Positions 1 to 64,000 of a stretch of DNA of 64,000 nucleotides are shown here, one piece after another. The DNA is from Octopus sinensis (lineage: Eukaryota). A model generated the notes under the pieces. The model made no database searches. It was not told the DNA's origin and worked only from the letters and a program-made list of their open reading frames with translations. The stretch covers positions 21,142,001 through 21,206,000 of the forward strand of contig NC_043002.1 of the NCBI RefSeq assembly GCF_006345805.1. The letters are read 5' to 3'. The translations under genes and the position numbers were made by a program. Numbering within the stretch: the stretch's first letter is position 1; every line of letters starts with the position of its first letter.

Positions 1-1254
1 CAATTTGCAAAGTAATCTGAACATTAAAGGGTTAATTTTGCTGACTGACTTTCACTTTCACTTCAATTATCAGAGGGATGATGGAAAATATTTGTCAACA
101 ATCATTTTTTTATTTAAACACTTCTAGCTTCTCCCTCCACTCTCCTTCTCTCACACTTCCCTTTCTCAACTATCTTTCTCTTTAATTCCACCTTGAGTAA
201 TCACAAGTTATGCCTTCTATAGAGTCAGTTATCCTAAAGATTTGTTCTACATCACTTGTCAGTTGTCTCTCACTGTTAAAAACTCTAGCAGAAGCAATGT
301 TGTTACAACTGAAATCAGCAAAACCTCTCACAACATCAAGCATGAAAATGTATTAACTGAGTTGGACATCTAACATCAACATTAGAGTTTCTTAGCCTGC
401 GTGATATTACCCAGAGGTGATGAGCAATGTAGGGTTTTGAAAATTAAGAATTTATTTCAACATGTGTTACTTGACAAAAAAAAAATATTCAAAGAAAAAA
501 ATGCAAAGAATTTGTATTAAAAAAATGGATGAAACAAGAAACAAGAGGCTGGATGGGAATAACTGGGCCACATTCCTGAATAAGAAATAAATGTTCCTCA
601 CAAACAAGGGGGGAACTTGTCAGTATATACCACAGTTTTGAGAAGGGTCATTAACATTCAAATAGTCCTTTGAACAAAATGACATTCTTTTTCAGATATA
701 AATCTGATAAAAGAAGGCCAAAAACAACTTTGCCAATAAAATTAAGATGTGACCCTCAGGATAAACTCACCAATGCTACCAACACCAAGTGATCACACAT
801 AAAATTGTCACAGGCAATGACCTCAAAGAACTCTGACAAAGAGCACAGCCGACAATGCCAGATAAAATATGAGAATTCCAAGATGGAATCTGTTCTTGGT
901 TCAGTGTGCATGCTCATGTCAACAGACAGCCACTCGAAGTTGTTGGATTGTATTGGTCACCATATGATTGCAACACTCTTGTGATCTCATATTTATGGAT
1001 TATTGAAAATGGGCTTTGAGTAATATAACTTTTCTCTGGGTATTGTACGAGCTTTTAAGCACCCCAATGTCTCCATTTAAGAAAAATTCTTGACAGAAAC
1101 TCTGCCAGATCAGACTGGAGCCTGGTGCAGCCCCTGGCTTCCCAGACCCCGGTCAAACCGTCCAACCCGTGCTAGCACGGAAAACGGACGTTAAACGATG
1201 ATGATGATGAATACAGTACTGATTATTTATCTTATGGGTTTTTTTGCTTCTCCT

Positions 1255-1545
1255 CACAGCAGTTAGTTACCCATCTGTGTTACGACAACGAAACTATGAA
1301 GCCTTCATGCTTAAAATATTATTTATATCCTAAGCATGCTGATCAGAAGTAAAAAAAAAAACCTTTGTCATATTTCTCACACCTTAAGACCTCATTCAAA
1401 AAGTGGAAAATCTCAATCTTAGAATTTCAGAAAACAACTGCGCAGCAAGACAATGGGATGATTGCATCATACAACATTCTGTTACTTGTTGCAAAGGCCA
1501 GTAAGTCCCACACTATAGGAAAAATATTACTTGGGCCTATCATTT
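1255..1545 (+). mobile_element. Degenerate hAT (Buster/Charlie-type) transposase fragment
   Basis: Translates to NETMKPS (BED-finger region) and ASYNILLLVAKASKSHTIG, resembling the Buster motif ASYKVALRIAKAGKPHTIGE. Confidence 0.6.
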
Positions 1546-1945
1546 TCTTTAGGTCTGTTTCCATTATTGTGCCATTAATTTCATTCTACACTTGTTCAAT
1601 ATATTTGCATATATTTGCATTAGCCCAAATTCTAGTTCTTCCATCCAAGCAGCTTGCCTTCTGAACTTATTTCTTCTCCATATAGAGTTCCAGTAGTTTT
1701 CTCTAATTCTTCTGATGGTGTATCACTTACAGAAACTCCGCTGTTTACAATGAAGCTACAACAAACTGATTTAGATTCTTTGACAAACAGTCTGCTCAGC
1801 ATTTTGGTTTTATAAACTGTAAATCTATATTTTCATTTTTTCAGCTGTTGTTGTAAGTTCTTTCATCTGATGTTGTTCAGAGTTTAAGGTTTCAAATTTT
1901 GTATTACTAGACTGCTTCTTCAATTTCTGTTTTAAGTGTTTTTAA

Positions 1946-2009
1946 TGTTTTAAGATGTATGTATGTATGTATGTATGTATGTATGTATGTATGTATGTAT
2001 GTATGTATG

Positions 2010-2038
<29 letters not shown>
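1946..2038. repeat. (TATG)n microsatellite
   Basis: Perfect tetranucleotide run. Confidence 0.98.
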
Positions 2039-2040
<2 letters not shown>

Positions 2041-2519
2041 TCTTGATGGTAGGCAAAATGTCTGGCTTGGAGAATGATGCTAAACACATGCCTTTCACAA
2101 TTCGTCTGTGACTGTTGAGCCTGACAGTGTTTATCATCATCATCATCATTGTCGTTTAACGTCCACTTTCCATGCTAGCATGGGTTGGACAGTTTGACTG
2201 TGGGCTGGCAAACCAGATGGTTGCACCAGGCTCCAGTCTTGATCTGGCAGAGTTTCTACAGCTGGATGCCCTTTCTAATGCCAACCACTCCGAGAGTGTA
2301 GTGGGTGCTTTTACGTGCCACCGGCATGGGAGCCAGTCAGGCGGTACTGGCAACGACCTCGCTCGAATTTTTTTTTGTCTGGTATATATTCTTGTATATA
2401 TTTGTATATATTTTTTGTATATATTTATTTCCTTGTTTATATTCTTGTATAAAACATGGACAGAGAAAGAATTCCAGAGGGTTTACTTTATGTGGAAAAA
2501 AGATTGAGTGTAATTTTTG

Positions 2520-4560
2520 ATAAGGTGTCTGGCAGGAAAGTGGGGGTTCTAATGTGGATGAAATAAGAGGAGTAGAAGGCTTTAGGTGAAAAGCAGAAAG
2601 AAGGGATGGTAAATCTTTGGACTAGAACTTGAAGCATATTTGTGAAAGATTTTGAATGACTTCATGCCATTTAGGATGGCTATAGTCTTGGATGCATGTG
2701 TGTGTGTGTGTGTGTGTGTGTGTGGTTGCAGCACCATCTCAGATGTGGAAGCAGTGCTACACTGTAGGTCTCACCTGAACTTTGTAGAGGATTAGCAGAT
2801 GAAATAACTTCTGGCTCTGAAGAAGAAAGCCAGTCTCTATGACGCCATCTTTGTTAAGTTGAGGATGTGCACTCACCAAGAGAGATACTCAGTAATAAGA
2901 AGGTCTAGTATCTGTGGTAACCTAGACAGTCCTAGATGTAGGCTATCCATGTTGCCGGGTGTATGATATTGTTTTCTTGATACATGCAATGACTCTGTCC
3001 TTTGTGTTGTTGAAGAAAACATGATGGATAATGTTTTTGAGCTCCCTTTTCATGGAGTCAGTGCTGGTTTGGTGTAAGGTGTCTAGGGAACATACTGATG
3101 ACATGTAGGTTTAGAAGGTTATGCATGAATGAAAATTGATATCATTTATACAGAAGTTGAAACTGTTGAAGGTGACAGCAACAAAGTTGTTGATATATAG
3201 GAGGAAAATTATGAGGAATAAAATTTACTCTTTAGGTACACAAAGAACGATAGCTTGTGTGAGTCCCATCAAAACATGCTATAATGGTACAGTAAGCCTC
3301 TGATTCTAGAGATGAGAAATAAATGGAGCACATATATTGGCAGTTTTGCCCAGAGATTTGCATATCAGATACAGGTGAATGCTTTGTTGAACTTGACTGC
3401 TTCAGTACTGTATTCATTAAATTATTTAGAAGTATGATCCGTGTGGTGGAGGTGCGAAGTTTAGTGGTTAGGGTGTTGGACTCATGATCGTAAGATTGTG
3501 GCTGTGAGCTGGCAAAAACGTTAGCACGCTGGGCAAAATGCGTAGCCATATTTTGTCTGCCATTACATTCTGAGTTCAAATTCCGCTGAAGTCGACTTTG
3601 CCTTTCATCATTTCGGGGTTGATTAAATAAGTACCAGTTACACACTAGGGTCGATATAATCGACTTAATCTGTTTGTCTGTCTTTGTTTGTCCCCTCTGT
3701 GTGTAGCCCCTTATGGGCAGTAAAGAAATAGGTATTTCATTTGCTGTTACGATCTGAGTTCAAATTCTTCCAAGGTCGACTTTGCCTTTCATCCTTTTGG
3801 GGTCGATAAATTAAGTACCATTTATGTACTAGGTTCGATGTATTCGACTTAATCCCTTTGACTGCCCTTGTTTGTCCCCTCTATGTTTAGCCCCTGGTGG
3901 GCAATAAAGAAATAAGATTGTGATTTTGATTCCTGGACCAGTAAATGTGTTGTGTTCTTGAGCAAAATGCTTCTCTTCATGTTGTTCCAGTCCACTCAGC
4001 TGGTAAAAATGGTTAGTCCTGTGGTGGATCAGCATCCTGTCCAGGGAGGAATATATCCACCAGACAAACTGGGAAACTAGTTCTATACTCCCTTCAGAGT
4101 AATGTGGACTAACCATAGTCCACATGTGAATGACATAAAAGAGTAAGTCTCCAGCAGATCTGGTTTTATGAAAACTATTTAGTTCATACATTCCATCACC
4201 AAGTTCAATGAAGAAGGAGAATATTCTAAGGAATTGGAGAAGATTGTTGTTAATTATTGTCTTGTTCATCTTTGAGATGCTGGAAGTGGATATGATTGGA
4301 TGGTAGAGTCAGTCACCGGCTGACACTCGCTGACACTACATCGAAGAGGCCAGGGAACAGAAGAAAGAAGAAAGAAGAGATGCACCCAACACAAGAGCTG
4401 AAGACACCACCGAAAGTGGGGCGGCCGCCATGTCAAAACAGTAGAGGAGCAGGGGCTGAAACCGGACGTGGTTCCTCTTGATGATGTCTTGAGCTAACGG
4501 GCTCCTATAAAGATGCTGTTGTGGTAGCAGACCATGAAACACAGTTGAAATTCCTCCATC
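2520..4560 (-). mobile_element. Old CR1/Jockey-group LINE relic interrupted by SINEs and a (TG)n tract
   Basis: Minus-strand remnants: IINNNLLQFL, FHKTRSAGDLLFYVIHMW (RT region), KFNKAF..ANLWAKL, LYKVQVRPTV*HCFHI*DG. Many stops and frameshifts. Confidence 0.6.
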
Positions 4561-4959
4561 TCAGTAAAGAGAGACAGAGAGAGGGAGAGAGAGAGAGAGA
4601 GAGAGAAGGAAAGAGAGAATGAATAGTTTGGTGAAAATAAGGGCTAGCTTTGGGCCACATTGTTTCAGGGTAATGTTTATAGATATGTTTGTGTCAGGTT
4701 GCTTGTTAGTACAACTGGCATCCTGTTAACCTGTAATAAGCTTTTTCATGGTCAAGTTGCCAACAACTAGATCAGTTCCCCCACCAAATTAACCTGGGGA
4801 GGAGATTTGTTAGAAAACCAACAGCAAAAGCAATATTTGCCAAAAGGATGGATGAACCCAGTGAAGGGTCAATGATTTTCTAGAAATAGCATATAATTGA
4901 GTGTGGGTGTAGGCAATGGAATGTATGAGATAAAACATAGTATTCTGGTTCATTTATGA

Positions 4960-5191
4960 AGGCACAAATAAATATATTCACACACACACAATAACATGCA
5001 GAAACACACACACACACACACATAATTATATGAAGAAACACACACACATGCACATATGCACACATACACATATAGATTTGTTCAAATATAGGATTGAATA
5101 CGCACGACACACATTTATTCTGTTTGTATGCAAAAACACATACACACACACATAATTATATTTAGAAATGCATGCACACTCACATGCACAC

Positions 5192-5251
<60 letters not shown>

Positions 5252-5327
5252 CACACACACATATTTGTAGAAATACAGAATCACATACTACATACTTATA
5301 TATTCAGTTTGTTGAAATGACATAGTG

Positions 5328-5372
<45 letters not shown>

Positions 5373-5500
5373 AAACACCACACATGTACACACACATACA
5401 CCACACACTCACACACAAACACACAAACACATGCACAAACATACACCACACATTCACACCACATACACACACAAACGTGCCCACACACATGCACCATACA

Positions 5501-5542
<42 letters not shown>

Positions 5543-6887
5543 TATGGTAATCATACAGTGACATATATAACTGTTATCTCACGATCCAAATCTACACCAC
5601 CACCACTGCTTACAGTGGCACCATCACTGCCACCACCACAACCACAACCACAACCACAACACCAACCACCACTACTGCTGCTGCCACTACCACCACCACC
5701 ACCACAACCACTAACACCACTATTAACATTGACACCACTTCTGCCACCACCATCAAAACTACTAACTGCCATGACCATCACTACAACCAGAACCCATATT
5801 TACAAATACCAACCATACTACATCACAAACGTTACCACTGCATAAAGTCACCACTACATACAGCTCCCCACTATACTCATTACTGCCATCACCACCACCA
5901 CCACCACCACCACCACCACCTCAACCACAACACCAACCACCACTGCTGCTGCTACCACCACCACCACCATGGCGACGACGACAACGACCACCACCACCAC
6001 CACCACCAACACTACCATCAAAACTACTAACTACCATGACCATCACTACAACCAGAACCCATATTTACAAATACCAACCATACTACATCACAAACGTTAC
6101 CACTGCATAAAGTCACCACTACATACAGCTCCCCACTATACTCATTACTGCCATCACCACCACCACCACCACCACCACCACCTCAACCACAACACCAACC
6201 ACCACTGCTGCTGCCACCACCACCAGCACCATGGCGACGACGACAACGACCACCACCACACCACCACCAACACTACCATCAAAACTACTAACTACCATGA
6301 CCATCACTACAACCAGAACACATATTTACAAACACCAACCACACTACATCACAAACATTACCGCTGCATAAAGTCACCACTACATACAGTTCCATAACCA
6401 TTATTGCCATCACCATCACCACCCTTCATTTTCTTAACACCACCATGTACATCTGTACCCATCCCAACACCAACAACAACACAGTAACCACCACCATCAC
6501 CACCACCAACAACAACAACACTGCAACTGCCACCACCACTTCCACCACCGCCACCACTGCCACCACTGCCATTGCTGTCACTGCATGCATATAATACAGC
6601 ACATCACCTCAAAGACTACACTCATCATCATCATCATCACCACCACCATCACTACCACCACCACTACCACCATCACCACCACCATTATCACCACATAGCG
6701 TCATGTCTCAACATCTCTCCACCAAATCCAATGTACACCACCACCAACTACCACCATCACCAACCACCACCACCACCACCATTATCTTCATCTCCACCAT
6801 CACACCGACTCACCCATGACCATGACCATCACTATCACCATCACAATGCACTATTCCAACTTGCACTCTCGCTCTCACCACCACCAC

Positions 6888-6919
<32 letters not shown>

Positions 6920-7100
6920 CAACAACAACCACCACCACCACCACCACCACCACCACCACTACCACCACTACCACAACTGCAGCTACAACAACAGCAGCAG
7001 CAGCAGCAGCAACAAAAACAACAACAACAGCAACAACAAAAGTAACAAGAACAAGAACAACACAAACAGCAGCAGCAGCAGCAGCAACAACAACAACAAT
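4960..7100. repeat. Compound (CA)n, (CAC)n, (CAA)n and (CAG)n low-complexity tract
   Basis: Direct inspection. Source of many spurious His/Thr/Val/Cys-rich ORFs. Confidence 0.95.
5747..6420 (+). repeat. ~263-bp higher-order tandem repeat (about 2.5 copies) in a CAC-rich tract
   Basis: ccatcaaaactactaac...cagaacccatatttacaaatacc...gtcaccactacatacag starts at 5750, 6015 and 6276. Confidence 0.9.
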
Positions 7101-7390
7101 TATAATACATCTTTGTGGTACTTTCAAAAATTGACTCATCTCTTGAAACTTACCAAAGTTAGGGTATGTCAGGAATGGGGTGGGCGGGTACATGGCTGAT
7201 GTGATGTGGTGGGTGACGTGGGGGATGGGGTATCTGAGGGTGGCGAAACATTTTAAACAAGGGCTTTATTATATGTCATGACCATCACCATTTAATTATC
7301 TATTTTTAGGTGTGTACCATATACATAAATATACACATATTCACAATCATAGGCATACACACAAACACATTCACACACATACACATATGT

Positions 7391-7424
<34 letters not shown>

Positions 7425-8013
7425 ATACATATATGTATATGTGTGTATGTGTATGTATGTATATATATATATATATAATATATATATATATATAATATAT
7501 GTACAAAACATACACATACATGTATCACAACTAACATACAAAATACAGATCTTCCTCTTACATATATATATATATATATGCATACATACATACGTACATA
7601 CATACATACATTCATACATACATGTTACATGTAAATGTATATATTATATAATTATATATATCTGTGTGTGTGTGTATGCGTATGTCTATATATACACTCT
7701 TACATTCAGACAAGTTATATAAAATACACTAGCATATAAGCATACATACATATATACACTGCACCAATACTTGTATAACACACACGCAGATATACACACA
7801 CATATGTATATATATATATCTAGACCGAGATATTTAGGGCACAATAGTGTTCTATTTAAGTCCACACAGGCACATGCACACACACACACACAAAAACACA
7901 CAAAGGCACACATATAAGTACACACACTTACACACATGCAAATGTACGCACACACATACGTATACCATAACACACTCGATTTCTGTGCCAATCTTTTCTC
8001 TACATTCACTCAG

Positions 8014-8056
8014 AAGCAACCAAAAGTGATGCTGTTATTTTGTCACTCCAAGTCAG
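8014..8056 (+). CDS. Candidate 43-nt upstream micro-exon (KQPKVMLLFCHSKS, ends in phase 1)
   Basis: Unique island between microsatellites, with pyrimidine tract + cactcAG| and |GTaaat. Its phase-1 end matches the phase-1 start of exon 19032. No recognised homology. Confidence 0.3.
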
Positions 8057-8369
8057 GTAAATATTTATGTATATCCATATATAAACACACACACACACAC
8101 ACATACATATATGATAATCTGGAACTTGACTGAGGAAAGAAAACTCCGAATGACCCGTCCTTATTTTTGTCACTTTTTTCTATCATCTAACTGTCTGGAT
8201 GTTTTGCAGTCTTGTCCCATTTTTTGTATTCCTTTATATATATATAGAGAGAGTGGTTGTATACTGTCAACTTAACGTGACAGTCCTGTAAGGGAATTAC
8301 ACCACCGCTGTTTAGCCCTAGGGCTCCACCACCATACATATCTCTATGAGATATTTAGGAATTTAATAT

Positions 8370-8370
8370 T

Positions 8371-8428
<58 letters not shown>

Positions 8429-8479
8429 TATATGTATATATATTATATATATATGTATATATATATGTATATATATATG

Positions 8480-8519
<40 letters not shown>

Positions 8520-8528
8520 CATATATAC

Positions 8529-8595
<67 letters not shown>

Positions 8596-8672
8596 CATAT
8601 ATATATAAAGATATATATATATATACATATATATATACATATGTACAGATATATATACTTGCACGTAAACAT

Positions 8673-8703
<31 letters not shown>

Positions 8704-8710
8704 CTATATT
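8370..8710. repeat. (TA)n-rich microsatellite
   Basis: Direct inspection. Similar tracts occur at 7390-7670, 24880-24995, 28115-28280 and 47805-47995. Confidence 0.97.
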
Positions 8711-8884
8711 TGAAAAAGATGTCTCAAAAATTCACCCTGGATCTCATAAGCTTTAATGCACTAAAAGCTATGCACAGCTGATATTCGGGTGCGTCAAATA
8801 TGACCTAATATCTTTTATATACCATCAAATATGCTGAATATATCTGTGTTTGTATTTGTATATACATATATATAAAAAAAAGAC

Positions 8885-9200
8885 TCCGCCGGTTACGACG
8901 ACGAGGGTCCCAGCTGATACGATCAACGGAACAGCTTGCTCGTGAAATTAACGTGCAAATGGCTGAGCATTCCACAGACACGTGTACCCTTAACGTAGTT
9001 CTCGGGGATAATCAGCGTGACACAGAGAGTGACAAGGCTGACCCTTTGAAATACAAGTACAACTCATTTTTGCCAGCTGAGTGGACTGGAGCAACGTGAA
9101 ATAAAGTGTCTTGCTCAAGGACACAACGCGTCGCCGGGAATCGAACTCACAACCTTACGATCATGAGCCGAATGCCCTAACCACTAAGCCACGCGCCCTC
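8885..9200 (-). mobile_element. tRNA-derived SINE family C with a conserved central domain (representative copy)
   Basis: Head gtggcttagtggttagg...gttcgattccc, centre tgtgtccttgagcaagacactttatttcacgttgctccagtccactcagctgg. Other copies (approximate): 30715-30913(-), 31320-31642(-), 48935-49270(+), 53310-53520(-), 55165-55412(-), 61600-61860(+). Confidence 0.8.
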
Positions 9201-11173
9201 ACACATATATATATATATATGTGTGTATATATAAATATATATGTATGTGTATGTATATATATATATATATAACTATATATATATATATGTCATTATTTAA
9301 TGTTGTTTTAGATATATATATATACATTCATATATATGGAGTTCCCAGCAAGCCTTCAACCATGATGACTAGAACATGCCAAAGAATTTGTGTGTGTGTG
9401 TGTGTGTTTGTCTATGTACTGTCCAAGTGTGCATGTACATATATGCGAAAACGTATACACATACATACATATCCAGGGCTATCCCCAATTTACAGAGAAT
9501 GATTCATATGACAAGAAACCATTGTAGAGTTTGAAACCATTTTATTGAAATATATGAATACATGTAATATTGCAGCTCTGTGTCTAAACTTAGAAAATAT
9601 CAAATTCTAAATTTTCTGATATACTTTATGAAAAAAAACTGATAAAACATTAATATAAAAAAATATATTTATGTTTGTTTTTATCTTGAGTTATAATAAA
9701 AAAAAACAATTTAATATTTAACTCAAGAATTGCTGAATACATTTTAAAGGAAATATATATATACTTTTATAAGAAAGGGATGACTGTAACTTTGAAGTTT
9801 TGGCCAACTAGCCTTTATTAGACAATCTAATACAGTAAAAGTGTAATATATAATATGTAAACATGGCAGTGAGCTGGCAGAAATGTTAGTACGCCAGGTG
9901 AAATGCTGTCTTTATATTCTGAGTTCAAATTCCGCTGGGGTCAACTTTGCCTTTCATCCTTTCAGGATTGATGAATTTAGTACCTGTTGCATACTGGGGT
10001 TGATCTAATCAACTGGCTTCCTCCCCCAAAATTTTGGGCCATGTGCCTAGAAAAGAATATATATGTAAATATATATATATATAAACAGGAGCCATAGGTG
10101 TAGGAGTGGCTGTGTGATTAGTAGCTTGCTTACAAACCACATGGTTCTGGGTTCAGTCCCACCGTGTGGAACCTTCGGCGCAAGTGTCTTCTACTATAGT
10201 CTCAGGCCGACCAAAGCCTTGTGAGTGGATTTGGTAGACGGAAACTGAAAGAAGCCTGTCGTATATGTTTATATATATATATGTGTGTGTGTATGTTTGT
10301 GTGTCTGTGTTTGTCCCCCCAACATTGCTTGACAACTGATGCTGGTGTGTTTACGTCCCCGTAACTTGGCAGTTCATAGAATAAGTACTAGACTTACAAA
10401 GAATAAGTCCTGGGGTCAATTTCCTTGTAAGCCTAAAGGCGGTGCTCCAGCATGGCCACAGTCAAATGACTGAAACAAGTAAAAGAGGAAATTAATTAGA
10501 TGTGTTTTGATTTGCATATGCTTATACAAAAATCCATATTAAATTTTAAATACAGCAACCGTTTGTTTCAATTTTCCTTTCTTCTCATTGGATGATTTTG
10601 TAGCGGTTATGTGTATTTTTAACTTGTCCTCTTACCTGTGAGATAACGGAAACATTAGCATTTTTAAAAATAAAAAATCGTTGCTCTATTTTTCCAGTTC
10701 ATTACATTCTGAGTTCAAACCTCATAGAGGCTAGCTTTACTTTTTATTTCTCCAGGGACGATAGAATAAAGTATCAGTTTAGTACTAAAGATTGATGTTG
10801 TTAAGTAATCCCTTTCTCTTAAAATTGCTGATCTTGTTCATAAATTAGACATCATCGTTATTACCATCATTATCATCATTTAGCATCTGTTTTCCATGCT
10901 GGCATGGGTTGAACGGTTTAAAAGGAGTTGGCCTACCAGAGAGCTGCACCACACCCCAATTATCTATTTTACTCTTTTACTTGCTTCAGTCATTTGACTG
11001 TGGCCATGCTGGAGCACCACCTTTTTAGTCAAGCAAATTGACCCCAGGACTTATTCTTTGTAAACCTAGTACTTATTCTATCAGTTTCTTTTGCCGAACC
11101 GCTAAGTTACGTGGATGTAAACACACCAACATCGGTTGCCAAGTGATGTTGGAGGGACAAACACAGACACACA

Positions 11174-11221
<48 letters not shown>

Positions 11222-13419
11222 CATATATACAACAGGCTTCTTTCAGTTTCCGTCTACCAAATCCACTCACAAAGCTTTAGTTGACCCGAAGCTATAGTAG
11301 AAGACACTTGTCCAAGGTGCTATGCAATGGGACTGAACGCGGAACCATGTGGTTGGTAAGCAAGCTACTTACCACACAGTCACTTCTACACCTATGTCAA
11401 GATTTTGTCAAGACTTCTACAGTTGGCTGCCCTTCCTAATACCAACCACCTTACAGAGTGCACCGGATGCTTTTATGCGGAACTGGCGCTTGTTTTTATG
11501 GAGGCACCAGCATGAGTGCTTTCTATGTGACACAGACACAGGTGCTTTTTATGAGGTACTGACATAGGTGCCTCTTAGTTGGCACTAGCACAGGTGTTTT
11601 CATGTGGCACTGGCACAGTAAGGCAGTGGATTGTCAGAATCATTTGTGCACTGGAAAGAAAATGCCTTGCAGTCTGTTTCGAATCTTTACATTCTGTGTT
11701 CAAGTTCAATCAAGTTCAACTTTGCTTTCCATCCATTTGAGTCTGGTAAAATAAAGTATCAGTCTAGTACTAGAGGCTGATGCTATGACTAACCCCTTTC
11801 CCTCAACATGTCTTGCCTTTCACCTAAATTAGAAACCAATTATTCTTTTTGCTTCCGTTATCATCTTCATTCCATTTTCAAAAATTCTGAATAATTAATA
11901 TAAAAATTCTTTAATTGAGAATTTTTTCCTTTGCATCTCAATTATATCTATTGTCTTCATGATTTACACAATGCTGCTCTAAATTTTAAAAGGTCCTTCA
12001 TTTTTAAGGACCACATTATGCAAATCTATTAAATTCTCAAATATTTTTGTTGTCTGTTCTAAGACAACCCCAGGCTGGGTAAGTAATCAGGTTGGGTAAT
12101 TTGTGCTATGGCGCTTGTAAATTTAGCCTCGAATTTCCCCATATTATTTATACAGTGAGAAATTGTATCTTTTTCTAATTAGTCCAAACATAGCTGCGTG
12201 GTTATGAAGTTTGCTTCCCAGTCACATGGTTTTGGGATCAGTCTCATTGTGTGGTATCTTTGGCAACTGTCTTTTACTCAAGTCTTGGATGGGCCAAAGC
12301 CTTGTGATTGGATTTGGAAAACAGAAACTGAAAGAAGTGGATCATATACATTACATAAAGATATGCATAGGCGCAGGAGTTGCTGTGTAGTAAGTAGCTT
12401 GCTTACCAACCACATGGTTGCGGGTTCAGTCCCACTGCGTGGCACCTTGGGCAAGTGTCTTCTACTATAGCCTTGGGCCAACCAAAACCTTGTGAGTGGA
12501 TTTGGTAGACGGAAACTGAAAGAAGCCTGTCGTGTTTATGTATATATATGTGTGTGTGTGTGTGTGTATGTATGTTTGTCTGTCTGTGGTTGTACCTCCA
12601 ACATCACTTGACAACTGATGCTGGTGTGTTTATGTTCCCGTAACTGAGCAGTTCAGCAAAAGAGACCAATAGAATAAGTACTAGGCTTACAAAGAATAAG
12701 TCCTGGAGTCAATTTGCTCGACTAAAGGCGGTGCTTCAGCATGGCCACAGTCAAATGACTGAAACAAGTAAAAGAGTAAAAGAGTAGAGTATGCAACCAC
12801 ACACACACACACACGCGCACATACACACACAATGTAAATAGTATATATATGTGTGCTTCCTTGCCTTGACATTATGCAATAATTGTAAGTGAATGTCCCC
12901 ATCATACAAGTGGTGTCATTTGTTTCTAATCTTTCATGAAGACATGTCCAGTCATGGTGATATGTTATCTTGCTTGGAAGAAAACCCACAAAACAAGTGT
13001 GGGTTGGTGACAAGAAGTGCATCCAACCCTGGAACGTCTGCCTCAACAAATTCCATCTGACCCATGCAAGCATGGAAAAGTGGATGTTAAAATGATGATG
13101 TTGGTGGTGATGGTGGTGGTTATGTTAACAAACGAGTTATAGATATTGATGAAATGCAGCAGCTTTGGTAATGAATGCCTTATTAAACTCACTTGATTAA
13201 GAATATAGCTGGCTATCAGCCCACACCCTGCCTCATTCATGTTTCAATGAATTCTTTGTTTATATGACTAATTATATTTTCTCCTGTTGGTTTGCAAAAG
13301 CCTGGACAGTTGGTTTTCATAGCCTGGACAACTGGTTTTCATAGCCTGGACAACTGGTTTTCAGCCCCTTTTGCTATCATTCCCAGAGCATCTATGACAA
13401 CAGGTATTGTTTTATATAT

Positions 13420-13821
13420 AGGCGCAGGAGTGGCTGTGTGGTAAGTAGCTTGCTAACCAACCACATGGTTCCGGGTTCAGTCCCACTGCATGGCATCTTG
13501 GGCAAGTGTCTTCTGCTATGGCCCCGGGCCGACCAATGCCTTGTGCGTGGATTTGGTAGACGGAAACTGAAAGAAGCTTGTCGTATATATGTATATATAT
13601 ATATATATATATGTGTGTGTTTGTGTGTCTGTGTTTGTCCCCCTAGCATTGCTTAACAACCGATGCTGGTGTGTTTACGTCCCCGTCACTTAGCGGTTTG
13701 GCAAAAGAGACCTATAGAATAAGTACTGGGCTTACAAAGAATAAGTCCCGGGGTCGATTTGCTCGACTAAAGGCGGTGCTCCAGCATGGCCGCATTCAAA
13801 TGACTGAAACAAGTAAAAGAG
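13420..13821 (+). mobile_element. tRNA-derived SINE family B with an internal (TA)n(TG)n tract (representative copy)
   Basis: Head ggcgcaggagtggctgtgtggtaag, B-box ggttcagtccc, tail gactgaaacaagtaaaaga. Other copies (approximate): 10090-10487(+), 10972-11392(-), 12370-12790(+), 22757-23134(-), 35121-35528(-), 58520-58905(-), 60705-61010(+). Confidence 0.85.
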
Positions 13822-14728
13822 TGTATATATATATATATATATCATTTCACACCCATCATGTTGATATGTGTGTGTGTGATCCTTTACTTGAAAAATTTTT
13901 AAGGGTTAGTGAGAGGAAAGGCTCCTCACTGTGAAATAAAATCCTTGATATTATGTATTCATCCAAGTTATGATTAACATGGAACAAAACAAAATACAGA
14001 TATAAAAACAAATGAATCAGGTTGCTTTTGTTTGTCATTTAAAATAGCAAAGAGGAATAACAAAAAAAAAAACTCTCTTAGCTACCCTCTTTTTTTTTTG
14101 TGAAGGGACGGGCAATTTTTTGTAATTGATATGAAATGAACTATTAGGACCAACACACACAGACATATAAACAGAAAGAGAGAAACAGAGACTTAGAGAG
14201 AGAGGGGGGAGCGGACGGAGAGGGGGGAGAGAAAGTGGGAGAGAGAAGCAAATAGTGAAAATGTCAGTGATCATGTGATCTAATCAAATTTGATACCGTT
14301 GTTATTGTTGTTAAATGATATTCTATATCCCAGAAGTCGTTGAGTCCATTGACAATTTTAATGTAATTAGCATCTGAATTTGTCATCCCTCCAGCTTATA
14401 ATAACACACCACCTCCTCTACCTATGTCACTACACACACACATACCATTATTCTGTCCTGCTGGGAGACTGGTTGCCTGATTTGGTATTATTGTTATTGT
14501 TATTAAGGCAGTGTGTTGGCAGAATCATTAGCATGCCAGGCAAAATGCCTAGCAGCATTTCATTTCGTCAAACTTCACCAAGGTCAGATTTGCCTTTCAA
14601 TTTCAAGGTTGATAAAATAAGTACCAGTTGAGCACTAGGGTCAATGAAATTGACTAGTCTTCTCCCCAAAAATTTCAGGCCATGTACCTATAGTAGAAAG
14701 GATTATTTTTATTATTATTATTATTATT

Positions 14729-15149
14729 AAGGCAGCGAGCTGGTTAGAAACGTTAGCACGCCAGGCGAAATGCTTATCGGTATTTCATCTGACGTTATGC
14801 TCTGAGTTCAAATTCCGCCGAGGTAGACTTTGCCTTTCATCCTTTCGGGGGCGATTAAATAAGTACCAGTTATGCACTGGGGTCGATATAATCGCCTTAA
14901 TCCGTTCGTCTGTCCTTGTTTGTCCTCTCTCTGTTTAGCCCCTTGTGGGTAGTAAAGAAATTGGTATTTCGTCTGCCGTTACGTTCTGAGTTCAAGTTCC
15001 GCTGAGGTAGACTTTGCCTTTCATCCTTTTGGAGTCGATAAATTAAGTACCAGTTACGCACTGGGGTCGATGTAATCGACTTAATCCCTTTGTCTGTCCT
15101 TGTTTGTCCCCTCTATGTTTAGCCCCTTGTGGGCAATAAAGAAATAAGA

Positions 15150-15150
<1 letters not shown>
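14729..15150 (+). mobile_element. tRNA-derived SINE family A with a duplicated body and (TTA)n tail (representative copy)
   Basis: Head ggcgagctgg..gttagcacgcc, B-box-like gagttcaaattcc, body repeated twice. Other copies (approximate): 3505-3915(+), 15592-15795(+), 16983-17357(+), 21255-21670(-), 50607-51028(-), 52030-52440(-). Confidence 0.85.
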
Positions 15151-15202
<52 letters not shown>

Positions 15203-15522
15203 TTATGATGGTGCATGGCATAGTGGTTAGGGAGTTGCACTCATGATTGCGAGATCATGGTTTCACTTCTTTGACCTGGTGGTGCATTGTATTCTTGAGC
15301 AAAACACTTCATCTCACACTGCTCTTTGACCACTTTGATATCTGATGCACAGTACACAGTGCTCCTGTTCAGACAATGTCATTTTGATGGCGAGAGTGAG
15401 CTAATGTGCGGCACGAACATTTGATCCCTATAAACGAATCATTTGTGCGGGTCATTCAGCAAAAGCTGAATGCTCACACGTCATCTTCATTGAGAGGTTC
15501 ATCATATTTATTATTATTATTA

Positions 15523-15589
<67 letters not shown>

Positions 15590-15842
15590 TAAGGCAGTGA
15601 GCTGGCAGAATCGTTAGCACACCAGACAAAATGCTTAGTGGTATTTCATCTGTTCTCAGTTCAAATTCCACCAAGGTCAAACTTTGTCTTTTATCCTTTC
15701 AGAGTCAATAAAATAAGTACCAGTTGAGCACTGAAATCAATTTAATTGAATTAGTCCCACTCCTGAAATTGCTGGCCTTGTGCCACAATTTGAAACCATT
15801 CTTCTTCTTCTTCTTCTTCTTCTCCTCCTCCTCCTCCTTCTT

Positions 15843-15905
<63 letters not shown>

Positions 15906-17622
15906 GTTATTATTATTAGGCAATAGATTAGTAGAATTTTAGAGCATTGCATAAAGTACCTTGTGTTATTTGTTCTGACCTTCACATTCTGAGTTCAAAT
16001 CCTGTCAAGGTCAACTTTGCATTTTATCTGTTGAAGTACCAGTGAAATAATAGGGCGAATTTAATTGACTTGCTCCCTCCCCAAATTGTTGCTTTTTACC
16101 CTAGCAATGTGTTTTTACATATCACTTTCATGTCCATGTACATATTGTGGAATTTTCTAATAATGTTACAGGCTTATTACAAAGAGAGGAAAGAAATCTG
16201 TTTTTAAAATTGCTTTCTCTGTATGGGTAGCTGATTTCTCTATAGGAATGTAAGTTCCTAGCTTGCTATGAATAACCATGGGTGACTGTCACCGAAAAGT
16301 AGAAATTAAGCCAAAACATTGGTGTCTTATGGTCTGTTGACGTCATTCAGAGCATACTGACAAAATCCTGTCATTATGTTGTTACACATTTGTGTAAATG
16401 TTATAAAGGAAATGCACATAATTATCATTATTGTTTAAACTTGTTTACATGCAACTTAAGATGGTGAGAAGAAATAGAATCTGGACTACACCTACTCAAA
16501 GAAAAGCTTAAACAAACAATGCCCCACATAAAACAAACAGAAAGAAATTAAAATGGGAAGGAAAAATGTAACTGGGTACAAATGCTTTGAAAGAAGGAGA
16601 TAGCTGTTTTTCTGTAGATTTTAATATTTTTAAGAATGGCAAAGGAACTTTTTTGGCAATGGCAGTAACAGCAACACACACACACACACACACACAATTA
16701 ACTGAGTGACAATTTTAGTGGAAGAAGAACCAAATTTCCTGACATTAAGCATAGGCAGTTTTTAGACATGGCTAGTGTCTAGTCATAGAATAAAACCTGA
16801 AAATTGTTTATAAAAAAAGTGTGCATCACTTTGCTTGAGAAATTTTTCCATGAATGACTAAAGAAAATAACAAGAAACATCTGCCTTGCAAAAAGCAGGG
16901 GTGAATGGTATTTAGTGTGGGTCCCACTATATCAACTAAGTGAAAGCCCTGGCTAATATGTGGAGTAGTATCCTCTCCATTAAGGTGGCGAGCTGGCAGA
17001 ATCATTAGCACACCGGGCTGAGTGCTTAGCGGTACTTCGTCTGCCGTTACATTCTGAGTTCAAATTCCGCCAAGGTCGACTTTGCCTTTCATCCTTTCGG
17101 GGTCGATATAATCGACTTAATCTGTTTGTCTGTCCCTGTTTGTCCTCTCTGTGTTTAGCCCCTTGTGGGTAGTAAAGAAATAGGTATTTCGTCTGTCTTT
17201 ACCTTCTGAGTTCAAATTCCGCCGAGGTCAACTTTGCCTTTCATCCTTTCGGGGACGATAAATTAAGTACCAATTATGCACTGGGGTCGATATAATCAAC
17301 TTAATCCGTTTGTCAGTCCTTATTTGTCCTACCCTTGTGGGTAGTAAAGAAATAAGTATCCTCTCCATCCATTGCTGTAGGAGATACGAGAGTATCTTCC
17401 TGGTCTTCAAAATGAAGAGAGAGGTCAAGATATAATTTGTTTAAGTCTTTTTATACCAACCTGCCAGAGTCTACCCATGTTTTTTTGTGACAATCTTGCT
17501 GTTTTGAAATGATCTAAATTAGAACCTTCCATCAAAATGTCACACACACACACATGTATGTATGTATGTATGTATGTATGTATGTATGTATGTATGTATG
17601 TATGTATGTATGTATGTGTGCA

Positions 17623-18459
17623 TTTATATACAGATATGTATATCTATCTATCGAGATTTCTACCAATAGAGAAAGAGCCAGTTTCCACCCTAGATCCAGG
17701 ACTGCTTCATTGGAATTTCAACATCAACAGGGTATTTTTGTACATATGTATGTATACATGCAGATTTGTATGTTTTTCTTTTATATATGTATTCTCATGC
17801 ATATAGTTGCATATCTAGATATGCTCATATATTCTTAAGTGATAAACTTCTAGGAAGTTTTACAGATTTTTACAGTTCCAGTGATGAATTGGATCTGTAG
17901 TCTTCGAATTAGCTTTCTCCTTTCTGGCTTTGAAAAGCCTAATTTCACAAAATTGGTACTCAGGCAGTGTGTTACACATCCCAGTGCCTCAATAATTACA
18001 GATATAAACATGAATTTGTAATCTGGATAGAGTGATTGGAGATTTCTCAATAGTTCAGCATAGATATTCTCTTTATCACTGATCTTCAAGTTTATGTTAA
18101 CATCTGATGGGCAGCTAATTTTCCAAATCATTATATCAGGTCTGTTGTGTTTTCATTTTATTGAGGTCTTCCACCTGTACATTCCACTGGGACATTCCAT
18201 CTGTACTCCTTTATATTACGAGTGGCTATGGCTTCTACCATACTGTGGGTTCTTATTTCTTTGTCCTTGGAGTTATCCTTCAAATGAATTTCACTATATA
18301 ATGTCCTAGCTACAACATCATTGGTATATAATATTGTGATGACATTTTCGGACAACTGCTTATGGTATGGGTGATATCTTCAGTGTTAACTCCACAAAGT
18401 CTGCACCAGTTGTCACATTTTACTGCTTATCCTGCATCTCTATCCCTTTTGCACATTAG
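17623..18459 (-). mobile_element. 3' fragment of an RLE-encoding non-LTR retrotransposon (R4/Dong-like)
   Basis: Minus strand: CRLCGVNTEDITHTISSCP (CCHC knuckle), HNRPDIMIW, ISCPSD..K..Y (restriction-like endonuclease), LQIQFITGTVKICK C-terminus. Confidence 0.85.
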
Positions 18460-18678
18460 GTATGTATGTATGTGCATATGTATATATATATATATATATA
18501 TCATCATCATCATCATCATTATCATCATTTAACATGTGTTTTCCATGCTGGCAAGGGTTGGATGGTTTGACAGGGGCTGGGTAAGCAGAAGACTGTATCA
18601 GGCTTCACTATCTGGTTATCAGGGTTTTTAACAGCTGGTTACCCTTCCTAACACCAACCACTTTGCAGAATGGACTAT

Positions 18679-18749
<71 letters not shown>

Positions 18750-19031
18750 CACACACACACATACGACAGGCTTCTTTTGGTTTCTTTCTACCAAATCCAC
18801 TCACACAGCTTTGGTTGGCCTGGGATTATAGCAGAAAAACACTTCTTGCTCAAGATGTCATGCAGTGGAACCCAAACCGGAACCAAGCAATTGGAAAGCA
18901 GACTCCTTACCATGCCTGAATGTTTGGATAACTTTTTCTGATTAATAACTGTGTTGATTAATATGGACATTATTTCACCATTATAAATCAGTTAAAGTGA
19001 TGTTCTTTTTTGTTTTCATTTTATCTTTCAG

Positions 19032-19234
19032 CAACCATCGGCTCCAATGATCTATCCTGTGACGACTCGTATAACACCCAGCAATTATCTCAAGAATCCG
19101 ATGTCAGCTGGCCCTCTGATGAATTTGACTGTTCGGACAATTTAAATTCTGACTCTGAGGATGAGGAGTACCGAAACAAACCGCTTCCACCAATTCCAAA
19201 AAAACAACCTTATCGATTCTCAGAGTCTGATGTG
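19032..19234 (+). CDS. ARHGEF10: ARHGEF10-like exon, acidic N-terminal region (TIGSNDLSCDD...SDSEDEEYRNKPLPPIPKKQPYRFSESDV)
   Basis: ctttcAG| acceptor, |GTaaat donor, open frame (ORF 19010-19429), phase 1 to phase 0. Non-repetitive coding-like island. Confidence 0.7.
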
Positions 19235-19360
19235 GTAAATATTTTTTTCATTTTTAATTCTTGTGCTATTGCCACTGCATGTGTGTGTGTGTGTAAATAT
19301 AAATACATATATTTGTATGGACTGTTGGCGATTTTCCCTTTTGCTTCTTTGGACTTTTCA

Positions 19361-19395
19361 CTTTCTGATGAAGAACATGCTCGAAACGTTAAAAA
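19361..19395 (+). ncRNA. Minimal hammerhead motif, same family as 44923
   Basis: CUUU-CUGAUGA-A-GAAC(AU)GCUC-GAAACGUU-AAAA. Core intact, one helix II mismatch. Surrounding ~200 bp is homologous to 44870-45050 and 48015-48210. Confidence 0.5.
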
Positions 19396-19569
19396 CTCCC
19401 TCCTTTCATGGAGTGTCAAACTAATGTAATTCTTGTGCACATCCTCACATTCGTTTTTTTTTTCCTCTTTTTGTTTTTTTCTCTCTTTGTTTTTTTACTC
19501 GTTTTTTAAATTATTTATTTGTTGAATTAATCTTCACAGTCATATTCTTGGGTTGAGATAGATGATTTT

Positions 19570-19975
19570 TCAAGGAACAGGGTGAGCTTTGTTTGAATAG
19601 TTCTTTTCTTTTCTTTTTTTTTTTGTCGTCATATCTTACAATAACAATGCACAGCATCTTGAATGATATGTTCGACCTTTGCAAAGTGTTTGACATTAGG
19701 TTCCATTGCTTCGAAACTGGCAAAAACATTATTTGATTGTGAAAATGAATCAGATAAACCCTTTACCATGAGTTTCTTTTCTGCTTCATCTTCTTTTTTC
19801 TCTCCTTCTCTCACTTCTTCTGCCATTCTGGGTGCTTCCATTTCAATTAACTCTTCGTCTGAAAGTTCTTTTGTTTCACAATCTAGCAACTCCTTTACAT
19901 CTTCTATTTCACATTCTAATTCTAGATTGTTTGCAAGTTTAACTATGTATACGTCCATAGCCTTCCTTGACTTCT
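19570..19975 (-). mobile_element. Tigger/pogo transposase C-terminal fragment
   Basis: IVKLANNLELECEIEDVKELLDCETKELSDEELIEME...FEAMEPNVKHFAKVEHIIQDAVHCY resembles the Tigger1/TIGD C-terminus. Confidence 0.7.
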
Positions 19976-20909
19976 TAGCTGGCATTTCTGTAGATAAAAC
20001 CAGCCCACTTATGCGTACCTTTCTTTCAGTGGACACTAAACTCTGTTTGCAAAGACCTGTTGAGGCAAGTGAAATCGAAATCAAATCAAATTCGCAAATA
20101 TGATGACTGGCACCTGTGCCAGTGGAGCACTAAGAGCACCATCCTAGTGTGATCACTGCCAGAGCAGCTGACTGGCTTCTGTGCTGGTGGCACATAAAAA
20201 GCACCATTCAAACATGATTGTTACCAGTGTCGCCTTACTGACACTTGTGCCACTGGCATGTGAAAAGCATTCAAGCGAGGTCATTGCTAGTGCTGCTGGA
20301 CTGGCTCCTGTGCAGGTGGCACATAAAAAACACCACCTGAGCGTGGCCATTGCCAGTACCGCCTGACTGGCACTCATGCCGGTGGTACGTAAAACCACCC
20401 ACTACACTCTCAGAGTGGTTAGCATTAGGAAGAGCATCCAGCTATAGAAACTTTGCCTGATCAGATTGGAGCCTGGTACAGCCATCTGGTTCACCAGACC
20501 TCAGTCAATCGTCCAATCCATGCTACCATGGAAAGCGAACATTAAATGATGATGATGATGATGGTGATAAAAAACAGTTTCTTTTTATCAGTCATTTTGG
20601 GGTAGTATTTCAGATACAATTGTAACAAATCTACACTTTACTAATGCTTGAAAGCAACTGAGAGACAGTGGAAGGCAGCGGAAGCCTGGGTCTGAGGGAG
20701 GCCTGTTCTGCCAGATACTGCCATAGCTATCGTATGTGTAGCTGCCCAACATCCGAAAATCAAATTTTATTTATTTATTTTTTGTGGTTGTAAGTGCAGA
20801 CGGTCATAAGTCAAGAAGGTGTATATATAGAGAGAGACGGAGACGGAGAGAAAGAGAGGGAGAGTGAGACAGAGAGACAAACAGTAGACAGACAGACAGA
20901 CAGATAGAC

Positions 20910-20941
<32 letters not shown>

Positions 20942-22175
20942 TGAGAGAAAGAACTTTTATTAAAACTGAAGCTGAAATTTTGTCTTGTGATTGAGTTTCA
21001 CACCACAAAAAATTGTATGTGTCATATACTGGTGCTCCAGCATGGCCAGTCATTGGACTGAAACATATAAAAGAAAAAAAGAGAATATTGAGTTCTCTTT
21101 TCTTGTTTGTTTGACATTAAGTAATGCATACATATTTATAAACTACCATTCCGTCAGTTACAATGATGAGGATTCCAGGCAGTCTAATTAATGGAACAGC
21201 CTACTCATGAAATTAATGTGCAAGTGACAGGAGCATTCCACAGACACACATACCTGTTTCTTTATTACCCACAAGGAGCTAAACACAGAGGAGACAAACA
21301 AGGACAGACAAACGGATTAAATCGATTATATCAACTCCAGTGCATAACTGGTACTTAATTTATCGACCTCGAAAGGATGAAAGGCAAAGTCGGCCTCGGC
21401 AGAATTTGAACTCATAACGTAACAGCAGACAAAATACCTATTTCTTGACTACCCACAAGAGGCTAAACACAGAGAGGACAAACAAGGACAGACAAAGGGA
21501 TTAAATCGATTATATCAACTCCAGTGCGTAACTGGTACTTAATTTATCGACCCCGAAAGGATGAAAGGTAAAGTCGACCTCGGCGGAATTTGAACTCAGA
21601 ACGTAACGTCACACGAAATACCGCTAAGAATTTCGCCCGGCGTGCTAACGATGCTGCCAGTTCACCGCTTTCCCATGGACACACATACCCTTAATATAGT
21701 TCTCAGGAAGATCCAGTGTGACAAAGAATGTAAGAAGGCTAACCCTTTGAAATACACCTGAGTGGACTGGAGCACCGTGAAATAAAGTGTTTTGCTCAAG
21801 GACACAACTCGTCGCTGGGAATTGAACCCATGATCTTATGATTATGAACCAAAAACTCTAACCACTAAACCACATATCTTCACACTCACACACACACATC
21901 ATCATCATCATCATCATTGCCATCATCATCATCATCGTTTAATGTCTGTTTTCCACGCTGGCATGGCTTGGACAGTTTGACTGGTGACTGGGAAGCCAGT
22001 AGGCAGCACCAGATTCCAATCTGATCTGGCAATATTTCCACAGCTTGATGCCCTTCCTAATGCCCATCACTCCAAGAGTGTGTTGGGTGCTTTTTGCATG
22101 CTACCGGCATGGGAGCCATCCAAGCAGCACTGGCATCGACCACATTCAGATAGTGCTTTTTACATGCCCTTTTTA

Positions 22176-24302
22176 CAGTAGTGACCAAAATTAGAGAACA
22201 AAAATAAAAAACAAAAATATTTACATTTCTACTTCATTTTTCCAAATGGAATTTTTACCGTATATACTTTAAAGTACGTTCATTATTTACAATAAATTTT
22301 GTAGAAAGTGATTAATAATTAAATAATTTCTAAAAGAAAAAGATATTTATTTGAAAAATACAAGCTTCACAAAATTACAGAATGTATGATGTAAAATTCA
22401 AGAGATCAAAATTTTGCCAGAAATTTTTACAATATTTTCAATGACTTCACACTTCTGTTCACAGGATAAGACCAATTTCTCTCACTGTTCTGACGTAATT
22501 TTATTCCATCCTTCCTGAAGTTTTTCCCACAAAATCATAACATTCATAGGTTAGTGCTCTCTGATCTTATCACCAAGTATCTTTCATAAGTTTTCAGTGG
22601 GATTAAGGTCACGGTTCTGAGCTGCCCAATACATCACAGTAAGGTTTTCGGCTTCAAACACCTCCTTAACTATTTTGGTATTGTGACATGGCACATTATC
22701 CTGTATAAGGTTTGGTTGACAAGTTGGAGATGACCTCATAGCAGGCCAACATGCTCTTTACTCTTTTTACTTGTTTCAGTCATTTGACTGTGGCCATGCT
22801 GGAGCACCGCTTTTAATCGAGCAACTCAACCCAAGAGCTTATTCTTTGTAAGCCTAGTATTTATTCTATTGGTCTCTTTTGCCGAACCGCTAAGCACACC
22901 AGCATTGGGTGTCAAGCAATGTTGGGAGGACAAAAACAGACATACAAGCACACACACATACATATATATACATAAACGATTGGCTTCTTTCAGTTTCCAT
23001 CTACCAAATCCACTCACAAGGCTTTGGTCAGCCTGAGGCTATAGTAGAAGACACTTGTCCAAGGTGCCACACAGTGGGAATGAACCTGGAACCATGTGGT
23101 TGGTAAGCAAGCTACTTACCACACAGCCACTCCTGTAGAACAATGATTTTCTATATGGCTGCATTCACATTACTAGGGATCCAAATCAAAGGTCCAATAC
23201 CTGCTGCAGAAATCCTTCTCCATACCATTAAACTCCCACTTCCAAACTTCATTGATTTTTTCATGCATTTAGGGAGCAATCTTTCACTTTTACAATGTCT
23301 TAAGTATTGCCTACCATGAGAACCAACTAAAGTGAACTTGCTTTCATCACTGAAGAACATATGTGACCAGTTGTCGTCTGTCCAAAGTATGTGCTCATTG
23401 GCAAAGATTAACCTCTCTTTCCAGTTCTTCATACTGATGAGAGGTTTAGTGGTGAGGGGATAGGCATGAAGTCTGACTTCCTTCAAATGACAAGCCACAG
23501 TCTTCCGAGACATTCATTCCATAATCACGATTTACTTAGCAAGATATTCCTGCAGCAGTACTGAAGTGGTCTCTTAATCACACAGTTTTGTCAAACACTT
23601 GTTTTCTGTGGTCTCCTCGTTTTTCTAATGACAAAAACGGACTTGTTTCTTCATAAGGTTTGAGTATTTTTAAAACAACACTCTTTGATCTGTTACTGTC
23701 TCTAGTGATAGCAGAAATTGCCATTCCTTCTTTTTTCAATGTGATCACTCCCTTCCTGAAGCTTTCAACTTTATGTTGGCTTTCCATGGTTGTTAATTCC
23801 CTACTGTTCAATATAAATCTTTGCACTGTTAGGTCAACTTAGTTATACATTGGTTGGAGTGTTATCAGATTTTACTTTTCGAATTTTACACAATATGTTC
23901 TCTAATTTTGTCCATTTTGTGTTTTTCAAATGAACATTTACTTTATGAGATGCGGCACAGAATTTTGTCAGTGAACAGTTTGCGGTTTCAAAGTGATGAA
24001 AATATTTTGACAAATTAAATTTAAATGTTGAAGTAAATCTAACAGTTTTTATCTGTTTTCAAATAGCTTATAAACACCTTCCCCACTGCAATTGTTTTTG
24101 TTTCAGCACAAGATCTCAGATGTACTATGCAAGTACATCTCCATAATTTACTTTATTATATATCATTTAATTATTAATCACATCCTACAAAATTAATTGT
24201 AAATAATTAACATACTTTAAAGAATGTCCAGTAAAAATCCCATTTGGAAAAATAGTAGAAATGTAAATATCTTTAAATTTTATTTTCTTTCTCTAATTTT
24301 GG
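22176..24302 (-). mobile_element. Tc1-like DD34E DNA transposon, degenerate, with nested SINE (22757-23134) and nested repeat (~23945-24150)
   Basis: TA|CAGTAGTGACCAAAATTAGAG left end. About 140-bp inverted repeats (22180-22325 vs 24165-24302). HTH segment, FSDESKF, and QDNVPCH...DLNPTE with 34 residues between D and E. Confidence 0.9.
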
Positions 24303-24512
24303 CAGGTTATTAAAAACTTTTTTCGAAACATCTTAGTTTTCCAGAAAGTGAAGATAAAAGTGAGGGTGTGAGTTTATCCGTATTGAAGAAAGTTTGATTC
24401 CTGGAGATCTCCAGGAATCAAACTTTCTTCAATACGGATAAACTCACACCCTCACTTTTATCTTCACTTTCTGGAAAACTAAGATGTTTTGAAAAAAGTT
24501 TTTAATAACCTG
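24303..24512. repeat. 210-bp spacerless palindrome
   Basis: 105-bp arms centred on GAGA|TCTC (24407/24408), one mismatch (G24325 vs T24490). Confidence 0.95.
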
Positions 24513-24892
24513 ATATATAACTGTGTAATACTAATTGAACTCTTAGAAACCAATATGTTATCTAAATTCTCGTTTTTATAGAATTTTCCATGATGTTTCA
24601 CGAGTGTAACATTACCCCCTTTGATGTTTGGGAATCTCGGATGTTTTTTCGGCTGATGTGTACGAGCCACCTATATTTACTGCAATTTTTGTAGCTTTAT
24701 TAAAGATGTCCTCGTACAAAACAATTGTACCGATATATTGATCCATTCTTGTTGCTTTTTTCCTATTTGTAATCACCCCACTTTGTCATATGGTTAACAC
24801 CATATAGATTTCGGTGCATCCAAGTTAAGTACCATATTCATGTGAATTCATTAGAACTCACTTGAATCTCAATTGCTTAAACCGTATATATA

Positions 24893-24937
<45 letters not shown>

Positions 24938-25263
24938 ATATATATACATATATATATACATATTATATACATATATATATATACATTTATATATGTATAC
25001 ATATGGTGGTGCTCCAGCATGGCCACAGTCATTGGACTGAAACATATAAGAGAATAAGAGAATAAAATATACATATACGTGTGCTGTGTGTGTAGATGTG
25101 GGTGTGGTGAGAAGTTTACTTCTCAGCTGTGGCACCATGGGCAAGTGTCTCCTACTATAACCTTGGGTCAAACAGAGTCTTCTGAGTGGATTTGGTAGAT
25201 GGAATCTGAAAGAAGCTCACTGTATATATACCATCATCATCATCATATATATATATTTTATTG

Positions 25264-27744
25264 TAAGAAGTGTCAGTTGTGGTGTGCAAGAGAGACGGCT
25301 GCGCTGGTATGGTCATGTGACGAGAATGGCTGAAGATAGTTGTGTGCAAAAGTGCTACACCCTAGCAGTTGAGGGAACCTGTGGAAGAGGTAGACCCAGG
25401 AAAACCTGGGACGAGGTGGTGAAGCACGACCTTCGAACTTTAGGTCTCACCAAGGAAATGACTGAAGACCGAGTCCTATGGAAGTGTGCTGTGCATGAGA
25501 GGACCCGGCAGGACTAGTCAGGCCATATCCCGTGGCCCCTACCTGGGACGTAGTCGATCACCTGTGCATACCTTCCTTCTTGTGACACTTGTAAAGACCT
25601 GCTGAGGCAAGTGAAAATCAATCAAAATAGATGAACATCAATGGAATTTGTATCTTTGTGGTACCAGTGCCTGTGGCACACAAGAAAACCATCCGAACGT
25701 GGCCGTAGCCAGTACCGCATCAACTGGCCTCCGTGCTGTGGGAACATGGTGGCACATAAAAACACCATCCGAAGACCCGGCAAGACTAGTCAGGTCATAA
25801 CCCGTGGCCCCTACCTGGGACGTAGTCAGTCCACCTGTACATACCTTCCTTCTTGTGACACTTGTGAAGACCTGTTGAGGCAAGTGAAAATCAAATCAAA
25901 ACAAATCAAAATAGATGAACATCAATGGAATTTGTATCTTTGTGGTACCAGTGCCGGTGGCACACAAGAATCCATCCGAACGTGGCCGTAGTCAGTACCG
26001 CATCACTGGCCATCGTGCTGTGGGCACATAACAGACACCATCCGATCGTGGCCGTTCGCCAGCCTCATCTAGCACCTGTGTCGGTGGCACATAAAAACAC
26101 CATCCGAAGACCCGGCAAGACTAGTCAGGCCATAACCCATGGCCCCTACCTGGGACGTAGTCAGTCCACCTGTGCATACCTTCCTTCTTGTGACACTTGT
26201 GAAGACCTGTTGAGGCAAGTGAAAATCAAAATCAAAACAAATCAAAATAGATGAACATCAATGGAATCTGTATCTTTGTGGTACCAGTGCCGGTGGCACA
26301 CAAGAGAACCATCCGAACGTGGCCGTAGCCAGTTCCGCATCGACCGGCCTCCGTGCTGTGGGCACGTAACAAAAACCATCCTATCATGGCCATTCGCCAG
26401 CCTCATCTGGCACCTGTGTCGGTGGCACATAAAAACACCTTCCGAAGACCCGGCAAGACTAGTCAGTCCACCTGTGCATACCTTCCTTCTTGTGACACTT
26501 GTGAAGACCTGTTGAGGCAAGTGAAAATCAAATCAAATCAAAATAGATGAACATCAATGGAATTTGTATCTTTGTGGTACCAGTGCCTGTGGCACACAAG
26601 AAATCCATCCGAACGTGGCCGTAGTCAGTACCGCATCGACTGGCCATCGTGCTGTGGGCACATAACAAACACCATCCGATCGTGGCCGTTCGCCAGCCTC
26701 ATCTAGCACCTGTGTCGGTGGCACATAAAAACACCATCCGAAGACCCGGCAAGACTAGTCAGGCCATATCCCATGGCCCCTACCTGGGACGTAGTCAGTC
26801 CACCTGTGCATACCTTCCTCCTTTTGATACTTGTGAAGGCCTGTTGAGGCAAGTGAAAATCAAAATCAAAATGAAATCAAAACAAATCAAATCAAATCAA
26901 ATCAAAACAAATCAAAATAGATGAACATTAATGGAATTGTATCTTGTGGTACCAGTGCCGGTGGCACACAAGAAAACCATCCGAACGTGGCCGTAGCCAG
27001 TACCGCACCGACTGGCCTCTGTGCTGTAGGCACATAACAAACACCATCCGATCGTGGCCGTTCGCCAGCCTCATCTGGCACCTGTGTCGGTGGCACATAA
27101 AAACACCATCCGAAGACCCAGCAAGACTAGTCAGGCCATAACCTGTGGCCCCTACCTGGGACGTAGTCAGTCCACCTGTGCATACCTTCCTTCTTGTGAC
27201 ACTTGTGAAGACCTGTTGAGGCAAGTGAAAATCAAATCAAATCAAAACAAATCAAAATAGATGAACATCAATGGAATTTGTATCTTTGTGGTACCAGTGC
27301 ACGTGGCACACAAGAAAACCATCCGAACGTGGCCGTAGCCAGTACCGCATCGACTGGCCTCCGTGCAGTGGGCACGTAACAAACACCATCCGATCGTGGC
27401 CGTTTGCCAGCCTCATCTGGCACCTGTGTCGGTGGCACATAAAAACACCATCCGAGCGTGGCCGTCTGCCAGCCTCGTCTGGCACCTGTGTCGGTGGCAC
27501 ATAAAAAACACCATCCGAGCGTGGCCGTTTGCCAGCCTCGTCTGGCACCTGTGTCGGTGGCACATAAAATCACCCACTACACTCTCGGAGTGGTTGGCGT
27601 TAGGAAGGGCATCCAGCTGTAGAAACACTGCCAGATCTGACTGGACTGGTGCAGCTTTCGGGCTCCCCAGACCCCAGTTGAACCGTCCAACCTATGCTAG
27701 CATGGAAAGCGGACGTTAAATGATGATGATGATGATGATGATGA
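25264..27744 (+). mobile_element. Second, strongly 5'-truncated copy of the same RTE LINE with a six-unit 3' UTR tandem array
   Basis: 25264-25520 is nearly identical to 42114-42370 (QERRLRWYGHV...ERTRQD*). Units are marked by gaggcaagtgaaaatc at ~25605, 25878, 26213, 26514, 26845 and 27219. Ends in (GAT)n. Confidence 0.93.
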
Positions 27745-28147
27745 TATATATATATATATATATATATGTATTCATATATATATACATATATATATATATA
27801 TATTGATAAAAATAGTACGACAACAAAAGAAAGAAAGAGACCCCGATATTATGTAAATAAAAGAATTTTTACCCCCTTACTTTTACTCCCTCCCCTCACT
27901 TAGTGCTCATTCAAATAGCTCTTTTGTCTTAATAATGGTCAGTCACACAGTAATTTCCCTTTGTATAATTGTCATTTTTCATAGCATTTTTCCGATGGCC
28001 GGATAACTGAGGAGATGGCAGCGTGGATTTCCACCTCGGCATCCAAAACTCATTTTTTATCATGGCTCATAGTTTTATCATGGCTACCGAATAATTGTCA
28101 CATATTACATTTACAGCTATATATATATCTATCTATATATATAGATA

Positions 28148-28194
<47 letters not shown>

Positions 28195-28211
28195 ATATAC
28201 ATATATATATA

Positions 28212-28260
<49 letters not shown>

Positions 28261-29355
28261 CAATAAAATATATATATATGAGCTAAAAAAGAAGGCCTCT
28301 AAGAGTTCAGTTTGCAAGAAATAGTAGCCAAATTTTGCTCCCACAATAGTCTACCATCTTAAAAGGGAAGTAATCATTGCTTTATCATGCCTGATAAATA
28401 ATAAAAAGGAGAAAACTGAATGGTCCAAGGTGGAATGCCGTTAAGCTGAAGCTAAACATGTATAACAAAGACAATTTGCAAAGCATAAGAGTAGATAGGA
28501 AAAATAAGGTCCAGAAAAGACTTTGGTCTCAATAGGCTTCTAATTAGGAGGTATTTATTAAGAATTGATTGTTTTGTTAATTAAGCTCTTAACATATTAT
28601 CCTATACTTAAGAAGACCTGTTGAGTCAAGGAAAACCAAAATCGTAGCTGCAGCCAGTGCTCTTTGACTGGCTCCCATTCTGGTATGCATCATCTGAACA
28701 TGATCGATGCCAGTGTCCTCTGACTGGCTCCAGTGCCAGTGGCACATAAAAAGCACAATCTGAATGTAGCCGATGCCAGGTCCACCTAACTGGCTCCCAT
28801 ACCGGTGGTATGTAAAAAGCACCATCTGAATGTGGCCGATGCCAGTACCCACTGACTGGCTCCCATGCCGGTGGCACGTAAAAAGCACCCACTACACCCT
28901 CAGAGTGGTTGGCATTAGGAAGGGCATCCAGTTGTAGAAACATTGCCGGATCAGATTGGCACCTGGTGCAGCCGCTGGCTCTCCAGACCTCAGTCAAACC
29001 GTCCAACCCATGCCAGCATGGAAAATGGACGTTAAACAATGATGATGATGATAATGATGATTTTATGTTCAGAAAGACCTAATAAATATATATTTGAATG
29101 TACTCTGAGGTATCTGTCACATATTTCTAACTCAAAATACTTTGTTAATGATGTCATTTCCATTTTTTACCATTAACTACCAGTAATTATCATTTCTGTC
29201 AGTAACAGCATAATAAATCATAATTGATCCAAAATAACTGGTGTGTTTATTCTTCCTTATATCCAAATTCAAAATAAATAAAAAGATATATTTTTTGCAT
29301 GGAAATTGAAAAAAAACGTGTATATTAAGAGGTTAATTATTTCTGTTTCATTACT

Positions 29356-30052
29356 TTTTAGTAAAGATTGTTTGCCAACATAACATGGCAGTCCTGGTTT
29401 AGGATGAATATTGCTGTAATTTAGCCCCAGGAGACATCGTCTCCAGCTGGCTATATTTTCGAACAAGAGAATCTAGCGCCCCCACTCAGCTCAAAACAAT
29501 ATCTGTGTATTGTGATTTCCAGGTTATTTTCCTTCATCAGCACAGAATAATTGTTCACCTAGAGGTGGTGCTGCCAAATTCCTATTCAAAATATATAGTT
29601 TACAAAGTGATAACTAGTCACTGATCTATAAACTAGAAAATTACTATTTTTAAATCTCACAACAAGAGATATTTAGCAACAGTAATAGTAATTTTCTAAT
29701 TTATAGATCAGGGACTAGTTGTCACATTGAAAACTATATATTTTGAACAGTAATTTGGCAGTGCCACCTCTAGCCGAACAGTTATTCTGTGCTGATGAAG
29801 GGAAATAACCTGGAAATCATGATACACAGATATTGTTTTGAGCTGAGTGAGGGTGCTAGATTCCCTTGTTCGAAAATATAAGGACACAGATCGTGTCATA
29901 TAGCCAGCTGGAGATGATGTCTCCTGGGGCTAAATTACAGCAACATTCGTCCTAAACCAGGACTGCCATGTTATGTTGGCAAACAATCTTTACTCCAAAG
30001 TACTGTTGCTGAATATCTCTCATGAGATTTTAAAATAGTAATTTTCTAATTT
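29356..30052. repeat. Complex nested inverted repeat, ~700 bp
   Basis: Arrangement A-B-C...B'-A'-C': 29356-29455 vs ~29899-29995; 29456-29632 vs 29701-29880; ~29633-29685 vs ~30001-30052. Confidence 0.9.
29786..29830 (+). ncRNA. Hammerhead motif, second family
   Basis: UCUGUG-CUGAUGA-AGG(GAAAUAA)CCU-G-GAA-AUCAUGAU-A-CACAGA. 6-bp helix I, palindromic 8-nt helix III, AUA cleavage triplet. Inverted sister copy at 29502-29546. Confidence 0.55.
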
Positions 30053-30092
30053 ATTACTTTTGTTTTTTCTGTTTTTTTCCATTGCTATTTAG

Positions 30093-30239
30093 GCAGTTGT
30101 TTTATTAAACAAAATTCGCAATACGGGAACAAAAGATTTCAGCGATAATGAAGAAGAAAGTTTATGTCTTCCGGTGACTCTGAAGGCTGAAATATCCCCA
30201 CATTTGCCACCCCCTCCAGAAGGCCTCACACGTAAACAG
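30093..30239 (+). CDS. ARHGEF10: ARHGEF10-like exon (AVVLLNKIRNT...SPHLPPPPEGLTRKQ)
   Basis: tttAG| acceptor, cag|GTaagt donor, 147 nt, phase 0-0. PPPPEGLTRKQ resembles the pre-DH motif PMPEGLSQQQ. Confidence 0.85.
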
Positions 30240-32036
30240 GTAAGTTCCATTTGCATTCCAGACTTGTTGCTTCATGTCTATATACAGAGAAAGATTATAG
30301 ATTACCTTGTTGTTGTTGCTGTCTTCTTCTTCTTCTTCTTCTTCTTCTTCTTCTTCTTCTTCTTCTTCTTCTTCTTCTCCTCCTCCTCCTCCTCCTCCTC
30401 TTCCTCCTCCTCCTCCTCCTCCTTCTCCTACTTCTTCTTCTTCTTCCAATCAGGACTCACGCCATTAGCCACAAAGAATAATCTCTAACTCGAGCCTACT
30501 CTAAGCTACTAAGAATGTGTAAGATCCACCCACCACATGTGATAGACTGGCGGTTGCATGGGTACGAAAACTACGTTGTTATCCTCATTCCGCAAATGGT
30601 GGCTTTTAATGGGTGGAGAGCTGAACCATCTTGGAGTACAGAGGATTCGCAATCTAGACTAGGGTCTGAAAGTTTACCACATCATAGTAGGTTACACCAT
30701 GGTTCCTCTGCTTTGTGGCAGAAGTAGGAAGAAAGAGTGAGAGAAAGTTGTGGTGAAAGAGTACAGCGGGGTTCACCACCTCCTCCTGCCAGAGCCTCGT
30801 GGAGCTTAGGTGTTTTTGCTCAATAAACACTCACATTGCACGGTCTGGGAATTGAAACCATGTTCTTACGACCATGAGTCCGCTGCCCTAACCACTGGCC
30901 ATTGTGCCTCCACTGATGCTGCTGTTGATTTTATGCTGTTCTAGTCTAGTAAGGCTTTGTCAAGCCAAAGTATGACAAAGTAAGTTGTCAGTTGAATCAC
31001 TACAGCTGATAGTGAACCCTGTTCTATTGCTCTAGATCAGGGGTTGGCTAACTTCTTGTATTATTGACCCCTTCATGGGATCATTGATAAGTTATCAAAC
31101 CCCATGCTGTAAATTTCTGAAATATAATTTAAAATTTAATTAATAAAATTTTTCTTATTTAAAACCACTAATTCCCTCATTCTTTTGTATCATTACCCAT
31201 TTTTTGTGAAGAAATATTTCAATGAAATTTAATGAAAATGCTTAACAAAATTATCAAAAAACACTAAAAATTCAATCATGTTATATTGATATAGTTGGAA
31301 TATCAATAGCCTATCAACTGGCACTCTGTTGATTAATGCAACAAATGCTCCAATTGATCTGATCAACGGAACAGCTTGCTTGTGAAATTAACAGGCAAGT
31401 GGTTGAGTACTCCATAGACATGCATACCTTTAACATAGCTCTCAGGGAGATTCAGTGTGACATAAAATGTGACAAGACTGGCCCTTTGAATTACAGGTAC
31501 AAGTCATTTTTGCAAGCTGAATGGACTGGAGCACCGTAAAATAAAGTGTCTTGTTTAAGAACACCATGCGCTGATGGAAATTGAACTCACAACCTTACAA
31601 TTGTAAACTGAATGCCCTAACCACTAAGCCACATGCCTTCACACTTTTTCATGAAACAAATAAACCATTTGCCCATATGGCATGTTGACCAGAGATATAC
31701 CAAAACAGTTCGTTCAGTTTGATTTTGATTTGTTTTTCTATGCAAGCAAGGGTTACGGTGGGAAGTACATGATGAAAGATTTTCATGGCTGAGTGTTCTT
31801 CTTGTCACTAACCCATCCTGTTTTTTTTTCAAGGAAGGAATTTTAATTCCAGAAGAATTCAAATGCATTTTAAAAGTGGCTGCTTTGTTAACAGGAAATA
31901 TCGAGAGAGGTCTCTGGTGGTTGGCCTACTTATCAGTGATGTCACTGAGTGTAGCATAGATCACTATAAGTTGTAAGCATTCACAGACACCAAACACACA
32001 TACACACCCACCTACATGCATGCACATGCACACACA

Positions 32037-32081
<45 letters not shown>

Positions 32082-32090
32082 AAACATATA

Positions 32091-33264
32091 CACAGACATG
32101 ACAGAAGAAAATAGACACCCTTATAATCATTAAAATTTATTATTATTTATTAATTGTTATAATGTGAATATTTAATATTTAGTAAACGTGCTCTTTGAAT
32201 TTTTTCCAATGCAAGAACCCTATTAGGCATGTTACAGATCGAATAACGAATATTCTCTTGCAGAATTTCTTGCCGAGTTTCATGCAGTAATCTCAAAAGA
32301 TCTGGCTTTGAAGATGCTCTCTTGTTCTTTTTATGAAGTGTCCTGTCCATTATGTCCCAGAGATGTTCAATAGGGTCTGTATCTGGTGACTCGCTTGGCC
32401 ATGAAAGCTTTTTAATGTCATTCTCATCCAGCAAATCTTGGGTCATTTCAGCTGTGTGACAAGGAACTCCCTTTTCCATAAATAGAGCATCTTCTTTAGT
32501 CATTTCACCCCTGGAGAAGATTGGAAGGAGTCCTTTCTGCAGTATGGATGCATATTTATCTGAGTTTATGTTTCCCTCACATTCCACTAACTCTGACCAT
32601 TGCAGAATAGCTGTTGTGTTTCACTGTTGGCTGCAAATTCTTGAGACCCACATTCGACCACTGTCAGGAAATACAGCAAATCTGGACTTATTAGAAAATA
32701 TGATAGTGTCCCAAAATGCTAGTGACCTCACCACCATCTCACTGGCCCAACCTTTTCTCCGCTTGTTGTTGGCTGGTCGGAGAAGTGGTTTCCTTCTTGC
32801 TGCTCTGCCATAGTAACCCAGTTTGTGGAGATACCTGACAGCTTTTCTGGAACTGACATTAACTTGTTTTGCTATGTCAGAGGCCTTGCAACGAGGATTA
32901 TCCTCCACACTTCTCTTAACAAAGAGAAGGGTCCTGTCAGAGGGCCCTGGTTGATCTGGGCAAGGTGATGTGGACTTCTTTCCCTCTCTGGTGAATTGCA
33001 CAATCACTCTATTAACTGTAGAAAATGGGATCCCAAGGTTTTCTTCAATTTTATGCTATGTCCACCTTCAGAATGACCCACAATATGGCCTCTTTGAAAT
33101 TCAGACAGTTCCAAGGCTGCTTTTGTATATGGCACAATTAAACAGTCACATATAGGAGATAAAACATAAAAATGTCAATTAATAAAAAATATAAACCTTT
33201 ACAACTTAGAATAAACATAAAACGATGCTTCATGGGGTGTCTATTTACTTCTGTCATGTCTGTG
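32091..33264 (-). mobile_element. Internally deleted Tc1-like transposon with 30-bp TIRs and TA target duplication
   Basis: TIR CACAGACATGACAGAAGAAAATAGACACCC with 1 mismatch, TA on both sides. ORFs 32621-33007 (ARRKPLL, FSNKSRF) and 32150-32587 (WPSESPDTDPIEHLW). Catalytic Asp residues are substituted. Confidence 0.92.
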
Positions 33265-33464
33265 TACATGCAAAGTATATAGATACATAATCAACAAGCT
33301 TCTTTGAATTTTCATCAATTAAATTCCCTCATAAGGCATTGATTGGTCTAAGGCTATAGTAGAAAACATCTGCTGTACAGTGGGATTGAACCTAAAGCCA
33401 CTTGGCTGAGAAACAAACTACTTAACCACACAACCATACTTGTAGATAATATTTCAATAAACAA

Positions 33465-33750
33465 ATCATCATCATCATCATCATCATCGTTTAGCGTCCG
33501 CTTTCCATGCTAGCATGGGTTGGACGATTTTGACTGAGGGCTGGCGAACCAGATGGCTGCACCAGGGTCCAGTCTTGATTTGGCACAGTTTCTACGGCTG
33601 GATGCCCTTCCTAATGCCAACCACTCCGAGAGTGTAGTGGGTGCTTTTTACGTGCCACCGGCACGGGGGTCAGTCTGGCGGTACTGGCAACGACCTCGCT
33701 CGAATCCTTTTATACATGCCACCAGCACAGGTGCCAGTAAGGCAACTTAG
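33465..33750 (-). mobile_element. RTE 3'-tail family: short copies ending ...gcatggaaagcggacgttaaa(cga)tgatgat (representative copy)
   Basis: Same 3' end as the RTE LINEs. Other copies (approximate): 1085-1210(+), 2137-2375(-), 18505-18670(-), 19995-20555(+), 21915-22170(-), 28610-29055(+), 45790-46192(+), 54960-55145(-), 56768-57062(-), 61130-61350(+). Confidence 0.85.
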
Positions 33751-35689
33751 ATAAAGATCAAATAAATAAATAAATAAATAAATAGATAAATAAATAAATA
33801 AATAAGCAAGAACAAAAGAACACCGTTTTTATTAAAATTTACACAATAAAATAACCCTTGGCTTCTGTAGTCTTTAAAGTAACAGAGCAGACATCTAATA
33901 ACTTACCAATTGATCAAGCAAACAAACTGGATACAAAGAGAGGCCCCTAAGTTTTGGTAATTGGAGATTTTTAATGATGGCGCTCTAAAGGTTGGCGAAT
34001 GGTGATAGTGATGGTAGTAGTCATAGTTGTGGTGGTAGTGGTGGCAACAGCAGCAGAAATGGTGGTGGCAGTGGTAGTTGTCCTTATTGTTGTGGTTATA
34101 GTGTAGTTCATGTATTTAATTGATGGTTGGTCATAGTGGTTGGTGAAGTTCAAGTGGTTAAGGGTGATGGCCATGCTTGGACATTGGGTCTCAACTGGTT
34201 GTGGGTGGTGGCCATGGTTGGGCATTGAAACTCAAGTGATTATGGGTGGTGGTCATGGTTGGACACTGAAACTCAAATAGTTTGTGGATGATAGGTTGGG
34301 ATGAATAATGGTAGTTGGACAAGAATAAAGGAATAAGGGAACAAGGGTCAGTCATGGCTGTCTGCTTAAGAAGTTCCCTCTACGGCTATGTGATTTCAGG
34401 TTCAATCTCATGGCAAGGTACCTGGAGCAAGCGTTTTCTACCAAAAGCCCCAGGTTGACCAAAACCTTATGAATAAAATTTAGTAGATGGTAATTTTATG
34501 GAAGGCCAATCAAAGGGGTCACTATTGCTGTTCTCCATTGGGTAGGACTTAATCCATTGTTTAGTTTAAATCCCAAACTTGGTACCCGTGGTAATTTTAA
34601 CAGAGTCTGTTCCCTTGGAAGCATTCAGGCTGAAATCTGAAAATAACTTCCCTGATTGTCACCAGTCTCAGAGTTCCTGGAAAAGTCATGGATGTCGGCC
34701 TTTGTCTTGTGGCTAAACAAACACATACACACACACATGCACACATACATGCACACACATACATGCTCACACACACATGCACATATATGTACATACACAT
34801 GCACATATATGCACACACACACACAAACTCACAAACATACATGCACACACGTACACACACATACACAAATGCACACATGTGCACTCACACACACAGTCAC
34901 ACACTTACCTGCACAAACACATGCACACATGTGCACACACTCACACACATGCACACATGTCACGTGTGCACACATACACATGCACACACATATGAATGCA
35001 CACATACACGCACACAATCAAACATCATCAGTATTGTTTGTCTGTTTCTTCATGCTGGCATGGGTTAGATGGCTTTTTCTAGGACAGTTTTATGGTGACA
35101 TATCCTTCTCATTGCCAGCTGTTTTAAATCTTTTATTCGTTTCAGTCATTTGACTGCAGCCATGCTGGAGTACTACCTTTAGTCGAACAAATCGACCTCA
35201 GGACTTATTCTTTGTAAGCCTAGCACTTATTCTATCGGTCTCTTTGGCCAAACTGCTAAGTTACAGGGACACAAACACAACAACATTGGTTCTCAAGCGA
35301 TGGAGGGGGGACAACCACAGTCACCCAAACACACACACACACATTTATATATTTATATATATATATATATATGATGGGCTTCTTTCAGTTTCCATCTACC
35401 AAATCCACTCACAAGGCTTTAGCTGGCCTGAGGCTATAGAAGAAGACATTTGCCCACGGTGCCATGCAGTGGGACTGAACCAGAAACCATGTGGTTGATA
35501 AGCAAGCTACTTACTACATAGCCACTCTTTCGCCTGTTTTAGTCACCTTTTATGAAATGCAAGGACATTGTGTGCATAATCTACAAATGGGATGCACACA
35601 ATAATAGGATATCAAACAAGCAAACAAACTGGGTAAAAACAGTGGCACATAATTTTTGGGTGGTTGTATATGTTGAATGGTGGAGCTGA

Positions 35690-36412
35690 AGAGGTTATTG
35701 TAGTTGTAGTTGTTGTTGATGGTGGTGGTTGAGCTGATGGTGGTTGCTGGTTGTGATGGTAGCAATGATGATGATATTGGTGATGGTGGTGGTTTTGGTA
35801 ATGGTGGTGGTGGTAGTGATGATGATGATGGTATTGGTAAAGGTGGTGATAGAGGTGGTGGATGGTGGTGATGGTGCTGGTGGATGATGGTAATGGTAAT
35901 GGTAATGGTGGTGGTGGTGGTGATGATGGTATTGGTAAAGGTGGTGATAGAGGTGGTGGATGGTGGTAGTTGTGGATGATGGTGGTGGTAAAGGTGGCAA
36001 TAGAGGTGGTGGATGGTGGTGATGCCGCTGGTGGATGATGGTAATGGTAATGGTAATGGTGGTGGTGGTGGTGGTGATGGTGGTGGTGCCGGAATAAAAT
36101 AACGTGGAAACAAGACAAAGCACTATATCTGTCTGCTTCGTTAATCATCTTTATTAAATGGCAAATCGGGTGTAATTGTTGACACCACAATTGCTGTGGC
36201 TGCAAATGTCATGGCAACAATTACTAGATTGCACCCTCCTCCTCTCACCCCACTCTTCCTCTTCCTATATCTCTATCCCTAACCTTATCATCCCTCTCTC
36301 TTTCTCTCTCTCTTTCTCTTTTTCTTTCTCCCTCCTCTCTCTCTGTTTCTAACTCTTACTCCTCCTCACATGTCATTTAGAGGAGAGTGGTAACTTTGTT
36401 AGAACCCATTTG

Positions 36413-36461
<49 letters not shown>

Positions 36462-36891
36462 TGTGTGTGTGTGTGTGAATGAGGATTTTATATATGTGTG
36501 CTTGTGTCTAACAATCTGTCTGTGTGTCTCTGTATGTTTTTTGTGTGTGTCTGTCTCTCTGACTCTGTATGCTTGTGTGTGGATGTGTGCATGTGTACGT
36601 AACTGTGTATGCATGTATGTGTGTGTGTGTGTGTGTATGTTTGTATCCTTATGTGTGTAAGTGTGTCTTGCCTTTGTGCCTCTATATTCCTGCATGCATG
36701 CCTCTGTGTGTGTGAGTGTGTGTGTGTGTGTATGTGTGTGTGTATGAGTGTGTGAGTGTGTGCACACACTAGTATGCATGTGTATCCCTCTGTCTGTCTG
36801 TCTCTCATTGTGTCTCTATATGTCTGCACATGTGCCTCAGTGCATGTGTGAGTGTATGTGTGTGTATGCGTGTGAGTGTGTGCATGTGTGT

Positions 36892-36922
<31 letters not shown>

Positions 36923-37980
36923 CACCCACACACTAGTATGTATGTGTATCCATCTGTCTGTGTATGTGTATGTGTGTGAGTGTGTGTGTGTGTGTGTTTG
37001 TGCGCATGTACACACTAGTATGTATGTGTATCCGTCTGTCTGTCTGTCTGTGCATGAGTGAGAGAGTGTGTGTGTGTATGCATGCACACGCTAGTATGTA
37101 TGTGTATCCGTCTGTCTGTCTGTCTGTCTAACTGTCTGTCTGTCTGTCTGTCTATCTATATGTCTGTCTATCAGTCTGTATGTCTGTCTGCGTTACTTTA
37201 TCCAGGAATGTCAAATTCTCATGTTGTTCCACTCACTGCTACAAATGTTGCTATTCTTCATATTGTTACTATTATTGTTGTTGCTCCTTCTGCTGCTGCT
37301 CTTTCTGCTGATGCTGTTGTTGTTGTTGTTGTTATTGTCCTAGTTGTTGCAGTGGTTGTTGATAAAACCTGTCATTTTCGTTGCTATTCTAGTTGTTGCT
37401 GCTATTGTGGTCAACATTTGTTGCTATTGTCATTATGACACTGTTGTCTTAGTTGTTGTTATTGTACTAGTAGTGGTGGTGGTGGTAGCGTTGGTTGTAA
37501 TAGTTGTGGTAGTGGTGTTGGTGTTGGTAGTGGTGGTGGTAGTGATGGTGTTGGTTGTAGTTGTAGTGGTGGTGGTGGTAGTGGTGGTGGTGGCGGTGTT
37601 GGTGGTGGCAGCAGTGGTAGTGGTGGTGGTGGTGGTGTTGGTGGTGGTGGTGGTGTTGGTGGTAGTGGTGGTGTTGGTTGTTGTTGTAGTGATGGTGGTG
37701 GTGGCAGCAGTGGTAGTGGTGGTGGTGGTGTTAGTGGTGATGGTGGTGGTGGTGTTGTTGGTGGTAGTGATGTTGTTATTGTTGGTGGTGGTGGTGTTGG
37801 TTGTAGTAGTAGTGGTGGTGGTGGTGGTGGTGATGGTAGTAATAGTAGTAGTTGTAGCTGGTATTGTTGCAGAAGATGATGTTGTAGATATTGTTGCTAT
37901 TGTAGTAATAATTCATGTTATTATCATTATTATTGTTGTAGTAGATGTTTTATTCCTATTGTTGTTGCTGTTTTTGTTGT
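35690..37980. repeat. Compound (GGT/GAT)n, (TC)n, (TG)n and (GGT/GTA)n low-complexity tract
   Basis: Direct inspection. Internal higher-order repetition is visible. Confidence 0.95.
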
Positions 37981-38606
37981 TCTCATCATCATAATCATCA
38001 TCAAGGTAGTGTGCTGGCAGAATTGCCAGCGCCTCACACAAAACGTTCCATAGTATTTCTCCTTGCTCTTTACAATCTGGCTCCAAATCCCTTCAAAGTC
38101 AACTCTGCTCTCATCTCTTCAGAGCTGGCCGAATTATTAACGCATTCGACAAAATGCTTAACAGCATCACTTCTGTCCAAATGTTCTCAGTTCAAATTCT
38201 GTCGAGGCTGACTTTGCCTTTCATTTTCTGGGGTCAGTAAAATAAATACCAGTTGAGTAATGGTACTGATGTAGTTGACTCAACCCCTCTTTCCTTCCAA
38301 AATTTCAGGCCTTGTACCTATGTTAGAAGGGACTGTGAGATTCTTCGATCATCCCTAGAAGTGTTCCTGCATACTTCTGTGGTTTGTTTTATTGTATACT
38401 ATGTATACTTTATATATATTTATACACAAATACACACACACACACCTTATAAAAACAGCCAACAACTGATGAAGGGTCATTCTTTATGTTGTTTGTTTTG
38501 TTTTCCATTTGTGTCTTTCATTGTTTGAAAGAATAGTTTATGTTCCAAGTACTTGTGCTTCATACTTTTTTGTTGTACAAGTTTCATGATGTCCGGTGCT
38601 CACATA

Positions 38607-38641
<35 letters not shown>

Positions 38642-38696
38642 AGATGTAAGTATGTTACATATAATTATGTATATATGCATATATATCTTATTTATA

Positions 38697-39490
38697 TCAT
38701 CATCATCATCATCATCATCGTTTAACGTCCGCTTTCCATGCTAGCATGGGTTGGACGGTTCAACTGGGGTCTGGGAAGCCCGAAGGCTGCACCAGGCCAG
38801 TCAGATCTGGCAGTGTTTCTACAGCTGGATGCCCTTCCTAATGCCAACCACTCCGAGAGTGTAGTGGGTGATTTTATGTGCCACCGACACAGGTGCCAGA
38901 CGAGGCTGGCGAACGGCCACGCTCGGATGGTGTTTTTTACGTGCCACCGGCACGGAGGCCAGTCAATGCGGTACTGGCTACGGCCACGTTCGGATGGTTT
39001 TTGTATGTGCCACCGGCACTGGTACCACAAAACTACAAATTCCATTAATGCATTAATGTTCATCGAGTTTGCTTTTGATTTTGTCCATTTTCACTTGCCT
39101 CAACAGGTCTTCACAAGTAGAGTTATGTGTCCCAAGAAGGAAGGTATGCATAGGTGCACTGACTACGTTCCAGGTGGGGGCCATGGGTTATGGCCTCACT
39201 TGTCCAGCCGGGTCTTCTCACGCACAGCATACTTCCAAAGGTCTCGGTCTCTGGTCATTTCCTCGGTGAGACCTAAAGAGCGAAGGTCGTTCTTCACCAC
39301 CTCGTCCCAGGTTTTCCTGGGTCTGCCTCTTCCACAGGTCCCCTCAACCACCAGGGTGTGGCACTTTTTCACACAACTATCTTCATCCATTCTTACTACG
39401 TGTCCATACCAGCATAGACGCCTCTCTTGCACACCGCATCTGATGCTTCTTAGGTCCAACTTTTCTCTCAAGGCACTTACACTCTGTCTG
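38697..39490 (-). mobile_element. 5'-truncated RTE LINE copy of a sister subfamily with a monomeric 3' UTR
   Basis: ORF 39196-39528 (QERRLCWYGHV...RGRPRKTW...EKTRLDK*), followed leftwards by a single 3' UTR and an (ATC)n tail on the + strand. Confidence 0.92.
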
Positions 39491-39510
39491 GTATATATAT
39501 ATATATATAT

Positions 39511-42500
39511 TTTCTGGGCAGGGAACACTGACGGGGTTGGTGGCGTGGGTATACTTATCGCTGAGAAATGGATAGATAGAGTAATTGAGGTAATCAGAGT
39601 AAGTGACAGAATACTTAAGATTAGAATAGTGCTTCATAATAGATTAGCAACCATTATATCGGCCTATGCCCCTCAGCCAGGGCTACCGATGGACAGAAAG
39701 ACAGTTTCTATGACACCCTACTGCAGACCACCTCATTGACGAACGACAGGGACCTTCTCTTTGTGGCTGGTGATTTCAATGGTCATGTTGGACGACATGC
39801 TGGGGGCTTCCATGGCGTGCATGGAGGCTACGGTTTGGTTCCCGCAACGAGGAGGGAACCAGGCTGCTGAGTTCTGCGATGCGAATAGTCTTATGATCTG
39901 CAACACTAACTTCAGGAAACAAATAAGCCACCTGGTCACCTACCGATCGGGCCGGCATACTAGCCAAATCGACTACACTCCTCGCCAGAAAAAGGGAAAG
40001 ATGGCTGCTTATAAATGCCAAAACCTTCCCAGGCGAAGAATGCACCCCACAACATAGACTGGTAGTTAGTGACTTTAGGATCAGGACTAAGAGGGCGACT
40101 AGAAGACGACCAACATGGAGAAGAAGTGTCTGGAAGCTTAAAGACCCTGCGAATGGACAGAGATTTAGAGATATGTTACTTGAAGCCTTTGACGAAGTGG
40201 AAGGGGGTATAGCTACACATGGGGTAGAAGACACTGGACGTTTCTGAGGGACAACCTGCTGAAGCCGCTGACCAGATCTGTGGCTGGTGCAAAGTCCCCT
40301 AAGACCCAAAATAACATGGTGGTGGAACAATATTGTTGATAGGGCTATTAGACAAAAGAAACAGGCTTGGAAGGCCTGGAAGAACGGTGGTAGCAGGGAA
40401 GTGTATCAGACTGCCAGAAGGGAAGCCAGGAGACAGTCTATCTAGCAGAGGGGAAGCAGATAAAAGAAAATTTGCCAATGTCCTGCGCCGTGAGGATGAA
40501 AGACTTGAGGTATTTCGTGTTGCAAGACAGTGTGTGAGAGAGAATCGAGATGTGGTAGGAGAGAAATGTGTTCGCATGGAGGATGGTTCACTTGCGCTAA
40601 ATGAGGATGCAAAGAGAGAAGCTTGGAGACGCCACTATGAAAGGTTGCTGAATGAGGAAAATGAATGGGATAAAGAGAGTCTGCCGAATGTTGACCCAAC
40701 AGAGGGACCAGCTATCCGAGTTGATAGTTCCGTGGTAGCTAAGGCAATTAGAAGCATGAAGACAGGGAAAGCCCCAGGCCATCAGGAATTACTGCAGAGA
40801 TGCTCAAAATATCTGGTAGTGTCGGCTATAGCATAGTCACCCGTATAGTTAACCAGGTGATACACGAAGGAGTCATACCCAATGACTGGTGTAGCAGCAT
40901 AATAGTCAACTGCTACAAAGGTAAAGGCGATGCCCTAGATACAAATAACTACAGGGGCATCAAGCTGTTGGATCAGGTAATGAAGGTTACGGAGAGGGTT
41001 ATAGCCCAGTTAATTAGAGAGAGAGTTAGCTTAGATGATATGCAGTTTGGGTTCGTGCCAGGGAAAAGTACTACTGATGCTATATTCCTGGTAAGACAGC
41101 TGCAGGAGAATACCTAGCCAAAGGTAAGCCCTTGTACCTGGCTTTTGTTGACTTAGAGAAAGCCTTTGACAGGGTCCCCCGATCCCTTATCTGGTGGTCA
41201 ATGAGGAAACTAGGGATAGATGAATGGTTAGTGAGAGCTGTGCGAGCCATGTACAGAGACGCAGCTAGTAAGGTGAGGGTTGGCAACGAGTACAGTGAGA
41301 ATTCCGGGTAGAGGTTGGGGTCCACCAAGGTTCAGTCCTCAGCCCCCTCCTATTATCATAGTCCTCCAAGCAATAACGGAAGAATTTAAGACAGGATGCC
41401 CCTGGGAGCTCCTATATGCTGATGACCTTGCTCTAATGCTGAGTCACTATCAGAACTGGAGGAGAAGTTTCAGGTGTGGAAACAAGGATTAGAATCGAAG
41501 GGCCTTAGAATCAACCTAGCCAAAACCAAAGTCCTAATAAGTAGGAAGGTGGACCAACCACAAACGACTTCAGTAGATGGCCCTGCTCGATCTGTAAAAA
41601 AGGTGTAGGTAGAAACTCTATAAGGTGCACCAAGTGTAAGCTATGGACACATAAGAGGTGCAGCAATGTCAAAGGAAGGCTAACTAAGAAAATAGTTTTT
41701 GTCTGTGGCAGATGCTCAAGAGAAATAAACACTGGAAATGTGCAGAGACCAACTTCTACCACGTTCCAGGGAGACAAACTAGAAGTAGTTGATAGCTTCT
41801 GCTACCTAGGAGACCAAGTCAGTAGCCGGGGTGGGTGTGCTGAAAGTGTAACTGCTAGAGTAAGAATAGCCTGGGCAAAGTTTAGAGAGCTCTTACCCCT
41901 GCTGATGACAAAAGGCCTCTCGCTAAGAGTAAAAGGCAGACTATATGATGCGTGTGTACGTACAGCCATGCTACATGGTAGTGAAACATGGGCCGTGACA
42001 GCTGAGGATATGCGTAAGCTTGCAAGAAATGAAGCCAGTATGCTCCGATGGATGTGTAATGTCAGTGTTGTCATAATCGTCAGAGTGTAAGTACTTTGAG
42101 AGAAGTTGAACCTAAGAAGTGTCAGTTGTGGTGTGCAAGAGAGACGGCTGCGCTGGTATGGTCATGTGACGAGAATGGCTGAAGATAGTTGTGTGCAAAA
42201 GTGCTACACCCTAGCAGTTGAGGGAACCTGTGGAAGAGGTAGACCCAGGAAAACCTGGGACGAGGTGGTGAAGCACGACCATCGAACTTTAGGTCTCACC
42301 AAGGAAATGACTGAAGACCGAGTCCTATGGAAGTGTGCTGTGCATGAGAGGACCCGGCAGGACTAGTCAGGCCATATCCCGTGGCCCCTACCTGGGACGT
42401 AGTCGATCCACCTGTGCATACCTTCCTTCTTGGACACTTGTGAAGACCTGCTGAGGCAAGTGAAAATCAATCAAAATAGATGAACATCAATGGAATTTGT

Positions 42501-44470
42501 ATCTTTGTGGTACCAGTGCCTGTGGCACACAAGAAAACCATCCGAACGTGGCCGTAGCCAGTACCGCATCGACTCGCCTCCGTGCTATGGGAACATGGTG
42601 GCACATAAAAAACCATCCGAAGACCCGGCAAGACTAGTCAGGTCATAACCCGTGGGCCCTACCTGGGACGTAGTCAGTCCACCTGTACATACCTTCCTTC
42701 TTGCGACACTTGTGAAGACTGTTGAGGCAAGTGAAAATCAAAACAAATCAAAATAGATGAACATCAATGGAATTTGTATCTTTGTGGTGTGCCGGTTGTG
42801 GCACACAAGAATCCATCCGAACGTGGCCGTAGTCAGTACCGCTTGTGGTACCAGTGCCGGTGGCACACAAGAATCCATCCGACGTGGCCGTAGTCAGTAC
42901 CGCATCACTGGCCATCGTGCTGTGGGCACATAACAAACACCATCTGGTCGTGGCCGTTCGCCAGCCTCATCTAGCACCTGTGTCGGTGGCACATAAAAAG
43001 TAGTCAGTACCGCTTGTGGTACCAGTGCCGGTGGCACACAAGAATCCATCCGAACATGGCCGTAGTCAGTACCGCATCAGGCCATCGTGCTGTGGGCACA
43101 TAACCAAACACCATCCGGTCGTGGCCGTTCGCCAGCCTCATCTAGCACCTGTGTCGGTGGCACATAAAAACACCATCCGAAGACCCGGCAAGACTAGTCA
43201 GGCCATAACCCATGGCCCCTACCTGGGACGTAGTCAGTCCACCTGTGCCATACCTTCCTTCTTGTGACACTTGTGAAGACCTGTTGAGGCAAGTGAAAAT
43301 CAAAATCAAAACAAATCAAAATAGATGAACATCAATGGAATCTGTATCTTTGTGGTACCAGTGCCGTGGCACACACTTTGTGGTACCAGTGCCGGTGGCA
43401 CACAAGAGAACCATCCGACGTGGCCGTAGCCAGTTCCGCATCGACCGGCCTCCGTGCTGTGGGCACGTAACAAACACCATCCGATCATGGCCGTTCGCCA
43501 GCCTCATCTGGCACTGTGTCGGTGGCACATAAAAACACCTTCCGAAGACCCGGCAAGACTAGTCAGTCCACCTGTGCATACCTTCCTTCTTGTGACACTT
43601 GTGAAGACCGGTTGAGGCAAGTGAAAATCAAAATCAAATCAAATCAAAATAGACAAAATAGATGAACATCAATGGAATTTGTATCTTGTGGTACCAGTGC
43701 CTGTGGTACCAGTGCCTGTGGCACACAAGAAATCCATCAGTGCTGTAGTCAGTGCGGTGGGCACATGACAAACACCATCCGATCGTGGCCGTTCGCCAGC
43801 CTCAACTAGCACCTGTGTCGGTGGCACATAAAAACACCATCCGAAGACCCGGCAACACTAGTCAGGCCATAACCCATGGCCCCTACCTGGGACGTAGTCA
43901 GTCCACCTGTGCATACCTTCCTTCTTGTGACACTTGTGAAGACCTGTTGAGGCAAGTGAAAATCAAATCAAAACAAATCAAAATAGATGAACATCAATGG
44001 AATTTGTATCTTGTGGTGCCAGTGCCGTGGCACGTGGCACACAAGGGGGCCGTCCGAACGTGGCCGTAGCCGGTGCCGCATCGACTGGCCTGTGCTGTGG
44101 GCACGTAGCAAGCACCATCCGATCGTGGCCGTTTGCCAGCCTCATCTGGCACCGTGTCGGTGGCACATAAAAACACCATCCGAGCGGGGCCGTCTGCCAG
44201 CCTCGTCTGCCACCTGTGTCGGTGGCACATAAAAACACCATCCGAGCGTGGCCGTTTGCCAGCCTCGTCTGGCACCTGTGTCGGTGGCACATAAAATCAC
44301 CCACTACACTCTCGGGTGGTTGGCGTTAGGAAGGGCATCCAGCTGTAGAAACACTGCCAGATCTGGCTGGACTGGTGCAGCTTTCGGGCTCCCCAGACCC
44401 CAGTTGAACCGTCCAACCCATGCTAGCATGGAAAGCGGACGTTAAATGATGATGATGATGATGATGATGA
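39511..44470 (+). mobile_element. RTE-clade LINE, 5'-truncated: APE endonuclease, RT with inserted PHD finger, C-terminus (stop 42364-42366), tandemly amplified 3' UTR, (GAT)n tail
   Basis: APE motifs GVGILI, IISAYAP, GDFNGHVG, SQIDY. RT motifs [45 protein letters not shown]-terminal RLRWYGHV, RGRPRKTW. Several frameshifts. Confidence 0.95.
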
Positions 44471-44480
44471 TACACATATA

Positions 44481-44757
44481 AACAATTGCAGCGTGGAAAG
44501 TGTTTGTAAGCCATTTAAGAAACACACAAAAGCCGTTCGATTCACTTCAACATTTAAGTTTAATTTGTCAAAATATTTTCGTCACTTCAAGACTGCGACC
44601 TGTTCACTGACAAAAATCTTTGCTGCATCAGTGAACAGGTCGCGGTCTTAAAGCGACGAAAATATTTTGAAAATTTAAACTTAAATGTTGAAGTGAATCA
44701 AATGGCTTTTGCGTGTTTCTTAAATGGCTTACAAACACCTTCCACGTTGCAATTGTT
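44481..44757. repeat. Fold-back inverted repeat (~130-bp arms, 17-nt spacer)
   Basis: 44481-44610 is the reverse complement of 44628-44757 at about 90% identity. A non-folded homologue lies at ~23945-24150. Confidence 0.9.
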
Positions 44758-44922
44758 TTCATTTCAGCACACAATCTCAGATCAAATCACTTGCTATGCA
44801 AGTATATCTCCGTAATATATACGTATATATATGTATATATGTGTGTGTGTGTGTACTGTGTGTGTATCATTGACATTTTTCCTTCCTCCGTCTTCCCTTC
44901 TTTGGACCATTCCTTTTTGTAT

Positions 44923-44957
44923 GTTTCTGATGAAAAGCTCTGCTTGAAACGTTAAAT
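44923..44957 (+). ncRNA. Minimal type-I hammerhead ribozyme motif in a Penelope-like terminal repeat
   Basis: GUUU-CUGAUGA-A-AAGC(UCU)GCUU-GAA-AC|GU-U-AAAU. Intact core, 4-bp helix II, helix I GUUU/AAAU, palindromic ACGU helix III. Confidence 0.55.
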
Positions 44958-45072
44958 CCTTTTTTCTTTCCTTTCCTGAGCGTCCAATAACACTATACTT
45001 GTTCCACATCCTCGCATTGTGTTTTCTCTTTGTGTTTTCATGTTTGGATTAACTATATATATGCATACATAC

Positions 45073-45120
<48 letters not shown>

Positions 45121-45361
45121 GCATACATATTTTTTTTTCATTTCATTATATGTAAAACCTCACACTTTAAGTCTGTCTTTGTATTATTCCCCTCATCCTT
45201 CACCCTGGTGACAAATAAAAAAAATCACCATCATCGTCATCGTCATCATCATCATCATGTTGCTGTTGTTGTTGCCATTGTTATTGTAGTTGTTGTCATT
45301 GTGCAAAAAGTTTCTTCAGTATGTGGTTGCTGTTCTATTCCATATATGTTTTTCTTTTCAG

Positions 45362-45439
45362 ATCAAAAGGCGGTGTGTGTTAGAATGTATCATATCCAGC
45401 GAAAAGTCGTATATCGAAAGTCTCCAGAGAATACACAAC
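45362..45439 (+). CDS. ARHGEF10: ARHGEF10-like exon, DH start (IKRRCVLECIISSEKSYIESLQRIHN)
   Basis: ttttcAG| and |GTaagt, 78 nt, phase 0-0. DH conserved region 1 (SEKSYIESL). Confidence 0.92.
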
Positions 45440-45527
45440 GTAAGTTGAGCAAAACTGCTAATAGAACTTGATACTACTACTATACTACTATACATACTAC
45501 TACAGTATACTACTATAATACAACATA

Positions 45528-47420
45528 CAAGGTCGTAACAAAAGGTTTCTGGACTAGTTATGGTTAATAAAATATAACTTATTTACCTAATAAGATTTTA
45601 TAGGTTGCTTGAAGCATTGTATATGGAATATAATGTTGAAAGATTTTAAAGGCCAAACAATGCAAATAGATTTTAAGATGAGGTAACCTAAACTAAAAGT
45701 ATGTTACATGGTAATCTTTGGTCTTTTATATACATCCAGTATTTTGGGACATACAAGTCCCTTATTCAGGGTTAAAAAGAAACTGTCCTTTGTAAGATGT
45801 CTTTTGTTGGTGCCCGTGCTAGTAGGGTGCCAAGAGCACCATCCAAGCATGATCGTTGCCAGAGCAGCCAACTGGCTTCCGTGCCAGTGGCATGTAAAAG
45901 GGCACCATTCAAGCGTGATCTCTACCAACGTCGCCTTACTGGCACTTGTGCTGGTGGCATGTGTAAAAAGATTTGAGCGAGGTCGTTGCCAGTACCGCCT
46001 GACTGGCACGGTGGCACATAAAAAGCACCCACTACACTCTCGGAGTGGTTGGCGTTAGGAAGGGCATCAAGCTGTAGAAACTCTGCCAAATCAAGATTGG
46101 AGCCTAGTGCAGCCATCTGGTTCGTCAGCCCTCAGTCAAAATTGTCCAACCCATGCTAGCATGGAAAGCGGACGTTAAATGATGATGATGATAAAATAAT
46201 TCTATGATTATATTTGAATTTTCAAGTGTTTCTCTTCTTCATGAATGTTAGTGACGTCAGTTATTAACTTATTGCCCCACAAATCAATTTTCATCACCTC
46301 TTTTCTAATATGTAGCAAATGTACCTGTGTGTGTATGTCGATATGTATTGCATGCCTAGCTCCAATCTCTTATTTATTTGTGGGTTTAATTTATAGATAA
46401 TCAAAGCTTCCTTAATTCTTAAGTTGCCAAGATTTCTATCATTGGCTTCAATAGTAACTTTAATTTGTTTGTTGGTATTTTAAATATTGGATACATATAA
46501 GACCAAAGATTACCAGGTGACTCACTTTTAGTTTACATTACTGCATCTTAAAATCTATTTGCATTGTTTGGCCTTTTAAATCTTTCAACATTATTTACCT
46601 AAGTTTTAATATCATCTTCGAAATAGTCACCTTGTGCTGCAATACACCTGTCCCAACATCCCTGCATCCCCAAAGTCCATCCCCTCCTCATCATGGTGGG
46701 GACGTTGGCAGCAGGTGGTGTCAGAGCTATGCCGTCGGGAACTTTGGTTCCTGGTAGGACCACTCAAGGTGGATTGGTCTGATACCGAGTGGTATTAGGG
46801 CCACAACCCGGCAGATGGGTGAAAATCCTCAAGGTGTCTGTTTCGGCAACCGGCAGCTCCTTGGTCATTCTGTCCCTGCGTCTGCGGACAATCTGCGGCA
46901 AACAGGATGTCTCTACATGCAGGATTGTTGGGGGCCACTTGTGAAATTAATATTCCCACGAAACTTCTTCCACCGCCATGGTTCAAGATGCCTCGAGGGT
47001 GGTAGAAGAAGCCGATTCAACCCGCCCAAGGCGAATGTCACCACAAGTACAAGTAAGTACATCCCTGCCACTTTTGGAATACGGTTTGAAAGTCATTTTC
47101 TGTAAGCAAATTGAGGAGCTTATGTGATTTGCTCTGGATCTCAACAACTTCTGTCCCTTAGGGAAGAGATGGAAGTCTGCAGGTACTAAAGCTGGCAAAT
47201 AGGGCAGATGCCAAAATGATACCATGTTGTTTTTGGTGAGAAGCTCATGAGTGAAGACAGCTCAGTTAAGAATTCAATTCTTTGTACTCCACAGATCTGG
47301 TCACTTATGCCGAATGTCCTTCCTCAAGCGCTTCAAATTGTCAGAGTAACACATTTGATTGACAGTCTGGTCCTTGCAAGAAGAATTCTTGATGCACAAT
47401 GCCACATTTCTGGGAGTGAG
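45528..47420 (-). mobile_element. Mariner (DDxD) relic fragmented by nested insertions
   Basis: Minus strand: QGQTVNQ...LKRLRKDIRHK*PDLW, HLPYLPALVPADFHLFP (47070-47400) and CIAAQGDYFEDD* (~46600-46650). TA|CAAGGTCGTAACAAAAGG terminus at 45528. Confidence 0.75.
45631..46593. mobile_element. MITE-like element with ~110-bp terminal inverted repeats and a nested RTE 3' tail
   Basis: taatgttgaaagattttaaaggccaaacaatgcaaatagattttaagatg...gtaatctttggtctt (45631-45735) is the reverse complement of 46495-46593. Confidence 0.7.
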
Positions 47421-47508
47421 GCTCGTGGCAAATCTTCCATCAGCATCATCATCAACAATAACAAATAGTACACCAGTTTTCTAATATCTCTTCTATTTGA
47501 TGTTTCAG

Positions 47509-47682
47509 GATTACGAGACTCCAATTCTGGAAGCTGTTGACTCACAGAAATCTAAAGTGAAAAGTTCTCTGAAAAAGTTACGGGAGATACTCAACTACCA
47601 TCGCATGTTCCAGATCGAACTGGCCAATCGTGTCAATGAATGGCAGGAAGAAAATATCATTGGAGACATCTTTATCGCATCG
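47509..47682 (+). CDS. ARHGEF10: ARHGEF10-like exon, DH (DYETPILE...LREILNYHRMFQIELANRVNEWQEENIIGDIFIAS)
   Basis: tttcAG| and |GTgtgt, 174 nt, phase 0-0. Typical DH motifs EILxxHxxF and IGDIF. Confidence 0.93.
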
Positions 47683-47854
47683 GTGTGTGTTTGATTCATG
47701 TCTACTACTATCATGAAATATATTGCCTCATTTTTTAAAAAGTATTCTTTTATTGGTATAGTTCTTTGTATTTGTGTTATGCATGTCCAACTATCTACCT
47801 CTATAATATATATATATATATACATACATACATACATATACATATAATATACAT

Positions 47855-47888
<34 letters not shown>

Positions 47889-48226
47889 ATATATATATAT
47901 AAAATATAATTATATATATATATGATATATATTATATTATATTATATTATAAGATATATATATATATATATTATAAGATATATATATATATATATAAAAT
48001 GTGACCACGTGTGTACCGTTGGCGATTTTTTTTTTTCCTCTATCTTCCCTTCTCTGGATCTTTCCTCTCCTATGTTTCCGACGAAGAGCTCCGCTCGAAA
48101 TGTTAAACCCTCCTTCTTTCCTTCTTTCCTGAGCGTCCAATAAGTTTATATTTGTTCCACGTCCTCACGTTGTTGTGTTTTTTTGTGCTATCATATTTGG
48201 ATTAACTTTATATATATATATATATA

Positions 48227-48265
<39 letters not shown>

Positions 48266-48784
48266 TAATGAGTGAGAGAACAGTGTGCATGCCATCAAAG
48301 TGACACTGGGGTAAAATATACAAAGCCCAGTATACCCATCATGACTACCCGTCTGATAAGGGTACACTAGGCACATGCATCACAACTATGTGCATAACAT
48401 AGTGATTTCATATCAAGATAAACAGCACATGACCTTGCAGGTGGAGTCCAGTTAGAATTTTCTTCAGGTTGAGTAGCTCATCCTAAGGGTTGTTTAAGGA
48501 TGTTGAACGAAACACCCATGTTTCCAGAGGTGAATTATTTAAACCCCAAAGAATCCCTCTCAACATATGGCTATGATGCTTCCCAACTATTTCTGCTCGT
48601 GATCAGAGATGCACATATCGTCAGCCATTAAGGGACATGCTCAACTGGTTATGGTCAAACAACTTACAAGCAAATCTGTGGAATTGAGCAGAATATTTGT
48701 TGTAGCCCATCTTTTATACCAAGACAAAACAATGTACATGATAACACTTCCAATCAGTTAAGATCAGAAGCCATGTCGTATATA

Positions 48785-48822
<38 letters not shown>

Positions 48823-49294
48823 TGTATGTGTGTGTATTTGTTTGTGTGTCTTTGTTTATCCCCGCAACATCGTTTGACAACCGCTGCTGGAGTAAAGAGA
48901 AAAGAGAGTATGTATGTATGTATGTATTTTTTGTGGTGAAGGTACATGACTCAGTGGTTAGAGTGTCAGGCTCAGAATCATGAGGTAGTGAGTTTGACTC
49001 CCAGACTAGGCTATGTGTTGCGTTCTTGAGTGAGACACTTTATTTCACATTACTCCAGTTCACTCAGCTGTAGAAATGAGTTGCGACATCACTGGTGCCA
49101 AGCTGTATCGGCCCCTTTGCCTCTCCCTTGGATAACATTGGTGGCATAGTGAGGGGATGCTCGTATGCATGGGCAACTGCTGGTCTTCCATAAACAACCT
49201 TGCCTGGACTTATGCCTTATAGGGTAACTTTCTAGGTGTAATCCCATGGTAGTTCATGACTGACAGGGGTCTTTTTTTATGTGTGTATGTGGCT

Positions 49295-49810
49295 GGACCT
49301 CAAAAATTCCAGACACACAGATTCTGAGGACAGCTGATATCTTGAGTATTGAGGCGATGGTGCACAAGCACCGGTTGCATTGGACTGGACACCATATTAG
49401 AATGGAGGATAGAAGGATTCCTAAGCAGATGTTCTATGGAGAACTTGTGAATGGAAGGAGACTCCGGCAGAAACCAAGGCTGCGATTTAAGGACTGTGTC
49501 AAGTCCTCATTAAAGGCCTGTGATATGCAGGACACTGGCTGGAAGAACAGTGCCTGTCATTGCCACGGATGGAGGAAGCAGGTTGGAGAGGGGATCAACA
49601 CTTTTGAGAGAGCATGTGTCCAGCATGAAGAACTTAAGTGAGCTGCGCGAAAGCACACAGCTCGTATGGTGAGTGGGGAAGGCTTGGTCGGCAATGAGCT
49701 GGGCTCATTGGCCACCAGCAGAGCCACAAATGCAAAATATAAGTTAGTCCTAGAGCGCACAATATTCCTGAAGGTCGGCAATGGTCTTCCTCGGTCACAA
49801 GTGGACGGCC
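49295..49810 (+). mobile_element. RTE-BovB-type LINE C-terminal fragment
   Basis: HRLHWTGHHIRMEDRRIPKQMFYGEL..GRR...PRLRFKDCVK is a canonical RTE/BovB C-terminus. Confidence 0.85.
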
Positions 49811-49929
49811 ATCATCATGTATGTAGATATGTAGCAATTAAGTCCAAAAAAGTATTTACATTTTTTTTCTCATCTTGAAAATGCAACAGAACTTTCTTTC
49901 CAACCTAATGCATTATTGTCTGTTTGCAG

Positions 49930-50046
49930 TTCTCAAAGTCAATGGTACTTGATGCTTACAGTGTATACGTGAATAATTTTACTGCCACCATGGAAGATAT
50001 CAAGAAGCTACAAAGAACTCGACAGTCATTCAGGGATTTCCTAAAA
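49930..50046 (+). CDS. ARHGEF10: ARHGEF10-like exon, DH ([39 protein letters not shown])
   Basis: ttgcAG| and |GTaagc, 117 nt, phase 0-0. Family-diagnostic [11 protein letters not shown]. Confidence 0.95.
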
Positions 50047-51165
50047 GTAAGCTCACTCTAACTTTTAAATATAAGTATATAAGTATATATACAGGTGCAG
50101 GCATGGCTGCTTGGTAAGAAGCTTGCTTCTCAACCACATGGTTCAGGGTTCAGTCCCACTGTGGGGTGCCTTGGGCAAGTGTCTTCTACAATAGCCTTTG
50201 GCTAACCAAAGCCTTGTGAGTGGCTTTGGTAGACAGAAACTAAAGATTACCTGTACATATACACACACATGCTCTCATACACACACACACAGAGGCCCAT
50301 GTATTTGCACAAACACACACACACATGTGGACACATCCATATGCATGCACACATACACACACACACATGCAAATGCATGAAACACACATCACTCCATACA
50401 ACACATGCACTAGGTTACATGTATGCATACACACACATGCTCGCATACATTACACAGGCCCATGCTTACACACACACATACATGATAATCCCACACGCAT
50501 GTACACACGTCCATACACGCACACATACACATATGCACACAGATGCACACATACCACACACACACACACACACACACACATACATATACATATAAAAACA
50601 GATGGTATATTTATTTCTTTATTGTCCACAGGGGGCTAAACATAGAGGGGACAAACAAGGACAAACAAAGGGATTAAGTCAATTACATCGACCCCAGTGC
50701 ATAACTGGTACTTGTTTGATCAACCCCAAAAAGATGAAAGGCAAAGTCGACCTCGGTGGAATTTGAACTCAGAACGTAACGGCAGACGAAATACCTATTT
50801 CTTTACTACCCACAAGGGGCTAAGCACAGAGAGGACAAACAAGGACAGACAAATGGATTAAGTCGATTATATCGGCCCCAGTGCATAACTGATACTTAAT
50901 TTATCAACCCCGAAAGGATGAAAGGCAAAGTCGACCTCGGCAGAATTTGAACTCAGAATGTAGCGGCAGACGAAATACTGCAAAGCATTTCGCCCAGTGT
51001 GCTAACATTTCTGCCAGCTCGCCACCTTAAACAGATGCTGTATTAACCCTCACTTAATTGACCCCACTTAGTTTGAAATAATGTTGATATATTATACATT
51101 GATGAATTCTGTTTTAATTATCAATCAACCATCTAATTATAAGAAATATATTTGATCTTTTATAG

Positions 51166-51258
51166 CAAAAGGAAGCAAATAGCCCAGACCGTCTGTCAAT
51201 ATTTGCCCTAATGGTGAAGCCAATTCAGAGATTCCCACAGTTTATCATGTGTCTTCAG
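51166..51258 (+). CDS. ARHGEF10: ARHGEF10-like exon, DH (QKEANSPDRLSIFALMVKPIQRFPQFIMCLQ)
   Basis: tatAG| and cag|GTaagg, 93 nt, phase 0-0. DH conserved region 3 (KPIQRFPQF). Not in the ORF track. Confidence 0.95.
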
Positions 51259-51299
51259 GTAAGGAATTTTCCATTGAATTGTCTTTGATATCTTCTGTT

Positions 51300-51335
<36 letters not shown>

Positions 51336-51385
51336 AGGTAGAGGTAGAGGTAGAGGTAGTAGTAGTAGTAGTAGTAGAGGTAGTG

Positions 51386-51423
<38 letters not shown>

Positions 51424-52886
51424 TGTTGTTGTAGTAGTAGTAGTAGTAGTAGTAGCAGTAGGTGGTGGTGGTGGTGGCGGCGGCAGCGGTGGTGCTAGTA
51501 GTAGTAGTTGTTTTTGTTGTTGTTTAACGAAAGTGTGTGGCCTTTTGGTTAGCATGTTGGGCTCTTGTTTCTAAGTTCATGGGTTCATTTCCAAGACCAG
51601 GAGCACATTGTGTGCTTAACCCTTTAGCATTTTTAAGCTGGCCATATCAGACCCGAATATCCTACCTGTTTTATTTCAAACTCACTAGATCCAGCCTCTC
51701 ATACCTACCCCTACGATGTCACTATAAATATAAGCAATCATATCATTGAAGTCTTGAATCTATGAGTTACACAACTACATAGACACCATCCTCCCAGAGC
51801 TGTAGCCCAAAGTCAGTACTGACCTCCACCAAACCTCTGGTTAAAGTGCATTCCTGACTTGACCAACCAATCTTTGTTTCAAATGCAATTTTTCTATATT
51901 AAAAAGGAAGGAAAGGATTTCAGAGAGACTTGCTGCTATTTCTGAAATTGAGGGATTTCATGAAGGCTCTCTTAGTTCAACATAGTTGGTGTTGTTCTGC
52001 TAAATAGTTCCAGGGCAGCACTGGAACAACTATGTACTTTTCTACTCTAGGCACAAGGCCCGAAATTTTGTAGGGAGGGAGCCAGTTGATTAGATCGGCC
52101 CCAGTATGCAACTGGTACTTAATTTATCGACCCCGAAAGGATGATGAAAGGCAAAGTCGACCTCGGCAGAATCTGAACTCAGAACGTAGTGGCAGATGAA
52201 ATACCTATTTCTTTACTACTCACAAGGGACTAAACACAGAGGAGACAAACAAGGACAGACAGATGGATTGAGTCGATTATATCAATCCCAGTGAGTAACT
52301 GGTACTTAATTTATCGACCCCGAAAGGATGAAAGGCAAAGTCGACCGCGGCAGAATTTGAACTCAGAACGTAAAGACAGATGAAATATTGCTGAGCATTT
52401 TGCCCAGCATGCTAACGTCTCATCCAGCTCGCTGCCTTACTGGAACAATTATATAATTGAACAGACTCTCCAATTCTGACCATCTCTTAATTACTTTTTT
52501 TCAAATGCAATATATCTTAGACAACATTATCCATCATAGCCCTCTTCTATTTCAGTATAATACAGTATGATTTGAGGAAAATTCGATTATTATTTCTAGC
52601 AAATTCATAGACTACATAGAGGCTTGCTTGTTAGTTCATTATGATAATGACAATGATGAGGATAAAATTGATGAAGATAATAATTATTGTTGATTAGCCC
52701 TAGGTCAATAGTTCTTATGATCAAAACCCAGACCATTTTACTTTGATTTCAGGCATAATGCTTCTAGGAATACATTAGCACTCTGAATGGTTACTTAGAG
52801 GCTCCCTCTGCCAAATTATGTAGTTGTATAGAAGGATTAACATGTTAATCATTATCAATATTCACTTTGTCGTTTCTTCATGTCAG

Positions 52887-53093
52887 GATCTGCTTAAATA
52901 CACACCCAAGGGTCATGAAGACCGAAAGGCCCTCCAGCTTGCTGTGACCATCCTGGAGAATCTGGCTCTCAAATTGAATGATCGGAAACGAGAGAGTGAG
53001 AAGAAATTTGCAGCCAAACAACTATCGGTGAAGATTCGGATGTCAGCGTTCCATAACTCCTTCTTGATCCGTGAAGATGACATGTTTTATATC
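52887..53093 (+). CDS. ARHGEF10: ARHGEF10-like exon, DH end and PH start ([20 protein letters not shown]...[11 protein letters not shown])
   Basis: tgtcAG| and |GTaagt, 207 nt, phase 0-0 (within ORF 52824-53183). Confidence 0.95.
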
Positions 53094-54809
53094 GTAAGTT
53101 TGTTGTTGTTATTGTTGTTATTGATGGCTGTTGAGCTGTTGCTGTTGCTATTGAGCAAACGGTCTTCATCCCAGAGCTCGTAAGATGGGAGAAGTCCGAA
53201 GTGTGGTCCTTTGCTATTTGTAAGACCCGCAAAAGAGAAAACAGGTCAACTCCCGACACCAAGAGCATTGATGGATGGATGAATGCGCATCCAGGCTCAG
53301 TGGTTGCATAGGAATTCAGGGACAAGAAACAGGAAGAAAGAGTGAGAGAAAGTTGGAGCAAAAGAGTACAACAGAGTTCGCCACCACCCCCTGCCAGAGC
53401 CTCGTGGAGCTTTTAGATGTTTTTGCTCAATAAACACACACAACGCCCAGTCTGGGAATCGAAACCGCGATCCTCCGACCACGAGTCCGCTGCCCTAACC
53501 ATTGGGCCATTGTGCCTTCACGTTGTTGATGGTGGTGATGGTGGTGGTGATGCTGGAATTGGTGGTGGTTGTGTTGGCAGTGTATGGATCCAACAAAAGT
53601 TGTGTTAAGATAGGTATTCCAGTTGGATATCCTTCCAGTCAGATACCCTTCCAGTCACTGACCCTCACCTGTTTCCAGGCAAAGTAATATTTCATTTAGT
53701 CCTTTAAACATCAAACAAACAGTTCAATGGCAGGATATATTTTCATGGAAAACTGTAAATAAATGGCAGAGGCAGCAGCAGCAGAGGCGGCGGCGGTGGT
53801 GGTGGTGGTGGTGGTGGTGGTGGCGTAGGGTGAATCAAGTGGTGCTAGTGTGGGTGATGATGGTAGTTATTGCTTCCTAGAAGAGTACCTCATCCGATCC
53901 AGCCAAACACCATTTTATTGTACCCGCTTCCAACATCTCAAAGATTATGGAGACACAATAGTGTCCTGCTGTAGAGAAAGCACATGGTTACTTGACCAGA
54001 GAGAGAAAAAGAAAGGGAAAGGGAGGCACACACACACACACACACTCATACATACACACACTCATACATACACACACTCACACATACATACACACACACA
54101 ACATTGCCCCAATGTGTCCTTTTTCAAATGGTTGAATGGGATTTGAGGGAGATTCGACTTCTATTTCCATCAGTTGTTATAATGACCAAGAGAGTCCCTC
54201 TTTTGAGTTGTGTGTCTGAGTGTATGTGTGTGTGTGTGTAAGCACATACAGACACACATACATCTATATTCATGTATGTGTGAATACATATATCTCATCA
54301 TCATCATCATCATCATCATTATCATTGTCATCATTTAACGTCCATCTTCCATACTAGCATGGGTGATGTATATATAATATATATACACATACACACACCA
54401 AACAGTTGTACTTATGTGCCATTTGTGACAGATAATGGACTGTGGCTCCTTCAACCCGTAGCTCACCTCTCTATTTATCTAGCTAGCTATGACTCCTCAC
54501 TGTTAATTAATCATTCAAATATTTACTCCTAACTTACCTTTAATTTATGCTAAATTATTCATTCCTTTTCTTCACCTCATTGTTTCCTATTTACCCTCTC
54601 ACTTTACCTTTAATATATTCACAAATTCTCACTACCTTTTATATCGCCTATTATATAGTGACATAATTCCCAGTCCATTAACTTTAGCTCTAATTTATGC
54701 TGATCTATTCACTCTTCATTTACTTCTTCTTGCAGTTATGTACCTCCCACTCTCAAACATTTAATTTATGTTAATTAATTCAGGTATTCTTTCTCCTTTG
54801 TTTTTATAG

Positions 54810-54883
54810 GTGAATAATTGTACAAAGAAGCGGCGATTAATAATGCTAAATGATGCACTTGTGTGTATCAAGGTGCAGGAGAG
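54810..54883 (+). CDS. ARHGEF10: ARHGEF10-like exon, PH-like (VNNCTKKRRLIMLNDALVCIKVQE)
   Basis: ttatAG| and |GTatgt, 74 nt, phase 0-2. RRxxMLNDxLxC PH motif. Confidence 0.9.
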
Positions 54884-55571
54884 GTATGTGTATTTTTGTT
54901 GATGTTAATGTTTAGTCCTGGGTCAATCTTGATCCAGTACATCTGTGATCAAAGGTATCATCATCATCATCATCATCATTTAGCGTCCGTTCTCCATGCT
55001 AGCATGGGTTGGACGGTTCAACTGGGGTCTGTGAAGCTGGAAGGCTTCATCAGGCCCAGTCAGATCTGGCAGTGTTTCTACGGCTGGATGCCCTTCCTAA
55101 TGCCAACTACTCCGTGAGTGTAGTGGGTGCTTTTTACGTGCCAGGTATAATAAATAATAATAAATGCACCCTTTTAAAGCCTAGCCAGGCTCATGGGCCC
55201 GGTTTCCTGGTTTCAGTGGCATATGTGTTCCCCAGCTGGATGGGACACCAGTCCATCACAGCGTTACACATTTTTGCCAGCTGAGTGAACTGGAGCAACG
55301 TGAAATGAAGCATTTTGCTCAAGAACACAACGCATCGCCTGGTCCAGGAATCGAAACCACAATCTTACTATCATGATGCTGACACCCTAACCACTAAGCT
55401 ACGTGCCTCCACAATCAAAGGTATAAACAGCCATAATCATAATGTCTATAGGACAACATTGCCTAATGTGTCCTTTTTCAAATGGTTGAATGGGATTTGA
55501 GGGAGATTTGACTTCTATTTCAATTAGTTGTTATAATGACCAAGAGAGTCCCTCTTTGGAGTTATGTGTCT

Positions 55572-55611
<40 letters not shown>

Positions 55612-55962
55612 ACATACATGCATAGAAACACACACATATTCACACTCACATCTATTAAAAAATGTTTTAAAAAAAATTTCTTGATAAACGTAGGGGTTGA
55701 TTTGTTATAATAATTTTGCTTCCCATCCACATAGTTCCAGGTTCAGTCCCACTGCATGGCACCTTGGGCAAGTGTTTTCTACTATAGCCTCAAACCAGCT
55801 AAACACACATGCATGCACACACACACCCACACACACACACACGTGCTCACACACATACACACACAAACATATACTCAAACACACTGGCACACACATGCTG
55901 ACATACACAGACACACTCACACACTGACACACACACACACACATGCACACATGCAGAAACAA

Positions 55963-55994
<32 letters not shown>

Positions 55995-57058
55995 ACACAC
56001 ACGTAAATGTCAAACAATAAGAATGAATGCTCAACGCCCTCTACATTGGTGGATAAAATTTCTCTATTTGTGTATAATGGTTGCCGTTGGTTTTATGTAA
56101 AGAAAAATATGTTAATACCTTAACAATTTTTCAAGCTGATCCATAGTCTTGAAGAGTTTTAGTCAAACAAATCAACTCTAGGACTTATTTTTTAAGCCTA
56201 GTACTTATTCTACTGGTCTCTTTTGCCAAACTGCTAAGTTACGGGGACATAAACACACCAACATCGGTTGGCAAATGGTGGTAGGGAGAAAAGCACAGAC
56301 ACAAAGACACACACACAGATGCATACATCATTATCATCATCATGATGTAAATGTATGTCTGTGTGTCATTGTGTCTGTTTTTGTCTCCCCCTTACCACTT
56401 GTCAATTAATGGTGGTGTCTTTTAGTTTCCATCTACCAAATCCACTCACAAGACTTTGGTTGGCCCAAGGCTATAGTAGAAAACACTTGTCCAGAGTACC
56501 ATACAATGGGACTGAACCTGGAACCATGTTGTTGGGAAGCAAGCTTCTTACCACACAGCCCCATCTGAGCTATATAGATATATATAGTTTAAATTTACAG
56601 TAAAACAAAAGATGAAGACAGATGCATGAACAACAACCAGGTGTATTAATTGGATGCTCAGGAAAGTGAGAAAGTTTTTATGCTTCGAGCCTGTGCTCTT
56701 CAACAGAAAAGAATAAGAAAAAATAAACAGAGAGAGAATAAAAAAAAACTTGTGGATTTAGCAATATATCATCATCATCGTTTAACGTCCGTTTTCCTTG
56801 CTAGCATGGGTTGGACGGTTTGACCGGGGTCTGGGAAGCCAGGGGTTGCACCAGGCTCCAGTCTGATTTGGCAGTGTTTCTACAGCTGGATGCCCTTCCT
56901 AATGCCAACCACTCTGTGTGTAGTGCGTGCTTTTTACATGCCACCGGCACAGGTGCCAAGGGAGGCTGGCAGCGGCCATGATCGGTTGGTGCTTTTTATG
57001 TGCCACCAGCACAGAACCCAGTCAAGGCGGTGCTGGCATTGGCCATGTTCGGATGGTG

Positions 57059-57114
<56 letters not shown>

Positions 57115-57184
57115 GCACACATATATTGTTATTAATTTATCATAATCATTTCTTAATAATAATAATGGATGTATTTGATTACAG

Positions 57185-57333
57185 TGACAGAGATGGCGAG
57201 CTCATTGAACGGTACAAACACAAGTGGACTGTCCCTTTACAGGATGTACGGCTAAAGTCCAGCTGTACCATACCACCTAAGATGAAATCTCCATATACAC
57301 CAACAGGAGAACCATATGGCTTCCAAAGAATTG
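57185..57333 (+). CDS. ARHGEF10: ARHGEF10-like exon, PH-like (DRDGELIERYKHKWTVPLQDV...GFQRI)
   Basis: ttacAG| and |GTaagg, 149 nt, phase 2-1. RYxxKWxVPL PH motif. Confidence 0.9.
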
Positions 57334-57399
57334 GTAAGGTTTTGGTGGTACCCCACCTCATTTGGCACTACAAATATCTGAGTTTTTTGAAGAATGTAA

Positions 57400-57995
57400 G
57401 AATAGCTTAGCCTCTGGAGCAACACTTGAGGGTAGCCTGTTGAGTGATACATAAGAGTAGCTTAGCCTGTTGAGTGATACTTAAATATAGTTCAGATGTT
57501 ACAGTTGAATGTTACTAGTTTTGTTGAGTGATGCATGAGAGTAACTTGTTGAGAGTAGCTTGAAGGTAACTGAGTTTGTTGAGAAAAACATATATGGAAT
57601 AAAACAGCAACCACATACTGAAGAAACTTTTTGCACAATGACAACAACTACAATAACAATGGCAACAACAGCAACATGATGATGATTTTTTTTATTTGTC
57701 ACCAGGGTGAAGGATGAGGGAAATAATACAAAGACAGACTTAAAGTGTGAGGTTTTACATATAATGAAATGAAAAAAAAAAATGTATGCATGTATATATA
57801 TATATATTGTTGAATGAAACCTAACAAAAGTGATACTTGAAGGTAGTTTAGCTTGTTGAGAGATACTTAATGGTAGCTTAGCTTACTAAGTTATACTTGA
57901 GGATAGATTATCCTGTTGCATATTAACTGAAGGTAGCTTAGCTTATTGAGTGATACATGAGTCTAGCTTATTGAACGAACTTCAAGGCAGATTAG
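57400..57995 (+). repeat. Degenerate ~30-bp minisatellite (tagcttagcctgttgagtgatacttgaagg), split by the 57583-57806 insertion
   Basis: Repeated gttgagtgatac and tagcttagc motifs on both sides of the insertion. Confidence 0.75.
57583..57806 (-). repeat. Inverted copy of the 3' end of the intron preceding exon 45362
   Basis: Reverse complement of ~45103-45354, near-identical apart from microsatellite length changes. Flanked by TTGTTGA direct repeats (57576-57582 and 57807-57813). Confidence 0.93.
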
Positions 57996-58043
57996 TCTAT
58001 CTTCTCTTTTTCTTTCTTTCTCTCACTCCCTTTCTCAGTTTGC

Positions 58044-58105
<62 letters not shown>

Positions 58106-58242
58106 TGTTCTCTGTCTTTTTCTGTCAACAATTCTTTTTCTTTCACTCTTTCTTTGTCTGCCTCTCACACCCTCTCTCTATCCCAACCTATCAGTCTGTC
58201 TGTCTGTCTGTATATTTATAAATTTATTCATTAAAATTTCAG

Positions 58243-58358
58243 ACTCTAAAAGTAAAAATGTAGAAGACATTTATGAAGAGATCCATGCAATGAATCATGA
58301 TTATATCATATGGAGCCAAATGCACAACCTTGCTTCATCCCTCAAACTAGCATATGAT
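58243..58358 (+). CDS. ARHGEF10: ARHGEF10-like exon (SKSKNVEDIYEEIHAMNHDYIIWSQMHNLASSLKLAYD)
   Basis: atttcAG| and |GTaagt, 116 nt, phase 1-0. Bridges the phases of its neighbours and resembles LYQDLQNLLHDLNVIGQI. Confidence 0.85.
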
Positions 58359-58734
58359 GTAAGTGATTGTTTTCTCTCTATAAAACCACTGAACTTAATA
58401 CAACGTTTCTCAACCTGGGTTTCCCGGAACCCTAGGGTTCTGCAAAAGGTTCCTAGGAGTTCTGCAAGAAAGAGCGAGATAAGCTAATGCTAACTTCATA
58501 ATCATCATAATTTATATATATTTATATATATTTTACTCTTTTACTTGTTTCAGTCATTTGACTGTGGCCATGCTGGAGCACTGCCTTTAGTCGAGCAAAT
58601 CAACTCCAGGACTTATTCTTTGTAAGCCTAGTACTTATTCTAATGGTCTCTTTTGCTGAACCGCTAAGTTACGGGGACGTAAACACACCAGCATTGGTTG
58701 TCAAGCGATGTTGGGGGGGACAAACAAACACATC

Positions 58735-58780
<46 letters not shown>

Positions 58781-59400
58781 CATATATATGACAGGCTTCT
58801 TTCAGTTTCCGTCTACCAAATCCACTCACAAGGCTTTGGTCGGCTCGAGGCTATAGCAGAAGACACTTGCCCAAGGTGCCATGTAGTGGCACTGAACCCG
58901 AACCACTCCTACGCCTATATGACATTTATCATGTGAACTATGATGAAAAAATATGAAAAAGATATGGTATATAACTTTTTTGTGTAGGGGTTTCTTGAGA
59001 CATGTAATTTATTTTAAGGGTTACACAAGGTTGAGAAACACCGACCTAATACTTAACCTTGCCTTCTCCATCAACTTGTTATAAGTATCTATCTCCCACC
59101 ACAAAATATCGATTAAACTAAACAACCTTGACTCATCCCTCAAGTACTCATATGATGTGATTGTCTTTTACTATAGAACACTGAGCCTAATACACAACCT
59201 TGTATCATCACTCAATCTATCATATGATGTAAATGATTGTCTCTCATTTCTTCTTATCAAATCCATTGGATGGTTTGTGGGAAGATTGGCAGAAATAAAG
59301 CCACGGCATGAATGCTCCTTTCTTGATCCTGTCTCACAATGAGCCTAACACACAATGTGTATTTTTCCTCAAGTTGTCATGTGATTGTCTACTATAATAC
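58323..59400 (+). repeat. Degenerate ~70-bp minisatellite whose first unit overlaps the 3' end of exon 58243-58358
   Basis: cacaaccttg..tcatccctcaa..catatgatgt(aa.)tgattgt recurs at 58323, ~59121, 59193 and ~59345, with a weaker unit at 59052. Interrupted by the hAT MITE. Confidence 0.8.
58401..59043. mobile_element. hAT-type MITE with a nested SINE
   Basis: TIR CAACGTTTCTCAACCT / AGGTTGAGAAACACCG. 8-bp TSD ACTTAATA / ACCTAATA (7 of 8 match). SINE at 58520-58905 inside. Confidence 0.8.
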
Positions 59401-59684
59401 ATTGTCTACTAAAATGCATTAAAAATTTGTCTACTATAATGCCGTCGTCTACTATAAGATTGTCTATTATAATACATTAAAAGTTCATGTGTGGCTGCAT
59501 GTTTGACAAGTTTGCTTTGCAGTCATAAGGCTTCAAGTTGGTTCTATCCACAAAGCATTTTGGTCATTTGTCTTTCGTTCACAAACCTTCAATCATTTAC
59601 AAACGTTGAGAGTGTACCCCTTACATAGCCAAATTTCAATTACTGAATCCAGTAAAGGAATCCTGGAAACATGATATATGTAAC

Positions 59685-59695
59685 TATTGGTCTAT

Positions 59696-59731
<36 letters not shown>

Positions 59732-59999
59732 TCCCCCACACATACACTCACATTTTTTATTCTTTCCCACTCATATACATTCTGTCACTCAGACACAATT
59801 ACTTTCATGTGTTCACACACCTTCATATTCCCACTCACTCACACACTCTCTCTCTCCCTCCCACTCTTTCCTATTTTTTCTCTCTTCTACTTTCTTTCTC
59901 TCTCTCTCATTCTCTTTCTCTCTCTTACACATACTCTCTCTTACACAAACACTCTCAATCTCTTATGCACACTCATTTTCTCTATCTTATACACACACA

Positions 60000-60040
<41 letters not shown>

Positions 60041-60130
60041 ACACATATTCTATCTCTTATTCTCTTTCTCTCTCTTACACATACTATCTCTAATACTAAC
60101 TCTCTCTCTCTTATACACACATGCTTTCTC

Positions 60131-60199
<69 letters not shown>

Positions 60200-60345
60200 A
60201 CACATATTCTATCTCTTATTCTCTCTCTCTCTCTCTTACACATACTATCTCTAATTCTAATTCTCTCTCTCTTATACACACATGCTTTCTCTATCTTACA
60301 CACACACACACACACACACACTCTCTCTCTCTCTCTCTCTCTTGC
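59685..60345. repeat. (TC)n/(AC)n tract with ~160-bp higher-order repeats
   Basis: tgttacacatattctatctcttattctct...catactatctctaat recurs at ~60037 and ~60196. Confidence 0.85.
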
Positions 60346-60457
60346 CCACAACAGTCACCCAGCCACTAATACCCCACCCCACTCACAATTGTTTTGTTTT
60401 CTTGTTAACTCAGTCATTAACCAGTAATTATTGTTGTTATGTGTCTACATCCACCAG

Positions 60458-60576
60458 GCCCTTAACGAAGAGTTAATCAATGGAATATTGAGTGACCTTC
60501 AGCGCAGTATTCAAGTCCAAACTGAACAAGTCCAGCTTGTGAACAACTGTATCATAGAACTGGAGATTCCTGACAA
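60458..60576 (+). CDS. ARHGEF10: ARHGEF10-like exon (ALNEELINGILSDLQRSIQVQTEQVQLVNNCIIELEIPD)
   Basis: caccAG| and |GTaggt, 119 nt, phase 0-2. Confidence 0.85.
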
Positions 60577-62614
60577 GTAGGTCTAAGGTCTTTTATATTT
60601 ATTAATTTTTTTCTCTTTAATTCTTTGTCACATTTGGTGATAATGATGCTACTGTCAAGGATGAAGGACTCTTGTTCCTATTCAAATTTTAAACAGTCTA
60701 CTAGGCACAGGCGTGGGTTCATGGCCGACCAAAGCCTTGTGAGTGGATCTGGTAGATGGAAACTGAAAGAAGCCCATCATATATATATATATGTAAGTAT
60801 GTGTGGGTTTATGTGTTTGTCCCCCTAACATCGCTTGACAACCGATGCTGGTGTGTTTATGTTCCTGTAACTTAGCGGTTCGGCAAAAGAGACCGATAGA
60901 ATAAGTACTAGGCTTACAAAGAATAATTCCCGGGGTCAAGTTGCTCAACTAAAGGCAGTGCTCCAGCATGGCCACAGTCAAATGACTGAAACAATTAAAA
61001 GAGTAAAAGAGTCTGTTGATGAAGTCTCTAAAATCCTATATGAAAAAATGGCTTGACCCCTAAATCCAAAAACAGTACATGAGACCTTGTTTATTATTGA
61101 TTCATTGATCATATGAGATCCTAAACCAAGGTGCCATGTAAAAAACATTGGTATAGGTGTTGGTGCCACTTAAAAAGTACTGGCAATGGTGCCATGTAAA
61201 AAGTATCCTGTACACTCTGTGGAATGGTTGTTGACAGGACGGCCATCAAGCCAAAAGAGACTATGAAACCTGATGTGGCCACTGGCCTTGCCAACTCATG
61301 CCAGCATGGAAAACAGACATTAAATGTTGATGATGATGATGATGATGATCATCATCATCACTTATCCAGGATAATATGGTAATGCTCAACTGTGAACCAT
61401 GTTACGCTTATCATGGATTGATTTGTAATAACACAGGTTGGCAGTCAGTCAAAGATTTTATCTGTATTGCAAAAACACATCCCAGCAACCATCCATAATG
61501 GTCAGCTACCCAGAATGCACAAACTATTTCTTGTGCTTATATGACCCTGCTATAAGGCTGTGTATTTTCTATAAGGATTTAGGTACTTGTACTCATCAAC
61601 ATGTGGAGGCATGTGGCTTAGTGGTTAGGGTATCAGAACCATGATCGTAAGATTGTGGTTTTGATTCCTGGACCAGGCGACGCATTGTGTTCTTGAGCAA
61701 AACACTTCATTTCACGTTGCTCCAGTCCACTCAGCTAGAAAAAATGAGTAACGCTGTGATGGACTGGCGTTCGGTCCAGCTGGGGAACACATACGCCATA
61801 GAAACTGGGAAACCGGGCCCATGAGCCTAGCTAGGCTTTAAAAGGGCGCATTTATTTTATTTTTTACTCATCAATATGGGACCAGTGAACAGAAAAAAAT
61901 ATGAAAGTGCATGATCCAAATAAATGGTGCAGGTGAGTGTATTCTCTACAGGAAAGGGTAGAGATGATCAAGAAAATACAAAATGAAAGAAGCTTTGATG
62001 CTGTGGGCTGCAAATTTGGTGTCAATGAATTTGCTATTTGTTCCATTTACAAAGTGCATAGAGATTTATCACTGTGCTTTTTGGAACCAAACCCCCTTGA
62101 TAAGCAAAGATAGATGTAATATAATATATTGTAAGGAAGCATTGGTAAACTAAAGTTTTGTTATGAATATATAGGTGCAGGTGTGGCTGTGTACAGGTGC
62201 AGGCATGGCTGTGTGGAAAGAAGCTTGCTTCCCAACCACATTTTTGTTTTTATTATTAACTAGCTTAAAAGTCGCACTTTGTGTGGACTTTTAAGCTAGC
62301 TCCTGCAGAGGGCTAATTGGACTTGTGGCCCAAAACTAAAGAGAGCAATAATAATAAGGCATTTATTGGTACCCTACCAATATGGTATTTCTTTAAATTC
62401 AGTTGAAATGAAAAACTTGTATGCTCACAAATTTTTGGAGTTCTTTTAAAATTTGAATTTTCAAATTATAACAAATTCTCATCTAGATCTGATCCCAATG
62501 CTGGATGTTTAAGAACCAAATGAAGGGCAGATTTTCAACCTCAGGATCATTCCGATTTCAAAAAGATATAATATATCTATGTAGAGCAAATGTAGCCTGA
62601 GATACAGGGGTCCT

Positions 62615-64000: not shown

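Follow-up and report, generated by a model that had tools for sequence, protein, structure and literature searches.

The exon block and its host gene

The window, the 64-kb stretch of DNA that was analysed, carries the orthologue of ARHGEF10 (ARHGEF10/ARHGEF10L) of an Octopus vulgaris-group genome. A Pfam search detected the DH (PF00621) and PH_19 (PF19057) domains in its exons, placing them in this gene; in the exon translation, RhoGEF covered residues 10-185 and PH_19 residues 213-335, and the orthologues carry WD40_2 (PF19056) as a downstream domain. In O. vulgaris, the ARHGEF10 gene spans 158 kb. Scanning for AG/GT sites together with an open frame independently recovered seven exons (E1-E7), which lie with their neighbours as follows.

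30093..30239, + strand: E0, upstream exon, ending in PPPPEGLTRKQ followed by gtaagt
45362..45439, + strand: E1, 78 nt, where the DH domain starts (IKRRCVLECIISSEKSYIESLQRIHN); the proposed back-splice would use its acceptor
47509..47682, + strand: E2, 174 nt, DH domain (exon scan and protein match)
49930..50046, + strand: E3, 117 nt, DH domain (exon scan and protein match)
51166..51258, + strand: E4, 93 nt, DH domain (exon scan and protein match)
52887..53093, + strand: E5, 207 nt, where the DH domain ends and PH_19 starts (exon scan, Pfam and protein match)
54810..54883, + strand: E6, 74 nt, PH_19 (exon scan and protein match)
57185..57333, + strand: E7, 149 nt, PH_19, phase 1 end; its donor, G followed by gtaagg, is used by the proposed back-splice
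58243..58361, + strand: E8, downstream exon (protein match)

All seven exons matched the annotated proteins of both O. bimaculoides and O. vulgaris. The window protein was 96% identical to O. bimaculoides XP_014776104, E1-E3 showed 100% identity to O. vulgaris CAI9724835, and any mismatches of E4-E5 to the latter were confined to match edges extending beyond the exon bounds. The seven-exon structure of the Argonauta hians orthologue was identical, and a protein search for further Octopus loci in the 378-1202 aa range returned none at E<=1e-90. As given in the preliminary description, the block sums to 892 nt (78+174+117+93+207+74+149), and Pfam confirmed that it encodes DH and the initial portion of PH. 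Skipping of all seven exons had been expected to cause a frameshift, and the 30239-58243 join indeed reads TLKVKM*, with a stop after six codons.

An inverted repeat in the flanking introns

The exon block is bracketed by two reverse-complementary intronic arms, an arrangement proposed in the preliminary description that both the repeat search and the independent exon scan bore out.

45103..45355, + strand: arm L, ancestral intron segment, 253 nt, directly upstream of the E1 acceptor
57582..57807, - strand: arm R, 226-nt inverted copy of arm L, within a minisatellite in the 909-nt intron after E7

The arms were ~98% identical outside a 27-nt microsatellite indel. The repeat search reported two matches, I1 (45103-45234/57676-57807, 132 nt, 98%) and I5 (45251-45355/57582-57686, 105 nt, 95%), which the alignment resolved into a single repeat split by the 27-nt indel in an (ATC/GTC)n microsatellite. 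When either arm was compared with the 64-kb window by blastn, only two copies were recovered (E = 6e-95), the remaining matches being microsatellite.

Arm L lies in the 15.1-kb intron directly after E0 (30240-45361); it starts in a (TA)n run and includes A8, the (ATC/GTC)n microsatellite (45225-45258) and a GTT-rich stretch. Six nucleotides (TTTCAG) separate its end at 45355 from the exon start at 45362 and, since it ends 6 nt before the AG, the polypyrimidine tract falls within arm L, as would any branch point. A search of the 100 nt preceding 45362 for YTNAY or NTRAY motifs found none and so provided no branch point to name. Arm R lies in intron 57334-58242 and starts 249 nt past donor 57333, and its distance from this donor (earlier put at ~250 nt), as well as that of arm L from acceptor 45362, agreed with the preliminary description. 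The inverted repeats therefore occupy both introns immediately flanking the block.

Within the window, 201 inverted pairs were detected at E<1e-8, the arm pair ranking ~30th by bit score, and other pairs likewise bracket exons of the ARHGEF10 gene. Three of four long exon-bracketing pairs (266-339 nt) had a larger predicted net duplex energy, while none was as identical. Exon-flanking inverted geometry is not special, being common in this repeat-rich gene.

Origin of arm R

Copies were counted in the 64-kb window, in 35 kb of O. bimaculoides (L002) and in A. hians (L001). The comparison thus rests on one sister species; in the Argonauta locus the arms were not found and the introns do not align, so that substitutions cannot be polarised with an outgroup. 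The O. bimaculoides locus contained a single arm copy, orthologous to arm L and in the same place (L002 2759-3005). Arm R was not found at the orthologous O. bimaculoides site, which is a continuous minisatellite that keeps its 30-nt register and contains no N gap (L002 15760-16010).

The two arms shared a state different from that of O. bimaculoides at 8 robust sites (up to 13), while arm R agreed with O. bimaculoides against arm L at 4 sites and arm L agreed with O. bimaculoides against arm R at 0 real sites, leaving arm R with no private substitution. Divergence between arms L and R was ~1.9%, as compared with ~6-8% between the orthologous L arms. All four post-duplication substitutions fell on arm L and 0 on arm R, a difference that was not significant (two-sided p about 0.12); this pattern would also be compatible with selection on the arm nearer the acceptor. 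An exact look-up of 10 ORFs across the arm junctions in a collection of 15 billion proteins found none of them.

The minisatellite that holds arm R is divided by it into two parts.

57395..57581, + strand: left part, period ~30 nt, its last unit ending in TTTGTT-GAG at the junction
57808..57990, + strand: right part, whose first letters, TGTT, complete the interrupted unit

Arm R replaced the inner 23 nt of the interrupted unit, a deletion whose size is uncertain given minisatellite length variation. The GAG at the left junction also occurs in the ancestral arm end when reverse-complemented (CTC), a microhomology of 3 nt, and T/AT is found at the other junction; both are short enough to arise by chance and constitute weak evidence when taken alone. 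Comparison of the junctions with the O. bimaculoides site revealed no target-site duplication. TGTTGA was rejected as such, since it is a periodic motif of the minisatellite that also occurs at the empty O. bimaculoides site.

Taken together, the absence of arm R from O. bimaculoides, its arm-L states, the replacement of 23 nt with no target-site duplication, and a 3-nt microhomology at one junction mark arm R as young and lineage-specific, an inverted duplicate produced by templated insertion and not a member of a transposon pair; this is the best explanation and, in our judgement, a probable one. The site is empty in the sister lineage, a cis donor (arm L) lies 12.2 kb upstream, and the copy bears the donor's lineage-specific states (8-13 shared against O. 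bimaculoides, with 0 in the opposite configuration). After the O. bimaculoides lineage had split off, ~226 nt of the intron just upstream of the first DH exon was copied in inverted orientation, landing 12.2 kb downstream in the minisatellite of the short intron after the seventh exon, where the insertion replaced 23 nt without duplicating its target. A template switch during repair or replication, of the MMBIR/FoSTeS or templated-insertion type, is the likely mechanism. The source copy may instead lie elsewhere in the genome.

If the arms were two SINE or MITE copies inserted independently in opposite orientations, as Alu pairs are, the plus strand of arm R, which ends in A11 and then TGTATGCATG(TA)n, could be read as a retroposon tail, and the ~60-65% similarity (by eye) of an 80-nt arm core to the head of a SINE-like family, abundant in octopus and present elsewhere in the window, would have an explanation. 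That resemblance is weak, however, and the sequence is not multi-copy: the 64-kb window has two copies and the 35 kb of O. bimaculoides has one. ARAGORN found no tRNA gene and Rfam returned nothing at gathering score, no tRNA-like part was found, and arm R has the window-lineage states of arm L instead of a family consensus. With only two copies, 23 nt deleted and no target-site duplication in addition, a transposon pair was rejected as very improbable. We give just as little credence to an ancestral arm R that was precisely lost in O. bimaculoides, with the identity of the arms maintained by gene conversion. Minisatellites are unstable, and ~44 nt of the array just downstream also differs between the window species and O. 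bimaculoides, but the latter keeps a complete in-register unit at the site, meaning that a deletion would need to have restored the unit, and gene conversion would additionally have to be assumed between inverted copies separated by 12 kb. An assembly artefact might be suspected because arm R is embedded in repetitive sequence; it is scarcely credible given that 4 substitutions and two microsatellite lengths distinguish the copies and that both junctions are clean and lie inside otherwise collinear orthologous sequence. Retrocopying of an intron lariat tail was set aside, since the 226 nt would probably cross any branch point and the copy appears to stop ~13 nt short of the ancestral intron end.

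Arm R's origin as a lineage-specific copy of arm L is what is new here. It had been overlooked in the preliminary description.

Predicted duplex and its consequences for RNA

Cofolding of arms L and R with ViennaRNA predicted 223 intermolecular base pairs and an energy of -352 kcal/mol, exceeding the at least 30-40 nt of pairing associated with circularisation. With longer flanks in the fold, the predicted pairing ran to the AG and covered the whole polypyrimidine tract, so that in silico the branch point and 3' splice site do not lie outside the duplex, as they do outside the repeat in the minimal circRNA introns that have been tested (PMC4201285). The predicted structure is also a long, near-perfect dsRNA of the type recognized by ADAR, provided that both introns are present in one molecule.

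A pre-mRNA retaining both introns could, according to the fold, form this ~223-bp duplex. Most transcripts would probably lose arm L by splicing before arm R exists, since arm L is transcribed 12.2 kb earlier and lies beside a complete acceptor. In the remaining transcripts, the duplex would serve as a long dsRNA substrate for ADAR and would enclose E1's branch site along with its polypyrimidine tract; with these signals buried, delayed splicing, or skipping followed by nonsense-mediated decay, would be favoured at least as much as back-splicing, whose own acceptor would be occluded because the duplex reaches to 6 nt before the AG. A circRNA, branch-point masking, frameshifting skipping and an ADAR substrate may all be regarded, by analogy with known biology, as legitimate possibilities.

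The arm pair could instead be a functional cis-element that yields an 892-nt E1-E7 circRNA or a regulated, frameshifting skip removing GEF activity. Inverted repeats of 30-40 nt suffice for circularisation in the human genes tested (PMC4201285), a constitutive exon can become alternative through inverted intronic Alu pairs (PMC2533698), no competing partner of the arm cores lies in the interval between the arms (blastn, window), and 18 nt before its back-splice junction the hypothetical circle would contain an AUG, opening a 339-codon ORF in the DH frame. Against this, the acceptor required for back-splicing is predicted to have its branch site and polypyrimidine tract buried in the duplex, while the tested minimal introns left both free and stronger hairpins sometimes inhibited circularisation (PMC4201285). 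Arm L can presumably be removed 12 kb before arm R is made, there are many other inverted pairs in the ARHGEF10 gene, and arm R is absent in O. bimaculoides, so that it serves no conserved function. Octopus circRNAs are also few: in total RNA-seq of O. vulgaris, high-confidence circRNAs numbered only 296 and were present at low levels, editing being concentrated in introns (PMC9699675), and the term ARHGEF10 was not found in the supplementary text of that study (PMC9699675).

The common geometry, the predicted occlusion of the acceptor, the presumed early removal of arm L and the scarcity of octopus circRNAs lower the weight of the functional readings, and we regard a functional cis-element as unlikely. 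Most probably the arm pair represents a near-neutral structural variant, at times folding into dsRNA, and near-neutrality of the element can be expected with reasonable assurance. The chances that some A-to-I editing is detectable in the arms are about even; back-splice reads of any kind, even at depth, are somewhat doubtful, and a biologically meaningful circRNA or regulated skip is improbable.

It would similarly be surprising if this O. vulgaris-group duplication had created a new cis-regulatory RNA structure, acting through an E1-E7 circRNA or by throttling ARHGEF10. If it had, the circle, with its AUG 18 nt before the junction, would offer a 339-codon ORF for a free-standing DH domain, or masking of the E1 acceptor would send transcripts to nonsense-mediated decay, and the four arm-L substitutions could represent a compensatory response. 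Should the pairing act on RNA at all, the locus would be a dated natural experiment in which two close octopus species differ by one arm, and comparative RNA-seq would read the effect of a single new complementarity on back-splicing, skipping and editing. At present the case amounts to an ordinary structural variant of an intron, the gene being rich in repeats and the animal one with reportedly scarce circRNAs; it indicates that exon-flanking complementarity can come from local templated duplication and not from transposon pairs alone.

Comparison with known systems

The octopus copy resembles templated insertions and MMBIR/FoSTeS events in being inverted, in having a nearby donor on the same chromosome, in a short junction microhomology that may be fortuitous and in the loss of acceptor-site sequence with no target-site duplication. 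It differs from the template-switch cases in that the event is germline, possibly fixed, and lies in a cephalopod intron, its mechanism being read from the junctions only.

The inverted repeats flanking mouse Sry are the classic non-transposon inverted duplication driving a circular transcript. As in Sry, the octopus arms appear to derive from inverted duplication of local sequence and not from transposon insertion, but the Sry arms measure tens of kb and enclose a single exon, while those of the octopus are ~0.23 kb and enclose seven exons over 12 kb, with circularisation hypothetical. Mouse Sry is cited as a model in PMC4201285.

In the Alu pairs described by Lev-Maor et al. 2008 (PMC2533698), intronic dsRNA may loop out exons or mask splice signals, and is likewise an ADAR substrate. 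Those cases concern single exons and Alu elements, whereas the octopus pair encloses seven exons, with a frameshift if they are skipped, as predicted from DNA.

The inverted Alu/SINE pairs of human ZKSCAN1, HIPK3 and EPHB4 (Liang & Wilusz 2014, PMC4201285) likewise place complementary arms within the introns directly adjoining the exon block. As in these, the arms are far longer than the sufficient 30-40 nt and lie beside canonical splice sites. Unlike in the tested Alu introns, the branch site and polypyrimidine tract fall inside the upstream arm, which extends to within 6 nt of the AG. Finally, in contrast to Alu/SINE pairs, the octopus arms are probably not transposon copies, one being a local copy of the other.

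Inverted arms and the exons between them

A repeat search of the window, a pairwise alignment and blastn against the window all bore out the two reverse-complementary arms of the preliminary description. The repeat search returned two inverted repeats, I1 and I5, which the alignment joined into a single repeat of 253 nt in arm L and 226 nt in arm R. Between the arms an (ATC/GTC)n microsatellite differs in length by 27 nt and a GTT run by one unit; apart from a few substitutions nothing else breaks the match.

45103-45355 (+): arm L, intron segment just upstream of the E1 acceptor
57582-57807: arm R, inverted copy
45103-45234 / 57676-57807: inverted repeat I1, 132 nt, 98% complementary
45251-45355 / 57582-57686: inverted repeat I5, 105 nt, 95%

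With either arm as query, blastn found two copies in the whole window, L and R only (E = 6e-95), all remaining matches being (TA)n, (ATC)n or (GTT)n runs; a match by chance is excluded. Arm L ends 6 nt short of the AG of E1 and arm R starts 249 nt past the E7 donor, within a 909-nt intron. The arms are about 30% G+C and include A8-A11 runs and microsatellites.

A scan for AG/GT signals and open frames retrieved the same seven exons as described previously, with a sum of 892 nt.

Exons between the arms, recovered by AG/GT plus open-frame scan
E1: 45362-45439, 78 nt
E2: 47509-47682, 174 nt
E3: 49930-50046, 117 nt
E4: 51166-51258, 93 nt
E5: 52887-53093, 207 nt
E6: 54810-54883, 74 nt
E7: 57185-57333, 149 nt

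Pfam placed RhoGEF at residues 10-185 and PH_19 at 213-335 of the E1-E7 translation, and the nearest proteins to the window translation were ARHGEF10 and ARHGEF10L. The window protein was 96% identical to O. bimaculoides XP_014776104 and 84% to that of Argonauta hians. Against O. vulgaris CAI9724835, E1-E3 were 100% identical, E4 and E5 had 2 and 1 mismatches, with matches extending beyond the exon bounds (maybe intron read-through), and a few further differences were seen elsewhere; from these comparisons we infer that the source genome belongs to the O. vulgaris group. Over 54810-54883 and 57185-57333, CAI9724835 reads ...LNDALV followed by LTEMAELIERYK; the window and O. bimaculoides both have ...LNDALVCIKVQESDRDGELIERYK at this point. 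The difference looks like a 1-nt indel in E7 of that assembly, offset by another E6 donor in the gene model. In O. bimaculoides, the current model, XP_014776104.2 (1128 aa), places the start Met inside E2 (position 5001 onward of the fetched locus, L002; window 47605), dropping E1 and the upstream exon E0, both kept in version.1 (1276 aa); this locus includes 7.5 kb of N. The seven exons occupy about 5.5 kb in A. hians (L001 39306-44773) and 12 kb in the window; introns of this region are about twice as long in Octopus and are packed with repeats.

Arm R is absent from O. bimaculoides

The window was compared with the orthologous region of O. bimaculoides (L002, CM046606.1:92734242-92777154). 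The arm L orthologue was present at the same position, directly upstream of E1 (L002 2759-3005), and both flanks of arm R were collinear (window 57077-57548 with L002 15305-15771, and 57829-58517 with 15881-16529), while arm R itself was not found between them. At the empty site (L002 15760-16010) the minisatellite runs on unbroken, strictly holding its 30-nt register and showing no N gap. In the window, the interrupted unit retains GAG, its three opening bases, and TGTT, its four closing ones, and the 226-nt inverted copy stands in place of its inner 23 nt. Both O. bimaculoides and arm R preserve the ancestral arm L end, …TTTTTCTC; its reverse complement is GAG, which the minisatellite unit shares, giving the left junction a 3-nt microhomology that could be due to chance. 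TGTTGA was considered as a target-site duplication and rejected, as it belongs to the periodic minisatellite unit and is present at the empty O. bimaculoides site too.

In a three-way alignment of arm L, arm R and O. bimaculoides, arm R agreed with arm L against O. bimaculoides at 8 robust sites (up to 13) and with O. bimaculoides against arm L at 4, and had no private substitution, a pattern indicating from sequence that arm R is a copy of the window lineage's own arm L, made after the split from O. bimaculoides. L and R diverge by about 1.9%, the two orthologous copies of arm L by about 6-8%; assuming a clock, this would date the duplication roughly to the last quarter to third of the interval since that split. 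The preliminary description is extended by this point: the downstream arm is an inverted copy of the upstream one, specific to this species and dated, and O. bimaculoides, which lacks it, can serve as a ready-made control. The cis donor 12 kb away, the inverted orientation, the small deletion at the acceptor site, the short microhomology and the lack of a duplication together form the signature of a templated insertion, which template switching or break repair would have produced.

All four post-duplication substitutions lie on arm L, leaving arm R with none, an asymmetry that is not significant, if curious beside a splice site. The E1 acceptor region reads gtttttcttttcag in the window (45340-45361) and gtttttctctcctgttatccag in O. 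bimaculoides (L002 2990-3027), which is 8 nt longer.

Transposon reading and nearby repeats

With only two copies in the window, no target-site duplication and the lineage states of arm L carried by arm R, a transposon pair was rejected as the nature of L and R. ARAGORN detected no tRNA-like part in the arm, and Rfam gave no match to it above a gathering score; sub-threshold Rfam microRNA matches fell on microsatellites. An 80-nt core of arm L showed a weak likeness, at roughly 60-65% identity as judged by eye from the alignment, to the head of a SINE-like family abundant in the window, suggesting that arm L may hold an old, decayed repeat fragment, with no bearing on the origin of arm R.

This dispersed family of about 410 nt (head TTTCTTTATTGCCCACCAGGGGCTAAAC...; 3500-3915, 14727-15147, 21257-21668, 50611-51030 and 52076-52457) occurs in both orientations and accounts for many of the window's strongest inverted pairs. 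A near-perfect, MITE-like hairpin (44480-44610 / 44628-44758) occupies the intron that also holds arm L, about 350 nt ahead of it. The hairpin has 131-nt arms that are 92% complementary around a 17-nt loop, with a cofold energy of -191 kcal/mol; a sub-threshold Rfam mir-1295 match falls at its centre, and its predicted fold would make a strong dsRNA substrate locally. Within the E2-E3 intron, a 125-codon open frame (49264-49638, +; …HRLHWTGHHIRMEDRRIPKQMFYGEL…) resembles the C-terminal remains of a retrotransposon ORF. The ORF listing also contained a roughly 900-nt tandem array (62705-63640) with MDGW repeats in several frames and a 12-nt period, ATGGATGGATGG-like.

Inverted pairs elsewhere in the gene

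Self-comparison of the window gave 201 inverted pairs at E<1e-8, among which L/R ranked about 30th by bit score; the majority of the others were 300-570-nt copies of dispersed repeats with 78-90% identity. Exon-bracketing inverted geometry is not unusual in this gene.

Other inverted pairs bracketing exons
33477-33760 / 45916-46192: brackets E1
55148-55413 / 61602-61866: brackets E7-E9
44369-44468 / 54957-55056: brackets E1-E6

The predicted total cofold energy was -352 kcal/mol for L/R (223 bp) and -437 to -634 kcal/mol for four long repeat-derived pairs (266-339 nt). Net of self-folding, L/R reached -295 kcal/mol and three of the four long pairs were stronger; three shorter pairs (100-140 nt) were weaker than L/R in total energy. 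L/R had the highest identity of any inverted pair and was also set apart by its closeness to an acceptor, and blastn against the window found no competing partner for the arm cores between the arms.

Expected behaviour of the RNA

The arms had been proposed to drive an 892-nt circRNA, mask the branch point or cause a frameshifting skip. The geometry behind this proposal is correct, but we rate function as less likely than was stated. The frameshift itself held: joining 30239 (end of E0) to 58243 (start of the downstream exon E8) reads TLKVKM* in a shifted frame.

With longer flanks, the predicted minimum-energy structure extends pairing to the AG of E1, and the duplex, if formed, would hide the entire polypyrimidine tract and every possible E1 branch site. 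No consensus branch motif was found in the last 100 nt before E1, which leaves only a weak site within arm L as the branch point. The experiments behind repeat-driven circularization used a minimal upstream intron whose branch point and 3' splice site lay outside the 40-nt repeat; a stronger hairpin sometimes inhibited circularization, which also suffered from poly(A) stretches and low-complexity sequence (PMC4201285). Arm L and the complete acceptor are transcribed 12.2 kb ahead of arm R, so the upstream intron could be removed before its pairing partner exists; the downstream intron could be removed shortly after arm R is made. Across 18 O. vulgaris tissues, total RNA-seq gave no more than 296 high-confidence circRNAs, and their levels were low; the authors tied this to ADAR activity, and editing was mostly in introns and 3' UTRs (PMC9699675). 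Taken together, these points make a near-neutral structural variant the most probable reading of the pair. The minority of transcripts keeping both introns would form long dsRNA, which would be edited and would hinder use of the E1 acceptor. An efficient 892-nt circle is less likely than this near-neutral variant with occasional dsRNA.

An ATG 18 nt ahead of the E7 donor (57316-57333 joined to 45362) would read over the hypothetical back-splice (57333->45362) into the DH frame, as MASKEL joined to IKRRC..., and would open a 339-codon ORF in the hypothetical E1-E7 circle. A Tyr-Gly codon pair dictates this ATG, which is probably coincidental.

Comparison with known systems

Inverted intronic Alus can make exons alternative (PMC2533698). 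As judged from sequence and predicted pairing, the L/R pair would work either in this way or like the inverted Alu and SINE pairs that flank circRNA exons; such exons are defined by an observed back-splice junction. The tested circRNA introns have free branch and acceptor signals, a feature that the predicted L/R duplex lacks. Alu and SINE pairs are transposon copies, whereas L/R is not a transposon pair. Sry is flanked by an inverted duplication, and in origin L/R is closer to that case, and to templated insertions, than to Alu, SINE or other transposon pairs.

What the first reader, a model, noticed from the sequence alone, without database searches (positions are those of the whole stretch)
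57576..57813. TSD-flanked inverted copy of an intron 3' end: candidate retroposed intron RNA inside its own gene
Seen: 57583-57806 is the reverse complement of ~45103-45354, which is unique non-TE sequence. It stops about 7 nt short of the AG acceptor of exon 45362, so it spans the branch-point and pyrimidine-tract region. It differs only by a few substitutions and shorter (CAT)/(GTT) runs. It sits in a minisatellite between 7-bp direct repeats (TTGTTGA). Established: LINE target-primed reverse transcription can copy cellular RNAs from their 3' end and leaves short TSDs. Inference: an excised or trimmed intron, or a nascent RNA, was reverse-transcribed from near its 3' end, possibly by the abundant RTE machinery, and inserted antisense 12 kb downstream in the same gene. 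DNA-repair template switching is the alternative.
Basis: partly seen in the sequence, partly recalled or inferred. Interest (0 to 1): 0.82.

Follow-up and report, generated by a model that had tools for sequence, protein, structure and literature searches.

The report
Inverted copy of intron end
A 224-base piece from the end of one intron of an octopus ARHGEF10-like gene was copied, upside down, into another intron of the same gene 12 kb downstream; it is real and recent, but its "target-site duplication" is probably just two neighbouring units of a tandem repeat, so it looks like an ordinary repair or replication patch, not a retroposed intron.

Summary
Window 57583-57806 is the reverse complement of about 45104-45355, which ends 6-7 nt before exon 45362-45439 of an ARHGEF10-like RhoGEF gene. 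The informative cores occur exactly twice in the window.

I fetched the orthologous Octopus bimaculoides locus.
- The source sits there in the same place, directly upstream of the same exon.
- The insert is absent there, so the direction (source to insert) and a lineage-specific origin are established.
- At both clean point differences the insert keeps the O. bimaculoides base. It is therefore an independently evolving copy, not an assembly chimera.

The retroposition reading is weakened.
- The O. bimaculoides empty site does not carry one TTGTTGA. It carries two, 30 bp apart, as the conserved motif of adjacent minisatellite units. The insert sits where the 23 bp between them lie.
- Other window-specific insertions at this locus do show a single-copy target in O. 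bimaculoides.
- The insert lacks the (GAT)n tail carried by all 12 SINE-type 3' ends inspected (one resident LINE copy runs into the same tail), and it has no poly(A).
- Junction microhomology is 1-3 nt.

Best reading: a one-step templated insertion with a small target deletion, probably DNA-templated. An RNA patch is not excluded. Interest is modest.

The parts
45104..45355 (+). Source (donor): the last ~250 nt of the ~15-kb intron (30240-45361) that precedes the first DH-domain exon. It contains (TA)n, a T-run, a unique core, (CAT)n/(GTT)n, a second unique core, and the start of the polypyrimidine tract.
   Evidence: The ortholog in O. bimaculoides is L002 7787-8005 (88% identity), directly upstream of the same exon (L002 8020-8097).
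45362..45439 (+). Exon E2 (IKRRCVLECIISSEKSYIESLQRIHN), the start of the RhoGEF/DH domain. The AG acceptor is at 45360-45361 and a gtaagt donor follows at 45440.
57184..57333 (+). Exon E8 (PH-domain part, ...DRDGELIERYKHKWTVPLQDV...GFQRI). A gtaagg donor follows at 57334. The insert starts 249 nt downstream of this donor.
57400..57990 (.). Minisatellite with a 30-bp period (unit approximately GTAGCTTAGCYTGTTGAGTGATACWTGAAG) that hosts the insert. It is conserved in O. bimaculoides, with several unit-scale differences between the species.
57576..57582 (+). Left TTGTTGA. It corresponds to the motif of the O. bimaculoides unit at L002 20785.
57583..57806 (-). The insert: a 224-nt reverse-complement copy of the source. 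It is absent from the orthologous O. bimaculoides intron.
57807..57813 (+). Right TTGTTGA. It corresponds to the motif of the next O. bimaculoides unit at L002 20815. The following ATGAAACCTAACA... is also native (O. bimaculoides reads ATGAAACTTAACA...).
58243..58358 (+). Exon E9 (DSKSKNVEDIYEEIHAMNHDYIIWSQMHNLASSLKLAYD). It shows that the insert is intronic, inside a 909-nt intron.

Best explanation
This is a lineage-specific, one-step templated insertion.

Proposed mechanism (inferred): a break or stalled fork arose inside a 30-bp-period minisatellite in the E8-E9 intron. A free 3' end paired through 1-3 nt of microhomology with DNA 12.2 kb upstream in the same gene, on the opposite strand. 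About 225-250 nt were copied between a (TA)n tract and the T-rich polypyrimidine tract. The end then rejoined the minisatellite with loss of about 23 bp. This is replicative template switching or synthesis-dependent end joining of the FoSTeS/MMBIR or 'class 2 templated-sequence insertion' type.

On this reading the flanking TTGTTGA pair is not a target-site duplication. It is the conserved motif of the two neighbouring minisatellite units that survived on either side.

Shown: the copy, its direction, its absence in O. bimaculoides, the pre-existing pair of TTGTTGA, and the missing retroelement tail.
Inferred: that the template was DNA, and that insertion and the 23-bp loss were a single event.

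Predicted, untested consequence: the pre-mRNA now carries a ~224-bp near-perfect inverted repeat. One arm covers the branch-point and polypyrimidine region of exon E2; the other lies 249 nt after exon E8.
For: - Source is ancestral, insert is derived. O. bimaculoides has the source ortholog directly upstream of E2 and no copy between E8 and E9.
- Copied after the species split. Insert and source share 7 differences from O. bimaculoides. At the 2 clean source/insert differences the insert keeps the O. bimaculoides base.
- The empty site. O. bimaculoides reads ...CTGAGCTTGTTGA-GTGACACTTGAGGGTGGATTATC-TTGTTGAATGAAACTTAACA.... TTGTTGA recurs at L002 20785, 20815, 20845, 20875 and 20905, an exact 30-bp period. 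Both flanks of the insert are therefore native neighbouring units, and 23 bp are missing.
- Controls. Other window-specific insertions at this locus have a single-copy target in O. bimaculoides: 46666-47060 (ATCCCTGC) and 60700-61005.
- Junctions. There are no untemplated bases. Microhomology is 2-3 nt (AG/GAG) on the left and 1 nt on the right.
- No retroelement tail. All 12 SINE-type 3' ends inspected in the window end in GGACGTTAAAYGA(TGA)n, and a resident LINE copy runs into the same repeat-rich 3' region. The insert has no such tail and no poly(A) at either end.
- Cis, inverted, 12 kb away. This is expected for template switching. A freely diffusing RNA landing within 12 kb of its source in a ~2.7-Gb genome has a chance of about 1e-5 per event (my estimate).
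- Both donor ends lie in sequences where polymerases stall: (TA)n and T5CT4.
Against: - The donor's end lies only 6-7 nt from a 3' splice site. For a DNA template this is a coincidence of roughly 0.3-0.5% (my post-hoc estimate from ~12 exons in 64 kb). An intron-derived RNA would explain it naturally.
- Under a one-step model the two breakpoints fall exactly at the edges of the two TTGTTGA motifs, about 0.2-0.5% for random breakpoints. The alternative (prior loss of one 30-bp unit, then insertion with a true 7-bp TSD) needs two events. It is plausible because this minisatellite shows three other unit-scale differences between the species.
- 224 bp copied from 12 kb away is larger and more distant than canonical MMBIR templated insertions, which are 10 to ~100 bp from within 100 bp (PMC8421209).
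- Only one, fairly distant outgroup was available.
Confidence: 0.5

Rival explanations
1. RNA patch without TPRT. An intron-derived RNA of this gene (nascent pre-mRNA, or an excised and 3'-trimmed lariat still near the transcribing locus) was reverse-transcribed, by a LINE RT or a repair polymerase with RT activity. The cDNA was used to patch a break in the minisatellite, with a 23-bp microdeletion and no TSD. This is the 'class 2 templated sequence insertion' type.
For: - The donor end is 6-7 nt upstream of the 3' splice site, inside the polypyrimidine tract.
- The donor is transcribed in sense as part of the gene.
- The junction features (no TSD relative to O. bimaculoides, microdeletion, 1-3 nt microhomology) are those described for class 2 TSIPs, which can use intronic templates (PMC5110952).
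- RT-bearing LINEs are present in the window and are reported active in octopus (PMC9115989).
- Locality could come from co-transcriptional tethering (inference).
Against: - There is no RNA-specific mark: no splice junction, no poly(A), and no A-to-G changes in the sense orientation. The 2 clean differences are changes in the source, not in the insert.
- If the source then resembled O. bimaculoides (GTTTTTCTCTCCTGTTATCCAG), the copy ended 12-14 nt from the exon rather than 6-7, so the link to an RNA end is loose.
- The source RNA is not unusually structured (z = +1.0) and matches no Rfam family above threshold, so nothing suggests a stable intron-derived RNA.
- Landing 12 kb from the source needs a special locality argument.
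Confidence: 0.22
2. An RNA from the intron 3' end was retroposed by LINE (RTE-type) target-primed reverse transcription at a staggered nick. The result is 5'-truncated in the (TA)n run and carries a genuine 7-bp TSD (TTGTTGA). The target allele had already lost one 30-bp minisatellite unit, or lost it afterwards.
For: - Perfect 7-bp direct repeats abut the insert with no filler.
- Unit-scale indels bounded by repeat motifs are common in this minisatellite: 14-bp and 44-bp differences from O. bimaculoides lie nearby. A pre-insertion allele with a single TTGTTGA is therefore credible.
- LINE RT and endonuclease remnants and many SINEs are in the window.
- Real insertions here make 5-10-bp TSDs.
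Against: - The only empty site available shows both TTGTTGA already present, 30 bp apart, so this model needs an extra event.
- Neither end of the insert carries the (GAT)n tail seen on all 12 SINE-type 3' ends inspected, or poly(A). LINEs whose SINEs share their 3' end are generally thought to recognise that tail (established knowledge; Ohshima and Okada, cited in PMC9115989).
- The nick site TTGTTGA/AT matches no tested endonuclease preference.
- A trans retroposition landing 12 kb from its source is about 1e-5 per event (my estimate).
Confidence: 0.12
3. Member of a dispersed repeat family (SINE/MITE), or an assembly artefact. On this reading the two copies are independent TE insertions, or the insert is a mis-joined read.
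For: - The genome is repeat-rich and the segment contains microsatellites.
- Genome-wide copy number could not be checked. Exact-match scans of metagenome and viral collections found nothing, but those collections are not expected to hold octopus DNA.
Against: - The cores occur only twice in 64 kb, and once (the ortholog) in 53 kb of O. bimaculoides.
- The source is at the orthologous position in a species 13-33 My apart.
- The insert shares 7 lineage-specific states with the neighbouring source, which independent TE copies would not.
- There are no TIRs, no tRNA-like head, and no family tail.
- A chimeric assembly would be identical to the source. Instead the insert differs and keeps ancestral bases where the source has changed.
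Confidence: 0.05

Closest known systems
Class 2 templated sequence insertions / TSIPs (Onozawa et al.; review PMC5110952)
   Same: A few hundred bp copied from elsewhere in the genome, including intronic sequence, is patched into a break. There is no TSD, there is a microdeletion and microhomology at the junctions, and the source is retained.
   Different: The human cases are templated from distant loci and are argued to go through RNA. Here the template is 12 kb away in the same gene and inverted, and the nature of the template is unknown.
FoSTeS/MMBIR templated insertions (MMB-TI; PMC8421209)
   Same: An inverted copy of a nearby template, junction microhomology, return to the original template, and occurrence at repetitive, structure-prone DNA.
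   Different: Canonical MMB-TIs are 10 to ~100 bp copied from within 100 bp. This one is 224 bp from 12.2 kb away, and microhomology is only 1-3 nt.
LINE-mediated retroposition of cellular RNAs (class 1 TSIPs, processed retrocopies, snoRNA retroposons)
   Same: A non-TE transcribed sequence is copied to a new site. Short direct repeats abut the insert.
   Different: There is no poly(A) or LINE-type tail. The direct repeats pre-exist as neighbouring minisatellite units in the outgroup. The source holds no recognisable RNA gene (Rfam).
Intronic complementary sequences flanking circularised exons (e.g. inverted Alu or MIR pairs; PMC7371899)
   Same: The event creates a long inverted repeat in the introns that flank a block of exons (E2-E8). 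This is the geometry known to favour back-splicing and ADAR editing.
   Different: This is only a predicted consequence. One arm overlaps the branch-point and polypyrimidine region of E2, which could instead hinder its use. No RNA data were examined.

Membership tests
LINE/RTE target-primed retroposition (retrocopy, class 1 TSIP) | Target-site duplication: the flanking repeat is single-copy at the empty site | tested here: not met
   O. bimaculoides has two TTGTTGA, 23 bp apart, as adjacent minisatellite units. Control insertions at the same locus do show single-copy targets. Caveat: the outgroup is distant and the array is variable.
LINE/RTE target-primed retroposition (retrocopy, class 1 TSIP) | 3' tail of the partner LINE, or poly(A), next to the 3' TSD | tested here: not met
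   All 12 SINE-type 3' ends inspected in the window end in ...GGACGTTAAAYGA(TGA)n, and a resident LINE copy runs into the same 3' region. The insert ends in GTTTTTC on one strand and (TA)7 on the other.
LINE/RTE target-primed retroposition (retrocopy, class 1 TSIP) | Donor boundaries coincide with the ends of an RNA species | tested here: inconclusive
   The 3' boundary is 6-7 nt short of the exon, or 12-14 nt if the donor then resembled O. bimaculoides. The 5' boundary is inside (TA)n. Neither is a defined processing site.
LINE/RTE target-primed retroposition (retrocopy, class 1 TSIP) | Insertion at the endonuclease's preferred nick site | not testable with these tools
   The preference of the octopus RTE endonuclease is unknown. 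The site would be TTGTTGA/AT.
Templated insertion by repair or replicative template switching (class 2 TSI, FoSTeS/MMBIR) | The insert is a copy of another genomic site that is retained, and it is absent at the orthologous site | tested here: met
Templated insertion by repair or replicative template switching (class 2 TSI, FoSTeS/MMBIR) | No TSD, a small target deletion, and junction microhomology without long homology | tested here: met
   Relative to O. bimaculoides, 23 bp are replaced. Microhomology is 2-3 nt and 1 nt, with no filler. This depends on the outgroup reflecting the pre-insertion allele.
Templated insertion by repair or replicative template switching (class 2 TSI, FoSTeS/MMBIR) | Canonical MMB-TI scale (10 to ~100 bp, template within 100 bp) | tested here: not met
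   The insert is 224 bp and the template is 12.2 kb away, against the definition in PMC8421209.
Dispersed TE family (SINE/MITE) | Many dispersed copies, with a tRNA-like head, TIRs or a family tail | tested here: not met
   There are two copies in 64 kb and one orthologous copy in 53 kb of O. bimaculoides. No tRNA was found, and there are no TIRs or tail. Genome-wide copy number was not testable.
Retrocopy of an intron-hosted RNA gene (snoRNA, mirtron) | The source holds a recognisable structured RNA gene | tested here: not met
   Rfam gives only sub-threshold hits on the (TA)n hairpin (best 50.9 bits against a gathering score of 90). The fold z-score is +1.0.

The most novel reading that the evidence does not exclude
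An RNA from the 3' end of the upstream intron (nascent, or an excised and 3'-trimmed lariat held near the transcribing gene) was reverse-transcribed and used in cis to patch a break 12 kb downstream in the same gene. This would be a natural germline example of local RNA-templated break repair in an animal with active LINE reverse transcriptases. It would also have created an inverted-repeat pair that flanks exons E2-E8 and can form a ~224-bp dsRNA.
Probability: 0.2. Interest if true: 0.7.

Novelty: new member of a known kind. Interest (0 to 1): 0.3.

Why it matters
As it stands this is one clean, dated example of a small intragenic templated insertion in a cephalopod genome. Donor, recipient and an outgroup empty site are all resolved to the base. 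It also shows how a minisatellite motif can mimic a target-site duplication.

It would matter more in two cases.
- If a closer empty allele, or a genome-wide survey, showed that donor ends of such copies cluster at 3' splice sites. That would indicate intron RNA as a repair or retroposition template.
- If the new inverted repeat has a measurable effect. One arm covers the branch-point and polypyrimidine region of the first DH exon; the other lies 249 nt past exon E8. Possible effects are on splicing, on circularisation of exons E2-E8, or on A-to-I editing of ARHGEF10 transcripts, in animals known for heavy RNA editing.

Tried and rejected
- Protein search with the ORF spanning exon E8 and its flank, hoping to pull cephalopod WGS contigs: no hits. 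The database does not hold such spurious ORFs.
- Exact-pattern scans of metagenome contigs (twice) and viral contigs for the two unique cores: no hits. This is uninformative, because those collections are not expected to contain octopus DNA.
- O. vulgaris ortholog (CAI9724835.1). This would be the ideal close outgroup, since the window's exons differ from it at only 2 clear amino-acid substitutions in the 384-column alignment, apart from one short block where the gene models splice differently. Its gene spans 158 kb, so no DNA was returned. XP_014776104.1 is not on record.
- My first guess from memory that the gene was ECT2-like was wrong. The search shows ARHGEF10-like.
- Rfam, tRNA and folding tests for a structured RNA gene in the source: negative.
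- Helitron or TIR-transposon reading: the ends (GAAAAAC... / ...TATATATA) show no TIRs and no 5'-TC/CTRR-3' termini.
- A-to-I editing footprint in the insert: none, though only 2-4 differences exist.
- I ran no further search on classifying the LINE as RTE. That label is untested here; only a weak RVT_1 hit was obtained.

Full report
**1. The observation**

The sequence is as described. The repeat finder reports two inverted arms: 45103-45234 with 57676-57807 (132 nt, 98%), and 45251-45355 with 57582-57686 (105 nt, 95%). A gapped alignment joins them into one block. The block is interrupted only by a shorter (CAT)n/(GTT)n stretch in the downstream copy. BLAST within the window gives E = 7e-95.

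The insert is 57583-57806 (224 nt). TTGTTGA abuts it on both sides, at 57576-57582 and 57807-57813. The source runs from inside a (TA)n tract (about 45104) to 45354/45355. The acceptor AG is 45360-45361 and the exon begins at 45362. The copy therefore stops 6-7 nt before the exon.

With microsatellites excluded, the two informative cores (45140-45222 and 45296-45356) each occur exactly twice in the 64-kb window.

**2. Gene context**

Splicing the + strand exons found by six-frame reading gives a complete RhoGEF/DH domain (Pfam PF00621, positions 5-180 of 180, E = 1.6e-35) followed by PH_19.

The best database relative is O. bimaculoides 'rho guanine nucleotide exchange factor 10-like', at 92% identity. 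O. vulgaris CAI9724835.1 is 96% identical over the 384-column alignment. Apart from one short block at the E7/E8 junction where the gene models splice differently, it differs at 2 clear substitutions. The window therefore comes from a very close relative of O. vulgaris.

Using those proteins as a guide, the exons are 30093-30239, 45362-45439 (E2), about 47509-47683, 49930-50046, 51166-51258, 52887 to about 53090, 54810-54884, 57184-57333 (E8), 58243-58358 (E9), 60459-60577 and about 63.69 kb.

The source is thus the last ~250 nt of a ~15-kb intron. The insert lies antisense, 249 nt into the 909-nt intron between E8 and E9, inside a minisatellite of 30-bp period.

**3. The orthologous locus**

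Cluster members of the best hit included XP_014776104.2, whose gene is on record. That yielded 53 kb of O. bimaculoides chromosome CM046606.1 (L002). The window and L002 are collinear from about 31 kb to 64 kb.

Three results follow.

(a) The source is ancestral. Window 45123-45355 aligns to L002 7787-8005 at 88% identity, directly upstream of the identical exon E2 (L002 8020-8097).

(b) The insert is derived. Its only full-length match in L002 is that same source ortholog. The E8-E9 intron of O. bimaculoides has nothing at the corresponding place.

(c) The copy was made after the species split and has evolved independently since. I counted 174 aligned columns outside microsatellites.
- Source and insert differ at 2 sites.
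- Source and O. bimaculoides differ at 9 sites.
- Insert and O. bimaculoides differ at 7 sites.
- At both source/insert differences the insert keeps the O. bimaculoides base.

This excludes an assembly chimera, which would be identical to the source. It also argues against two independent insertions of a repeat family.

Dating rests on only two substitutions and is very uncertain. Scaling by the O. vulgaris-O. bimaculoides split of 13.3-33.5 My, or by 0.0036 substitutions per site per My (both quoted in PMC13282606), puts the event roughly 1.5-7 My ago.

**4. The 'TSD'**

The O. bimaculoides empty site reads ...AACTGAGCTTGTTGA GTGACACTTGAGGGTGGATTATC TTGTTGAATGAAACTTAACAGTAGTGATAC....

TTGTTGA is the conserved core of the minisatellite unit. 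It recurs at L002 20785, 20815, 20845, 20875 and 20905, exactly every 30 bp.

The window's left flank (...AACTGAGTTTGTTGA) is orthologous to the unit at 20785. Its right flank (TTGTTGAATGAAACCTAACA...) is orthologous to the unit at 20815. The 224-nt insert sits where O. bimaculoides has the 23-bp remainder of the first unit. Both heptamers were already there.

As a control I examined other window-specific insertions at this locus. For 46666-47060 the flanking ATCCCTGC (8-10 bp) is single-copy in O. bimaculoides. For 60700-61005 a 5-7-bp repeat is single-copy. Genuine TSDs therefore look different from this case.

Two histories remain.
- (A) One event that inserted 224 bp and removed about 23 bp.
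- (B) Two events: loss of one 30-bp unit by slippage, either before or after, plus an insertion with a true 7-bp TSD that happens to be the unit motif.

History (B) is not far-fetched, because the array shows three other unit-scale differences between the species. My rough likelihoods favour (A) by about 2-5 to 1. I treat the TSD as unproven and more likely an artefact of the repeat's periodicity.

**5. Tests of a retroelement-mediated origin**

All 12 SINE-type 3' ends I inspected in the window end in ...GGACGTTAAAYGA(TGA)n. A resident LINE copy (39.4-42.4 kb) runs into the same repeat-rich 3' region. LINEs whose SINEs share their tail generally recognise that tail (established knowledge; Ohshima and Okada, cited in PMC9115989).

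The insert ends in ...GTTTTTC in the sense orientation and in (TA)7 in the other. It has no (GAT)n tail and no poly(A).

The source contains no recognisable RNA gene. Rfam gives only sub-threshold hits on the (TA)n hairpin. No tRNA was found. The source RNA folds no better than shuffled sequence (z = +1.0).

There is no A-to-G footprint of editing, although too few differences exist for this to be informative.

I did not verify that the LINE belongs to the RTE clade. Only a weak RVT_1 hit was obtained.

**6. Junctions**

There are no untemplated bases.
- Left junction: the native sequence (...TTGTTGAG|TGAC) and the reverse-complemented donor (...AAAAG|AAAAAC, or ...GGAGAG|AAAAAC if the donor then resembled O. 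bimaculoides) share 2-3 nt.
- Right junction: 1 nt is shared.

Both donor ends lie in awkward DNA: a palindromic (TA)n tract about 32 nt long and a T5CT4 tract.

These features match TSD-less templated insertions.
- They fit the 'class 2' templated sequence insertions of Onozawa and colleagues, which show microdeletion and microhomology and sometimes use intronic templates (PMC5110952).
- They fit replicative template switching. Canonical MMBIR templated insertions, however, are much shorter and come from within 100 bp (PMC8421209).

**7. DNA or RNA template?**

The sequence alone cannot decide. Two coincidences pull in opposite directions.

For RNA: the donor end lies 6-7 nt from a 3' splice site. 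With about 12 exons in 64 kb, a random segment end would do this about 0.3-0.5% of the time (my post-hoc estimate). The argument is softened because O. bimaculoides has 14 nt, not 6, between the boundary and the exon (GTTTTTCT|CTCCTGTTATCCAG against GTTTTTCT|TTTCAG). The distance at the time of copying is therefore unknown.

For DNA: donor and recipient are 12.2 kb apart, in cis and inverted. This is the natural outcome of template switching near a stalled fork or a resected break. A diffusible RNA would land that close about once in 1e5 events in a ~2.7-Gb genome, unless it is used locally.

One more oddity: the 8-nt indel between the species begins exactly at the donor boundary. If it is a deletion that arose together with the copy, it would be a scar at the donor and would argue for a DNA-level event. 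I could not polarise it.

My weights are:
- DNA-templated one-step insertion, about 0.5.
- Local RNA patch, about 0.2.
- TPRT with a true TSD, about 0.12.
- Repeat family or artefact, about 0.05.
- The rest unassigned.

**8. Consequence (predicted, untested)**

The pre-mRNA now carries two complementary arms able to form a ~224-bp duplex. Cofold gives -350 kcal/mol, with one bulge. One arm covers the branch-point and polypyrimidine region of E2. The other lies 249 nt after E8.

Inverted intronic repeats that flank exons favour back-splicing (for example PMC7371899). Long dsRNA is an ADAR substrate. Pairing could also mask the E2 acceptor. RNA data are needed to test any of this.

**9. Verdict**

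The direction and lineage-specific origin are established. The unique, non-TE nature of the source is supported only within the roughly 117 kb I could search.

The 'TSD-flanked retroposed intron' interpretation is not supported by the one empty site available or by the tail test. It is not formally excluded.

This is a new example of a known kind of event, a templated insertion, and is of modest interest. A single comparison with O. vulgaris or O. sinensis would resolve the main question.

Noticed in passing
window 45355-45361 vs L002 8006-8019: The last nucleotides of the intron before exon E2 differ between the species by an 8-nt indel plus 2 substitutions (window GTTTTTCT|TTTCAG, O. bimaculoides GTTTTTCT|CTCCTGTTATCCAG). 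The indel begins exactly at the boundary of the copied segment. It may be a coincidence in a T-rich tract, or a donor-side scar of the copying event. Its polarity is unknown.
   Followed up: partly
window: 12 SINE-type 3' ends, e.g. 20530-20565, 27715-27745, 29030-29062, 46170-46195, 61310-61350 (+); 2130-2165, 18500-18530, 21900-21950, 38690-38725, 54300-54345, 54955-54985, 56765-56790 (-): An abundant SINE-like family ends in ...CCATGCTAGCATGGAAAGCGGACGTTAAAYGA(TGA)n. Several copies are followed directly by (TA)n microsatellites. The LINE copy at about 39.4-42.4 kb runs into the same repeat-rich 3' region, which consists of tandem units carrying a GGCACA(C/T)AA(G/A)AAACCATCCGAA-type motif (42.4-44.3 kb). 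This suggests a LINE/SINE pair with a shared tail.
   Followed up: partly
window 46666-47060 and 60700-61005: These are window-specific insertions relative to O. bimaculoides, with clean single-copy targets in the outgroup (TSD ATCCCTGC, 8-10 bp; and about AGTCT, 5-7 bp). I used them as controls for what real TSDs look like here. Their element families were not identified.
   Followed up: partly
window 61423-63578 vs L002 ~24323-24330: About 2.1 kb of (GGATGGAT)-type minisatellite is present in the window where O. bimaculoides has only a few units. This is a large lineage-specific expansion inside an intron of the same gene.
   Followed up: no
window 32150-33007 (-) and 23151-23513 (-): Remnants of Tc1/mariner-type transposases (Pfam DDE_3, E = 5e-7; HTH_Tnp_Tc3_2, E = 6e-8) lie inside the gene's introns.
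   Followed up: no
window 54810-54884 / 57184-57333 vs O. vulgaris CAI9724835.1 residues ~598-606: The O. vulgaris model reads ...NDALVLTEM-AELIERY..., where the window and O. bimaculoides give ...NDALVCIKVQES(D/E)RDGELIERY.... The O. vulgaris annotation probably uses different splice sites at the E7/E8 junction.
   Followed up: no
window 45086-45117 and 57062-57113: Long (TA)n tracts lie at the donor's 5' boundary and 470 bp upstream of the insertion site. (TA)n is its own reverse complement, so the two tracts are mutually complementary (repeat finder pairs I20/I23). This could help bring the two loci together, or stall forks, at both places.
   Followed up: no
window 57400-57990 vs L002 20620-20990: The 30-bp-period intronic minisatellite is conserved between species 13-33 My apart. 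Apart from the insert site, it differs by at least two motif-bounded unit-scale indels (14 bp and 44 bp).
   Followed up: partly
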